32,014 bases of DNA from an uncultured bacterium (lineage in GTDB: Bacteria; Cyanobacteriota; Cyanobacteriia; Cyanobacteriales; Coleofasciculaceae). Under the pieces are notes generated by a model. It saw nothing but the letters and a program-made list of their open reading frames with translations, searched no databases and had not been told where the DNA came from. Numbering within the stretch: the first letter of the stretch is position 1; each line of letters opens with the position of its first letter. This document shows positions 1 through 32,014 of the stretch, piece after piece. The stretch is from NCBI GenBank assembly GCA_965364435.1, contig CBDTXL010000018.1, positions 1-32,014 of the forward strand. The letters run 5' to 3'. The translations under genes and the position numbers were made by a program.

Positions 1-36
1 GGGGCTAAAAAGCTTGTGTCATCAAGCCTTCAGCTT

Positions 37-64
37 GCTTGTCACCCCATCAGGGACGACCCTC
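37..64 (+). repeat. Upstream copy of the ~30-bp imperfect direct repeat; the partner lies at 11645..11675
   Basis: See the partner entry. It overlaps the putative TTG start of the E2 gene, which argues for the later ATG (93) as the true start. Confidence 0.5.
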
Positions 65-794
65 TAGCCAACTTTACTCAACTGGTCAATCTATGGAAGC
101 TCTCACTGGTCAAACCATTGCCGAAATCCTTAGCACTGCCCCTCGCCCGTTAATGGAGATTAAAGGAGAGCTGCTATTTCTTCCCGGTCAACTGCTGTTG
201 CACTGGGTTGAAAAAGGTGTTCATCACTACAAGCTTGTGTCATCCAACAGCGTCAAAGCCGCCTTTAGCCATGAACCCATCGACAGCGGTTGGCTCAGTA
301 ACGGCATTGTGCGTTGGGGTATCGGGAAGTCAGGTAACTGGGTCGTGAAATTTGTTCCACCAGGTCTGCATACCCTCTCCTTTGAAGACTCAGGCTCTCT
401 TTCAATTCCACTTCCTGGGTTAGTTTTCTTGGGATACGGCTTCCAATATTACATCTTTTGCGTCGCTGAATCTTCCTTTAACCCGGAAGCTGAAGTATTT
501 ACTGCACCCCTGCCGAATGTGTACCCAGACGGGCGAATCTGCTTCGGCTCAACTGTGCCACCTGCCTGCACCCCTAAAGAAATCGATAGTGCCTGGAAGA
601 TGTTTATCACCTCTAATTTCAACTCTCACTTAGGGTCGGGAAAGTCGAAGGCATATCCCAACGACATTAGGAAAAAGCTTTCACAAATCGCACAAAGGAA
701 GCTTAAACACTACCCCATCAAAGACCTGAACCTTTACAGAAGTAGCGTCGAGCAGGTCATCGAGCCAATTATTTATCCGAGGTATAGCTGGTAA
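39..794 (+). CDS. UBC-like E2 ubiquitin-conjugating-enzyme-fold protein (bacterial E2). The start is uncertain: TTG at 39, GTG at 15 or ATG at 93.
   Basis: The motif LPNVYPDGRICFG matches the eukaryotic E2 active site HPN-x(4)-G-x-IC (catalytic Cys in GRICFG). The stop overlaps the next start (TAATG at 792-796), so it is the first gene of a translationally coupled four-gene block. Confidence 0.6.
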   Translation: MSPHQGRPSSQLYSTGQSMEALTGQTIAEILSTAPRPLMEIKGELLFLPGQLLLHWVEKGVHHYKLVSSNSVKAAFSHEPIDSGWLSNGIVRWGIGKSGNWVVKFVPPGLHTLSFEDSGSLSIPLPGLVFLGYGFQYYIFCVAESSFNPEAEVFTAPLPNVYPDGRICFGSTVPPACTPKEIDSAWKMFITSNFNSHLGSGKSKAYPNDIRKKLSQIAQRKLKHYPIKDLNLYRSSVEQVIEPIIYPRYSW

Positions 795-1363
795 TGAAAC
801 CTGGTATCGCCTACAGAATCGCCAGTCTTGAACTCCCACTTCCAACGCATTCCTACGAGTTTGTCCTTGCCGGGAACGGAGTTTTCATTCGTGCCGCCAA
901 ACCGGGTCTTTCCGTTCAATTTCCCTTAGCTCACTGCCCTGTCCGAGGACTACCGCCGATGAAGCCTTACTTCAATATGGAAGCTCCTCGCGTTCCACGC
1001 CCACTGGTTGAGGAACTCATTAGCGCGGCAATGGCACAAACGGCAGAAATCCTTTTCTACCTGAATTGGGAACAAGACCATTGGCAATTGTCTATTCCTG
1101 GTCAAGCTCAAGATGTGGCGAGCGTCACACCGAATGAAATAGCCGGGGAGCAATACAGACACGCACTCATTGAGTGTCACTCCCACGGCAGCATGAAGGC
1201 ATTCTTCTCCCAGCAGGATAACCAGGACGAACAAGGCTTTAGGCTTTATGCCGTATTGGGCAATCTTTTGGAGCAGCCGACACTCAGAACTCGTGTGGGG
1301 GTGTTTGGCTATTTCTGGGAGATTCCTTCAACATCTGTATTTGAACTGGAGAGCGGGAGTTAA
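794..1363 (+). CDS. JAB/JAMM (MPN+) metallopeptidase, deubiquitinase-like
   Basis: HSHGSMKAFFSQQD fits the JAMM motif H-x-H-x7-S-x2-D. It lies between the E2 and E1 genes with a 1-nt overlap upstream and a 3-nt gap downstream. Confidence 0.65.
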   Translation: MKPGIAYRIASLELPLPTHSYEFVLAGNGVFIRAAKPGLSVQFPLAHCPVRGLPPMKPYFNMEAPRVPRPLVEELISAAMAQTAEILFYLNWEQDHWQLSIPGQAQDVASVTPNEIAGEQYRHALIECHSHGSMKAFFSQQDNQDEQGFRLYAVLGNLLEQPTLRTRVGVFGYFWEIPSTSVFELESGS

Positions 1364-1366
1364 CCG

Positions 1367-2245
1367 ATGAGCGTACAAATTTCCTATGATCGGATTAACG
1401 CTGTTCCTGTAATTCTGGCTACCCACAAGCATCTGCATCTGTATTTGGTTGGGTGCGGTGGAACAGGAGCGTGGCTATCCCAAACTCTAATCAGACTAAC
1501 AAAAATTCTCACGACTCAGGGACGTTCTGTTTCCCTGACTCTAATTGATCACGACCTCGTTGAGAAGGCTAATATTCCCCGCCAAAACTTTATCCAGGCT
1601 GATTTGGGCTTAAATAAAGCTCAAGTCTTAGCGTTACGCTACGGTATGGCTTACGGAGTAGATGTGATGGCAATTCCCGATCGCTTTAACCCTGAGATGG
1701 TAAGGATTGATTACAATACTCTCTCGGTGGTCATTGGTTGCGTGGACAATAGTGCGGCAAGAATTGCGATCGCTAAAACCCTCGAAGAGAATCATACCAA
1801 TGCCGCACCAAGAGTATGGTGGTTAGATGGGGGTAACACCCGCACTCAGGGTCAAGTCTTACTTGGCTCCTGGTCAGAACCCGAACAAAATCCAGCGCTA
1901 TTTGCCCACATCCCACAGGTTGATGACACCAACAACTTTACGAAACCCGTTGGCTGCGTTCACCTCCCCAGTCCCTCAATCCAGCATCCAGAATTACTCG
2001 AACCACTGCCGGAGGAATCAGAAAACCACAATTTATCTTGTGAGGAACTGGCAAGAGCAAATGCCCAGTCACTTCTGATTAACCAGCGGGTTGCCGTGGA
2101 ACTAGGAGAGTATCTTGTTGAGCTGCTGCTAGTCAAGAACTTGCGTCGATTTGCGACTTACTTTGATATCGAGACGGGTTCAAGTCGTTCTCGTTTCACC
2201 AGCGCTGAAACCCTTAAAACATTTATTGACGCAACTGTTTCATGA
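1367..2245 (+). CDS. ThiF/MoeB-like E1 (ubiquitin-activating-enzyme-like adenylyltransferase)
   Basis: LVGCGGTGAW is a Rossmann GxGxxG nucleotide-binding loop. DHDLVEKANIPRQ is the E1/ThiF signature (D-x-D-x-V-E-x-S-N-L-N-R-Q type). It overlaps the next ORF by ATGA. Confidence 0.8.
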   Translation: MSVQISYDRINAVPVILATHKHLHLYLVGCGGTGAWLSQTLIRLTKILTTQGRSVSLTLIDHDLVEKANIPRQNFIQADLGLNKAQVLALRYGMAYGVDVMAIPDRFNPEMVRIDYNTLSVVIGCVDNSAARIAIAKTLEENHTNAAPRVWWLDGGNTRTQGQVLLGSWSEPEQNPALFAHIPQVDDTNNFTKPVGCVHLPSPSIQHPELLEPLPEESENHNLSCEELARANAQSLLINQRVAVELGEYLVELLLVKNLRRFATYFDIETGSSRSRFTSAETLKTFIDATVS

Positions 2246-2805
2246 CTAAAAAACCGACAAAAAAGAAAAATAAGAGTCGGTTATCCGACTTCTTAGCCCG
2301 TCAACTTTCATGGCATTACTATAAAGACAATCAGCTACCGATTAACTGGAACATCACGATTACTGACGTTACTCGATGGCGTAATGAGATGGCATCTCGT
2401 TTCCCCGACTTCAAATTCGTGACTAAGTTTCGTGAACTCTTAGACGAGAATCATCAACCCGTCCTGGGAACACAGGAAATGGCTTTCTGGTTTGAATCTT
2501 CACTGACCGACGCTCTTGCTAATGAATGTGAAAATCCAGAGGAACACTACGTTGATGATTTTTACAGGTTGCTCAATCCTAGAGAATGGACTAGCGAGGA
2601 AGAAGCTTTATCCTGGTTCCCGATTGAAGCTTTCATCAACGAAAAAGTTGTCCCCGACTCACAAGAACGTGACCGAACCGAAGAATGGGGCGGTCCACCT
2701 GATGTCATTTGGCATGAAGGGGATGACTATAAGTGGGGAGAAAAGAGTCCCATTTTAGAATTTATTGAGACCTGTCCCAACCAGGATATCGCTCTAAATA
2801 GCTAA
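2242..2805 (+). CDS. Hypothetical acidic protein, fourth gene of the E2-JAB-E1 operon. It may be a 6E-like accessory. It does not look like a beta-grasp Ubl and has no C-terminal Gly.
   Basis: ATGA overlap with the E1 stop. Rich in conserved-looking Glu/Asp and Trp. No recognisable catalytic motif. Confidence 0.45.
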   Translation: MTKKPTKKKNKSRLSDFLARQLSWHYYKDNQLPINWNITITDVTRWRNEMASRFPDFKFVTKFRELLDENHQPVLGTQEMAFWFESSLTDALANECENPEEHYVDDFYRLLNPREWTSEEEALSWFPIEAFINEKVVPDSQERDRTEEWGGPPDVIWHEGDDYKWGEKSPILEFIETCPNQDIALNS

Positions 2806-2961
2806 GGTTTATCTGTTGGATAAACTGGAGATTTGCTGTACCTAAGTCGGGGTTGATTTACTTTCTTAATCGGCTTGAGTTAAATTCCTTTTCAAGAAGC
2901 CTCTCTACTGACTCGCGGGAGGCTTCTTATTTGGACAGCTAGCGCCGCTTCTTTTAGTTGA

Positions 2962-4305
2962 ATGTTCATCCAGTTCTCACTACCGATGTTAACACTCAAC
3001 TCCCAGCAAGATACCGCTTTAACCACGCTCCACAGATTTTGCTCCTCAAGTGAACGGCAAGCCCTTGTCAAAGGAGGTGCAGGCACTGGTAAATCTACCT
3101 GTATCCAGCAATTTGTTCAGGAATTTATTGCTAAATATCCTGACAAAAAGGTAGCCATGAGTGCGCCGACCAATAAGGCGACTAAGGTACTCAAGAAACT
3201 CGCTTCCCCCTGGATTCCTCTCGACATTGCCACTATCCACCAGTTCCTCGGCTTTCGTTTAGTTGTAGACCCCCACGGCTATGAAGTGTTGGGAAAAGCC
3301 GCAGGTAAGAGTACACTTGCCAATTACGATGTAGCGATTGTTGATGAAGCCTCAGTTATTAACACCAAGCTGAAGCAGGAAATCGACAAAACCTTACTCC
3401 CTAACTCTAAAACCCAGCTAATTTTCATGGGAGACCCTTACCAGCTCCCGCCAGTTGGGGAATTCATTTCTCCTGTGTTTCATTCGGTTAAGAGAGAGAA
3501 TACTGTTGAGTTAACTTCCGTAGTGCGACAGGCTGATGGGAATCCCCTGAGATTGCTGGTAGACGCCGCTCAAAATGCGGTTGAGAAAAATCTTCATTAC
3601 TTTTATCCACCAGACTTGCTTAATCAGATTGGACACAAACAAGACAATAGTGAGGGAGTTTGGTGGTTGCCTCAAGATACCTGGTTTGAACAGCTCGTCC
3701 GTGCGTTCACCTCTCTTAATTACCTCTGTGACGCGGATTCAGCCCGAATTATTACTTGGACAAATGAACGGGCTTATGAACTCAACCATGAGATTCGGTG
3801 CAGGATTTATGGTGAAGTCGCCGCTGACTTTCCTTACCTTGAAGGTGAACGACTAATTGCTGACGATTGTGTAACAATAAACGGGCGTACACTGATGACG
3901 ACTGCCACTGAATGCCAGGTACAACAGGTTTCAAGCATCATCGTTGGTTGGAGAAACTTTGAGTACAAGGCGTGGCAACTCCGGGTTAAGGATGACGAGG
4001 AGAATCCGTGGCTATTAACCAGAATTCATAATTCTGATATACATCGCTTTGAAAAGAACAGCGAGACACAGAGGCAAAAAGCTATCTCTACCCAAAAATG
4101 GAGTGACTTCTATGCTCACAAAGAACTCAACGCTCCCTTGAGTTATGCTTACTGCCTGACTACTTACAAAGCCCAAGGCAGCACTTTCAAAAATGGCTTT
4201 CTCGATCTAAAAGATATCATGCGAAATCGAGGAACACTGAACCGAAATCGGCACATCTACACGGGCTGCTCTCGTGCTAGTGAACGGCTCTTGGTGGGAG
4301 TCTGA
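2962..4305 (+). CDS. RecD/Pif1-like SF1 DNA helicase (AAA_30 + UvrD_C_2 type)
   Basis: Walker A GGAGTGKST and Walker B IVDEASV. ATIHQFLG is a Pif1/RecD-type motif. C-terminal YCLTTYKAQGSTF matches the T-x-H-K-S-Q-G-S-E/F motif of the RecD/TraA helicase C-terminal domain. Confidence 0.75.
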   Translation: MFIQFSLPMLTLNSQQDTALTTLHRFCSSSERQALVKGGAGTGKSTCIQQFVQEFIAKYPDKKVAMSAPTNKATKVLKKLASPWIPLDIATIHQFLGFRLVVDPHGYEVLGKAAGKSTLANYDVAIVDEASVINTKLKQEIDKTLLPNSKTQLIFMGDPYQLPPVGEFISPVFHSVKRENTVELTSVVRQADGNPLRLLVDAAQNAVEKNLHYFYPPDLLNQIGHKQDNSEGVWWLPQDTWFEQLVRAFTSLNYLCDADSARIITWTNERAYELNHEIRCRIYGEVAADFPYLEGERLIADDCVTINGRTLMTTATECQVQQVSSIIVGWRNFEYKAWQLRVKDDEENPWLLTRIHNSDIHRFEKNSETQRQKAISTQKWSDFYAHKELNAPLSYAYCLTTYKAQGSTFKNGFLDLKDIMRNRGTLNRNRHIYTGCSRASERLLVGV

Positions 4306-4396
4306 CCAAAAGAGGCTCTCGGAGAAGGGGACAGGGTGCTATCGGGATGCAAGTATCCTTGCACCCTGCCTCCTCAGGGACAGAAATTGGCACTTT

Positions 4397-4431
4397 CACG
4401 GCTTTCGAGGGTGAGCCGTGAATTGTTTTTT
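4397..4431 (+). terminator. Candidate rho-independent terminator after the helicase gene
   Basis: The 7-bp stem CACGGCT/AGCCGTG (4397-4403 with 4414-4420) has a 10-nt loop and is followed by AATTGTTTTTT. Confidence 0.4.
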
Positions 4432-4521
4432 AAGCAGGGAAGTCGCGGCTTTCTATTCTCTTACAACTAAAAGACATGACCGCTAGCGCGGAGTTGGATA
4501 GCGAGGTTTCATTCACTCGCT

Positions 4522-5649
4522 ATGACACACAACTTGAGTTTAGCTACCCAATCCGAGCCTTGCTCCTCTAACCGTGAACTCCAATCTCTTCTTGAGCACG
4601 CTGCCATCAAGCAGCATAACTTGAGCCGCCTTAACAAAACTCAAATTCGCTTCAGAATCGGTCTCAAAAAAGCCTCAAAGAGTGCGGCTCCCAAATGGTC
4701 TTCCGTCCTAGCTTCATCTTCAGTAAACGAAACTGATACCGATTCGGTGCGACTTTCAGACCTGGAAAAGATTACAACTAGTGAGGTTGGTCTCAAAGGA
4801 ATCAGCGTCTTCAAAGCTCTCGACGAAGCCGCTGCCGAACTCCGGCAGGACATTGCTGACATTCAAGGTTGGATGACTTCGGACAATGGCGAATGGGTTT
4901 GCTCAATTGACTTAGTGCCACTGGTCTGGAGTCGGATGACCTACATTCGGGATGTTAAAGCCGCTCAATTGCGTGCCAGTCTTCGGGAAGCGCACGCGGC
5001 GGGTCTTATAGAATATGCCAATCGCTTGGACAACTTCTTCTCCTGCCAAGCTTGGAGCTTGACACCGGCTGAGATTGAGGAAGTCAAACAGGTCATGCTC
5101 CAACGCTTTCCCGATGAGGCTGAGTTAGACGAGTACTTGCAAGTTGTAATGACCCGTCCCACGATTGTGCCAGCCTTGCATGAACAACTGTCCCAGCAAC
5201 AGGCGGAGTGTCTGCAACAAATCACCCGCTTCATTGCCGAATACGATCGCAATTTAGAGCAGCGCCTCTATGAAGCTGCCATCGTGGGCGGTGAGCAGCT
5301 AGCCGCAGAACTTTTGGAAGACTTGGCTTCTTGGGAACCGGGTCGTAAACCGATAGTCTTCCGCAAGAAAGTCGAAAAGCACCTCAAGAAAATCCAGGTG
5401 CTGCTGAGTCAGGCGACTCCGGAAGCCGGTTCAAGCCTCGTGCAGATGATGGAACATATTGAGGGCGTTCTGAGTACAGCCGATGTTGAAGCGAAACGAC
5501 TATCAACAGGACAGCGCTCGCAACTCCAAGAACGGATGGATACCCTTTCACAAAAGCTCTTGGGTGAGCAACGCAAGCTTCAAGAACTGGCGAGTTCCGA
5601 AGGCATTGGTTTAGCTCGTGCCACCGTAATGTCTTTGAAACTAAGCTAG
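4522..5649 (+). CDS. Hypothetical protein, largely alpha-helical/coiled-coil
   Basis: Long ORF on the same strand as its neighbours. No recognisable motif. The start is uncertain. Confidence 0.4.
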   Translation: MTHNLSLATQSEPCSSNRELQSLLEHAAIKQHNLSRLNKTQIRFRIGLKKASKSAAPKWSSVLASSSVNETDTDSVRLSDLEKITTSEVGLKGISVFKALDEAAAELRQDIADIQGWMTSDNGEWVCSIDLVPLVWSRMTYIRDVKAAQLRASLREAHAAGLIEYANRLDNFFSCQAWSLTPAEIEEVKQVMLQRFPDEAELDEYLQVVMTRPTIVPALHEQLSQQQAECLQQITRFIAEYDRNLEQRLYEAAIVGGEQLAAELLEDLASWEPGRKPIVFRKKVEKHLKKIQVLLSQATPEAGSSLVQMMEHIEGVLSTADVEAKRLSTGQRSQLQERMDTLSQKLLGEQRKLQELASSEGIGLARATVMSLKLS

Positions 5650-5750
5650 CGCTCCTATGGAGTTGGCAATGCGTTCTTTAGAGTACAGCCTTATGACGCG
5701 CATTGCCATACCTCTTCATTTGTCTTCACAACATCACCAGCGCTTTCATC

Positions 5751-6197
5751 ATGTCTCACTTTAGCCAGATCAAAACGCAGTTCAAAAACCGTGAGTGCTT
5801 AGTAAACGCTCTCATCCAGTTTAAGCTCTCGCCACAAGTCCATGAAGTTGCTCAGGCACTCTCCGGATACTACGGCTCTCAAGACTATTACACTGCCGAA
5901 ATCATTGTCCTCGGACGAACCATTCAGGCACGGGCTGATATCGGCTTCAAGTGGACGGAAGGCACTGGCAGCTACGAGGTTATTCACGATGCCTACGAAA
6001 CCGTCCCGCGCTTGGGGGGCGACTTCTTTAACAACAAGCTCCTGAGAGCTTACGGGGATTTAGTTGTGCGTGCCAAAGCAGCCGAACTACAAGAGCGGTT
6101 GGGTGAATGCACGATTACTGAATCTCACAAGGGTACTCAGCACACCCTACGACTGGCGTTTGCTGGTCATCAACACGTTCAGCAGACTCGGAGATAG
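5751..6197 (+). CDS. DUF1257 (Ycf35-like) protein. The start is taken at MSHFSQ rather than the ORF-track ATG at 5703.
   Basis: N-terminal MSHFSQIKTQFKN..L..AL is the hallmark start of the Ycf35/DUF1257 family. DIGFKW..GSYEV..D fits the family core. Confidence 0.7.
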   Translation: MSHFSQIKTQFKNRECLVNALIQFKLSPQVHEVAQALSGYYGSQDYYTAEIIVLGRTIQARADIGFKWTEGTGSYEVIHDAYETVPRLGGDFFNNKLLRAYGDLVVRAKAAELQERLGECTITESHKGTQHTLRLAFAGHQHVQQTRR

Positions 6198-6202
6198 CAA
6201 TC

Positions 6203-6421
6203 ATGCAAGAACGAGCCATTCTCATCCACTTTAATGAAACCACAGGCGAAGTCAAGATTGAAGCCGAGGGCTTTGAGGGACTCTCCTGCTTGGAAGCCAC
6301 GCAACCTTTTGAAGAGGCGTTGGGTGTCGTGAAGGAAAGCGATCGCACTTACAAACCGGAAGCACAAATCCAGCACACTCTCCGTAAAACTAACACCCAG
6401 TCTACCAGGCTGCGCCAGTAA
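6203..6421 (+). CDS. DUF2997 small protein
   Basis: The GFEGLSCLEATQPFEEALG motif (G-F-x-G-x-S-C...T...E-x-A-L-G) sits in a 72-aa protein, 5 nt after the DUF1257 stop. Confidence 0.6.
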   Translation: MQERAILIHFNETTGEVKIEAEGFEGLSCLEATQPFEEALGVVKESDRTYKPEAQIQHTLRKTNTQSTRLRQ

Positions 6422-6489
6422 CATTCCACTCGCGCCACATCACACTCCAAATACTTGCTCTGGGTGACAAACCCAGAGCCACTTTCCTT

Positions 6490-8112
6490 ATGCAGTTAGC
6501 CGACCTAATCACCACAATTAGCTCTCAAATTCCGGTTGTTGCAGTCGATGTCCTCTCTCCAGAAGAAGGCACAATTATTCAATGGATAACGCAGCAGGTT
6601 ACGAGCGAGCTGGAACTCCCAGTATATTTCTGGAATTTGGGGGTATCCACTCTTGAGCAAGCACTGATTGCTTCAGACGGTGGCTTGACCTTCAAGCTCA
6701 TTGACACCTACAAGAAGCCGCCACCCACTGACCCCTTACTGTTCGTCTTCGAGTACATCCAAAGTACCAGCAGCGATGGTGTCTTCATCTTAGGAGATGT
6801 CCACCCATTCATCGGTAAAGACTCACCTACTTTATCGTGGGAGGTTCTGACTCGCGTGAAGAACCTTTACCATCGACTCAAACCTACAGACAAGCGGATA
6901 ATTCTCTTGGGGCAAGGCATCCAATTGCACGAGTCTCTAATCCGACTAATTCCTTGCGCTGAAGTACCGCTGCCTTGTGTCGAACAAGTCCTAGACCATC
7001 TTTCCTCTTATCTTCCTTATTTGGAAGAATCGGCTACAGCACAGGACGTTAACTTTAAGGTGTCTCTCACTCCAGAAGAATGGGAGAACCTTGCACGAGC
7101 TGCATTGGGACTAACTTTGGAGGAGATATCCGACTTCTTGCGGCTTTCTATTCGGAAGCGTCTTACACCATCAGGAATTGTCATCGATGCGGCAAGCATT
7201 GCTGCCGTCGCTGAGTACAAAACTCGGCTACTCTCACAGATGGGCATTGAGCTAGGGAAACCAGCGAACATTCCTTTCGGTGGTTTGGATTTGTTCCGTG
7301 AGTGGCTCATGCGCCGCCGCCGGTTGTTCACCGAACAAGCACGTCAGTACAACTTGCCCAAACCCAAGGGTGTCTTACTTGCGGGTCCGCCAGGGGTTGG
7401 GAAAAGTCTAATTGCCAAGAACATTGCTAGTATCCTTAACCTGCCCTTGCTGAAACTGGACATCGCTGGGATGCTTGGCTCCCTCGTCGGACAGTCTGAG
7501 GGTAATGTCAAACGCGCTCTTAAGACAGCCGAGGCTATTCAACCCTGTGCGCTGTGGATAGATGAAGTGGACAAAGCCCTTTCTGGAAGTGGTGACACAT
7601 CAGGGGTTTCCCAGCGCATCTTGGGGACAATCCTTAGCTTCATGCAAGAGAGCGAAGGTGGGGTTTTCGTTATAGCAACTTGTAACGATGTCACCGCCCT
7701 GCCTTCTGAGTTTAAGCGCAAGGGCAGGTTTGACGAAAATTTCTTCGTTGACCTGCCCACAGCGAGTGAACGGGGTGTGATTCTCAAAATCCATCTGCAA
7801 CGCTTTGGTTGCTCTGTGCCAGACGAATATCTGGAGGCAATTGCCGCTGCTACTGAGAAGTTTTCTGGCTCGGAACTGGAAAACCTCGCCTCTGAAGCCG
7901 CGACTTTAGCCTTCGATAACGGACACCCGCAACAAATTACTCTCACTGAGCTGGAAGCAAGTCGTGCTGCCATTACCCCATTAGCAATCCAGGATGCAGC
8001 AGCGGTTGAGCGGATGCAGGAATGGGCACGCACCGCTCGTCCGGCATCCAGTCCGGCTCTTGATACCAGTAGTAGTCAATCTCTACGAACTCCAAAACTG
8101 CGGAAGCTCTAG
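6490..8112 (+). CDS. AAA+ ATPase, Ycf46-like (N-terminal domain plus C-terminal classical AAA module)
   Basis: Walker A LLAGPPGVGKSL and Walker B LWIDEVDKAL. RKGRFDENFFVDLPTASER resembles the Ycf46/AAA second region of homology. Third member of the DUF1257-DUF2997-AAA trio. Confidence 0.75.
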   Translation: MQLADLITTISSQIPVVAVDVLSPEEGTIIQWITQQVTSELELPVYFWNLGVSTLEQALIASDGGLTFKLIDTYKKPPPTDPLLFVFEYIQSTSSDGVFILGDVHPFIGKDSPTLSWEVLTRVKNLYHRLKPTDKRIILLGQGIQLHESLIRLIPCAEVPLPCVEQVLDHLSSYLPYLEESATAQDVNFKVSLTPEEWENLARAALGLTLEEISDFLRLSIRKRLTPSGIVIDAASIAAVAEYKTRLLSQMGIELGKPANIPFGGLDLFREWLMRRRRLFTEQARQYNLPKPKGVLLAGPPGVGKSLIAKNIASILNLPLLKLDIAGMLGSLVGQSEGNVKRALKTAEAIQPCALWIDEVDKALSGSGDTSGVSQRILGTILSFMQESEGGVFVIATCNDVTALPSEFKRKGRFDENFFVDLPTASERGVILKIHLQRFGCSVPDEYLEAIAAATEKFSGSELENLASEAATLAFDNGHPQQITLTELEASRAAITPLAIQDAAAVERMQEWARTARPASSPALDTSSSQSLRTPKLRKL

Positions 8113-8201
8113 CTGAGTCTTTCAAACCATCTTTTACCCCTAGTCTGACTTTCTAACCAACTAGATAACCAGATTGGGGATGCATCGAATGGTGGATAAT
8201 C

Positions 8202-8777
8202 ATGACTAATGAACAAAATTACCATCAAATCTACTTAGTCTTTACCAACGCAGACGCTAATAGCAACAAGTTCTGGCAAGCCGTCGCGCACCGAACGGGC
8301 TCCTTAGTTACATCCTGGGGGCGTGTAGGATACAAAGGTCAGACAAAATCTTATCAGTGCGGTTCTTATCAAGCGGCAGTTGCCAAGCTCAACCAACTCG
8401 CCTTAGCCAAGAAACTCAAAGGTTACATAGAGACGGTTGCCCAAATAGAATCGCAAGAACAATCGCTTATCAAGCGGGCAATTCAGCTCCTAGAACTCAT
8501 CCATCCTCACGTAGAGCAGCGGGATTTCAGCAACCGGAATTACCTGGATGCTCTCAATGAGTACCTCACGATAATTCCAACACCTCTGGGCATGAAAATT
8601 GACCCAGCCACCATCTTTTCTCTAGCTGAAGTGAATCGGCAACGAGAGAGTCTTAAACGACTATTAAAGCGAGTGCCGGATACACCTGAAACCCAATCCT
8701 CTTCCTCAAGTTGCCAATCCATTTCCCTCAAATCCATCTCAGCAAGCTTTTGGAAAGCGGCTCGCACAAAGAAGTAG
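8202..8777 (+). CDS. Standalone WGR-domain protein
   Basis: KFWQAVAHRTGSLVTSWGRVGYKGQ carries the eponymous W...G.R core of WGR domains (as in PARP1 and MolR). The rest is helical with a Ser-rich tail. Confidence 0.6.
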   Translation: MTNEQNYHQIYLVFTNADANSNKFWQAVAHRTGSLVTSWGRVGYKGQTKSYQCGSYQAAVAKLNQLALAKKLKGYIETVAQIESQEQSLIKRAIQLLELIHPHVEQRDFSNRNYLDALNEYLTIIPTPLGMKIDPATIFSLAEVNRQRESLKRLLKRVPDTPETQSSSSSCQSISLKSISASFWKAARTKK

Positions 8778-8918
8778 CTTTCAGCTTAAAGCGAATGGTG
8801 TCCTAAACATAGGACGGCTGGAAGCTGTTCTCTGTTTATAACTCTACATTCCTCACTACACCGCTCTTAACCGACTTCCCTTTCAAAGAAGCGATTGCTC
8901 CCGGAGCCAATAAGTTTT

Positions 8919-8954
8919 CAGCCCCCTAACTGAAAGGTTGCGGGGCTTTCATTC
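8919..8954 (+). terminator. Possible hairpin terminator downstream of the WGR gene
   Basis: CAGCCCCC...GCGGGGCT stem followed by TTCATTC. The T-tract is weak. Confidence 0.25.
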
Positions 8955-8970
8955 AATCTTCTAAGGGAAC

Positions 8971-10119
8971 ATGATGGCAAAACCCGTGATTTTGCATTTT
9001 GGGTGGGGCTGTGATAGTGCCAGCATCCTGATTGAGTGGCTGACTAACCCAACTAGACGCGACTTTGAACTAGAAAATCTGGTCGTTCTCGCTGCTCAGA
9101 CCGGAAACGAATCTCAATTGATTAAACAACAAAATGAGCAACACATTTTTCCAGTTCTTCGCAAAAATCACATTAGAACCGTTCAGGTGGCGAAGTCCGG
9201 AAATTTCCTTGCCGATGGATATGACATCTTAGATGACAGCCGCAGCCCAACAACATGCTTCACTGAGGGTTCGTTCACCCTGGCGCAGGAACTCCTCATC
9301 GCCGGAACCGTTCCCAGTTACGCGAACAAGCGGCGACGTTGCTCAAGCAAGTTTAAAGGTACGGTACTCGATGCTTGGGTTAGGGATGAATTTGGAACAA
9401 CGCCAATTCGCTCCGTGTATGGCTATAACGCCGACGAACAGTATCGAGTGGATAGAGCGATCGCCTACATTAAGGATAACGAAACCCTATCATACCCGCT
9501 CATTCAATGGAATTGGAACCGTTCCAAAACTGAGTCCTATATGGCAGCCTTTGCTGGCGAACGCTTCTATAGAAGTGCTTGTATCATGTGTCCCTTCAGC
9601 GGAATTAGCGGCACTCGCCAGGAAATTATGACCAAATACCGCCTATATCCAGAAGAGGGCGGGTTGGCAGCGTTCATCGAGTTTGTTTCAATTTGCTTGA
9701 ACCCCAGACAAACCCTTTACACTAAAAGCCGCACAGTCCCTGACTTATTGCAAGAAGACAATAATCACGCCGCCCTAGAGAACTTGAACAAACGCCTAAG
9801 AGCAACGGATTGGAGTTTGTACCAGGTTCGACGAATTTACGGCTCTTTAGTGCCCTTCCGGTCAGTGCAGAAACTGCACACTGGCTCTCGTGAGGACTGT
9901 CAAACCAAGCTGGCAACCCGAGCTTCCCAACGCAACCTTCCCCTGGTCACTGAAACAGGAATCTCCCGTCTGTACCTGGAGAGACGAGGCGATGACGGAC
10001 GAGACTGTGAGGAAATGTACGTGGTTGCTCCGGCAACCGTCCAAAGTAAAGAACGCAAATCGTTTGAGAAAAGATGGACCCAAGCACATCAGTTGACTCT
10101 AGACCTTGGCTTCAAGTGA
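8971..10119 (+). CDS. Hypothetical protein with a degenerate N-terminal PP-loop (PAPS-reductase/QueC-like fold suspected) and a Cys-rich segment
   Basis: ILHFGWGCDSASILIEWL parallels the PP-loop h-x-F-S-G-G-K-D-S-x-x-h-h with SGG replaced by GWG. CIMCPFSG supplies additional Cys residues. Otherwise no recognisable motif. Confidence 0.4.
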   Translation: MMAKPVILHFGWGCDSASILIEWLTNPTRRDFELENLVVLAAQTGNESQLIKQQNEQHIFPVLRKNHIRTVQVAKSGNFLADGYDILDDSRSPTTCFTEGSFTLAQELLIAGTVPSYANKRRRCSSKFKGTVLDAWVRDEFGTTPIRSVYGYNADEQYRVDRAIAYIKDNETLSYPLIQWNWNRSKTESYMAAFAGERFYRSACIMCPFSGISGTRQEIMTKYRLYPEEGGLAAFIEFVSICLNPRQTLYTKSRTVPDLLQEDNNHAALENLNKRLRATDWSLYQVRRIYGSLVPFRSVQKLHTGSREDCQTKLATRASQRNLPLVTETGISRLYLERRGDDGRDCEEMYVVAPATVQSKERKSFEKRWTQAHQLTLDLGFK

Positions 10120-10262
10120 GTACACACTCCCTTAAGAGCAGAAGTTTCTGACGCCTTAAAAGCCACCCGTTGCAAACAACCTTCTTTTTTCAAATTGTCG
10201 TTGGGTAGGCTAGCGCCTGGTGCGTGAGTACGATTCATCCTCACTCGTCCTCGACTCAAAAA

Positions 10263-10637
10263 ATGGCACGAACCTTTCTCTCCAATTTTCCAGAGCTTGT
10301 CAACTCTTTAAATAACCTGACAATTAACGCGACCCCAACCCCAGCAGACTTTGCTGACGAGTTGCACTTACCTGTGATGAGATTTCCTTGTGACGAAGGA
10401 ATCGAGGCAGCGGAAGATGACCTGGTAAGAGAGGGAAAACTTTGGAAACGGCTCAATCTAGCCAAAGGAAGAATCCTCTGGGTTAATTATTCCGAAGCCG
10501 TAGCGGTTGGGCAGTTCCGATTGCTGTGGGATTGGATACAAGAAAACAGCTGCATCCTGTTATTTGAAGTCAATCAACATGAATTTTTTCCTAGCGGTTT
10601 GCACTTCTTCCTCAAGCCGCTCGGCAAAACATTCTGA
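10263..10637 (+). CDS. Hypothetical protein (ORF track starts at 10224; a Met at 10263 is also possible)
   Basis: Open frame on the operon strand. No recognisable motif. Confidence 0.3.
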   Translation: MARTFLSNFPELVNSLNNLTINATPTPADFADELHLPVMRFPCDEGIEAAEDDLVREGKLWKRLNLAKGRILWVNYSEAVAVGQFRLLWDWIQENSCILLFEVNQHEFFPSGLHFFLKPLGKTF

Positions 10638-10729
10638 TCAATAACAAAGACAAGATTGTCCGTAGCGTCAGTGATAGCGCTGCGGACACTTTTGCGACCA
10701 GAAAACTCCTTACTAACAACCAATAAAAG

Positions 10730-11086
10730 ATGCAAACCATAACTTTTGAGCCTCTTGATTCTGCACAAAATTCAGAGCAAACTCTCAGTATCAACCTGGT
10801 CAACTTAGTCGGCAATGCTGGTGCTGACCCAACCGTAAAGTACTTTGAATCGGGCCGTGTCAAATGCACTCTTACTCTAGCTGTTCGCAGTTTGAAAAAA
10901 GACCAGCCGGTCTGGTTCAATTTAGAGTTGTGGGGTAAGACCGCAGAAGTCGCGGCGAATTATGTTCGCAAAGGCAAGCAAATTGGTGTCACTGGCTCTT
11001 TGAAGATTGAAACCTGGCGGGACCCAGCTCTAGATGTTATTCGCTCCAAACCCGTAATTATCGTATCTAACCTTTACCTACTCTAA
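10730..11086 (+). CDS. ssb: Single-stranded DNA-binding protein (short OB-fold SSB without an acidic tail)
   Basis: INLVNLVGNAGADPTVKYFESGRVKCTLTLAV...W.NLELWGKTAEVAANYVRKGKQIGVTGSL matches the SSB OB-fold consensus (LVGNLG.DPE.RYT..G..V..F.LAV......W..V..WGK.AE....YL.KG..V.V.G.L). Confidence 0.65.
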   Translation: MQTITFEPLDSAQNSEQTLSINLVNLVGNAGADPTVKYFESGRVKCTLTLAVRSLKKDQPVWFNLELWGKTAEVAANYVRKGKQIGVTGSLKIETWRDPALDVIRSKPVIIVSNLYLL

Positions 11087-11092
11087 GCTCAA

Positions 11093-11389
11093 ATGAATAG
11101 CGCAACACTCTCCGGTAAAATTCTTCAAGAACCGGAAATTCGGCACACAATTGACCAGAAAACTCTGCTTCAGATGTATATTGCCATTCCGGCAAGAAAA
11201 GAGGATGAAGAACCTTCTTTGTTAAAAGTAAGCAGTTGGAATCAAACTTGTATTGAGCAGGCTCCAACTCTCAAAAATGGCGCTCAAGTTCTCATCACAG
11301 GACGACTTGGTATCAGAACTATCGACCGTCCAGAAGGGTTTAAAGAAAAGCGGGTCGAACTGGTTGCCGAGACAATTATTCCTCTGTAG
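11093..11389 (+). CDS. Second short SSB-like OB-fold protein in tandem
   Basis: MNSATLSGKILQEPEIRHT...VSSWNQTCIEQAPTLKNGAQVLITGRLGIRTIDRPEG repeats the SSB pattern. The start codon is 6 nt after the first SSB stop. Confidence 0.5.
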   Translation: MNSATLSGKILQEPEIRHTIDQKTLLQMYIAIPARKEDEEPSLLKVSSWNQTCIEQAPTLKNGAQVLITGRLGIRTIDRPEGFKEKRVELVAETIIPL

Positions 11390-11597
11390 CAAAACGGCTG
11401 TATCCTTTCGCCCTCTTGGAAACGAATTTGTTTTCAAGGGGGAAGATTTTTCAGAAATTCTATTTTCTTGGTGGTTGGGTCGGAATTTTCACCTTCTGTT
11501 GCACTCCTGTTACTTGTCCCACTTCAGGTGTATTGGCTTGATTAAGAAGCTGGTTTTTAGGGCGTGTCATCAAGCGCTTGTATTGGGGAAATTTTTT

Positions 11598-11627
11598 CCT
11601 ACACCCTACACCCTACACCCTACACCC
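11598..11627. repeat. Tandem heptamer array (CCTACAC) x4 plus partial; cyanobacterial STRR-like
   Basis: Directly visible: cctacac cctacac cctacac cctacac cc. Confidence 0.85.
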
Positions 11628-11644
11628 AGCCGAATGTTCAAGTA

Positions 11645-11675
11645 GCTTGTCACCCCGTCAGCACGCCCTAGCATC
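11645..11675 (+). repeat. Downstream copy of the ~30-bp imperfect direct repeat; the partner lies at 37..64
   Basis: GCTTGTCACCCCGTCAG matches GCTTGTCACCCCATCAG at 37-53 in 16 of 17 positions. It is followed by the related ACG-CCCT--AGC versus ACGACCCTCTAGC. Confidence 0.5.
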
Positions 11676-11748
11676 CGCGATCGCTCATAATTAAATTAAC
11701 CCTATTGGCGATCTCAACAGGAGCAGCGCTTGCGCTATCGCATTACCG

Positions 11749-12342
11749 ATGGAAACTCTAACGCTGAATGTACCCCCCACTGTAGGTCTAACAGACGAGC
11801 AGTTTTATCAGCTGTGTATAGCCAACAAAGAATGGCGGTTGGAACTCACTGCTGATGGAGAATTGATTATCATGCCCCCCACTGGTGGCGAAAGCGGCAT
11901 CAGCAATGCTGGTCTGACAGCTAAACTTTACAATTGGAACGACCAAACTCAACTGGGAAAAGTCTTTGACTCCTCCACAGAGTTTCGTTTACCTAGTGGT
12001 GCCAAGCGTTCCCCCGATGTCTCCTGGGTGATACTCCAACGATGGGAAGCCTTACCGCGCTCCGACAGGAAGCGCTTCCCTCCCCTCTGCCCAGATTTTG
12101 TAGTCGAACTCCGCTCTGAGACGGATTCCCTGGAACAATTGCGGTCAAAAATGCGGGAATACCTCGCCAACGGCATCCGCCTCGGCTGGCTGATTGACCC
12201 CCAAACGCCCTTAGTTGAAATCTATCGACCTTCAAGGGATGTAGAAACTATCAACTTCTCCTTTGACGACCCGCCCACACTTTCTGGCGAAGACGTGCTG
12301 CCTGGGTTTGTCCTCGATCTGACCCCCATTCTGAATCCTTGA
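11749..12342 (+). CDS. Uma2-family (DUF820) PD-(D/E)xK putative endonuclease
   Basis: The PDFVVELRSET motif (PD-x-x-V-E...S) and the overall architecture are typical of the abundant cyanobacterial Uma2 family. Confidence 0.75.
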   Translation: METLTLNVPPTVGLTDEQFYQLCIANKEWRLELTADGELIIMPPTGGESGISNAGLTAKLYNWNDQTQLGKVFDSSTEFRLPSGAKRSPDVSWVILQRWEALPRSDRKRFPPLCPDFVVELRSETDSLEQLRSKMREYLANGIRLGWLIDPQTPLVEIYRPSRDVETINFSFDDPPTLSGEDVLPGFVLDLTPILNP

Positions 12343-12377
12343 ACCTTCTAGTACTTATAGCTGCACACATCGAATCG

Positions 12378-12473
12378 CTTTTGCAAGAGCGCTTGAATGT
12401 CTGCGTGAAGCGTAGCTATCGCTCTACTCGAATTGCCTAAGACAAAAGTAGACCTCTTGCAAAAGTCATCGCT
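12378..12473. repeat. IS-end-like repeats: a 12-bp perfect inverted repeat (12378-12389 with 12454-12465) inside a 25-bp motif TAGACCTCTTGCAAAAG-TCATCGCT. The motif recurs at 23521..23546.
   Basis: CTTTTGCAAGAG is the reverse complement of CTCTTGCAAAAG. The 17-mer TAGACCTCTTGCAAAAG is identical at 12449 and 23521. Confidence 0.6.
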
Positions 12474-12553
12474 GGGGTACTATGAGGTCTGAAACATTGG
12501 CGGTCGCTTACCCGTTTTTTGCGAGCGCTCGGTCTGATTCATAAGAAAAGCTG

Positions 12554-12694
12554 ATGAAGTACGAACAAGCTCAACATCTCAAGCCAGGAGAATTCAAACG
12601 CTTGTGGGGTGTCAAAGTAGAAACTTTTCAACATCCTCACCGTAGATGCTGGCATTGCAGGGGTGAGGAGCAAGCCGGTGTATTTCTACTCTAG
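12554..12694 (+). pseudogene. Truncated DDE transposase N-terminus (IS4/IS5-superfamily type). Only ~47 codons remain before a stop.
   Basis: The translation MKYEQAQHLKPGEFKRLWGVKVETFQ is a characteristic transposase N-terminus seen in cyanobacterial IS copies. The frame ends at TAG 12692-12694 with no DDE domain downstream. Confidence 0.55.
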
Positions 12695-12824
12695 AATTCA
12701 GAAATGGCAAAAGTTTTCGGAGAGTGACAGAAGAGGGATATCAGTAATAGGGAGTTTTCCACCTGGTATCCGCATTGGTTTAAACGCGATGAAACGTCTG
12801 TAACCTAGACGGCGTGAGTTTGAG

Positions 12825-14132
12825 CTAGCAGAAACTTTTTTCATAGAAAAACTGGCTTTCTCCAAACGCTGGAGTCAGGTCTGTTAACCAAGTCGCTGCT
12901 GGATCGTACCGAGCAAAAAACGGACGCTTACACCAGTTGGGGTCTCGTCCTTGAATGAAGGACAATACAAAGACCTTTTCGCCGTTAATTTCTGTCACGC
13001 CATCGATGAGCACCTTTCCGGGCAACGCAGACATTACGGGACCCCGTACCGTTCGAGCTAAACCAGAGACTTTTTGCAAGGCGGCCTGAAAAATTTCCCA
13101 AACCCGCACCAGTGGAACTTCAAAGCAGTGCTTTGCTCCAGTGTCTCGTTCTACGAACAGGTAGTAAGGAATGCATCCCAAATGAACTTGTTCTTGCCAT
13201 AGACGAATCCATACATCTGGGTTGTCATTGATGCCTCGCATGAGTGGCCCCTGTGTCCGGATTTGTGCTCCGGTTGAACGGATACGTTGAATTGCGACTT
13301 GAGCCACTTCAGGTTCAAGTTCTTTCCAGTGGTCGTAGTGTCCTATAATGGCTAAATGCTTCCCGGCAAGGGATACTTTCTCAAACAGACGTAATAGATC
13401 GTCGGCATCGTGATCGCTCACATATCGGTAGGGCCAGTAAGCCATTGATTTAGTCCCAATGCGAATGGTTTGGATATGCTCATTAGCTGGCTCTAGTAAT
13501 GGTTCAATGTATCGCGCTAAGGCTGAAGCCGCCATCGTCATTGAATCGCCACCTGTGATTAAAACATCCGTTACTTCTTGATGCTGACGGAGATACTCTA
13601 AAAATCTTCCAGATTCCCGCGTAGCAAACTTTTGGCTTTCTGTGCCGACAAACTGAGTCCAACGAAAACAGAACGTGCAATAGGCATGGCAGGTTTGACC
13701 CGCTGTTGGGAACACCAAAACTGTTTCAGGATATTTGTGTTGAATTCCCAGCACTGGCTCACCATCTAGCACAGGGACGTTGTGCTCCATTTGACCTGCC
13801 GGATTGGGATTGAGTTGAGTACGAATCCTAGTGATTACCTCGTGCAGGAGTTCTGGTGAAGACTGGTTTTCGAGATGCCACATGACCTTATCCAAGGCTT
13901 CAGGAGATAGCATTTCCTCCTGAGGAAAGGTCAGGCGAAAGATGGGATCTTTGGGAATATTATTCCAATCGATCAATTCTTCAACTACGTAGTTATTGCT
14001 ACGGAAGGGCAGGACATGGGCAACCGCTTGCATCACAAAGCGATCGCGCGGTGAAAGCTGTTGGAGTTGAGGCAAATGTTCAATATCTTGGATACCGTAA
14101 AAGCGCTTGATTTTCGGTTGGATTGAGGACAT
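12825..14132 (-). CDS. KamA-family radical SAM protein (lysine 2,3-aminomutase-like)
   Basis: CHAYCTFCFR is the CxxxCxxC radical SAM cluster motif in the KamA arrangement. The length and N-terminal region are KamA-like. It starts 3 nt after the STAND gene stop on the same strand. Confidence 0.8.
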   Translation of the reverse strand: MSSIQPKIKRFYGIQDIEHLPQLQQLSPRDRFVMQAVAHVLPFRSNNYVVEELIDWNNIPKDPIFRLTFPQEEMLSPEALDKVMWHLENQSSPELLHEVITRIRTQLNPNPAGQMEHNVPVLDGEPVLGIQHKYPETVLVFPTAGQTCHAYCTFCFRWTQFVGTESQKFATRESGRFLEYLRQHQEVTDVLITGGDSMTMAASALARYIEPLLEPANEHIQTIRIGTKSMAYWPYRYVSDHDADDLLRLFEKVSLAGKHLAIIGHYDHWKELEPEVAQVAIQRIRSTGAQIRTQGPLMRGINDNPDVWIRLWQEQVHLGCIPYYLFVERDTGAKHCFEVPLVRVWEIFQAALQKVSGLARTVRGPVMSALPGKVLIDGVTEINGEKVFVLSFIQGRDPNWCKRPFFARYDPAATWLTDLTPAFGESQFFYEKSFC

Positions 14133-14135
14133 TGT

Positions 14136-17100
14136 TTATGCGATCGCCCCTAGGCGTTTGAGCATTTGCTGCTGTGCGGGGCTAAGACCTGTGGTACCCA
14201 TAATAACCATGCCCTCATAAATTCTGGGAGTACGCAACACTTGCCGACATTTGCCCGCCTCCACATCCCACAGACAAATCGTCCAATCTTGACTGGCACT
14301 GGCGAGGGTTTGCCCATCTGGACTAAACACAATAGACCGAACCCAATTTGTATGCCCGTGCAGTTTTTGAGAGCATCGACCTGTAGCAATTTCCCAAAGA
14401 CTGATGGTGTTGTTTGTCCCACCGCTAGCGAGGAGGCGACCATCGGGGCTAAATGCGATCGCACGAATATATCCGTCGCCCTCGTCAAATTCGCGTTCCA
14501 TTTGCTGCGTGTGAACGTGCCAAAGTCTGAGTACTGAGTCATCTCCACCAACCGCAACCAGTTGAGAGTTGGGGTGGAGTGCGATCGCCCAGACCCGATT
14601 TTTTCCCAAACTCTGCGGCTGTTTGATTACGGAAGCCTCTCCACCGGGAAGATGCCAAATCCGAATTGTTTCATCATCACTGCCACTAATGAGAATTTGT
14701 CCATCTCGGCTATAGACCACCGAGCGTACCGTATTGTCGTGTCCCTTTAGGAGGGGAAGCCATTTTTCCTGCTGAATGTCCCAGCGCTGCACCTGCCTAT
14801 CGTCGCTACCAATCGCTAGCTGGCTGCCGTCAGGACTAAACGCAACCGCACGAACCCAAGCATCCCAGCGTTTTAAGGTCTGGAATTTGCCTGTTTGAAG
14901 ATTCCACAGTCGCACCATGCGATCGTCTCCACCCGTCGCTAACAGCTTGCCATCGGGACTAAAGGCAACCGACCATATCCGTCCTTCATGTTCGCCAAGT
15001 ACTTGACAATCGCCAGTTTGAGCATCCCATAGACGAATAACTTTGTCATCGCTGCCACTGGCTAAAGTCTTCCCGTCTGGACTATAGGCAAGCGACCAAA
15101 TAGTATTGGTGTAGCCTTGCAGCACTCGAATACAGCGAAAGGTTGAGATACTCCAAAGCCGCACTGTTTTATCATCACTGCCACTGGCTAGGATTTGTCC
15201 ATCTGCCTTAAAGCCAACAGACCAGACTCGGCTATCATGTCCTTCCAGGATTTGAATGCATTGCTGTGTACACAAATCCCATAACCTCACGGTTGTATCG
15301 TCGCTGCAACTGGCAAGGTAACTTCCTGTTGAACTAAACGCGATCGCTCGAATCACATCCGTATGCCCCTGCCAAACGGCAAAACACATTCCCTTGTGAA
15401 TATCCCAAAGCTGGATAGTGCTATCATCCCCTCCACTGCCGAGGATTTGTCCATCAGGGCTAAATGCAACCGTCCAAATGCGACCGTGATGCCCTTCGAG
15501 AACTTGTCTGCATTCCCGCTTTTGAATATCCCACAATCTGATGCTACCGTCTGCGCTTCCACTAGCAAGGGTGCGTCCATCAGGGTTGAAGGCAACGGTA
15601 CGCACAAAATCTTGATGACCCTTGAATACATGCAAACTCTTGCCATCTTTCACACGCCAGAGTCGGACGGTACAATCGCTACTCGCACTTGCTAAATAGT
15701 TTCCATCTGGGCTAAACGCGATCGACCAGACCCAATTTGTGTGTCCTTCTAACGGGGCAGCGTCAAGAGGTTCACCTGTATGGACATTCCAGAGTCGAAT
15801 GGTGTGGTCATCGCTGCAACTTGCCAGAATTTGACGCTCAAGGCTGAAGGCAAGACATCGAACCCAGTTTCCGTGTGCCCGCCAAGTGAGCAGCTTTTTC
15901 CCGTTGGTTGCCTGCCATAGGTGGATCGTGCCATCACAATCACCCGCCGCTAACCAACTGCCATCGGGACTACAGGTAACACACAAGATGCTGTCTAAGA
16001 TGTCGGTAAAACTACAGCGCGTGAACGTGGAGTGAGAAAAATCAACGTTGTGCAAAGCAACTCGTTCGAGGTCGGCTTGGCAAATGTTCAGATTAGAGAA
16101 ATTACATCCCTCTAAACTAATTTGTAAATGATGCAGTAAACGCAGAATATTTGCAGCGGCATACCCGGTTGCTAAGGATGATTTTTTTAGCTCAATTGAA
16201 ACAATGCCGAGCAAAACGTTCTTGACTTGTTCCTTGCTGCCCAGCGTTGCCATGAGACGATCGCCGAGCGGTTCCAGAATTCGAGAGATTTGAGCATCTT
16301 TGACAGTCATCTCGACGTCGGATTGGGCTTTCACCAAAACGTGACTCTCAAAAACATCGATTTCTTTCGACAGAATTTCTTGATGAATTTGCTCGATGAA
16401 TCGATAGGTGACATATTCCATAATGACTGGATGCAGTGTGAATTTTGTCACTTCGGAGCGTTCATCGATCGCAATGAGGGAGCGCCGATTCAAAGATTCC
16501 AAATCTTCCATTAACTGGAGTTTTAAATCAGGCGAGACGATATCCATTTGCAAATCCTGGAGTGAGACGGGCTGCCGCTCGATCGCCAGCCAATAGAGGA
16601 TGTCTATCTCGGGTTGCGACAGACGCTCAAACTGTTGCAATAGCAAGTCACGAATATCGCCAACAAAGACGGGAATGTTTTGCTTGAGAAATGCCGCTAT
16701 ACTGCCGCGAAATAACTCTTTAATTGTCGTTGTCACAATCTTCAGCGCCAGTGGATTGCGTTCGTACCGCTCCATCAGCGCTTGCCGTTCAACTTGGGAA
16801 CTAGACACTCCTTTTGCTCGAATAATTTCCTCTGCATCCACTTGTTCAAGTCCAAGCAATTGATAGGAGCGAACGGGTAGTGTTTCCCCTTCCAGTGCTG
16901 CGATCTCTTTCGGTTTTTCTCGGCTGGTGAGAATCAAACAACTCTGATGGGAACCTTCTCCGATTCGCCGGAAAAGCTCGCCGTAGGTTTCATAACCTGT
17001 TCGATAGACTCCTGATCGCCCTTCCTGGAACAGTGATTCCACATTGTCTAGAATCAGCAAACACCGATGCTTGCGAAGTTGTTCTAGTAACTTCGTGATG

Positions 17101-17681
17101 CGAGAAGCGCTCTCACCCAGTACTGCATCCGTTTTCAATGATTTTGGGAAGCTGGAGAGGAAACTCGACAGTAGTTCCTGAAGGGAGGGTGCGTCCTTGA
17201 GCGATCGCCACACGATAAACTTAAATTCCCGCTCAATTGCCGCTTGGGTTGTTAATTTAACTGCCAAGGAGGTTTTGCCAATGCCACCGACACCGAATAC
17301 TGTAATCAATCGGCACTTATCCCCCACAATCCAATCCTGTAACAACGCCAGTTCTGCCGTGCGACCGTAGAACATCGAAACATCCGGTGCGTCGCCTAAG
17401 TCTTGAAACCGTTGAGAAATATTTTCCTGACTGGCTTGATACTGTAGCTCCAGGATGCGCTTGAACTCTGCCAACTTTCCGGGACCACTGCCTGCAATTG
17501 AGAATTTTCTGTAGACTTCGCCGAGTCGCTTGCGAACAGCAACCTCACTAATACCCAAGGTTTTTGCGATCGCCGTTGCAGACTGACCCTCTATAGCAAG
17601 TGCGATCGCCCGTAACTCTGCCTCTGATACACCGTACTTGGGTAACAACTCTGCCAGAAACCGCTCAGGGATAGAAGGCAT
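14136..17681 (-). CDS. STAND NTPase with N-terminal LuxR/sigma-70-region-4-like HTH, NB-ARC, a pentapeptide-like linker and 14 WD40 repeats
   Basis: The HTH is SATAIAKTLGISEVAVRKRLGEVYRKF. The P-loop is VFGVGGIGKTSLAV and Walker B is CLLILDNVE. RNBS-B-like CLILTSR and GLPLAL-like NPLALKIV are present. There are fourteen h-R-L-W-D/N-h WD repeat ends, enough for two 7-blade propellers. Confidence 0.9.
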   Translation of the reverse strand: MPSIPERFLAELLPKYGVSEAELRAIALAIEGQSATAIAKTLGISEVAVRKRLGEVYRKFSIAGSGPGKLAEFKRILELQYQASQENISQRFQDLGDAPDVSMFYGRTAELALLQDWIVGDKCRLITVFGVGGIGKTSLAVKLTTQAAIEREFKFIVWRSLKDAPSLQELLSSFLSSFPKSLKTDAVLGESASRITKLLEQLRKHRCLLILDNVESLFQEGRSGVYRTGYETYGELFRRIGEGSHQSCLILTSREKPKEIAALEGETLPVRSYQLLGLEQVDAEEIIRAKGVSSSQVERQALMERYERNPLALKIVTTTIKELFRGSIAAFLKQNIPVFVGDIRDLLLQQFERLSQPEIDILYWLAIERQPVSLQDLQMDIVSPDLKLQLMEDLESLNRRSLIAIDERSEVTKFTLHPVIMEYVTYRFIEQIHQEILSKEIDVFESHVLVKAQSDVEMTVKDAQISRILEPLGDRLMATLGSKEQVKNVLLGIVSIELKKSSLATGYAAANILRLLHHLQISLEGCNFSNLNICQADLERVALHNVDFSHSTFTRCSFTDILDSILCVTCSPDGSWLAAGDCDGTIHLWQATNGKKLLTWRAHGNWVRCLAFSLERQILASCSDDHTIRLWNVHTGEPLDAAPLEGHTNWVWSIAFSPDGNYLASASSDCTVRLWRVKDGKSLHVFKGHQDFVRTVAFNPDGRTLASGSADGSIRLWDIQKRECRQVLEGHHGRIWTVAFSPDGQILGSGGDDSTIQLWDIHKGMCFAVWQGHTDVIRAIAFSSTGSYLASCSDDTTVRLWDLCTQQCIQILEGHDSRVWSVGFKADGQILASGSDDKTVRLWSISTFRCIRVLQGYTNTIWSLAYSPDGKTLASGSDDKVIRLWDAQTGDCQVLGEHEGRIWSVAFSPDGKLLATGGDDRMVRLWNLQTGKFQTLKRWDAWVRAVAFSPDGSQLAIGSDDRQVQRWDIQQEKWLPLLKGHDNTVRSVVYSRDGQILISGSDDETIRIWHLPGGEASVIKQPQSLGKNRVWAIALHPNSQLVAVGGDDSVLRLWHVHTQQMEREFDEGDGYIRAIAFSPDGRLLASGGTNNTISLWEIATGRCSQKLHGHTNWVRSIVFSPDGQTLASASQDWTICLWDVEAGKCRQVLRTPRIYEGMVIMGTTGLSPAQQQMLKRLGAIA

Positions 17682-17759
17682 TGATACGACTTGTTGACCT
17701 CACAAAATATATTCCTAATTATAGGTCGCCGTTCTGCAAGCTATTTTCTCTATAAAAGC

Positions 17760-17792
17760 TTGACATCCTGAACTGCCTGTGGTGAAATATAG
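17760..17792 (+). promoter_or_regulatory. Candidate sigma-70-type promoter for the kinase operon (TTGACA -35 at 17760-17765, weak -10 near 17786-17792), overlapping the palindrome
   Basis: Perfect TTGACA. With 17-nt spacing it is followed by TGaAATATA (extended -10-like, imperfect). Confidence 0.3.
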
Positions 17793-17823
17793 GCTATCTC
17801 ACTTTGTGAGATAGCCTATATTT
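17785..17823. promoter_or_regulatory. Perfect 18-bp-arm palindrome AAATATAGGCTATCTCAC-ttt-GTGAGATAGCCTATATTT in the divergent STAND/kinase intergenic region. It may be an operator or an RNA hairpin.
   Basis: Directly visible: the arms are exact reverse complements with a 3-nt spacer. Confidence 0.7.
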
Positions 17824-18061
17824 ATGAGGATGCCGGAAACAGTCGTGCTCAAAACGTCGGCAGCACGTATCAGAGTCCCTATCTACAGTCCCTTATCTCA
17901 CTAGTCCTGTTAGGTTACTGACGCTTAACCCGCAAGATTTATCAATTAATTCTTTCAACGTCTTGAAACGACGTTGATTCCCAGGCGTTCGCTACTTTTG
18001 CAGGTACAGCTAAACAAGTAAAAGCCCCTATTTGTCTGAAACTAGAGAGTAGGCTACTCCA

Positions 18062-19393
18062 ATGCAACTTTGGACACCAAATCAACCCCTGCAAAACGGA
18101 AGATTTATTATTCAAAAACTCCTTGGAGGTGGAGGTTTTGGTGTCACTTATAGCATCATTGAATACCGTACAGGTAAATTATTTGTTATCAAAACCCTAA
18201 ACCAACAGCAACAAAGTCAAGCAGATTTCCAGCAGCGACAAGTAAAGTTTGTCAATGAGGCGCTACGGTTAGCTAGATGTAGTCATCCCCATATTGTTCA
18301 AGTCTATGAAGTTATCGAAGAAGATGGACTCTGGGGGATGGTAATGGAATATATTGATGGGCGAAATTTAGAGGTTTATATTCATGAGCGTGGGCAGCTA
18401 CCAGAGGATGAGGCACTACGCTACATTGACCAAGTGGGGAAAGCCCTAGAATATGTCCACCAACAAGGATTTTTACATCGGGATATCAAGCCGAATAATA
18501 TTCTGCTGCGCCGTAGTACCCAAGAAGCTGTACTGATTGATTTCGGTTTAGCACGCGAATTTACCATTGGTAAAACAGGAAGCATAACGAATGCCAGGAC
18601 GGAAGGTTATGCACCCATTGAACAGTATGAAAGACGGGGGAATTTTGGTTTCTATACTGATGTTTATGCCTTAGCCGCGACACTGTATACTTTACTCACT
18701 ACTCAAGTGCCTGTTCCTGCTCGTTTCAGAAAGTATGCACAATTACCGCCACCAAAGCAGCATAATTCCAAAATTAGCGACAGGGTGAATGATGCTATTG
18801 TCAAGGGAATGGCGTTGTCACCGCAAGAGCGATCGCAAACAGTGCGCGAGTTTAGACAATTGCTTGGCATTGCAACGATTGAATCATCAGACTCTATTCC
18901 ACAAGCCCCTGTATATACACCTTCCCCACCCTATTCAGAGGTTGATTACTCTAAACTAGAGGATTTCTTGAAAGCCCATCAGTGGAAAGAAGCTGATCGT
19001 GAAACTTATCTAGTGATGCTTCAAGCTGTTGGGCGTCAGAAGGAGGGTTGGATGAGAACACAGGAATTATCAAACTTTCCCTGTACTGTTCTTTGCCAGA
19101 TTGACCAACTCTGGGTAGCGTACAGCGATGATAAATTTGGCTTAAGTGTTCAGCAGAAAACCTGGCGTAGCATTGGCGGTCAACCTGACAAGTTCGATAT
19201 TGCAACCTTTTGTAAGTTTGGTGATTACGTGGGCTGGCGAAGGAATAGCGAATGGTTAAGCTACGAGCGTTTTACCTTTAGCTTAGAGGCTCGAAAAGGG
19301 CATCTTCCGGCATTGGGATATGGGGTTCAGCGTTGGGACGAATGGCAATCTAGTTGTTGGGATTTATTCCCTCGCGTTCTTCATTGTCTATAG
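18062..19393 (+). CDS. Hanks-type Ser/Thr protein kinase with a C-terminal GUN4-like domain
   Basis: Gly-rich loop LGGGGFGVTY, a VIKTL lysine, catalytic loop HRDIKPNNILL and DFGLAREF. The C-terminal HQWKEADRET...LW..YS...FG.SVQ...W...GG pattern is GUN4_N-like. Confidence 0.85.
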   Translation: MQLWTPNQPLQNGRFIIQKLLGGGGFGVTYSIIEYRTGKLFVIKTLNQQQQSQADFQQRQVKFVNEALRLARCSHPHIVQVYEVIEEDGLWGMVMEYIDGRNLEVYIHERGQLPEDEALRYIDQVGKALEYVHQQGFLHRDIKPNNILLRRSTQEAVLIDFGLAREFTIGKTGSITNARTEGYAPIEQYERRGNFGFYTDVYALAATLYTLLTTQVPVPARFRKYAQLPPPKQHNSKISDRVNDAIVKGMALSPQERSQTVREFRQLLGIATIESSDSIPQAPVYTPSPPYSEVDYSKLEDFLKAHQWKEADRETYLVMLQAVGRQKEGWMRTQELSNFPCTVLCQIDQLWVAYSDDKFGLSVQQKTWRSIGGQPDKFDIATFCKFGDYVGWRRNSEWLSYERFTFSLEARKGHLPALGYGVQRWDEWQSSCWDLFPRVLHCL

Positions 19394-19506
19394 CAATATC
19401 TTTTTAATCTTACTTTAATATTTGGGAATTTTTAAGAGTCAAAAATTGTCGATTGACGAGATTTAGTTAACACCACTTCTTTGTTGTCAAAAAGGATAGC
19501 ATTACT

Positions 19507-21858
19507 ATGAAAGCCAAGCTATTTGTCAGTATTCTAGCTGCTAGTGCAATGGCTCTAGGCAGCATTGATAGCAAGAGTCAGTCTATTGATTCAGTAAATC
19601 CTCTATTAACAACAGCTTCAGTAGAACACCCCCCAAATCTGCTGTCTAGTCAAACTCCAATTACGGTTGTATCAGTACAAACTAGCCCCGGAAACCCAAT
19701 CCATCAGCCCGTCAGAACTGCACAAATATCACTGGTTTGGCCTTTTGCTATTTTTTTTGTATTTGGAGTTCTTGCGTTTGCAGTTATCACGCCAAGAGGA
19801 GTCGTGGTAATTGGTAACAATGAAGTTGGGATTGTGATTAAAAGATTTAACCTTAATCCCTTTGTCCCTAAACTCCCTGCTGGTCAACTCATAGCCTTGA
19901 AAGGAGAAGCTGGCCCCCAAGCGAAAATCCTTACCCCTGGTTTGCATTGGGGCTATTTTCCTAGGATGTATATCATCCGTAAGGAGTCGGTGATTAATAT
20001 TTCCCCGGAAGAAATTGGACTAGTCGTTGCCAAAGATGGTGCGCCCATCTTACCGGGACAACTTTTCGGTAAGGTTATTGAATGTAATAGCTTTCAGGAT
20101 GCGTGTACGTTTATCGAAAATGGAGGTCAGAGGGGTAAACAGGTAGCAATTCTAACTGATGGCACGTACCGGATTAACACTGAACTATTTACCATTCACA
20201 AGAAGCCAGTCATCAATATTCCCCCAGGAGAAATTGGGCTAGTCGTTGCCGAAGATGGTGCCCCCATGCCACCCGAACAACTATTGGGCAAAGTTGTCGA
20301 TTGCAATACCTTTCAAGATGCGCGTGCGTTTATCGAAAATGGAGGTCAGAAGGGTAGACAGCTAGCAATTCTAACGGCTGGTACCTACCAGATTAATACT
20401 GATCTGTTCACCGTAATTACTGCTGTTAATGCCACTCAATATGGCATGAATCCCAAGGATTTACAGGTGTATACGGTGGAGGCTGGTAAGGTTGGCATTG
20501 TCACCACTTACGATGGTGTCTCAATTAAACCCGGTGAGATTGCTGGTTCGCCTGTTCCAGATCATGGCAACTTCCAAAATGGGCAAAAATTTATTGATGG
20601 AGGCGGACGTAAAGGTTTGCAAGAAGAGGTTCTACCACCTGGTTCTTGGAACCTCAATCCCTGGTTTGTCAAGGTTGAGCAAGTAGAACTGAGTGAGGTT
20701 CCTGTTGGGACAGTTGGAGTTATCATCTCCCACGTTGGCAAACCTTCTGAGAATAAGGCTGGTGTAGTTAAGCCGGGATGCAAGGGAGTTTGGAATATCC
20801 CCCTCTATCCTGGTAAGCACGTAATCAACACAAGAGTGATGAATGTGGAGATAGTTCCAACTCTTCCCATTGCACTGGACTGGTCAAACAAAAAAAAGCC
20901 GCCTACAAACTACGATGCCAACCTTCATGCGATACAGCTGCGCTCTAAGGATGGATTTTGTTTTGATATAGAAGTAACGCAAGTTATTCGCGTAGCGGAA
21001 GAAAACGCTCCCACTATGATCTATCGTGTTGGTAACACGGTTGGGGGTTCTGCTAGTAACTCCATAAAAGCTCTGATCGTAAAGGTACTACAGCCAGCAG
21101 TTAGCAATTACTTTTGTAATTCTGCCCAAAATTCTGAAGCGCTAGACTTTCTCGACAAACGTAGCGATCAACAAAGACAAGCAAAAGATTATATTAAATC
21201 AGCGCTTAGTGATTTTGGTGTTGAAGCCGTTGATACGTTGATTGGTGAGATTGACCTACCTGATAGGTTGGAAAAGATTTTAACCGATCGCAAAATCGCT
21301 GAGGAACAGCGCAAAACCTTAGAGGCTAAACAAAAGACAGAACAAGAACGCCAAAAACTTGCCCACGCAGAAGCGCTAGTGAATATTCAAGCAGATTTGG
21401 CTAAGTTTGAACAGGGTGTGAAGATTGCTGAACTCAAAGCTCTAGCAGAGAGCTATGAAACGAAGGCGAAAACAGAACTAGCTCGAGAAGAAGGTAAAGT
21501 GCAAGCCGAAGTTCTACGAGCAGTTGTTGATATCCTTGGTCATGAAAACTATGTGGATATTGAGAAACTGAAGGAGCTAGTTAAAATTAAACTTCCAGAA
21601 ATTTTGGTTAGTAATTCTCATGAGGGCGGTTCTGGATTAGCGGATATCTTTACGGCTCCGTTGTTAAGGACTCTGATAACTAGTACCATTACTTCAAGTA
21701 GTGATTTATCAGCAGCGCACCAGGTTCAAAAAACCTTAGAAACTTCATCTCCATCGACGGCACTTCCTCAAAGTTATATTGTCTGTACTCGTTGTGAGAC
21801 TAGGAATCCATTGGACAACAGTTTCTGCTTAAGGTGCGGTAATCAACTAATTAGTTGA
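19507..21858 (+). CDS. Secreted/membrane SPFH (flotillin-like) protein with an internal tandem duplication, a long EA-rich coiled coil and a C-terminal CxxC...CxxC zinc ribbon
   Basis: Signal peptide MKAKLFVSILAASAMALGS, a TM helix LVWPFAIFFVFGVLAFAVI, and RGVVVIGNNEVGIVIKRF (SPFH start). Two ~66-aa modules are ~75% identical. The C-terminus is CTRCETRNPLDNSFCLRCGNQ. Confidence 0.65.
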   Translation: MKAKLFVSILAASAMALGSIDSKSQSIDSVNPLLTTASVEHPPNLLSSQTPITVVSVQTSPGNPIHQPVRTAQISLVWPFAIFFVFGVLAFAVITPRGVVVIGNNEVGIVIKRFNLNPFVPKLPAGQLIALKGEAGPQAKILTPGLHWGYFPRMYIIRKESVINISPEEIGLVVAKDGAPILPGQLFGKVIECNSFQDACTFIENGGQRGKQVAILTDGTYRINTELFTIHKKPVINIPPGEIGLVVAEDGAPMPPEQLLGKVVDCNTFQDARAFIENGGQKGRQLAILTAGTYQINTDLFTVITAVNATQYGMNPKDLQVYTVEAGKVGIVTTYDGVSIKPGEIAGSPVPDHGNFQNGQKFIDGGGRKGLQEEVLPPGSWNLNPWFVKVEQVELSEVPVGTVGVIISHVGKPSENKAGVVKPGCKGVWNIPLYPGKHVINTRVMNVEIVPTLPIALDWSNKKKPPTNYDANLHAIQLRSKDGFCFDIEVTQVIRVAEENAPTMIYRVGNTVGGSASNSIKALIVKVLQPAVSNYFCNSAQNSEALDFLDKRSDQQRQAKDYIKSALSDFGVEAVDTLIGEIDLPDRLEKILTDRKIAEEQRKTLEAKQKTEQERQKLAHAEALVNIQADLAKFEQGVKIAELKALAESYETKAKTELAREEGKVQAEVLRAVVDILGHENYVDIEKLKELVKIKLPEILVSNSHEGGSGLADIFTAPLLRTLITSTITSSSDLSAAHQVQKTLETSSPSTALPQSYIVCTRCETRNPLDNSFCLRCGNQLIS
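20001..20412 (+). repeat. Intragenic tandem duplication (~192 bp units at 20001-20193 and 20221-20412, ~78% nucleotide identity). A more divergent third unit follows.
   Basis: Nucleotide and protein alignment by eye: EEIGLVVAKDGAPILPGQLFGKVIECNSFQDACTFIENGGQRGKQVAILTDGTYRINTELFT versus GEIGLVVAEDGAPMPPEQLLGKVVDCNTFQDARAFIENGGQKGRQLAILTAGTYQINTDLFT. Confidence 0.8.
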
Positions 21859-23339
21859 TTGAATTTAGCCTTGCCGTGCGAAACGGGAAGTATGGCGTTA
21901 TTGCGAGTGTAACTAAGTCAAACTTCAGTCGCAATAACGAACAATATCAAAGCTTATTTTTTCCCATGCCAGCTAAAATCATCCTCACTGTCACCCAAGG
22001 CAAACTCCCAGGACAACAATTTATCTTTAACTCCCGCACTACCTGTATTATCGGCAGAAGTGCAGATTGCAATCCTCAACTGCCTAATGATGAAGACCAT
22101 CGCACCATCTCCCGCTATCATTGTTTGCTAGATATCAACCCCCCTGCCATCCGGGTGCGAGACTTTGGCAGTAAAAATGGTACTTACGTCAATGGCAAAA
22201 AAATTGGACAGCGCCAAGCCGACCAAACCCCAGAAGAAGGCGCAAAACTGCAATTTCCAGAGCATGACTTGCAGGATGGGGACAAACTAGAACTGGGTAA
22301 TACTGTTTTTACCATCGATATCGAAGTTGCTCCACAGGAGATAAATATCCCCAACTTCTTTCCTGGCACTATTAATGTGAACAACGACCCAACACAACCG
22401 CCAAATTTTTGGGAAATGATTAAACACTTGTTAGGTTTAGCTGAAGGAGGTGACAATAATCTAATTGCAATTCGCGGTTATCAAATTGTAAAAAGACTAG
22501 GAAAAGGTGGATGCGGGGAAGTTTATTTAGCACAGGACAATTACTCTGAGAAATTGGTAGCACTAAAGGTGATGTTACCAACAGTAGCGGCTAGTGAGTA
22601 CGCCGTGCAGATGTTTCTTAGAGAAATGGAAAACACCAAAGCTTTACGACATCCCCATGTAGTGCAGCTAATAGATAATGGATACTCCGAAAACATTTTC
22701 TTCTTTACAATGGAGTATTGCGAAGGGGGTAGTGTATCTGATTTAATGCGCCAGCAGGGGGGACGGCTATCTATTGATATAGCAGTGCCGATTGTTCTAC
22801 AAGTTCTCGATGGTTTGGAATACACGCACAATGCCAAAATTCCCTATGTCAAACTGGGTAATGGCACCTTCGGCAAAGGCAGGGGTTTAGTTCACCGCGA
22901 CCTCAAACCTAATAATATCTTCCTTGCCTGGGTTGATGAAAAAGTTGTTGCTAAAATCGGCGATTATGGCTTATCTAAGGCATTTGACATAGCTGGTTTA
23001 AGCGGTCAAACTCTCTCTGGTACTAAAGCAGGTACTCCCGTTTTTATATCCCGACAGCAGGTGCTTAACTTCAAATATGCCCAGCCAGACGTAGATATTT
23101 GGGCTACTGCTGCTTGTCTCTACTATATGCTCACGGGAACTTTCCCCCGCAACTTCACAGGCGACGATCCATTTTTGGCAGTATTGCAAACTGACGCCGT
23201 GCCAATTCGTCAGCGAGATTCAGCTATTCCGAAACCACTGGCGGAGGTAATTGATTGGGCCTTGGTGGAGAAGCCAGAAATTTACTTTAAGAGTGCGACG
23301 GAGTTCAAGCAGGCGTTGTTGGGTGCTTTATGCTATTAA
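21855..23339 (+). CDS. FHA-domain plus Ser/Thr kinase fusion protein (an alternative start at 21966, MPAKIIL, is possible)
   Basis: FHA: IIGRSADC...ISRYHCLL...VRDFGSKNGTYVNGKKI. Kinase: LGKGGCGEVYL, ALKVM, HRDLKPNNIFL, DYGLSK. ATGA overlap with the upstream gene. Confidence 0.8.
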   Translation: MIEFSLAVRNGKYGVIASVTKSNFSRNNEQYQSLFFPMPAKIILTVTQGKLPGQQFIFNSRTTCIIGRSADCNPQLPNDEDHRTISRYHCLLDINPPAIRVRDFGSKNGTYVNGKKIGQRQADQTPEEGAKLQFPEHDLQDGDKLELGNTVFTIDIEVAPQEINIPNFFPGTINVNNDPTQPPNFWEMIKHLLGLAEGGDNNLIAIRGYQIVKRLGKGGCGEVYLAQDNYSEKLVALKVMLPTVAASEYAVQMFLREMENTKALRHPHVVQLIDNGYSENIFFFTMEYCEGGSVSDLMRQQGGRLSIDIAVPIVLQVLDGLEYTHNAKIPYVKLGNGTFGKGRGLVHRDLKPNNIFLAWVDEKVVAKIGDYGLSKAFDIAGLSGQTLSGTKAGTPVFISRQQVLNFKYAQPDVDIWATAACLYYMLTGTFPRNFTGDDPFLAVLQTDAVPIRQRDSAIPKPLAEVIDWALVEKPEIYFKSATEFKQALLGALCY

Positions 23340-23520
23340 CAATTTACCCAGAAATGTTGAACCTCTACACAAAATAACGGTCTTATTATTTCAACAAGAC
23401 CGCGAGTAAAATGCTGCCTAAATTTTATCAAAACCAATTACATAAATATTTGAGTGAAACACAGCTAATTACATTAAAATTATTAGTATGGTTGCTGCAA
23501 ATTCAGAAAACTGTAAAAAT

Positions 23521-23546
23521 TAGACCTCTTGCAAAAGCTGATCGCT
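23521..23546 (+). repeat. Solo copy of the IS-end-like motif TAGACCTCTTGCAAAAG-CTGATCGCT
   Basis: Exact 17-mer shared with 12449-12465 plus a related extension. There is no adjacent transposase. Confidence 0.55.
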
Positions 23547-23558
23547 AATACTAGCCAC

Positions 23559-24131
23559 TTATGGCTGTACAAGCAAGCCAGTAATTCGCTTTATCACTCG
23601 TAAAACCCTAAACAAATTGTTGTTTTCATCACGAGATATTGCTGTGAACTTGTCGGATAAGGCGTACTGGCGCACCTGCTGATTCAGCTTGATAAAAATA
23701 TAGTCATCGCCAGTCGTTATCATCCCAAAAAGTGGCATTTCTGAGTTAGGGTTTGCCATCATATAGGCTAAAGTCTGCGGAAGAGCCTGCAAAACATTAA
23801 CGTTGAAACGCTTCTCCTCAATAACTATCACCCAGAATTGACTTTGCACCACCACAGCGTCAATGAATCCTTCTAATAATGTGTCTCCATTGTCAATCTC
23901 CACTTTCACAAATTTCTCACCTCGAATTTTAAAAGGGAGGTCAAATAGCCCTATTAAATCCAGCAGTGGAGAAACCATAATCCTGTCAATTGTACCTTCT
24001 GTTATTTCACCATCTGCTGCATAATAGAGGTATCGATTCTTCAGTCGATTTAGGAATTCTTTTTCGCTATCAGTAATTTCTGGTAAGTCCTCAAACCATT
24101 CTGTGAAAAATTGGGTATTGTTTCCATTCAT
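23559..24131 (-). CDS. HsdR_N-like PD-(D/E)xK nuclease-fold protein. The start is taken at MNGNN (24131) rather than 24215, which would overlap tnpA.
   Basis: IDAVVV...VIVIEEKR fits the D...E-x-K core. The following LQALPQTLAYM resembles the Q...Y segment of type I restriction R-subunit N-terminal domains. Confidence 0.45.
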   Translation of the reverse strand: MNGNNTQFFTEWFEDLPEITDSEKEFLNRLKNRYLYYAADGEITEGTIDRIMVSPLLDLIGLFDLPFKIRGEKFVKVEIDNGDTLLEGFIDAVVVQSQFWVIVIEEKRFNVNVLQALPQTLAYMMANPNSEMPLFGMITTGDDYIFIKLNQQVRQYALSDKFTAISRDENNNLFRVLRVIKRITGLLVQP

Positions 24132-24193
24132 TAAGAATACGGAAAATTGCGGCAATATACGGTAGTCTATACAGAGGTCGATAAAAATGCCGA

Positions 24194-24778
24194 ATGAAAT
24201 TATCAGATTACGCAAAAGCTCAAGGCGTCAGTTACAGAACAGCGTGGAGCTGGTGGAAGAAAGGCATTATTAAGGGTCGTCAACTTCCAACAGGAACCAT
24301 ACTAGTCGAAATTGACGCAGTTTCTACATCATCCGTTGTTGCCTGTATTTATGCCAGAGTCTCCAGCTCAGAAAATAAAAGCAACTTAGATCGGCAGGCC
24401 GAAAGACTGTCTTTATATGCAACAGCCAAAGGTTATACCATCAACAAAGTTGTGAAAGAGGTAGGAAGCGGGCTAAATGACAATCGCAAAAAATTAAATC
24501 AACTTTTGCTAGATAGAAGTTTCAATGTCTTAGTAGTAGAACACAAAGATCGTTTAACCAGATTTGGTGCTAAATACATCGAAATTTTTCTGTCAGAAAC
24601 AGACAGAAGACTAGAAGTAGTTAACGGTGTTCCTGACGATAAAGAAGACTTGATGACAGATTTTGCGAGTGTCATTACATCATTTTGTGCAAGGCTGTAT
24701 GGGATGAGAAGAGCAAAGCGTAAGACAGAAAAACTCATTAGTGAACTTCAGTCAAATGGAGACAATGAGACTTGTTGA
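24194..24778 (+). CDS. tnpA: IS607-type TnpA serine recombinase (MerR-like HTH plus resolvase catalytic domain)
   Basis: MKLSDYAKAQGVSYRTAWSWWKKG is the typical IS607 TnpA HTH start. IYARVSSSENK carries the catalytic serine. Confidence 0.85.
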   Translation: MKLSDYAKAQGVSYRTAWSWWKKGIIKGRQLPTGTILVEIDAVSTSSVVACIYARVSSSENKSNLDRQAERLSLYATAKGYTINKVVKEVGSGLNDNRKKLNQLLLDRSFNVLVVEHKDRLTRFGAKYIEIFLSETDRRLEVVNGVPDDKEDLMTDFASVITSFCARLYGMRRAKRKTEKLISELQSNGDNETC

Positions 24779-25985
24779 AAAGCACGTAATTCGGAAAGGG
24801 AGCCAGGAAGGGAAAGAGATTGACGGCTTAGCGTTTAAGTCCAAAAATCTCTATAACCGAGCTAACTACGAAATTCGTCAGCATTTCTTTGAAACCAGTC
24901 AGGTTCTCTCTTACAATGAGATGGCATCTCGGATGCAAGCAGAGGAATCGTATTGCGAATTACCCCGCAAAGTCTCTCAGCAAGTTCTTCGTTGTTTAGA
25001 CAGAAACTGGAAGGCGTGGAAAGAAGCAGATAAAGCTTACAAGAAAACCCCCTCTAAGTTCTTGGGAAAGCCTAGACTCCCTAAATACAAAGATAAGGAG
25101 AAAGGGCGCAATCTCTTGATTTACACCATCCAGGCTATTAGCTCTAAAGAGCTGAAGAGGGGATGGGTAAAACCATCGGGGACGAACTTGATGATTCTTT
25201 GCAATAAGCAGAATATCAACGAAGTAAGGATTATCCCTCGTCTCAACTACTACGTGGTTGAGATAATTTACGAGCAACCCGTTCAACAATTAGTGGACGG
25301 TGAAGATGTAGCAGGCGTAGATATTGGTCTTAATAACTTGGCGGCTGTAACTTCAAATCAAAAAGGTTTCAAACCTTTCCTGATTAATGGCAGACCCGTT
25401 AAAGCGGTTAACAACTTCTACAACAAAAAGAAAGCTGATCTTCAGTCTCATCTCAAGGGAAACCGAAAAACCTCCAACAGGATTCAACGCTTATCAACTA
25501 AGCGAGGATTCAAGATAGATGACTATCTCCATAAGTCCAGTCGTTTCATTATCAACCGCCTAGTTGAGAGCAATATCTCAACTCTTGTAATCGGAAAAAA
25601 CGATAACTGGAAACAGGAACTCAATATTGGTAAGGTCAATAATCAAAATTTTACCAGTGTTCCTCATTCTAGATTCATTGAGATGCTGACTTACAAAGCT
25701 CAATTGGTTGGCATTAAGGTCGTCATTACCGAAGAATCCTACACTTCTGTTTCTAGCTTCTTGGATGGAGATCCTCTTCCTGTTTACGGAACAATGGAAG
25801 CTAAAACTGTAAAGTTTAGCGGTCGTCGTCTTAAGCGCGGGTTGTACAAATCAAAAAACGGCATTAAATTTAACGCCGACGTGAACGGAAGTTACAACAT
25901 TATCCGCAAAGTAGTCCCAGATGCTTTTTGCAATGGGATAGAGGGTGTAGTAGTTCACCCAGTTAAGATTACTCTTGCAAACTGA
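24741..25985 (+). CDS. tnpB: TnpB (OrfB) RuvC-like RNA-guided nuclease homologue; the zinc-finger segment appears to be absent
   Basis: RuvC-I GVDIGLNNLAAV, RuvC-II EESYTSVSS and RuvC-III NADVNGSYNIIRK. There is no CxxC...CxxC between RuvC-II and RuvC-III. Confidence 0.85.
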   Translation: MNFSQMETMRLVEKHVIRKGSQEGKEIDGLAFKSKNLYNRANYEIRQHFFETSQVLSYNEMASRMQAEESYCELPRKVSQQVLRCLDRNWKAWKEADKAYKKTPSKFLGKPRLPKYKDKEKGRNLLIYTIQAISSKELKRGWVKPSGTNLMILCNKQNINEVRIIPRLNYYVVEIIYEQPVQQLVDGEDVAGVDIGLNNLAAVTSNQKGFKPFLINGRPVKAVNNFYNKKKADLQSHLKGNRKTSNRIQRLSTKRGFKIDDYLHKSSRFIINRLVESNISTLVIGKNDNWKQELNIGKVNNQNFTSVPHSRFIEMLTYKAQLVGIKVVITEESYTSVSSFLDGDPLPVYGTMEAKTVKFSGRRLKRGLYKSKNGIKFNADVNGSYNIIRKVVPDAFCNGIEGVVVHPVKITLAN

Positions 25986-26130
25986 TTTCCGTATTTTTCC
26001 GTGAAATTAGGAACTATCAGCCGTCTGGCTTAGATTGAACTTGTCGTGCGCCTCATTCAGGTTAGTAATCGCTTTGGTAATCCCAACTGTTTGAACCATA
26101 ATTTATCAGCCTGTTGTTAACCCTCCATCT
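25900..26130 (+). ncRNA. Predicted location of the TnpB-associated omega/right-end RNA (by analogy only)
   Basis: In characterised TnpB elements the guide RNA scaffold overlaps the 3' end of tnpB and the right end. No structure was verified here. Confidence 0.2.
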
Positions 26131-26307
26131 TTGCTCATCCTATCTAACGTACTCATCAAATCGCTCTTCCACTGCTCGAATGTGGGCGCTTCGCCTCAGT
26201 CTAACCGCTCGCAAGCTGCTAGTTTTGATTCCAGAAGCAGGGTAACGATAGCGGAGCAAAGGGCTAGCGCCCAGCCTAGTTGTGGCTTCAACCACAGCTG
26301 GCTCTTC

Positions 26308-27039
26308 ATGAACCACCATACCCAAAACTTAATAGCCACCCTCAAACATTTGCCGCCTGACTGGCCCCTGGTGCCGACCAACTATAAAAAGCCACTCGGC
26401 TACTTTTGGCAGACCAGACCCTTTGTGCCTGGTCAGCTAATAATCGGGCTAATCGCAGGTGGTGTAACAGTCCTAGACAAAAATCGGCAACCTTACTTAG
26501 TCATGCCGACCGGGATTGGACTCCTGACTGGACACCCGATCCAAGGCGGCAGCCAAACCTACTATTTGATGGCACTTGACCAAGACGGAATCAGTGCTTC
26601 ATTAAAAATACTTGAACTATCAGAAGGTACTGGACTTCCTCACACGATCGCTTTTACTTCCGGGCGACCTGGACGATGCCAGTATCTTTTTGTCGTTCCA
26701 GCTGAAGACAGTTCACTACTGAGGACTCGGAAAATCAGCACAGGCAAGGACGAAGCCTTGGAACTGAGGTGGCTCGGTTGTCAATCAATCCTACCTCCGA
26801 GTTTACATCCCACGACGGGGCAATACCACTGGTGCGATGGATGTTCAATTACCACGACTCCAGTGGCGATTGCTCCATACTGGTTGCTTGCTCTGATGCG
26901 AATACAAGACGAAACCAAGGCGACTTTCAAGCCAAAACACAAACCTACAAAAACTAAGCCAAATTTGGGAAAGCGGATTCAGCAAAAGCGACAACTACGA
27001 AAATACCCAGTCAAAAAAACCAATTCAAAAAGGCACTAG
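26308..27039 (+). pseudogene. Prim-Pol (archaeo-eukaryotic primase superfamily) domain: the N-terminal part of a primase that has been split by a frameshift
   Basis: WPLVP..YKKPLGYFWQTR, ..LLTG.., YLMALDQDG (the D-x-D) and TSGRPGRCQYLFVVP (the T-x-GG-H-YF equivalent). The ORF-track N-terminus at 26131-26307 is probably not coding. Confidence 0.6.
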
Positions 27040-27779
27040 AAGTTCTCAAACTCATCTCGCCGGAACGAGCTGACGACTACACTGATTGGATATTAGTCGG
27101 CATGGCGCTCAAATCAGTGAGCGAGGAGCTGCTACCTGCCTGGGACAAGTGGAGTCAGCAATCAGCCAAATACAAACCAGGGGAGTGCGACTATAAGTGG
27201 CGATCGTTCCGAGAAAAAGGCGTCACGCTTGGCACTCTCTATTATTTTGCCCGCCTCGATCTGGCTAGAGCTACAGGACAACGGGACAATAAATTTCTCC
27301 CTTCAAGTCATAATTTCAGTGAGTTCGAGAGTATTGACAGTGCTAACGCACCAAAACATTTGAACTTAATCGGATACAAAAATATGGCTACTACAACACG
27401 CGAGCGCAAATCTACCAAAACTATCGAAGCTATCGACACTGAAGCCCTAGCCGAGTACAGCACAGACAATTACCATGAGAAGCTCTATGGAACTGTGTAC
27501 TACACCATCCGCGAACTGCAAGGCTTGTCGGCAAAGCGTTCTCTTGGTGACTCCTTCTCCTGGGATGAACTTAAAGTGCGCTTTGAAACAGTCTTCGGCA
27601 AAGTCGAGGAGCGCCGCTACTCCCTTGAGCAACTCTTAGAATACGCTAATCGCAAGTTCGGCAAGTCTTTAGAGCAGTTGCTTGAGATTAACGATAAATC
27701 CTGGGAGCGCCGCCGCGAATGGAAAGCGAAAGCCGCTCATCAGAGTATGAACGACATAGCGGATTTGCCTGAGTTCTAA
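26958..27779 (+). pseudogene. PriCT-2 (primase C-terminal) domain plus a C-terminal region, in the -1 frame relative to the Prim-Pol ORF
   Basis: ERADDYTDWILVGMALKSVSEELLPAWDKWSQQSAKYKPGECDYKWRSF matches the PriCT_2 consensus (DY..W..VG.AL......F.LWD.WS..S.KY....C..KW.SF). The frame is open from 26958. The first ATG (27102) lies inside the motif. Confidence 0.6.
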
Positions 27780-27808
27780 CACTTTGGTGCTGCTTGAAAC
27801 TAGGCATC

Positions 27809-27843
27809 CCTCCTTACTTCACCAGTAAGGGGGTCTTTTTTTT
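27809..27843 (+). terminator. Rho-independent terminator after the primase region
   Basis: ~9-bp stem (27809-27817 pairing with 27825-27833) with a 7-nt loop, followed by TC and T8. Confidence 0.6.
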
Positions 27844-27999
27844 CTCTAAAGACCAAGAAGCCGAACAGTCGGAAATAGCAGTAAGACGTTCCCGCTCACT
27901 TCAAATTCGCTAGCGCTTTCACGAGTAGTGAACAAAATAGCCCCTCAAAGAATAGCTGTCTTTGGGGGGCTTTTCCATCACTTAGTAGTAAATATCTTC

Positions 28000-28503
28000 A
28001 TGTGTAATAGTAGCGAATTTGCGTTCAATCGTCTACTGCGTCATGCCAAAATTAACACTGTGCAATTCGACTCAATCGCCCTTATCAAGATTGCTCAGCA
28101 ATCGAGGTTAGGTCGAAAACGAATTGAGCTGGCTCGTCCTTACCTGACAGCTGAATATGGGCATAGCGTGAGACAGCCCAACGGTCAGTACCAAACCTTA
28201 CTCCATTGGGAAGATGTTCCTGCAAGTGTTGTTTTAGATTACATCTATGGAATTGATTTCGTAATCAATTTCAGGGGATGGTGCTTGGGCATTGATGTAA
28301 CGGCAAACCCTGATGTTACTTACGACAAACAGGGCAAGCTTGCGGGTTTAAAAGAAATGTGGTCGAGAATTGGTATTGACCATACAGCTGTATTCCTAGT
28401 CAGCATTCCCAGTAGCCGCCCAGCCCTTATGGAAAAAACAGTACTCATGCAACAGCTCAAACAGGTGCTTAAAGGAAAGCAAGTGCTTGAGCTAGCACTG
28501 TAG
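28000..28503 (+). CDS. Hypothetical protein (ORF track start 27928; the Met at 28000 is an alternative)
   Basis: Open frame. No recognisable motif. Confidence 0.35.
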   Translation: MCNSSEFAFNRLLRHAKINTVQFDSIALIKIAQQSRLGRKRIELARPYLTAEYGHSVRQPNGQYQTLLHWEDVPASVVLDYIYGIDFVINFRGWCLGIDVTANPDVTYDKQGKLAGLKEMWSRIGIDHTAVFLVSIPSSRPALMEKTVLMQQLKQVLKGKQVLELAL

Positions 28504-28735
28504 TCTGATGTACTCATACCAAGTTGCATTCTTTCCGTATAACTCTCTCTTTCTCTTACCTCTGCGTCCTCTGTGACTCTGTGGTTCGTTAAATTCTACT
28601 AAGAGCAGCAACTCAGTATCAGATTGATTAACTCTGTCTAGCGACTTAAGCCAAGGCTTAAGTTATTTTTTTTCTTTCCTAAATTTAGCTAGCGCTTACA
28701 CAAAATAGAGTTTTTTTGAGTTAAAGACAAATAAC

Positions 28736-29224
28736 ATGGATATTCTAAAGTATAGAGATGGCTTAGTCGGTCAACCCGGTCTCGTTTACTGCGGGAGACC
28801 CAAAAGAAAAACCTGGTCTTGTGGTCAACTCTTGATTGGTCTAGGAAACCCGTTCAGCTGGAAGCAGACCAAGCTAGCGAAATTCAAAGTACGAAACCTG
28901 GAAGAGTCCCTCTCAGGCTACCGACATTGGTTATTCAAACTGCTATCTGCTTACAAAGAACAATGTTTAGATAGATTGGCTCCTTGGGAGTGTGACTATC
29001 TAGAAAAAATGCTAGAACTGGCACGGGCAATCAAGAGAGGCGAAGTTTATGGTTTGGTCTGTTGGTGTATTAATGTTAAGAATTACGTACCGCTTAAAAC
29101 CGAAAAGAAGCACTGCCATGCTCAATTTTTGTATGCTGCTTGTTTGTGGCTGGTTGAAGAAGGCTTGGTCAGCGACGAAGATTTAAAAAACTCAACGGCA
29201 CGGGATTTAGCTAATCTTTGGTGA
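28736..29224 (+). CDS. DUF4326-family protein (phage/plasmid-associated)
   Basis: VYCGRP....W..G..LIGLGNPFSW and GLVCWC........HCHAQFL fit the YxGR...WGNPF and L.CWC...CH signature of DUF4326. Confidence 0.55.
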   Translation: MDILKYRDGLVGQPGLVYCGRPKRKTWSCGQLLIGLGNPFSWKQTKLAKFKVRNLEESLSGYRHWLFKLLSAYKEQCLDRLAPWECDYLEKMLELARAIKRGEVYGLVCWCINVKNYVPLKTEKKHCHAQFLYAACLWLVEEGLVSDEDLKNSTARDLANLW

Positions 29225-29245
29225 AGGTATTAATTGATTTTAAGG

Positions 29246-29279
29246 CAACCCCTTGGAATATTTCAAGGGGTTGTTTTTT
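29246..29279 (+). terminator. Rho-independent terminator
   Basis: Stem CAACCCCTTG/CAAGGGGTTG (29246-29255 with 29264-29273), an 8-nt loop, then TTTTTT. Confidence 0.75.
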
Positions 29280-29370
29280 ACATTTCTCTTTCTCCTGTCT
29301 GCCAGAAACCTCCAAGAATTATGCACCCGCGCTAGCGCATATTTTGCTGAGATTTTAGATAATTTTAGCT

Positions 29371-29589
29371 ATGAGTCAACTTGAACAGCTTTCGCCTGGA
29401 CAAGAACAAAACCTCAATTCCTGGTATGACATCCAAAACCAGGAAGGGATTGAGGTGCTTGAAACAATCTGTGAAAACCCTGACGATAACTCACAAGAAG
29501 TCGCAGCACTGCTCGAAGCCGAAGAGCGTTGGGAAGCTGAGCGGGATTACTACCACCACCAGCACTACGAGATTGAACGCTTTTTCTAA
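29371..29589 (+). CDS. Small, highly acidic hypothetical protein (72 aa)
   Basis: Asp/Glu-rich. It follows a terminator and an AT-rich leader, in phage-like context. Confidence 0.35.
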   Translation: MSQLEQLSPGQEQNLNSWYDIQNQEGIEVLETICENPDDNSQEVAALLEAEERWEAERDYYHHQHYEIERFF

Positions 29590-29618
29590 CCGTAACAGTC
29601 ATGCTTTACCACTAATCC

Positions 29619-30191
29619 ATGCTCCCAAAAGAAACCCAAATTACTGACCTAACCTTACGCCAGCTTTCCGTCATTGCCGCCCAAATCTGGCATGAATTGG
29701 AGGCTACCGAGGATGAAGAACAGGTTGCCGCACTGGTGCAATCGGTCATGCAGATTCAGGATGCCACAGAGGAGAAGGTAGATGCCCTCAACTATGTCGC
29801 TCATATGATGCAGACTGACATTGATGCTTGGGCTTTTCGGCTCAAGGAAATACAAGCACTGTATTCCGGCATTGTCGAACAGAAAAAGAAGCGGCTCGAC
29901 TATCTCAAAGCTGGATTACTCCGACTGCACACACAAGGACTCATCCCAGACAAGATGTTTGGACATGACCGGGCGATTGAAATCCGAGACAATCCACCCA
30001 AGCTGCAATTGCTATTAGACCCGGCAGAGTCAGAATTTCCCGAACAGTTCCGGGAACAAACTGTTGTGACGAAAGCTAAGGCAGACGAAATTCTTGCTGC
30101 CCATAAAGCCGGAACGGATGTGAGCGCCTTTGCTTGTGTCACTCAGGGCAAACATGTCCGGTTCAAGAACAAACCACTTCGGGCGAAATAA
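29619..30191 (+). CDS. Sipho_Gp157-like phage protein
   Basis: Long helical/coiled-coil N-terminal half, then IEIRDNPPKLQLLLDPAESEFPEQF. This resembles the conserved ..I.IR.NP.S..I.D...IP.EF C-terminal block of the siphovirus Gp157 family. Confidence 0.5.
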   Translation: MLPKETQITDLTLRQLSVIAAQIWHELEATEDEEQVAALVQSVMQIQDATEEKVDALNYVAHMMQTDIDAWAFRLKEIQALYSGIVEQKKKRLDYLKAGLLRLHTQGLIPDKMFGHDRAIEIRDNPPKLQLLLDPAESEFPEQFREQTVVTKAKADEILAAHKAGTDVSAFACVTQGKHVRFKNKPLRAK

Positions 30192-30300
30192 GACTCGTCT
30201 GGCGCTATCTTACCACTCCCGCCTAGAATCAATCAGGGCGGGAGATGAATGTGCGTTGGGGCTAGCGCCCAGTGTTTACTTGCACATTCATTCAAAAAGT

Positions 30301-30612
30301 ATGCAAATCGCTTACCACACAACTATCACGCCCGACTCCCAAACCTGGATGACGACCCAGCAACGCAATAGCCGTGTCTGCCTCTACATCTCGCAAGGGT
30401 CCCAGAGCTTCAGCCTCGATTTCCAAACCCGGCACTTACCTGTCCTCGAAGAGTTGGTAAAACAGCTCAGACAAGTGAGACAGCAGGAGGTCATCCAGTT
30501 GCGCGAACAGTTGGATGCACACCACAGTCAACTGGAAATTCCCAGTGAACTTGATGCTCCCAGCTCACAGAGCAACAACAACTTAATGCCAACTTACGCC
30601 AGCGAGTTCTGA
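30301..30612 (+). CDS. Hypothetical protein (ORF-track start 30130 overlaps the previous gene; the Met at 30301 is more likely)
   Basis: Open frame only. Confidence 0.25.
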   Translation: MQIAYHTTITPDSQTWMTTQQRNSRVCLYISQGSQSFSLDFQTRHLPVLEELVKQLRQVRQQEVIQLREQLDAHHSQLEIPSELDAPSSQSNNNLMPTYASEF

Positions 30613-30653
30613 CCTCTCACTTCTGTGTTACATACCTTTACACGTAAATAAAT

Positions 30654-31751
30654 ATGCCTCAAATCATTGAGTTCAATGCTAGTTCCTTCGCTTCACTGGT
30701 GCTGCTCGAACTAAGTGAGACTTGGAACGATATCGGGCTTTCTGAGCTGCCTCCACAGGAATCAGAACCTCTGCTATTATTCCTTGAACAGATTGAAGCC
30801 TTCAATCAACCCGAATTCGATGCCCAGCGGCTGATTCTGGTCAAGGCAGCCGGGGGAGTCCTGCAAGCTGTCTATGGACCTGCGATTTTCCGTGACGGCG
30901 ACCAAATCGTTTTAAAACTGGGGGTAAACCTGCTCCCTGTTAACCAATCTGGAGACATCTTTTCTATTGGATTGCTCCGGGGAAAAGTATCGATTACGGA
31001 GGAGAAAGACCTGGCAGGAAACCCCTATCCGAAAGCGACAATTTCCCTAGTTGCCAAGAGCCGCGATATCTTCAAGTTGAGTGTCCAACTCGCCAGCAAG
31101 GAACTGAACTTCAGTGCTGCCGAAGTTGAAGCTGCGCTGATTAACGAAGAATCTCTTCTTCCCTTCCTGCGGCAAGTCCCAGGCACAAATGCGCTCAAGA
31201 TGCAGGAACTCGGTCTTGGGGAATTTGCCGTAAAGGGCATTACCAAGTCCGAAGGAGGTGACCACGGCACTTCATATAAGCTGCAATTAGTAGATGGCAG
31301 AGTTGTCTGGACACGCGGAAATGTAACGACCCTCCTGGAATCGGGTTGGCAACCCCAACCGGATAAGCCTCTTACCCTGGTCGTCACTCGCATTGAAGAA
31401 CTGGGGGAGGACAGGTTCAGTGTAGATTGTGCGCTGCGGGAACGCTTGCCAATCCTGCCGACTGCTGCTCCCCTTCAGACCAATGGACACAAGATTAAAC
31501 AAGGAGAAGGCAAAACTATTGAAGTGACAGCATCAAAAGTGAGTTCCGAGCCGACGATTGCACAGGAAAGAACCCTACTAACTGTTGTATCTTCAAAAGC
31601 TGAGACTTTTACTGGCTCTGAATTAGACGATATACCCTTTGTACAATCCGTTAGCCTGAGAACCCGTGAGAATAATCTCCAAGACCCTTGGGAAATGGAG
31701 ACAAATCAACCTGGTATTTGGCTGTATGGAACAAGAGGTTTATATCTCTAA
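30654..31751 (+). CDS. Hypothetical protein (365 aa)
   Basis: Long open frame on the same strand as the phage-like genes. No recognisable motif. Confidence 0.45.
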   Translation: MPQIIEFNASSFASLVLLELSETWNDIGLSELPPQESEPLLLFLEQIEAFNQPEFDAQRLILVKAAGGVLQAVYGPAIFRDGDQIVLKLGVNLLPVNQSGDIFSIGLLRGKVSITEEKDLAGNPYPKATISLVAKSRDIFKLSVQLASKELNFSAAEVEAALINEESLLPFLRQVPGTNALKMQELGLGEFAVKGITKSEGGDHGTSYKLQLVDGRVVWTRGNVTTLLESGWQPQPDKPLTLVVTRIEELGEDRFSVDCALRERLPILPTAAPLQTNGHKIKQGEGKTIEVTASKVSSEPTIAQERTLLTVVSSKAETFTGSELDDIPFVQSVSLRTRENNLQDPWEMETNQPGIWLYGTRGLYL

Positions 31752-32014
31752 AAGTACATACAACACCTCAACACAAAACGAAAGCTTGGAATGCAGCTTT
31801 TCTTGCTTTACTAGAAACTTACCCAAAGATAGAAGATAACCCACAGGCTTTTGTGCTTGTGGGTTGTTTTCTTCCATCGGACGGAATAAATTGCGAAATT
31901 TTGCGGCTAATTTATAGGGGATTTTTGATAAATCCTCCCAAAAATGAAGGATTTCCGCACTAAGCTGTTCAGCATTTAAATGGGGTATTATGAAAGATTG
32001 AATTAAGGCAAGTA

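Follow-up and report, generated by a model that had tools for sequence, protein, structure and literature searches.

Genes at the start of the window

The window, a stretch of 32,014 nucleotides from an uncultured cyanobacterium of the Coleofasciculaceae, starts with the four head-to-tail ORFs reported by the first-pass annotation. All lie on the forward strand and encode an E2-like conjugating enzyme of the Prok-E2_D family (93..794, 233 aa), a JAB/JAMM metallopeptidase (794..1363, 189 aa), a ThiF/MoeB-type single-domain E1 adenylating enzyme (1367..2245, 292 aa) and a protein of 187 aa, here called ORF4 (2242..2805). The E2 and JAB genes overlap by 1 nt (TAATG, 790-796), JAB and E1 are separated by 3 nt, and E1 and ORF4 overlap in an ATGA (2242-2245). 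The E2 start, formerly placed at a TTG at position 39, was moved to the ATG at 93, which matches all relatives.

The motifs from which these three enzymes had been recognized proved to be genuine, with Pfam profile matches far above chance. The E2 and JAB ORFs both passed the Pfam cutoffs: E2 matched Prok-E2_D (PF14460, UBC clan) with an E value of 3.3e-28 (99 bits, cutoff 25) over profile positions 8-168 of 171, and JAB matched Prok-JAB with 28.3 bits (cutoff 25). E1 matched Pfam ThiF with an E value of 3.7e-18. Conservation of the catalytic residues was likewise confirmed, since they were invariant in homologues of E2 (25 sequences), JAB (22) and E1 (21). The catalytic Cys of E2, conserved in 25/25 homologues, lies in an HPN-like active-site loop, PLPNVYPDGRIC(150)FG, and P139, P141, N142, V143, C150 and G152 of the pattern PLPNVYPDGRIC.G, together with F176 and N177 further on, were invariant in the alignment. 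The JAB motif reads E85...H129-S-H131-x7-S139-x2-D142, with E85, H129, S130, H131, S139 and D142 invariant; its JAMM core is preceded by about 100 residues forming a JAB-N-like N-terminal extension, in which R51 and W97 are conserved in at least 90% of the sequences. The E1 carries the motifs GCGGTG and DHD...NIPRQ, and G29, G31, G32, G34, D61, D63, N69, R72 and Q73 were invariant, with C197 and C225 conserved in at least 90% of the sequences.

Further E1 matches, to ThiF, MoeB and TcdA models (1e-5 to 1e-11) and to TcdA structures (5e-4), would suit an ordinary ThiF/MoeB sulfur-carrier adenylyltransferase of cofactor biosynthesis with coincidental neighbours. However, by far its strongest match was the NCBIfam model PRTRC_ThiF (6.5e-42; 143.5 bits, just under the cutoff of 144.75), the E2-JAB-E1 order was the same without exception at about 25 loci in three phyla (Cyanobacteria, Chloroflexota and Acidobacteriota), the cassette is plasmid-borne, and Pfam scans revealed no thiS, moaD or thiazole genes nearby, making a cofactor role highly improbable. 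The three genes are real and intact, and belong to an already known bacterial ubiquitin-like system, the E2-JAB-E1 cassette being of the kind catalogued by Iyer, Burroughs and Aravind, as first proposed.

Operon structure in intact relatives

The complete gene order in intact relatives is acidic protein, ubiquitin-like protein (Ubl), helical protein, E2, JAB, E1, and this upstream module was conserved in those loci which reach far enough upstream and are not truncated themselves. The acidic protein heading the operon has about 140-240 aa and ends in ..LTLF. The Ubl, encoded two genes upstream of E2, has an invariant G-x-K-G end (G59, K61 and G62 in the family alignment) and is often fused to a helical domain of about 80 aa, being otherwise a separate gene; free Ubls end in ..GPKGR* and ..GSKGVK*. 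Its profile matches are weak (Prok_Ub, 0.0046; PRTRC_C, 0.027). A helical protein of about 270 aa (F270) directly precedes E2. The closest intact relative, L033, which bears the full upstream module plus ORF4, shares 92.9% DNA identity with the window over 4.3 kb from position 54 onward.

Probable loss of the upstream module

Homology to L033 breaks off at window 53/54, and the blastn matches to L005, L020, L023, L033 and L034 always started at the same point, position 1275 of L001 (window 54), L001 being our contig with 1.2 kb of extra upstream sequence. Positions 1..53 (+) lack blastn homology to any cassette relative and presumably form the end of an inserted IS. Beyond the window, L001 3..1064 (+) encodes an IS4-family DDE transposase (Pfam DDE_Tnp_1, 1.1e-11) that runs off the end of the contig. 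Past the junction, 55..153 (+) holds a 3' remnant of F270, its last 33 codons (..DDPLANFTQLVNLWKLSLVKPLPKSLALPLAR*), which overlaps the E2 start by 61 nt like in L033, where F270 ends in ..MWLEDDSIANFTQLVNLWKLSLVKPLPKSLALPLAP. The stop at 6-8, formerly read as the end of an upstream ORF, terminates no ORF of at least 30 aa in L001.

An IS4-family element appears to have taken the place of all that preceded the F270 remnant, leaving the three enzyme genes intact but without Ubl or partner genes in cis. The first-pass annotation was right that the window has no Ubl gene, and none was found in the whole 33.2 kb contig either: HMMs of the three upstream families, the Ubl among them, gave no match in its six-frame translation. 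It had also suggested that the Ubl might sit just outside the window, within the upstream 1 kb or so. The gene does belong upstream, two genes above E2 in the relatives, but here that stretch is occupied by the IS4-family transposase and the F270 remnant. The missing Ubl is explained by IS insertion and not by a new Ubl-less architecture. As the contig stops within the IS, an intact 5' half of the operon might still lie beyond the element.

Close relatives show independent damage. In L005 only an upstream remnant of 88 aa persists, which aligns to positions 189-265 of 270 in an F270 HMM made with 12 full-length sequences of relatives (E 1.7e-19), and the 3' end of E1 is replaced. F270 is missing from L028-type contigs, where E2 also lacks its first 32 codons.

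ORF4 and the hairpin downstream of E1

ORF4 encodes an acidic protein (pI 4.7) with a basic N-terminus and had no match in Pfam, NCBIfam, PADLOC or PHROG; it formed one cluster among 5.8 billion proteins and had nine representatives among 1.84 billion. The structure prediction called for earlier (AF2) returned only helices at low confidence (pLDDT 41.7), so that the protein is probably helical, and its C-terminus is ..IALNS rather than Gly, in agreement with the original view that the fourth gene is not a Ubl.

Downstream of ORF4, a 12-bp GC-rich hairpin followed by AUUU (2894..2928, +) was predicted by RNA folding with -20.8 kcal/mol (z = -3.6; 0/200 shuffles equally stable), and it is likely the operon terminator; a simple terminator scan had missed it because its loop exceeds 8 nt. 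The hairpin lies inside a segment homologous to L020 (from 8367) immediately past the E1 stop, and in relatives lacking ORF4 it sits right behind E1. The segment 2228..2860, which holds ORF4, is an insertion relative to L020/L023, placed between E1 and the hairpin.

The ATGA overlap with the E1 stop, and the conservation of ORF4 at 93-95% identity in L033 and P0027, might suggest that the cassette is complete and functional as it stands, with ORF4, or a small downstream protein such as DUF2997 (6203..6421), as the modifier or dedicated substrate; in L023, L028 and L033 the DUF1257-DUF2997-AAA-WGR genes indeed keep their synteny with the cassette. However, among the loci fetched with the cassette ORF4 occurs only in L033, being absent from L005, L020/L023, L021, L028, L034 and every distant locus, and a homologue with 49-53% identity was found in contigs without E1/E2/JAB. 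In L033, E1 and ORF4 are kept apart by a TAA stop and a spacer of about 26 nt, and the overlap results from a lineage-specific deletion of roughly that length. Neither the low-confidence all-helical model and ..IALNS end of ORF4 nor the ..TRLRQ end of DUF2997 favours such a role, and the downstream synteny reflects a shared backbone rather than functional linkage, since it is confined to closely related elements. We consider a self-sufficient cassette very unlikely. ORF4 is outside the conserved system, a rare and unrelated accessory ('cargo') gene inserted between E1 and the likely terminator, rather than a conserved 6E-like partner or substrate as once proposed.

Selection on the E2, JAB and E1 genes

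The three enzyme genes are under purifying selection, with dN/dS values of 0.11-0.26 against L033 and 0.13-0.16 against L005. No excess of nonsynonymous change was detected on the window's branch (44:23 vs 46:33, p = 0.40). Such strong purifying selection is as compatible with a trio that still functions as with a recent truncation: the trio may be recently orphaned and non-functional, or it may rely on a Ubl provided in trans from a paralogous locus.

That the trio is a decaying relic, non-functional since the Ubl was lost and persisting only through the recency of the truncation, is a serious prospect, if somewhat short of an even chance. It would agree with the loss of the operon 5' half to the IS, with the independent damage seen in close relatives (L005 and L028-type contigs) and with the finding of no Ubl in 33 kb. 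Against it, all three ORFs are intact with each catalytic residue present, dN/dS is low, with no sign of relaxed selection on the window's branch compared with the intact L033 lineage, the remaining operon may sit beyond the IS, and genomes often carry several paralogous copies that are possible sources of Ubl in trans. In Pseudanabaena galeata CCNP1313, for instance, E2 was found on at least 4 plasmids, and a Blastocatellia MAG holds two cassette loci. A bolder proposal, which we regard as rather doubtful, is that selection maintains a trio working without a cis Ubl, with the Ubl of a paralogue or with a non-Ubl protein in the manner of Cap2/Cap3, and that the family is an establishment or anti-defence device of conjugative plasmids with a ubiquitin-fusion-style precursor.

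Comparison with known systems

The cassette corresponds to operon type 6d of Iyer et al. (2006, PMC1779556, Table 1), defined by a Ubl, an alpha-helical protein, E2, JAB with JAB-N and E1, and named PRTRC (ParB-Related, ThiF-Related Cassette) in TIGRFAM. The architecture is therefore of the catalogued kind, as the first-pass annotation held, but the type is row 6d and not 6e/Bil; '6e' labels the row of an operon type and denotes neither a protein fold nor a partner. The row 6d Pfam families are Prok-E2_D, Prok-JAB and Prok_Ub, and the window proteins passed the Pfam thresholds for the E2, JAB and E1 families. The window JAB also shares the N-terminal extension, and the intact relatives have both the small beta-grasp Ubl with a conserved C-terminal Gly and the diverging helical protein upstream. 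The original row 6d list includes Anabaena PCC 7120 and A. variabilis (Iyer et al. 2006, PMC1779556), and plasmids of both were matched by our E2 search. The differences are that, through the IS-associated truncation, the window copy lacks the small Ubl and retains only the 33 terminal codons of the rapidly diverging helical protein (266-310 aa in relatives); that the Ubl of this clade is often a fusion with the helical domain of about 80 aa; and that the E2 His C-terminal to the catalytic Cys, called absolutely conserved for type 6d (Iyer et al. 2006, PMC1779556), varies among relatives, H179 of the window E2 (FNSHL) being replaced in the same column by D, A or S in several homologues.

PRTRC proper (ParB, A, B, C, D, E, F and ThiF), found in proteobacterial ICEs and plasmids, is also borne by mobile elements, and its models were the best NCBIfam matches of all three enzymes. 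Besides PRTRC_ThiF, just below its cutoff for E1, these were PRTRC_B for E2 (60.8 vs a cutoff of 131.45) and PRTRC_A for JAB (5.5e-16; 58.7 vs 101.8), both scores being about half of their cutoffs. No NCBIfam match to PRTRC ParB, C, D, E or F was found among 10 window proteins (39..10119) plus 3 further ones, the remaining window ORFs being scanned with Pfam only, and the upstream partner genes of the cyanobacterial relatives gave no significant match to PRTRC C, E or F, PRTRC_C reaching just 0.027. Since PRTRC_A and B fall far under their cutoffs and C, E and F are unmatched, homology of the accessory genes to those of canonical PRTRC is unproven; the window cassette is a distant sister branch of PRTRC and not an equivalog.

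Taking these results together, we think it probable that window 55..2245 represents the 3' half of a Ubl-conjugation operon of the plasmid-borne 6d/PRTRC-like type, in its cyanobacterial form, truncated by an IS and followed by an unrelated ORF4.

The enzymes also recall the BilABCD systems, of which Type I corresponds to row 6e and Type II to row 6c/CEHH (also called Bub). Both share Ubl, E1, E2 and a JAMM DUB, and the residues past the conserved Gly of the Bil Ubl, removed by the DUB (PMC10557695), parallel the G-x-K-G plus extension of the cassette relatives. However, BilD is a two-domain E1 (an inactive and an active adenylation domain plus a CYS insertion) and the window E1 a single ThiF-type domain of 292 aa, the Bil E2 is of a different family, and the cassette is set among plasmid replication and transfer genes, not in defence islands. 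Type II CBASS, with Cap2 (an E1-E2 fusion) and Cap3 (JAB), is likewise similar in its E1, E2 and JAB chemistry and in a weak E1 similarity, but the cassette E1 and E2 genes are separate, cassette relatives keeping the upstream module encode a dedicated Ubl, and no CD-NTase or CBASS effector gene was detected in the window with Pfam.

An anti-phage defence of Bil or CBASS (Cap2/Cap3) type, attaching a Ubl or an effector enzyme to proteins of the phage or the host during infection, would use the same enzyme logic of E1, E2 and JAMM, and protection against invasive replicons has been raised as a speculation by Iyer et al. PADLOC detected weak, ThiF-level E1 matches to Cap2-type E1-E2 models (7.9e-8) and BilD (6.7e-4), and on plasmid pOSC7112.01 a convergent CBASS pair, CD-NTase and SAVED, lies right after the E1 gene. 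In contrast, neither E2 nor JAB matched any PADLOC defence model, the short single-domain ThiF-type E1 differs from the two-domain BilD and the fused Cap2, E2 belongs to family D and not to the Bil or Cap2 families, a CD-NTase was found neither in the window nor in the examined loci except pOSC7112.01, the constant setting is one of plasmid replication and transfer genes, and the cassette occurs on no phage record. A defence function of this type is therefore unlikely, and the anti-phage logic of Bil and CBASS-Cap2/Cap3 invoked earlier is an analogy, not membership, because PADLOC missed E2 and JAB and matched E1 only weakly.

Plasmid setting and possible mechanism

Relatives of E2 were found on 69 plasmids, mostly large cyanobacterial ones, 38 of which were typed as conjugative, and on none of the phage records. 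On conjugative plasmid pOSC7112.01, genes for a relaxase, RecG and Gp157 are followed by the cassette. The location beside relaxase, RecG, SSB and primase genes on conjugative plasmids suggests that the cassette helps plasmids to become established or to be maintained, or acts in conflicts with other elements.

Experimental papers were found for CBASS Cap2/Cap3 (6b), Bil Type II (6c) and Type I relatives (6e), and the literature searched held no experimental work on any member of type 6d/PRTRC, so that every biochemical step is one we infer, here by analogy with BilABCD. The JAMM peptidase would trim the residues past the Ubl Gly, that is, 1-2 residues or the entire fused helical domain. The exposed Gly would then be adenylated by the ThiF-type E1, and the Ubl could be passed on, in thioester linkage, to Cys150 of the divergent, presumably UBC-fold E2 and from there to target lysines, the co-encoded partner proteins being the obvious candidate targets. 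The JAB might also reverse the modification.

The loci described here form a coherent branch of type 6d/PRTRC, which was among the E1/E2/JAB/Ubl families of bacteria predicted in 2006. The branch spans cyanobacteria, Chloroflexota and Acidobacteriota and is carried in cyanobacteria on large, often conjugative plasmids. Its full gene order and the G-x-K-G end of its Ubl are now defined, with L033, L023 and pOSC7112.01 of Oscillatoria nigro-viridis PCC 7112 as intact templates. Should the proposal of a plasmid device with a ubiquitin-fusion-style precursor prove true, the 6d/PRTRC-like family would serve plasmid establishment or anti-defence rather than anti-phage functions, and its JAB would release the helical domain from the Ubl fusion.

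Conserved active sites in an E2-JAB-E1 gene trio

The first 2.8 kb of the window is occupied by four plus-strand ORFs arranged head-to-tail. Pfam profile searches placed the first three in the families Prok-E2_D (E2, 93..794; E 3.3e-28), Prok-JAB (JAB, 794..1363; 28.3 bits against a cutoff of 25) and ThiF (E1, 1367..2245; 3.7e-18), in agreement with the first-pass annotation, which had recognised E2, JAB and E1 motifs and had described the junctions correctly: TAATG between E2 and JAB, a 3-nt gap between JAB and E1, and ATGA between E1 and the fourth ORF (ORF4, 2242..2805). The E2 start proposed there at TTG 39 had to be moved to ATG 93, giving a product of 233 aa whose N-terminus (ME..) is shared with nearly all homologues. 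The best NCBIfam matches were PRTRC B for E2, PRTRC A for JAB and PRTRC ThiF for E1, all of them below the curated cutoffs, E1 by about one bit. Neither E2 nor JAB matched any PADLOC model, and sequence searches of the PDB with these two proteins returned no significant match. Homologues of E2 formed only 26 clusters among 5.8 billion proteins.

The predicted active sites of all three enzymes are conserved in their homologues. In the E2 loop PLPNVYPDGRIC.G, residues P139, P141, N142, V143, C150 and G152 were invariant in the homologue alignment, as was the full JAMM motif of JAB (E85, H129, S130, H131, S139 and D142) in 22 sequences from related loci. Among 21 E1 sequences, the G-x-G-G-x-G loop, D61, D63, N69, R72 and Q73 were likewise invariant, and C197 and C225 were kept in at least 90%.

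Three upstream genes complete the operon in relatives

A scan of representative genomes, look-ups of homologue contigs and a plasmid search together yielded about 25 loci, distributed over Cyanobacteria, Chloroflexota and Acidobacteriota. The order E2-JAB-E1 was constant in every locus, and all those that were untruncated and reached far enough upstream had three further genes in common. These are, from the first to the third, E200, encoding an acidic protein of ~140-240 aa with the C-terminus ..LTLF; Ubl; and F270, encoding a helical protein of ~270 aa and overlapping the start of E2. Judged from its sequence, the second gene encodes the predicted ubiquitin-like protein, with a domain of ~62 residues that follows the pattern M.(I/V)..-..G........IA..D..L(R/K)..L.P.YP..AN..I.R.......I.V.K(R/K)(A/P)G.KG. 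and in which A18, D21, R42, K56, G59, K61 and G62 are invariant. Three of the 12 family members matched Pfam Prok_Ub (best E 0.0046) and one matched PRTRC_C (0.027). Free-standing Ubls stop 1-2 residues past the Gly (..GPKGR* in locus L019; ..GSKGVK* in the Oscillatoria nigro-viridis plasmid). A helical domain of ~80 aa (ending ..P.GF) is attached to the Ubl as a fusion in the majority of loci, among them every close relative of the window; on other elements this domain forms a gene of its own.

Some loci depart from this plan. In a Blastocatellia MAG (L016 8383..8868 and L017 8334..8768) a Cys-rich, zinc-ribbon-like domain follows the G-T-K-G of the Ubl and replaces the helical domain, which is there a separate ORF; the upstream acidic protein is enlarged to 640-664 aa. 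One metagenomic relative (L022 3741..5411) carries a 556 aa protein with EAD1 and HEAT repeats inserted between E2 and JAB.

An insertion sequence in place of the cassette's upstream half

The exact E1 protein located the window in a 33,235-bp ENA metagenome scaffold (ERZ23498675, SHIN18-1 scaffold_595), of which it lacks 1,221 bp at the E2 end. Its closest intact relative, L033 (ENA ERZ5540420 NODE_102), has the gene order E200, Ubl-helical fusion (144 aa), F270 (273 aa), E2, JAB, E1, ORF4, helicase and a 375 aa protein, and aligned to the window's contig with 92.9% identity over 4,276 nt. This alignment begins exactly at window position 54, the same position at which those to four other relatives (L005, L020, L023 and L034) begin. 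The last 33 codons of F270 are retained in frame at 55..153 (plus strand; ..DDPLANFTQLVNLWKLSLVKPLPKSLALPLAR), overlapping E2 by 61 nt, the same overlap as in L033. The DNA upstream of position 54 is unrelated to that of the relatives and leads into a DDE transposase gene of the IS4 family (Pfam DDE_Tnp_1, 1.1e-11), itself interrupted by the contig end.

HMMs of E200, Ubl and F270 found nothing below E ~0.9 when run against all six reading frames of the entire 33.2 kb contig, confirming the earlier observation that no Ubl gene lies inside the window. These comparisons indicate that the cassette is 5'-truncated, the Ubl being missing because an insertion sequence occupies the place of the upstream half. 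The first-pass annotation had suggested that the Ubl might sit just outside the window; in the intact relatives it lies two genes upstream of E2, and in this contig the transposase gene is found there instead. The assembly breaks inside the insertion sequence, and the missing half may still exist on its other side. All ENA contigs with Ubl matches that were looked up came from samples other than that of the window, and the plasmid collection held no DNA near-identical to it. There are hints that the contig ends may be neighbours on a circular replicon, the gap between them containing the insertion sequence and the lost half of the operon: a Gp157-family gene lies at 29619..30191, near the far end of the contig, and plasmids of Nostocales and Oscillatoria have Gp157 ~3 kb upstream of their E2 cassette. 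None of the ORFs that follow the Gp157 gene here (30130..31751) resembled E200, Ubl or F270. The DUF2997 protein (6203..6421) was considered as a cryptic Ubl and rejected, since it has no C-terminal Gly and its synteny is confined to close relatives.

Close relatives are damaged too, in different ways. In L005 and L003 F270 is reduced to 88 aa (HMM positions 189-265 of 270, E 1.7e-19), the genes upstream are unrelated and the 3' end of E1 is replaced. In the abundant L028-type contigs F270 is gone, together with the first 32 codons of E2; this variant (L028 10435..10477; JGI 3300072620 and ~30 similar contigs), found in many samples, retains Ubl, JAB and E1. The F270 protein and the N-terminal part of E2 may not be essential.

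The enzyme trio shows no sign of relaxed constraint

Values of dN/dS were 0.11 (E2), 0.26 (JAB) and 0.13 (E1) against L033, and 0.14, 0.16 and 0.13, respectively, against L005. With L034 as outgroup to polarise substitutions, 44 synonymous and 23 nonsynonymous changes fell on the window branch and 46 and 33, respectively, on that of the intact L033 (Fisher p = 0.40). Neither the dN/dS values nor the branch comparison with L033 gave any sign of relaxed constraint on the window's trio. Two readings fit: a recent truncation, or enzymes that retain some function, perhaps with a Ubl provided in trans. Some genomes do have several copies, with E2 present on four or more plasmids in Pseudanabaena galeata CCNP1313 and two loci in one Blastocatellia MAG.

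ORF4 is a rare accessory gene

Compared with L020 and L023, window positions 2228..2860 are an insertion, which separates the E1 stop from a 12-bp hairpin (2894..2928; -20.8 kcal/mol, z = -3.6); without the insertion the hairpin comes directly after E1. Among the cassette-bearing loci ORF4 recurs only in L033, where a TAA stop and a spacer of ~26 nt part it from E1; the ATGA 'coupling' in the window is therefore a local deletion. ORF4 had no match in Pfam, NCBIfam, PADLOC or PHROGs. Among 5.8 billion proteins it had a single homologous cluster, and exhaustive phmmer searching of 1.84 billion gave nine representatives; the best distant homologue (~50% identity) lies on contigs devoid of E1, E2 and JAB. 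The protein (pI 4.7) has a lysine-rich N-terminus and ends in ..IALNS, and its AF2 model, poor at pLDDT 41.7, contains helices only. The first-pass annotation had judged this protein unlike a Ubl, which the low-confidence model and the C-terminus support; its alternative, a 6E-like partner or substrate, does not fit a rare gene that occurs without the enzymes. From the insertion, its confinement to L033, its rarity, the enzyme-less contigs of its homologues and the helical model, we conclude that ORF4 is a rare accessory gene of these elements, and neither Ubl, substrate nor partner.

A damaged member of a known family on plasmid-like DNA

PRTRC is TIGRFAM's later name for an operon type tabulated in 2006 as row 6d. 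That row comprises a Ub-like protein, a JAB with JAB-N, an E1-like, an E2-like and a rapidly diverging alpha-helical protein, and already names Anabaena and A. variabilis (Iyer, Burroughs and Aravind 2006, Table 1; PMC1779556). The window's cassette belongs to this row 6d family. The neighbouring row, 6e, is the poly-Ubl type now studied as BilABCD (PMC10557695); the '6E' previously invoked as a partner or domain is this operon type and no protein domain. The first-pass reading stands as an observation and, in outline, at the family level. The cassette is a divergent, damaged member of a known, computationally predicted system, and no novel Ubl-less architecture. A literature search found no experimental paper on the 6d/PRTRC family.

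The remainder of the window resembles a plasmid or other mobile element of cyanobacteria, with genes for a RecD-like helicase, Uma2, prim-pol and PriCT_2, and Gp157. With E2 as tblastn query, 69 plasmids matched, 38 of them typed as conjugative, and no phage record did. Hosts included Nostoc, Tolypothrix, Pseudanabaena, Leptolyngbya, Planktothrix, Oscillatoria and others; the Pseudomonas and Burkholderia plasmids also matched carry canonical PRTRC. Plasmid pOSC7112.01, which has a MOBP relaxase and MPF_T, carries relaxase, RecG, ..., Gp157 and the seven-gene cassette (OSC7112_RS31850-31880) in this order. Directly after its ThiF/E1 gene, this Oscillatoria nigro-viridis PCC 7112 plasmid (L035 14388..17967) bears a convergent CBASS pair, a DncV-like CD-NTase and a SAVED-domain effector. 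No other locus had such a pair, and the adjacency could be a coincidence or a borrowed Cap2/Cap3-like function.

Further along the window, a conserved block at 5703..8777 encodes DUF1257, DUF2997 (72 aa), a Cdc48/FtsH-like AAA+ ATPase (540 aa), which also matches the anti-phage IetA/IteA models at ~1e-20, and a WGR and PARP_reg protein. The block is syntenic 3' of the cassette in L023, L028 and L033, and two Chloroflexia loci (L010 and L018) also encode a WGR protein, ~4 kb upstream of E2. In the window the block is followed by a 382 aa protein (8971..10119) that has no Pfam match and hits PHROG 424 (PAPS-reductase-like) at 6.4e-9, and by two tandem SSB genes (118 and 98 aa; 10730..11389) adjoining the Uma2 nuclease-like gene (11749..12342). 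A signalling-rich stretch typical of filamentous cyanobacteria (12825..23339) has a weak radical-SAM-like gene and a 1181 aa WD40 protein on the minus strand, and a Ser/Thr kinase-GUN4 fusion, an SPFH/Band-7 protein with a zinc ribbon and an FHA-kinase on the plus strand. At 24194..25985, a serine recombinase gene (Resolvase N-terminal domain) overlaps an OrfB_IS605/TnpB-like gene (Cas12f-like TNB domain), an IS607-type arrangement.

Proposed mechanism and role

In Bil Type II systems, a JAMM DUB strips the residues past the conserved Gly before the E1 can adenylate it (PMC10557695). By analogy, we infer that in a complete 6d system JAB would cut off the C-terminal tail or the fused helical domain of the Ubl, the ThiF-type E1 would adenylate G62, and the Ubl would pass to Cys150 of E2 and on to lysines of target proteins, a conjugation that JAB could undo. 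The surrounding plasmid-backbone genes suggest a part in establishing or maintaining the plasmid, or in conflict between elements, more than a classic anti-phage defence role; E2 and JAB had no PADLOC match. The value of the finding lies in the well-defined intact relatives and their Ubl-fusion precursor, rather than in the window's own copy.

Follow-up and report, generated by a model that had tools for sequence, protein, structure and literature searches.

The described systems closest to the regulator analysed here are MalT of E. coli, AfsR/SARP-STAND of Streptomyces and GutR of B. subtilis, in which a P-loop STAND NTPase is combined with a DNA-binding domain and a repeat-type sensor, and which act as ligand- and ATP-dependent switches over dedicated, often nearby, metabolic or biosynthetic genes. 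A second point of comparison is Apaf-1 (with Dark and CED-4), which follows the order N-terminal output domain, NB-ARC, winged-helix/helical region and two WD40 propellers. Avs1-5 and bNACHT likewise join a STAND NTPase to a large C-terminal sensor. Cyanobacteria encode hundreds of HTH-NB-ARC(-WD40) proteins, among which we found none with an assigned function. On the enzyme side, lysine 2,3-aminomutase (KamA) of C. subterminale (PDB 2A5H) and EpmB/YjeK of E. coli combine a CxxxCxxC motif with a carboxylate-binding Arg and a PLP-binding Lys, and IdnL4 and Eam of C. difficile are radical-SAM/PLP aminomutases associated with an acidic amino acid.

We analysed a stretch of 32,014 nucleotides from an uncultured cyanobacterium of the Coleofasciculaceae (hereafter the window), in which a STAND ATPase gene is followed by a gene for a KamA-family radical-SAM/PLP enzyme (Table 1). 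The STAND protein has the three elements found in MalT, AfsR and GutR, but its LuxR-type HTH is N-terminal (it is C-terminal in MalT, and AfsR has a SARP domain instead), its NTPase is of the NB-ARC/AP-ATPase type, and its putative sensor is a presumed WD40 double propeller rather than a set of TPR-like repeats. It has the same domain order as Apaf-1, and its predicted NB-ARC fold matches Apaf-1 and CED-4; in contrast to Apaf-1, the output domain is an HTH and not a CARD, a short pentapeptide-repeat stretch precedes the propellers, and sequence identity is only 13-17%. Oligomerisation-driven activation is plausible for it as for Avs1-5 and bNACHT, but its N-terminus carries no toxic effector such as a nuclease, a protease or a TIR domain, and its partner gene encodes a conserved metabolic enzyme. 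Neighbouring genes in the window encode a Prim-Pol whose homologues occur on plasmids of cyanobacteria, SSBs, a RecD-like helicase, a resolvase with TnpB and an E2/JAB/E1 set.

Table 1. Coordinates of the STAND-aminomutase gene pair, its domains and motifs, and its upstream intergenic region in the window.
Feature	Position	Strand	Residues, basis or remark
Divergent intergenic region upstream of STAND gene	17682..18061	.	presumed promoter/operator
STAND ATPase gene	14136..17681	-	1181 aa; ORF, Pfam, AlphaFold, Foldseek
LuxR/GerE-type helix-turn-helix (putative)	17496..17681	-	aa 1-62; GerE, paralogues, AlphaFold
NB-ARC NTPase and winged-helix/helical region	16362..17384	-	aa 100-440; motifs, Pfam, fold match
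P-loop (Walker A) GVGGIGKT	17271-17294	-	aa 130-137
Walker B LLILDN	17043-17060	-	aa 208-213
Sensor-1/RNBS-B ILTSR	16920-16934	-	aa 250-254
NPLAL (GxP-type motif)	16743-16757	-	aa 309-313
MHD-like LHP	16428-16436	-	aa 416-418; after winged helix
Pentapeptide-repeat stretch, NTPase-to-propeller link	16002..16118	-	aa 522-560; Pfam Pentapeptide
14 WD40 repeats	14247..15995	-	aa 563-1145; Pfam WD40
C-terminal tail, pattern ..YEGM.I.G..GL...Q...L..LGA..	14139..14246	-	translations; common to orthologues
Spacer ACA, STAND stop TAA to aminomutase ATG	14133..14135	-	3 nt
KamA-family radical-SAM/PLP enzyme gene	12825..14132	-	435 aa; NCBIfam, PDB profile, AlphaFold, Foldseek
CHAYCTFC, [4Fe-4S]/SAM cluster motif C148-x3-C152-x2-C155	13668..13691	-	invariant, 311/311
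Arg157	13662-13664	-	aligned with carboxylate-binding Arg134 of lysine 2,3-aminomutase
Arg329	13146..13148	-	alignment; at the place of lysine-binding Asp293 (lysine 2,3-aminomutase) / Asp288 (EpmB)
Lys373	13014..13016	-	aligned with PLP-binding Lys332 of E. coli EpmB and Lys337 of lysine 2,3-aminomutase

The STAND protein consists of an HTH, an NB-ARC module, a pentapeptide stretch, 14 WD40 repeats and a C-terminal tail, and the architecture claimed in the initial annotation was upheld by Pfam, by paralogues and by AlphaFold. Its NB-ARC domain scored 41.1 bits (E 1.6e-10) against a Pfam cut-off of 23.5, and the Walker A, Walker B, Sensor-1/RNBS-B, GxP-type and MHD-like motifs that characterise a STAND NB-ARC/AP-ATPase are all present, every motif listed in that annotation among them. 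The AlphaFold model of residues 1-560 had a pLDDT of 85, and Foldseek returned NRC3, Apaf-1, ZAR1 and CED-4 as best matches with a probability of 1.0. The pentapeptide match (27.7 bits) was above its Pfam cut-off and was modelled at low confidence. WD40 matched over 14 stretches with 488 bits, enough repeats for propellers, and the region is presumed to form a double seven-bladed propeller that would serve as sensor. HIP1 GCGATCGC lies within the C-terminal tail stretch, directly before the stop codon.

Taken by itself the HTH of the window protein is a weak match, with 18.2 bits for GerE (E 2e-3; cut-off 23.5) and 19.9 bits for HTH_23. Of the 46 paralogues aligned, 38 matched GerE at E<=0.01 (best 1e-7), the N-terminus of the Calothrix orthologue is of the canonical LuxR type, and a STAND remnant in Scytonematopsis scored 23.4 bits. 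AlphaFold predicted a four-helix bundle over residues 6-59 (helices 6-16, 20-30, 35-42 and 46-59) with a pLDDT of 90-96. These relatives and the model support reading the head of the protein as a LuxR-type HTH, a putative DNA-binding output domain. The intergenic region upstream contains a perfect 18-nt inverted repeat (arms 17785-17802 and 17806-17823); the only copy of ACCTCACA in the window, at 17697-17704, is a candidate motif found post hoc and serves as a lead only.

The downstream gene had been assigned to the KamA family, and we found this assignment to be sound: the enzyme matched TIGR00238 'KamA family' (E 8e-36; 123.6 bits, below the cut-off of 199.2), carries the CHAYCTFC motif, matched the 2A5H profile (E 2e-21), and gave an AlphaFold model (pTM 0.85) with 2A5H as its best PDB match in Foldseek (TM 0.60-0.65). 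It fell far below the NCBIfam cut-offs of every characterised aminomutase, scoring 116 bits against 525 for TIGR03820 and 97 against 369 for TIGR03821, the models for the lysine-specific enzymes (lysine 2,3-aminomutase and EpmB), and 94.2 against 650 for TIGR04368, which places it outside the Eam equivalog. Each of the 311 family members checked has retained the cysteines of the cluster, the Arg that binds the carboxylate (aligned also with Arg129 of E. coli EpmB) and the PLP lysine; judged from this alignment, the enzyme keeps all residues needed for PLP/radical-SAM aminomutase chemistry.

Besides these residues, the overall fold and an N-terminal helical region are common to the window enzyme, KamA and EpmB. 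The differences lie in the lysine-binding residues, in the zinc site and in parts of the structure: Arg329 stands in place of Asp293 and is invariant (311/311), Val or Ser occupies position 366 where lysine 2,3-aminomutase has Asp330 and EpmB has Glu325, the zinc-site residues Cys268/Cys375/Cys377/Cys380 of the clostridial enzyme are replaced by N/S/D, A, L and A in the aligned enzymes, and about 33 inserted residues precede the barrel of the window enzyme, whose C-terminal domain is beta-rich and distinct. On these sequence features the enzyme belongs to a divergent, distinct and widespread KamA subfamily that is probably not lysine-specific, and 'lysine 2,3-aminomutase', the label carried by the family in at least 586 species genomes, is probably a misnomer. 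Lysine is an improbable substrate, since the acidic residues that bind its epsilon-amino group are replaced by Arg329 and Val/Ser366. Together, the loss of the lysine-binding residues and the invariant Arg suggest that the product is beta-glutamate or a different beta-amino acid of acidic character. Eam reportedly has a basic residue in place of Asp293, as the window enzyme has Arg329, and this residue at position 293 is said to have a role in that glutamate 2,3-aminomutase. The initial annotation had suggested a regulated beta-amino-acid pathway, naming a beta-lysine-type compatible solute or a natural-product precursor as examples; a regulated beta-amino-acid pathway fits the evidence, but beta-lysine is not supported, given the two substitutions and the scores below the NCBIfam cut-offs.

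Members of this enzyme family are 56-62% identical across phyla, and in many phyla they are embedded in biosynthetic or metabolic gene clusters; further homologues are found on actinobacterial and Burkholderiaceae plasmids. Homologues of 50% identity lie inside actinobacterial PKS/NRPS clusters, and one of them, in Streptomyces sp. NBC_00334, is part of a macrolactam-type, incednine-type cassette in the order type I PKS, proline-iminopeptidase-family hydrolase, enzyme homologue, PLP enzyme, AMP-binding enzyme and type I PKS. This order matches that of the incednine-type beta-amino-acid starter cassette, in which the radical-SAM enzyme IdnL4 is the presumed glutamate 2,3-aminomutase, an activity never shown in vitro (PMC11284099). 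On this comparison, made with IdnL4 through the gene cassette, the window enzyme is probably an IdnL4-like 2,3-aminomutase of an acidic amino acid, with L-glutamate as the most likely substrate and beta-glutamate as the product. In contrast to idnL4, the cyanobacterial paired gene has no PKS context and only the STAND gene beside it, and in the window it lies outside any cassette of VinJ/IdnL2-type hydrolase, IdnL3-type PLP enzyme, adenylating enzyme and PKS. Other cyanobacterial copies, which fall outside the paired-enzyme clade in the enzyme tree, cluster with P450s, a thioesterase and a class IV aminotransferase. A divergent LysR regulator adjoins the enzyme gene in Paraburkholderia, so that in another lineage, too, the gene is accompanied by a local regulator of its own.

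Conservation of the pairing in homologous loci had been proposed as a check, and the outcome favours a functional link: the two genes recur in the same order and on the same strand, between differing flanking genes, in at least six further independent assemblies. A STAND gene 1181-1193 aa in length is found directly upstream of the enzyme gene in three Nostoc assemblies, Scytonema hofmanni and two Calothrix strains, and also in one further cyanobacterial genome of 6.3 Mb. The STAND copy of Scytonematopsis is disrupted and the enzyme gene intact, in the L094 assembly the only upstream counterpart is a 487-aa ORF of WD40 repeats that overlaps the enzyme start, and a Xenococcaceae member of the paired-enzyme clade has no STAND gene. 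The paired enzymes form one clade, and the STAND genes adjoining them were not resolved as a single clade among their paralogues. More than 1400 cyanobacterial proteins share the HTH-NB-ARC core and form a family headed by LuxR-type or XRE-type DNA-binding domains, with many members per genome in varied contexts. The size of this family, the unresolved STAND clade and the enzymes without an intact STAND gene would all be consistent with an inherited adjacency devoid of functional meaning, one of many paralogues having chanced to lie upstream of a metabolic gene. We consider this highly improbable, because order and strand persist where the paired STAND proteins are only 37-55% identical across lineages and every flanking gene is different, because stop and start codons overlap in three lineages, and because the two-propeller architecture of 1181-1193 aa is common to all partners and present in 0 of the 120 closest paralogues. 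As order and strand recur while the flanking genes are unrelated, the pairing is not due to chance, and genes kept together in several genera probably constitute a switch-plus-enzyme module.

Both reading frames were found on the minus strand at the coordinates given in the initial annotation. At the junction of the two window genes the sequence reads GCA TAA ACA ATG, in agreement with the 3-nt gap on the same strand described in the initial annotation. A terminator between the genes was among the checks proposed there, and a simple scan of the minus strand between them found no terminator-like or promoter-like site. The orthologous junctions of Calothrix, Scytonematopsis and L094 are GTGA stop/start overlaps, that of L089 is 39 nt long, and Nostoc and Scytonema have an AT-rich spacer of 280-390 nt with promoter-like hexamers, from which the enzyme gene could be transcribed by a promoter of its own. 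The short gap, the scan and the GTGA overlaps make the window sequence compatible with co-transcription.

The GTGA overlaps and the 3-nt spacer also imply that the two genes are translationally coupled, a frequent arrangement for subunits of complexes, and thus speak for a partnership at the protein level, in which the WD40 propellers would bind the aminomutase or sense its state, for example that of its oxygen-labile Fe-S cluster, and the pair would represent sensor and reporter or scaffold and enzyme rather than regulator and target gene. The usual ligands of WD40 propellers are proteins or peptides, cytochrome c in the case of Apaf-1, and no other conserved pathway gene adjoins the pair at the loci compared. 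We nevertheless regard such a partnership as unlikely, as the enzyme family occurs alone or in unrelated clusters in most phyla, Scytonematopsis retains its enzyme gene beside a broken STAND gene, and the HTH output still implies transcription. A further, quite unlikely reading makes the pair a new kind of two-component device of multicellular cyanobacteria, in which the STAND protein, Apaf-1-like and assembling into an apoptosome, would monitor the enzyme's state or the beta-amino acid that it produces, or would set the enzyme off as an effector, and would convert the signal into transcription. If true, this would amount either to a 'transcriptional apoptosome' of bacteria or to an immune effector of a metabolic kind, with the radical-SAM partner as an integral signalling component and not merely a regulated gene.

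Both genes are under equal purifying selection with a dN/dS of about 0.1 (STAND gene, 0.08-0.11, and its WD40 region, 0.09-0.115; enzyme gene, 0.08-0.15), and the WD40 sensor gives no sign of diversification. This bears on a role in conflict or defence, in which the STAND protein would be an Avs/NLR-like sensor of invaders and the radical-SAM enzyme its effector, acting for example by amino-acid depletion or through a toxic beta-amino acid. Conflict systems of Apaf-1-like architecture are enriched in multicellular cyanobacteria (PMC7159879), the window pair lies among mobile-element genes, and at one Xenococcaceae locus the enzyme gene is two genes downstream of a PNP_UDP_1 (nucleoside-phosphorylase-like) and FGE-sulfatase protein. 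However, selection on the sensor equals that on the enzyme, the enzyme belongs to a widespread metabolic family, the N-terminal domain is an HTH and not a toxic enzyme, and the paired loci are mostly on large chromosomal contigs with ordinary neighbours. PADLOC gave no match for the enzyme and matched the STAND protein to neither Avs nor NACHT; for the latter protein it returned only a match of the WD40 region to the candidate family HEAT-ARM_XIII and weak matches to IetA, PDC-S27 and CARF, none of them convincing as a known defence family, and the viral contigs searched held no close relatives of the pair. The Avs-like reading offered in the initial annotation is weak on these grounds, and we consider a defence role very unlikely.

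The explanation we prefer, with a confidence that we would put at about even, is that the pair is a conserved module of heterocyst-forming and related cyanobacteria in which a signal-gated STAND transcription factor forms an operon with a beta-amino-acid-forming aminomutase. The first gene would encode a STAND ATPase in the style of Apaf-1, in which a LuxR-type HTH takes the place of a death-fold or nuclease domain as output. The second would encode a PLP- and SAM-dependent radical 2,3-aminomutase that most likely converts L-glutamate to beta-glutamate, the reaction also proposed for IdnL4. On the model of MalT, AfsR, GutR and Apaf-1, binding of a ligand to the WD40 double propeller would relieve autoinhibition, upon which the NB-ARC module would exchange ADP for ATP and oligomerise. 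The clustered HTH domains could then bind repeated sites in the upstream intergenic region and thereby switch the operon, in which the aminomutase gene would be read directly after the STAND stop codon.

The pair ties one subgroup of HTH-NB-ARC proteins to a single conserved partner gene, and a bacterial regulator of Apaf-1 architecture becomes experimentally tractable, since it comes with a defined candidate target, with a presumed promoter region and with a candidate metabolite. The analysis also corrects what is probably a misnomer, the widespread 'lysine 2,3-aminomutase' annotation of a large KamA subfamily. For cyanobacteria, halophiles and Ignavibacteria it suggests that beta-glutamate, or a different acidic beta-amino acid, is a metabolite under regulation, and that the same product serves as a building block in natural-product clusters of actinobacteria and cyanobacteria.

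The two open reading frames claimed in the initial annotation, encoding the STAND protein and the KamA-family enzyme, were both recovered on the minus strand (see the table). Their junction reads ...GCG ATC GCA TAA ACA ATG TCC..., a spacer of 3 nt, and a consensus scan found neither a terminator-like site nor a minus-strand promoter-like site between them, consistent with the operon proposed there. Close homologues of the enzyme (64-76% identity) occur in many cyanobacteria, and inspection of their loci showed the pairing to recur in several lineages, the upstream gene and the enzyme gene sharing a strand at every tabulated locus; the lack of conservation that the initial annotation gave as a refuting outcome was not observed. 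The genes flanking the pair vary from lineage to lineage, without exception. That the two genes merely inherited their adjacency is very improbable: overlapping stop and start codons are hard to reconcile with it, as is the survival of the pair where all synteny around it has gone. We conclude that the STAND-aminomutase association is real and its pairing conserved, the two genes being tightly coupled. Literature searches returned no description of a STAND-KamA pairing, the STAND papers of Kaur et al. 2020 and Nature 2026 naming neither a KamA partner nor the family; as far as could be found, the conserved link is undescribed.

Coordinates and arrangement of the window genes, STAND-protein motifs and enzyme-linked loci
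Feature	Position	Strand	Remark
STAND gene, window	14136-17681	-	1181 aa; upstream of enzyme gene, 3-nt gap
Enzyme gene, window	12825-14132	-	435 aa
P-loop GVGGIGKT	STAND protein aa 130-137
LLILDN	STAND protein aa 208-213
ILTSR	STAND protein aa 250-254
NPLAL	STAND protein aa 309-313
MHD-like LHP	STAND protein aa 416-418
Nostoc, three assemblies (L001, L006, L007)			STAND ~1184 aa upstream; 280-390-nt spacer
Scytonema hofmanni UTEX 2349 (L005)			STAND ~1186 aa upstream; ~280-nt spacer
Calothrix NIES-4071 / NIES-4105 (L003, L008)			STAND 1188 aa upstream; GTGA overlap
6.3-Mb genome (L089)			STAND 1185 aa upstream; 39-nt gap
Scytonematopsis contorta (L088)			Two fragments upstream (243 aa GerE+NB-ARC, 297 aa WD40); GTGA overlap
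L094			WD40-only ORF, 487 aa, upstream; GTGA overlap
Prok-E2_D	39-794	+	Four-gene run
Prok-JAB	794-1363	+	Four-gene run
ThiF/E1	1367-2245	+	Four-gene run
187-aa protein without assigned family	2242-2805	+	Four-gene run
Two tandem SSB genes	10730-11086, 11093-11389
Ser/Thr kinase fused to GUN4 domain	18062-19393	+	Divergent from STAND gene
SPFH/Band-7 protein	19507-21858	+	783 aa, C-terminal zinc ribbon
FHA-domain Ser/Thr kinase	21855-23339	+	4-nt overlap with SPFH/Band-7 gene end
Serine resolvase + OrfB_IS605/TnpB	24194-25985
Prim-Pol	26131-27039		ORF separate from PriCT_2
PriCT_2	27102-27779		ORF separate from Prim-Pol

At L094, truncation of a STAND gene by the contig edge was ruled out by in-frame stops upstream of the ORF, which starts near nt 47-119, and therefore only the WD40 part is present there. 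The 280-390-nt spacers of Nostoc and Scytonema are AT-rich (L001 7610-8000, L006 9673-10000, L005 9063-9340); conservation is strong over the first ~125 nt past the STAND stop, and TTAAAAATAATAAT recurs directly ahead of the enzyme start. No terminator-like site was found in these spacers and the Nostoc spacer had no Rfam match, and the pattern suggests either an insertion into a once-tight junction or a conserved regulatory element. In the window, the cyanobacterial HIP1 palindrome GCGATCGC occupies the last STAND codons (14139-14150), which fits a cyanobacterial origin of the contig, a metagenome scaffold of 33 kb in ENA.

A neighbour-joining tree of the enzyme placed all paired copies in one clade, distinct from the cluster-embedded copies of Fischerella and Calothrix parasitica, with which the enzyme of Nostoc C117 groups and whose neighbour sizes it matches. 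Copies from Moorena, Symploca, Oscillatoria, Spirulina and Jaaginema lie outside the paired clade and have other neighbours, and a single paired-clade enzyme, that of a Xenococcaceae genome, is without a STAND gene. Because all paired enzymes fall in one clade separate from the other cyanobacterial copies, the simplest history is one in which a single cyanobacterial lineage has kept an ancestral pair. Between lineages, identity is 37-55% for the STAND proteins and 65-75% for the enzymes. In the Xenococcaceae MAG (L093, 934-5958), a 301-aa protein with a coiled-coil tail and no family match lies ahead of the enzyme, and ahead of this in turn a 679-aa protein with nucleoside-phosphorylase-like (PNP_UDP_1) and FGE-sulfatase domains; a Tox-PL-2 gene lies nearby.

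Every STAND motif named in the initial annotation was found in the 1181-aa protein. In Pfam searches NB-ARC scored 41 bits, a pentapeptide stretch (aa 522-560) 27.7 bits and the 14 WD40 repeats 488 bits. The predicted HTH is the weakest element taken alone, with a GerE score of 18.2 bits, below the 23.5 cut-off; it is supported by GerE matches in 38 of 46 aligned paralogues, by the textbook LuxR-type N-terminus of the Calothrix orthologue and by four predicted helices at residues 6-59 (pLDDT 90-96) in an AlphaFold model that covers aa 1-560 with a mean pLDDT of 85. The best PDB matches of this model were NRC3, Apaf-1, ZAR1 and CED-4, and the protein therefore belongs to the NB-ARC/AP-ATPase STAND group. 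Its domain order is that of Apaf-1, which has a CARD in place of the HTH, identifying the gene product as an Apaf-1-style STAND ATPase with a predicted HTH output.

The HTH-NB-ARC core belongs to a family that numbers more than 1400 proteins in cyanobacteria, with LuxR-type or XRE-type heads; many members are ~530 aa long and without a propeller, and at two paralogue loci that were looked up the neighbours were unrelated. The two-propeller form of 1181-1193 aa is common to all enzyme-linked copies and was found in none of the 120 closest paralogues. Since neighbour-joining of the NB-ARC region gave a tree too star-like to recover monophyly, orthology of the enzyme-linked STAND genes is not proven by that tree.

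Assignment of the enzyme to the KamA family stood: it matched the 2A5H profile (E 2e-21) and TIGR00238 (E 8e-36, yet below cut-off), and its model (pTM 0.85) had 2A5H as sole close PDB match (TM 0.60-0.65). The enzyme was aligned with E. coli EpmB, taken from the annotated genome, and with clostridial lysine 2,3-aminomutase, of which residues 67-321 were checked against the 2A5H profile match; outside these residues the sequence used to align the PLP lysine is one that we take to be correct. A search of the C-terminal fragment against PDB sequences gave no match, and equivalence of the PLP lysine (Lys337 in lysine 2,3-aminomutase, Lys332 in EpmB, Lys373 here) consequently rests on that alignment. 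The three cluster cysteines of both reference proteins are kept, and the carboxylate-binding Arg134 of lysine 2,3-aminomutase corresponds to Arg157. A predicted full set of PLP and radical-SAM catalytic residues thus lies directly downstream of the STAND gene. In contrast, Asp293 of lysine 2,3-aminomutase (Asp288 of EpmB) is replaced by Arg329, Asp330 (Glu325 of EpmB) by Val or Ser, and the zinc-site cysteines are missing. A comparison of 311 family members, spanning cyanobacteria, actinobacteria and further phyla, showed the cluster cysteines, Arg157, Arg329 and Lys373 to be invariant. Because Arg329 is invariant and the lysine-binding residues are changed, the common label 'lysine 2,3-aminomutase' is very probably wrong on substrate, and the beta-lysine example of the initial annotation loses support by the same exchange. 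With a cationic residue where the side chain is bound, the substrate side chain is probably anionic.

The large, strongly conserved enzyme family has at least 586 matches among species genomes, with homologues 56-62% identical to the window enzyme in Ignavibacteria, Bacteroidota, Halomonas, Ectothiorhodospira, Paraburkholderia and others. No neighbour is universal, and aminotransferases of several classes recur; a divergent LysR regulator adjoins the gene in Paraburkholderia and a TRAP transporter in Halomonas. A class V aminotransferase (Nostoc, Calothrix, Ectothiorhodospira, Paraburkholderia) was dropped as a conserved partner because its members are not one orthologous group, and an IdnL3-like partner common to Jaaginema and Streptomyces was rejected, the adjoining aminotransferases being just 22% identical.

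Annotated actinobacterial plasmids carry family members inside secondary-metabolite clusters. The cluster of Streptomyces sp. NBC_00334 runs from type I PKS through proline-iminopeptidase-family hydrolase, enzyme (50% identity to the window protein, E 7e-156), PLP-dependent enzyme and AMP-binding enzyme to type I PKS again; this is a macrolactam beta-amino-acid starter pathway set. The radical-SAM enzyme of the incednine pathway, IdnL4, is considered to turn L-glutamate into beta-glutamate, which IdnL3 then decarboxylates; an idnL4 knock-out backs this role, and in-vitro activity was not seen (PMC11284099). IdnL4 by name was absent among the best 120 matches to the Streptomyces homologue, and the window enzyme falls outside the equivalog of the C. 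difficile glutamate 2,3-aminomutase (94 bits versus 650). On account of Arg329 and the incednine-type cluster context of the homologue, conversion of glutamate to beta-glutamate is our best guess, roughly an even bet.

The separate cyanobacterial clade sits in a conserved, natural-product-like cluster in Fischerella thermalis (L086 1-8250) and C. parasitica NIES-267 (L087 1-9766), comprising an ABC transporter, two P450s, a thioesterase, the KamA-like enzyme and a class IV aminotransferase, and continuing in C. parasitica with a polyketide cyclase and a hexapeptide transferase; Nostoc sp. C117 (L009) probably carries the same type, as judged only from neighbour sizes. A further member lies on plasmid pDK3 of Rhodococcus sp. 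DK176 (L095), and the same gene on pRHL1 of R. jostii RHA1. Its neighbours are ATP-grasp enzymes, a carrier protein, an AMP-binding enzyme, a cupin, a luciferase-like monooxygenase, a SidA/IucD/PvdA N-hydroxylase, a class I tRNA-ligase-family protein and a saccharopine dehydrogenase, a set that resembles an uncharacterised pathway to a small peptide or a siderophore-like compound.

The pair may best be classed as a transcription regulator of the STAND type and an enzyme gene dedicated to it. On the model of MalT, AfsR, GutR and Apaf-1, a ligand bound by the WD40 propellers would license nucleotide exchange and oligomerisation, and the clustered HTH domains would then bind repeated sites and switch operon transcription, thereby setting beta-amino-acid production. 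The divergent intergenic region upstream of the STAND gene (17682-18061, 380 nt) is a possible operator region. It contains a perfect 18+18-nt inverted repeat with a 3-nt spacer, unique in the window (17785-17823; AAATATAGGCTATCTCAC AAA GTGAGATAGCCTATATTT), which may act as an operator or as an RNA hairpin. The region folds much better than shuffled versions of it (z -5.7); Rfam gave no match in the window. ACCTCACA occurs once in the window, 16 nt before the STAND start codon, and CTCACA was found upstream of the STAND gene in 4 of 4 lineages against 0.04-0.29 expected per region, a motif that is a lead only because it was found post hoc. WD40 domains habitually bind proteins, and this habit, like translational coupling of the two genes, would also fit a partnership at the protein level, in which the propellers bind or sense the enzyme; we consider this unlikely.

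Regions 2962-12342 and 24194-31751 look like a plasmid or other mobile element, with a RecD-like helicase, DUF1257, an AAA ATPase (IetA-like in PADLOC), a WGR/PARP_reg protein, Uma2, DUF4326 and Sipho_Gp157. Prim-Pol homologues occur on plasmids of Gloeothece, Nostoc, Calothrix and Anabaena, and PLSDB plasmids showed no near-identical DNA. The run at 39-2805, whose gene ends overlap or abut, is a prokaryotic ubiquitin-like conjugation set, its ThiF protein giving just weak E1-E2/BilD matches in PADLOC. The kinase and SPFH genes at 18062-23339 are not conserved beside the pair in other genomes. This plasmid-like setting would suit a defence system, the Avs-like option of the initial annotation, but that reading is disfavoured. 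Among close Nostoc and Scytonema copies, dN/dS was 0.08-0.11 for the STAND gene, 0.09-0.115 for its WD40 region alone and 0.08-0.15 for the enzyme gene; both genes are under equally strong purifying selection, and the STAND values are unlike the pattern of an arms-race receptor. The enzyme family is moreover broad across phyla and resides in secondary-metabolite clusters, PADLOC returned no Avs-type match for the STAND protein and none of any kind for the enzyme, and viral contigs held no close relatives, their radical-SAM genes being 27-28% identical at most. We therefore regard a defence role as quite improbable.

The STAND architecture and the enzyme class are each already known. The main correction to annotation is that the enzyme is very probably not a lysine aminomutase, and the conserved link provides a handle on a large uncharacterised cyanobacterial STAND family.

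Follow-up and report, generated by a model that had tools for sequence, protein, structure and literature searches.

How does a primase come to be made when its two domains, usually joined in one polypeptide, are encoded in different reading frames? We addressed this question in a cyanobacterial window of 32,014 nucleotides (the whole stretch of DNA analysed), where a zero-frame open reading frame (ORF) on the forward strand, like every feature described here, runs from ATG 26308 to TAG 27037-27039. This ORF (26308-27039) encodes a 243-amino-acid, 27.2-kDa protein made up of a Prim-Pol (AEP) catalytic domain (Pfam PF09250, E=7.5e-20, residues 18-192 of the 243 codons) and a basic tail. The helical PriCT_2 domain (27039-27251; PF08707, E=9.4e-25, HMM positions 3-77 of 77) lies C-terminal to Prim-Pol but in the -1 frame, so that the two can share a polypeptide only upon a frameshift. 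That frame is open from 26958 to TAA 27777-27779, and the TAA at 26955-26957, kept in 15 of 15 distinct relatives, sets the 5' bound for a productive shift into it. The two ORFs overlap by 82 nt (26958-27039), a stretch that includes GTC AAA AAA ACC with a run of seven A residues (A7) at 27013-27019.

Downstream of PriCT_2, the -1 frame continues through a fast-evolving connector predicted to be disordered (27252-27383), open in all relatives, into a conserved small gene module (27384-27779; 131 amino acids from a conserved ATG at 27384) with no stop between. A terminator-like hairpin and T run (27809-27843), recognized by consensus match only, ends the Prim-Pol/PriCT_2/small-gene unit. On the other side, an IS607-like element (24119-26014) adjoins the primase and is unrelated to the split. 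All that the original prediction had read directly from the sequence (the ORFs, both stops, the overlap, the A7 run and the first ATG) was reproduced.

The split is a fixed property of a clade. We recovered 21 related loci comprising 15 distinct sequences, with about 90-96% nucleotide identity, from ~20 independent samples processed with several assemblers. The -1-frame stop TAA 26955, the zero-frame stop TAG 27037 and the first -1-frame ATG at 27102 are identical across the 21 loci and 15 variants, none of the 21 has a fused frame, and the sole indel within the overlap, a 6-nt insertion in one locus (L013), preserves both frames. The host element is to all appearance an Allocoleopsis-like cyanobacterial mobile element, and its primase gene lies in two frames in all known close relatives. 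Gene callers annotate two ORFs in every one of these, placing the start of a '225-aa' ORF at ATG 27102, and the NCBI annotation describes the 243-amino-acid half as a complete 'bifunctional primase/polymerase'.

Outside the clade, a fused single frame is the family norm: 156 retrieved loci carry both domains in one frame, as the original prediction had supposed, against only two exceptions (L020 and L085) on low-quality contigs. We considered these two as independent recurrences of the split and rejected them, because the contigs are short and contain either N's or several frameshifts within the catalytic domain, which points to errors or decay. The best homologues of the primase outside the clade are 44-51% identical. 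A scan of IMG/VR returned no relatives, a JGI metagenome scan returned, among the matches listed, only relatives at 50% identity or below, and searches of PLSDB and of phage DNA gave short PriCT_2 matches only, or none.

AlphaFold models Prim-Pol (residues 1-200) with pLDDT of at least 95 and, in a model of the trans-frame product, the six PriCT_2 helices (residues 236-323) with pLDDT 95-98; the shift site falls within a low-confidence linker, and the connector (residues 331-377) has pLDDT below 50. The acidic (DxD) and histidine motifs of Prim-Pol are kept, with D91, D93 and H167 invariant in alignments. A sequence profile search of the PDB gave no match, and Foldseek matched the model to 3m1m, 9aam, 7rr3 and 8iqh, a fold as in pRN1 and NrS-1.

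Where might a ribosome change frame? Comparison of the relatives drew out a candidate -1 slippery heptamer, G_GGA_AAG (26967-26973; codons TTG GGA AAG, with GGA from 26968), in phase with the Prim-Pol frame. It begins 10 nt downstream of the -1-frame stop codon, within both the 82-nt overlap and the inter-domain linker, which is predicted to be disordered. The heptamer is identical in 21 of 21 loci, a comparison of limited power in a clade so shallow (at least about 90% nucleotide identity); its invariance is by itself a weak argument, since the chance expectation is 0.8^7, or about 0.2. An in-phase X_XXA_AAG would arise in the overlap by chance with a frequency of 0.9% (from window frequencies), 4.6% (local shuffles) or 4.7% (148 linkers of fused homologues). 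Together with the 19 nt before it, the heptamer forms a 26-nt cassette (26948-26973) that is the sole strongly conserved stretch of an otherwise variable linker. Only 1 of its 26 columns varies, by a synonymous TTG/CTG substitution, whereas 28 of the 108 other linker columns do (Fisher p=0.008; the boundaries were drawn post hoc). G_GGA_AAG is the proven frameshift heptamer of phage lambda G/GT (PMC3296357) and is described as very prone to shifting in E. coli (PMC5009743). We rejected another heptamer in the right phase, A_AAU_UUG (26961-26967), since it is not conserved, several relatives having AAT CTG there, and since UUG serves poorly as an A-site codon.

We searched for elements that might stimulate a shift. 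Folding revealed neither a downstream stem-loop nor a pseudoknot (single sequence, MFE z=0.22), RNAalifold on 10 variants gave no covariation or compensatory pairs, Rfam had no match across the whole window, and no Shine-Dalgarno-like stimulator is visible upstream of the heptamer. A stimulatory element is not obligatory for heptamer-type -1 frameshifting, and lambda G/GT has none. Many cyanobacteria carry tRNA-Lys(CUU), and AAG could be less slippery there than in E. coli.

On balance, we think it likely that this gene yields two products through programmed -1 ribosomal frameshifting, Prim-Pol at 27 kDa and the full primase at 55.6 kDa. Most ribosomes would read the zero frame to TAG 27037 and release the catalytic-domain protein with its basic tail. 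Within the disordered linker, a smaller share would move back by one nucleotide at G_GGA_AAG, with tRNA-Gly re-pairing from GGA to GGG and tRNA-Lys from AAG to AAA, and would continue in the -1 frame through PriCT_2 and on into the small-protein module to give a 490-amino-acid product. The frame structure, the conservation, the in-phase heptamer, the selection and the placement in the linker together suggest that ribosomes probably do shift at this site. Because we found no stimulator, we expect an efficiency of probably a few per cent, by analogy with lambda G/GT. Of the options in the original prediction, programmed slippage keeps the most favour as a general reading, but at another site, a heptamer 40 nt upstream of the A7 run.

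Other readings of the split fare differently. A frameshift mutation or assembly error might have inactivated the primase, leaving PriCT_2 as a decaying remnant; single-frame fusion is the rule in the family, and poor sequence does give frameshifted copies, as in L020 and L085. Yet the same layout recurs across the independent samples, assemblers and 15 sequence variants, which excludes the sequencing or assembly error first proposed, and the overlap contains just one indel, whose length is divisible by three. Selection is hard to square with decay: omega is 0.15 in Prim-Pol (26308-26964, p<1e-12), 0.12 in PriCT_2 3' of its first ATG (27102-27251, p<1e-12) and 0.16 in the 3' module (27384-27779), with 0.70 in the connector (27252-27383), and 27102-27383 holds no stops against 7.2 expected from 121 inferred changes (P ~0.001). 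Purifying selection acts strongly on both halves, and decay, including the pseudogene that had been suggested, is excluded as far as sequence comparison reaches; we find a dead gene or artefact hardly credible. Selection on the 3' 131 codons was dropped as support for fusion because Nostocales relatives (L096, L100 and L014) encode this module separately, as a 126-amino-acid ORF beginning MAPRKST. The A7 run, on which the original prediction had centred, might instead mediate the frame change through transcriptional slippage, ribosomal slippage or a mutational phase-variation switch. It sits within the overlap and could contribute slight extra shifting in the one sub-clade that has it (the window, L013, L175-177, L179/180 and L181), and low-level shifting or slippage is known at A_AAA tetramers and at long runs of A (PMC4066793; PMC5009743). 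However, CAGGAAAAC or CAAGAAAAC, with the run interrupted as AGGAAAA or AAGAAAA, replaces A7 in 8 of the 15 distinct sequences (broken in L003, L004, L006-L012, L094, L174 and L178), and these keep the 243-amino-acid/-1-frame layout, both stops, the first ATG and the purifying selection. Nor do the 21 loci include A6 or A8 length variants or in-frame versions, which leaves a phase switch without an alternative allele. The run is also out of phase as a heptamer, the base before it being C, and short for efficient transcriptional slippage. With the run interrupted in 8 of 15 relatives, no A6 or A8, and a constant split, mechanisms tied to A7 find no support; the comparative data largely refute them, we rate them as very improbable, and the run is best seen as a bystander.

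An alternative of more weight, which we nevertheless consider unlikely, dispenses with recoding: the 243-amino-acid Prim-Pol would act alone, and a second protein, initiated independently in the -1 frame, would cooperate with it in trans, much as catalytic and helical subunits or domains do in other AEP primases. In some plasmid primases (RSF1010 RepB'), catalytic and helix-bundle domains can indeed function in trans. The second protein could begin at ATG 27102, giving 225 amino acids (a truncated PriCT_2 and the small module), or farther upstream at a non-canonical codon that rarely serves as a start, such as the conserved ATA 27003. Its favour rests on the gene callers' annotation in every relative, the conservation of ATG 27102, the strong selection on PriCT_2 3' of that codon and the frameshift stimulator that our searches did not find. 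Against it, the -1 frame has no ATG, GTG or TTG from 26958 to 27101, either in the window or in any of the 15 variants, which bears out the original prediction that the PriCT_2 ORF has no plausible start of its own. The outcome named there as a refutation, orthologues having the same two ORFs with independent starts, came out only by half: the comparison returned the same organization but no independent canonical start. ATG 27102-27104 (Met266, spanned by the -1-frame peptide ADDYTDWILVGMALK) is the ancestral methionine of the VGMAL motif, conserved in fused homologues, rather than a newly evolved start. It corresponds to about HMM position 24 and falls in mid-helix on the AlphaFold model, so a product begun there would lack the ADDY..W..VG motif and, in all, about 2.5 of the six helices and 23 of the 77 HMM positions. 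No Shine-Dalgarno-like sequence precedes it, a weak argument because other genes here also have none.

The first 21 PriCT_2 codons (27039-27101; helices 1 and 2 with half of helix 3) lie 5' of every canonical start in the -1 frame. They carry 12 synonymous and 11 nonsynonymous changes in that frame (omega 0.28, p=0.0025), and omega is 1.07 and 3.24 in the other two frames, a purifying signal specific to the -1 frame that initiation at 27102 cannot explain. The segment differs from linkers (Fisher p=0.046) and not from the rest of the PriCT_2 domain (p=0.19). The signal rests on 23 substitutions, with 5 of the 11 nonsynonymous ones in one hypervariable codon and 3 that exchange D and N within the conserved ADDY motif. 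A non-canonical start would account for this selection, but would leave the conserved cassette and its invariant, in-phase heptamer unexplained.

Frameshifting at G_GGA_AAG, our preferred reading, would have consequences beyond this gene. With slightly better than even confidence, we propose that a conserved -1 frameshift sets the ratio of bare Prim-Pol to a three-module primase (Prim-Pol, PriCT_2 and accessory module), as a dnaX-like isoform switch, and we infer that the two isoforms have differing roles. Within the literature searched, we know of no earlier recoding event in a primase of the archaeo-eukaryotic type; if the proposal is true, this would be the first described, to our knowledge. 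Apart from those of IS elements, dnaX, phage tail chaperones and a small number of other genes, few bacterial -1 frameshifts are known, and our searches turned up none in a Prim-Pol primase. If the frameshift is real, annotation pipelines misread one replication gene of this element as a pair of unrelated ORFs, and the locus would offer a natural system for asking how the catalytic Prim-Pol core behaves when the helical PriCT_2 domain is present or absent. It also carries a caution: the conspicuous homopolymer in this frameshifted gene is a bystander, and the candidate signal emerged only through comparison of relatives.

Among known systems, the lambda G/GT tail-assembly chaperone uses the same heptamer, likewise belongs to a mobile element, needs no strong stimulatory RNA structure and by a -1 shift turns a short abundant product into a rarer, longer fusion. 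It belongs to an unrelated gene family (a tail chaperone rather than a DNA primase), and it is proven by experiment and conserved in very divergent phages, whereas the primase case is a candidate from one shallow clade. The E. coli dnaX tau/gamma pair (A_AAA_AAG) is, like the primase, a replication protein with two isoforms that have or lack C-terminal domains, generated at an X_XXA_AAG site whose -1 shift fixes their ratio. In dnaX, however, the shift makes the shorter product, where here it would make the longer, and it gains strength from an upstream Shine-Dalgarno-like element and a downstream hairpin, counterparts of which our searches of the primase did not find. OrfA/OrfAB of IS3- and IS1-family transposases share overlapping ORFs on a mobile element, -1 frameshifting and a full enzyme that is the minor trans-frame product; the protein is a different one, and a downstream structure is usual in the IS elements. 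Nearest in protein are the single-chain primases with Prim-Pol and PriCT_2 that cyanobacterial plasmids and elements encode, and the window primase also bears a structural likeness to pRN1 ORF904, NrS-1 and ASFV PrimPols. The single-chain enzymes share the domain pair and its order, but have both encoded in one frame where the window clade uses two, and the Nostocales relatives encode the small downstream protein in a gene of its own.

In the window, which corresponds to ENA metagenome scaffold SHIN18-1_SAMEA104707370 scaffold_595, the two primase domains lie in different frames of the forward strand. The Prim-Pol open reading frame (ORF) runs for 243 codons from ATG 26308 to TAG 27037-27039 (Pfam PF09250, E=7.5e-20). 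A reading-frame scan of the sequence showed that the −1 frame, closed by TAA 26955-26957, is then open to TAA 27777-27779 and encodes a PriCT_2 domain at 27039-27251 (PF08707, E=9.4e-25, HMM positions 3-77 of 77). The frames overlap for 82 nt (26958-27039), a stretch that contains GTC AAA AAA ACC and, within it, an A7 run at 27013-27019. The earliest ATG, GTG or TTG of this open −1 frame is ATG 27102, inside the domain, leaving the PriCT_2 ORF without an upstream canonical start. On each of these points the original prediction had described the sequence correctly.

It was also right that the domains normally form one polypeptide. A conceptually fused protein query matched 72 homologues, all at ≤51% identity, and in nearly all of them Prim-Pol and PriCT_2 share a single chain. 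Metagenomes and GTDB genomes yielded at least 160 more loci; among the matches listed, 158 have both domains, in the same frame in 156. Only L020 and L085 differ; both contigs are short and contain N's or frameshifts within the catalytic domain. They seem to reflect error or decay and were rejected as further cases of the split. Judged from these sequences, one frame is the ancestral state. Only a Prim-Pol domain is annotated in three more distant homologues (P0054, P0055 from Hydrococcus sp. CSU_1_8, and P0065), and the C terminus of P0055 resembles the PriCT_2 region read in a wrong frame, at a position different from that in the window clade.

The split is inherited throughout this clade. 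A 90%-identity cluster of 16 proteins (NCBI, JGI, ENA, Logan) includes the 243-aa half; most are exactly 243 aa long, and one is WP_333475856.1 from an Allocoleopsis sp. MAG; the 225-aa ORF has a cluster of 4 members, each of 225 aa. DNA was compared across 21 loci, or 15 distinct sequences at 90-96% nucleotide identity, from ~20 different samples and several assemblers. Four landmarks are identically placed in all 21: the stops TAA 26955 of the −1 frame and TAG 27037 of the zero frame, ATG 27102 as the earliest −1-frame start, and the final stop of the −1-frame ORF. This coincidence across samples and assemblers excludes the sequencing or assembly error that had been suggested. The sole indel found in the overlap is a 6-nt duplication (AATTCA) at ~4715-4720 of locus L013, aligning between window positions 27021 and 27022; divisible by three in length, it adds two residues per frame (NS in frame 0, FK in frame −1).

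Both halves are under purifying selection. Substitutions among the 15 sequences were counted by Fitch parsimony on a neighbour-joining tree, in agreement with pairwise Nei-Gojobori estimates. Synonymous/nonsynonymous counts were 146/68 for Prim-Pol (26308-26964, frame 0; omega 0.15, p=6e-42), 35/15 for PriCT_2 (27102-27251, frame −1; omega 0.12, p=2e-13) and 86/51 for the 3′ module (27384-27776, frame −1; omega 0.16, p=7e-26). Counts were 6/15 for the inter-domain linker (26973-27038, frame −1; omega 0.71, p=0.32), 20/51 for the fast-evolving connector (27252-27383, frame −1; omega 0.70, p=0.11) and 4/17 for the zero-frame tail after the candidate shift site (26974-27036; omega 1.25, p=0.74). 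The 121 changes inferred at 27102-27383 created 0 stop codons against 7.2 expected. A pseudogene, as had also been proposed, is excluded at the level of these comparisons, and the comparative data make decay or artefact extremely improbable.

Selection also appears to reach codons that lack a canonical start upstream in the −1 frame. Positions 27039-27101, encoding the first 2.5 helices of PriCT_2, carry 12 synonymous against 11 nonsynonymous substitutions in the −1 frame (omega 0.28, p=0.0025), with omega values of 1.07 and 3.24 in the other two. They differ from the linkers (Fisher p=0.046) and not from the remainder of PriCT_2 (p=0.19). One codon, at position x of ADDYxDW, accounts for five of the 11 nonsynonymous substitutions; it varies in fused homologues too. 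Because substitution counts are small, this apparent constraint is supportive, not conclusive.

The A7 run had been offered as the place where the frame changes, by slippage or as a phase switch. It is confined to one sub-clade (the window, L013, L175-177, L179/180 and L181); the remaining eight distinct sequences carry CAGGAAAAC or CAAGAAAAC there, interrupting the run, and retain an identical split. None of the 21 loci has an A6, A8 or in-frame allele, so we see no sign of a phase switch, and, with a C before it, the run lacks the phase that a tandem-slippage heptamer requires. Contradicted by the comparative data, slippage or phase variation at A7 is highly unlikely; among the loci compared, the run is a bystander.

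A candidate slippery heptamer, G_GGA_AAG, lies at 26967-26973 on the forward strand, 10 nt past the −1-frame stop and in phase with Prim-Pol (TTG GGA AAG). It is unchanged in 21 of 21 loci. The 26-nt cassette ending with it has a single variable column, a synonymous TTG/CTG change that keeps the G; this 1 of 26 compares with 28 of 108 columns in the remaining part of that linker (Fisher p=0.008, with boundaries picked after inspection). The chance of an in-phase X_XXA_AAG heptamer is 0.9% from window-wide frequency and 4.6% from local-composition shuffles, and 7 of 148 distinct fused-homologue linkers (4.7%) contain one, in every case AAAAAAG. These in-phase A_AAA_AAG sites, in the single-frame loci L028, L038, L054, L068, L069, L079 and L090, occur at the shuffle-based chance expectation; if used, they would yield dnaX-like truncated Prim-Pol products.

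RNA structure downstream of G_GGA_AAG was not significant (z=0.22), ten variants showed no covariation, no Rfam family matched, and no SD-like element was obvious on reading the sequence upstream. Lambda G/GT shifts at a few per cent without a stimulatory structure or SD-like element, so the missing stimulators lower the expected efficiency more than the plausibility.

A ribosome shifting at G_GGA_AAG would join ...KTKPNLGK to ADSAKATTTK... in a 490-aa, 55.6-kDa protein, with a predicted inter-domain linker of normal length for the family. The fused product of ~55 kDa originally forecast was right in number, but that figure includes an extra 3′ module. The trans-frame protein was modelled with AlphaFold2 from a 46-sequence alignment (mean pLDDT 78.8): Prim-Pol occupies residues 1-200 (pLDDT ≥95), PriCT_2 forms six helices at residues 236-323 (pLDDT 95-98), and the low-confidence linker between them (residues 201-235) contains the shift site (residues 221-222). 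The closest solved structures by Foldseek were pRN1 ORF904 (3m1m, 9aam), NrS-1 and ASFV PrimPol. Met266, encoded by ATG 27102, falls midway along modelled helix 258-271; a protein begun there would miss the first two helices, half of the third and the ADDY..W..VG motif.

We consider programmed −1 frameshifting at G_GGA_AAG the probable explanation. It would account for the conserved split and the selection on start-less codons, for the invariant in-phase heptamer and its conserved cassette, and for a junction placed in a disordered linker. Synthesis of two separate proteins seems rather doubtful: a start at ATG 27102 leaves the upstream selection and the structural truncation unexplained, and a rare non-canonical start, which would account for that selection and avoid the truncation, leaves the heptamer unexplained.

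The PriCT_2 frame continues, with no intervening stop in 15 of 15 variants, into a small module at 27384-27779, so the long product would fuse three modules; the small one may also be initiated independently at 27384. In relatives from Tolypothrix, Scytonema, Plectonema and a single metagenome contig (tblastn spans placed L095-L100 and L014 here, and ORFs were examined in L096, L100 and L014), Prim-Pol and PriCT_2 form a single-frame gene of 289/290 aa. After a gap of 93 nt comes a distinct gene of 126 aa (MAPRKST...IDTSALGEYNTSDY...), its Met aligned with window ATG 27384. This conserved gene (3961-4341 in both L096 and L100, 1485-1865 in L014) is found 3′ of the primase in Allocoleopsis-like and Nostocales elements; a DUF4326 gene comes next in L096 and L014, and a different 500-aa ORF in L100. 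Three long helices are predicted for the small protein, which matched no Pfam family. A terminator-like 10-bp hairpin and then a T run (27809-27843; TCTTTTTTTT) follow 30 nt past the small-gene stop, which suggests a single transcription unit of Prim-Pol, PriCT_2 and the small gene.

These genes belong to the replication module of a mobile element, with two SSB genes, Prim-Pol/PriCT_2, the small gene, a DUF4326 gene and a Sipho_Gp157 gene; ParA/ParB lie upstream in relatives. The SSB genes (10730-11086 and 11093-11389; 118 and 98 aa, each a full OB fold) are 6 nt apart, an adjacency kept in all relatives covering that region. An IS607-like element at 24119-26014 (ORFs 24194-24778 and 24741-25985; serine recombinase/Resolvase and TnpB/OrfB_IS605-Cas12f-like) is inserted 293 nt ahead of the Prim-Pol ATG, where the divergent gene 23559-24215 has its 5′ end, and likely occupies the primase promoter region. 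It is missing at that spot from the compared relatives L013, L179 and L004, so it inserted recently. L013, the closest relative, also lacks an ~11-kb cargo block (12450-23534) situated between a Uma2 gene and the gene that precedes the primase. The block codes for a WD40-repeat protein of 1181 aa, a protein of 435 aa without a Pfam match, a GUN4-domain Ser/Thr kinase, an SPFH/Band-7 protein and an FHA-kinase. A prokaryotic ubiquitin-like conjugation operon at 39-2805 (Prok-E2_D, Prok-JAB deubiquitinase-like and ThiF/E1-like proteins, and a 187-aa ORF without a Pfam match) resembles E1/E2/JAB modules described as anti-phage systems; in L003 and L178 a different E2/JAB/ThiF/Multi_ubiq/BubE set adjoins the primase. 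The 191-aa protein at 8202-8777, with a WGR domain and part of a PARP regulatory domain and without the catalytic PARP domain, is kept at the same position in L003 and L004.

A full-text literature search found no case of frameshifting in primase, primase-polymerase or PriCT-2 genes, and the accessible part of a 2016 recoding review does not mention primase. As far as could be established, the mechanism is known in kind and the gene family is new for frameshifting; the split primase is plausibly a new case, on wholly comparative evidence from one shallow clade. Its candidate site is identical to the slippery heptamer of lambda G/GT, GGGAAAG (PMC3296357), and G_GGA_AAG has been reported as highly shift-prone in E. 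coli (PMC5009743).
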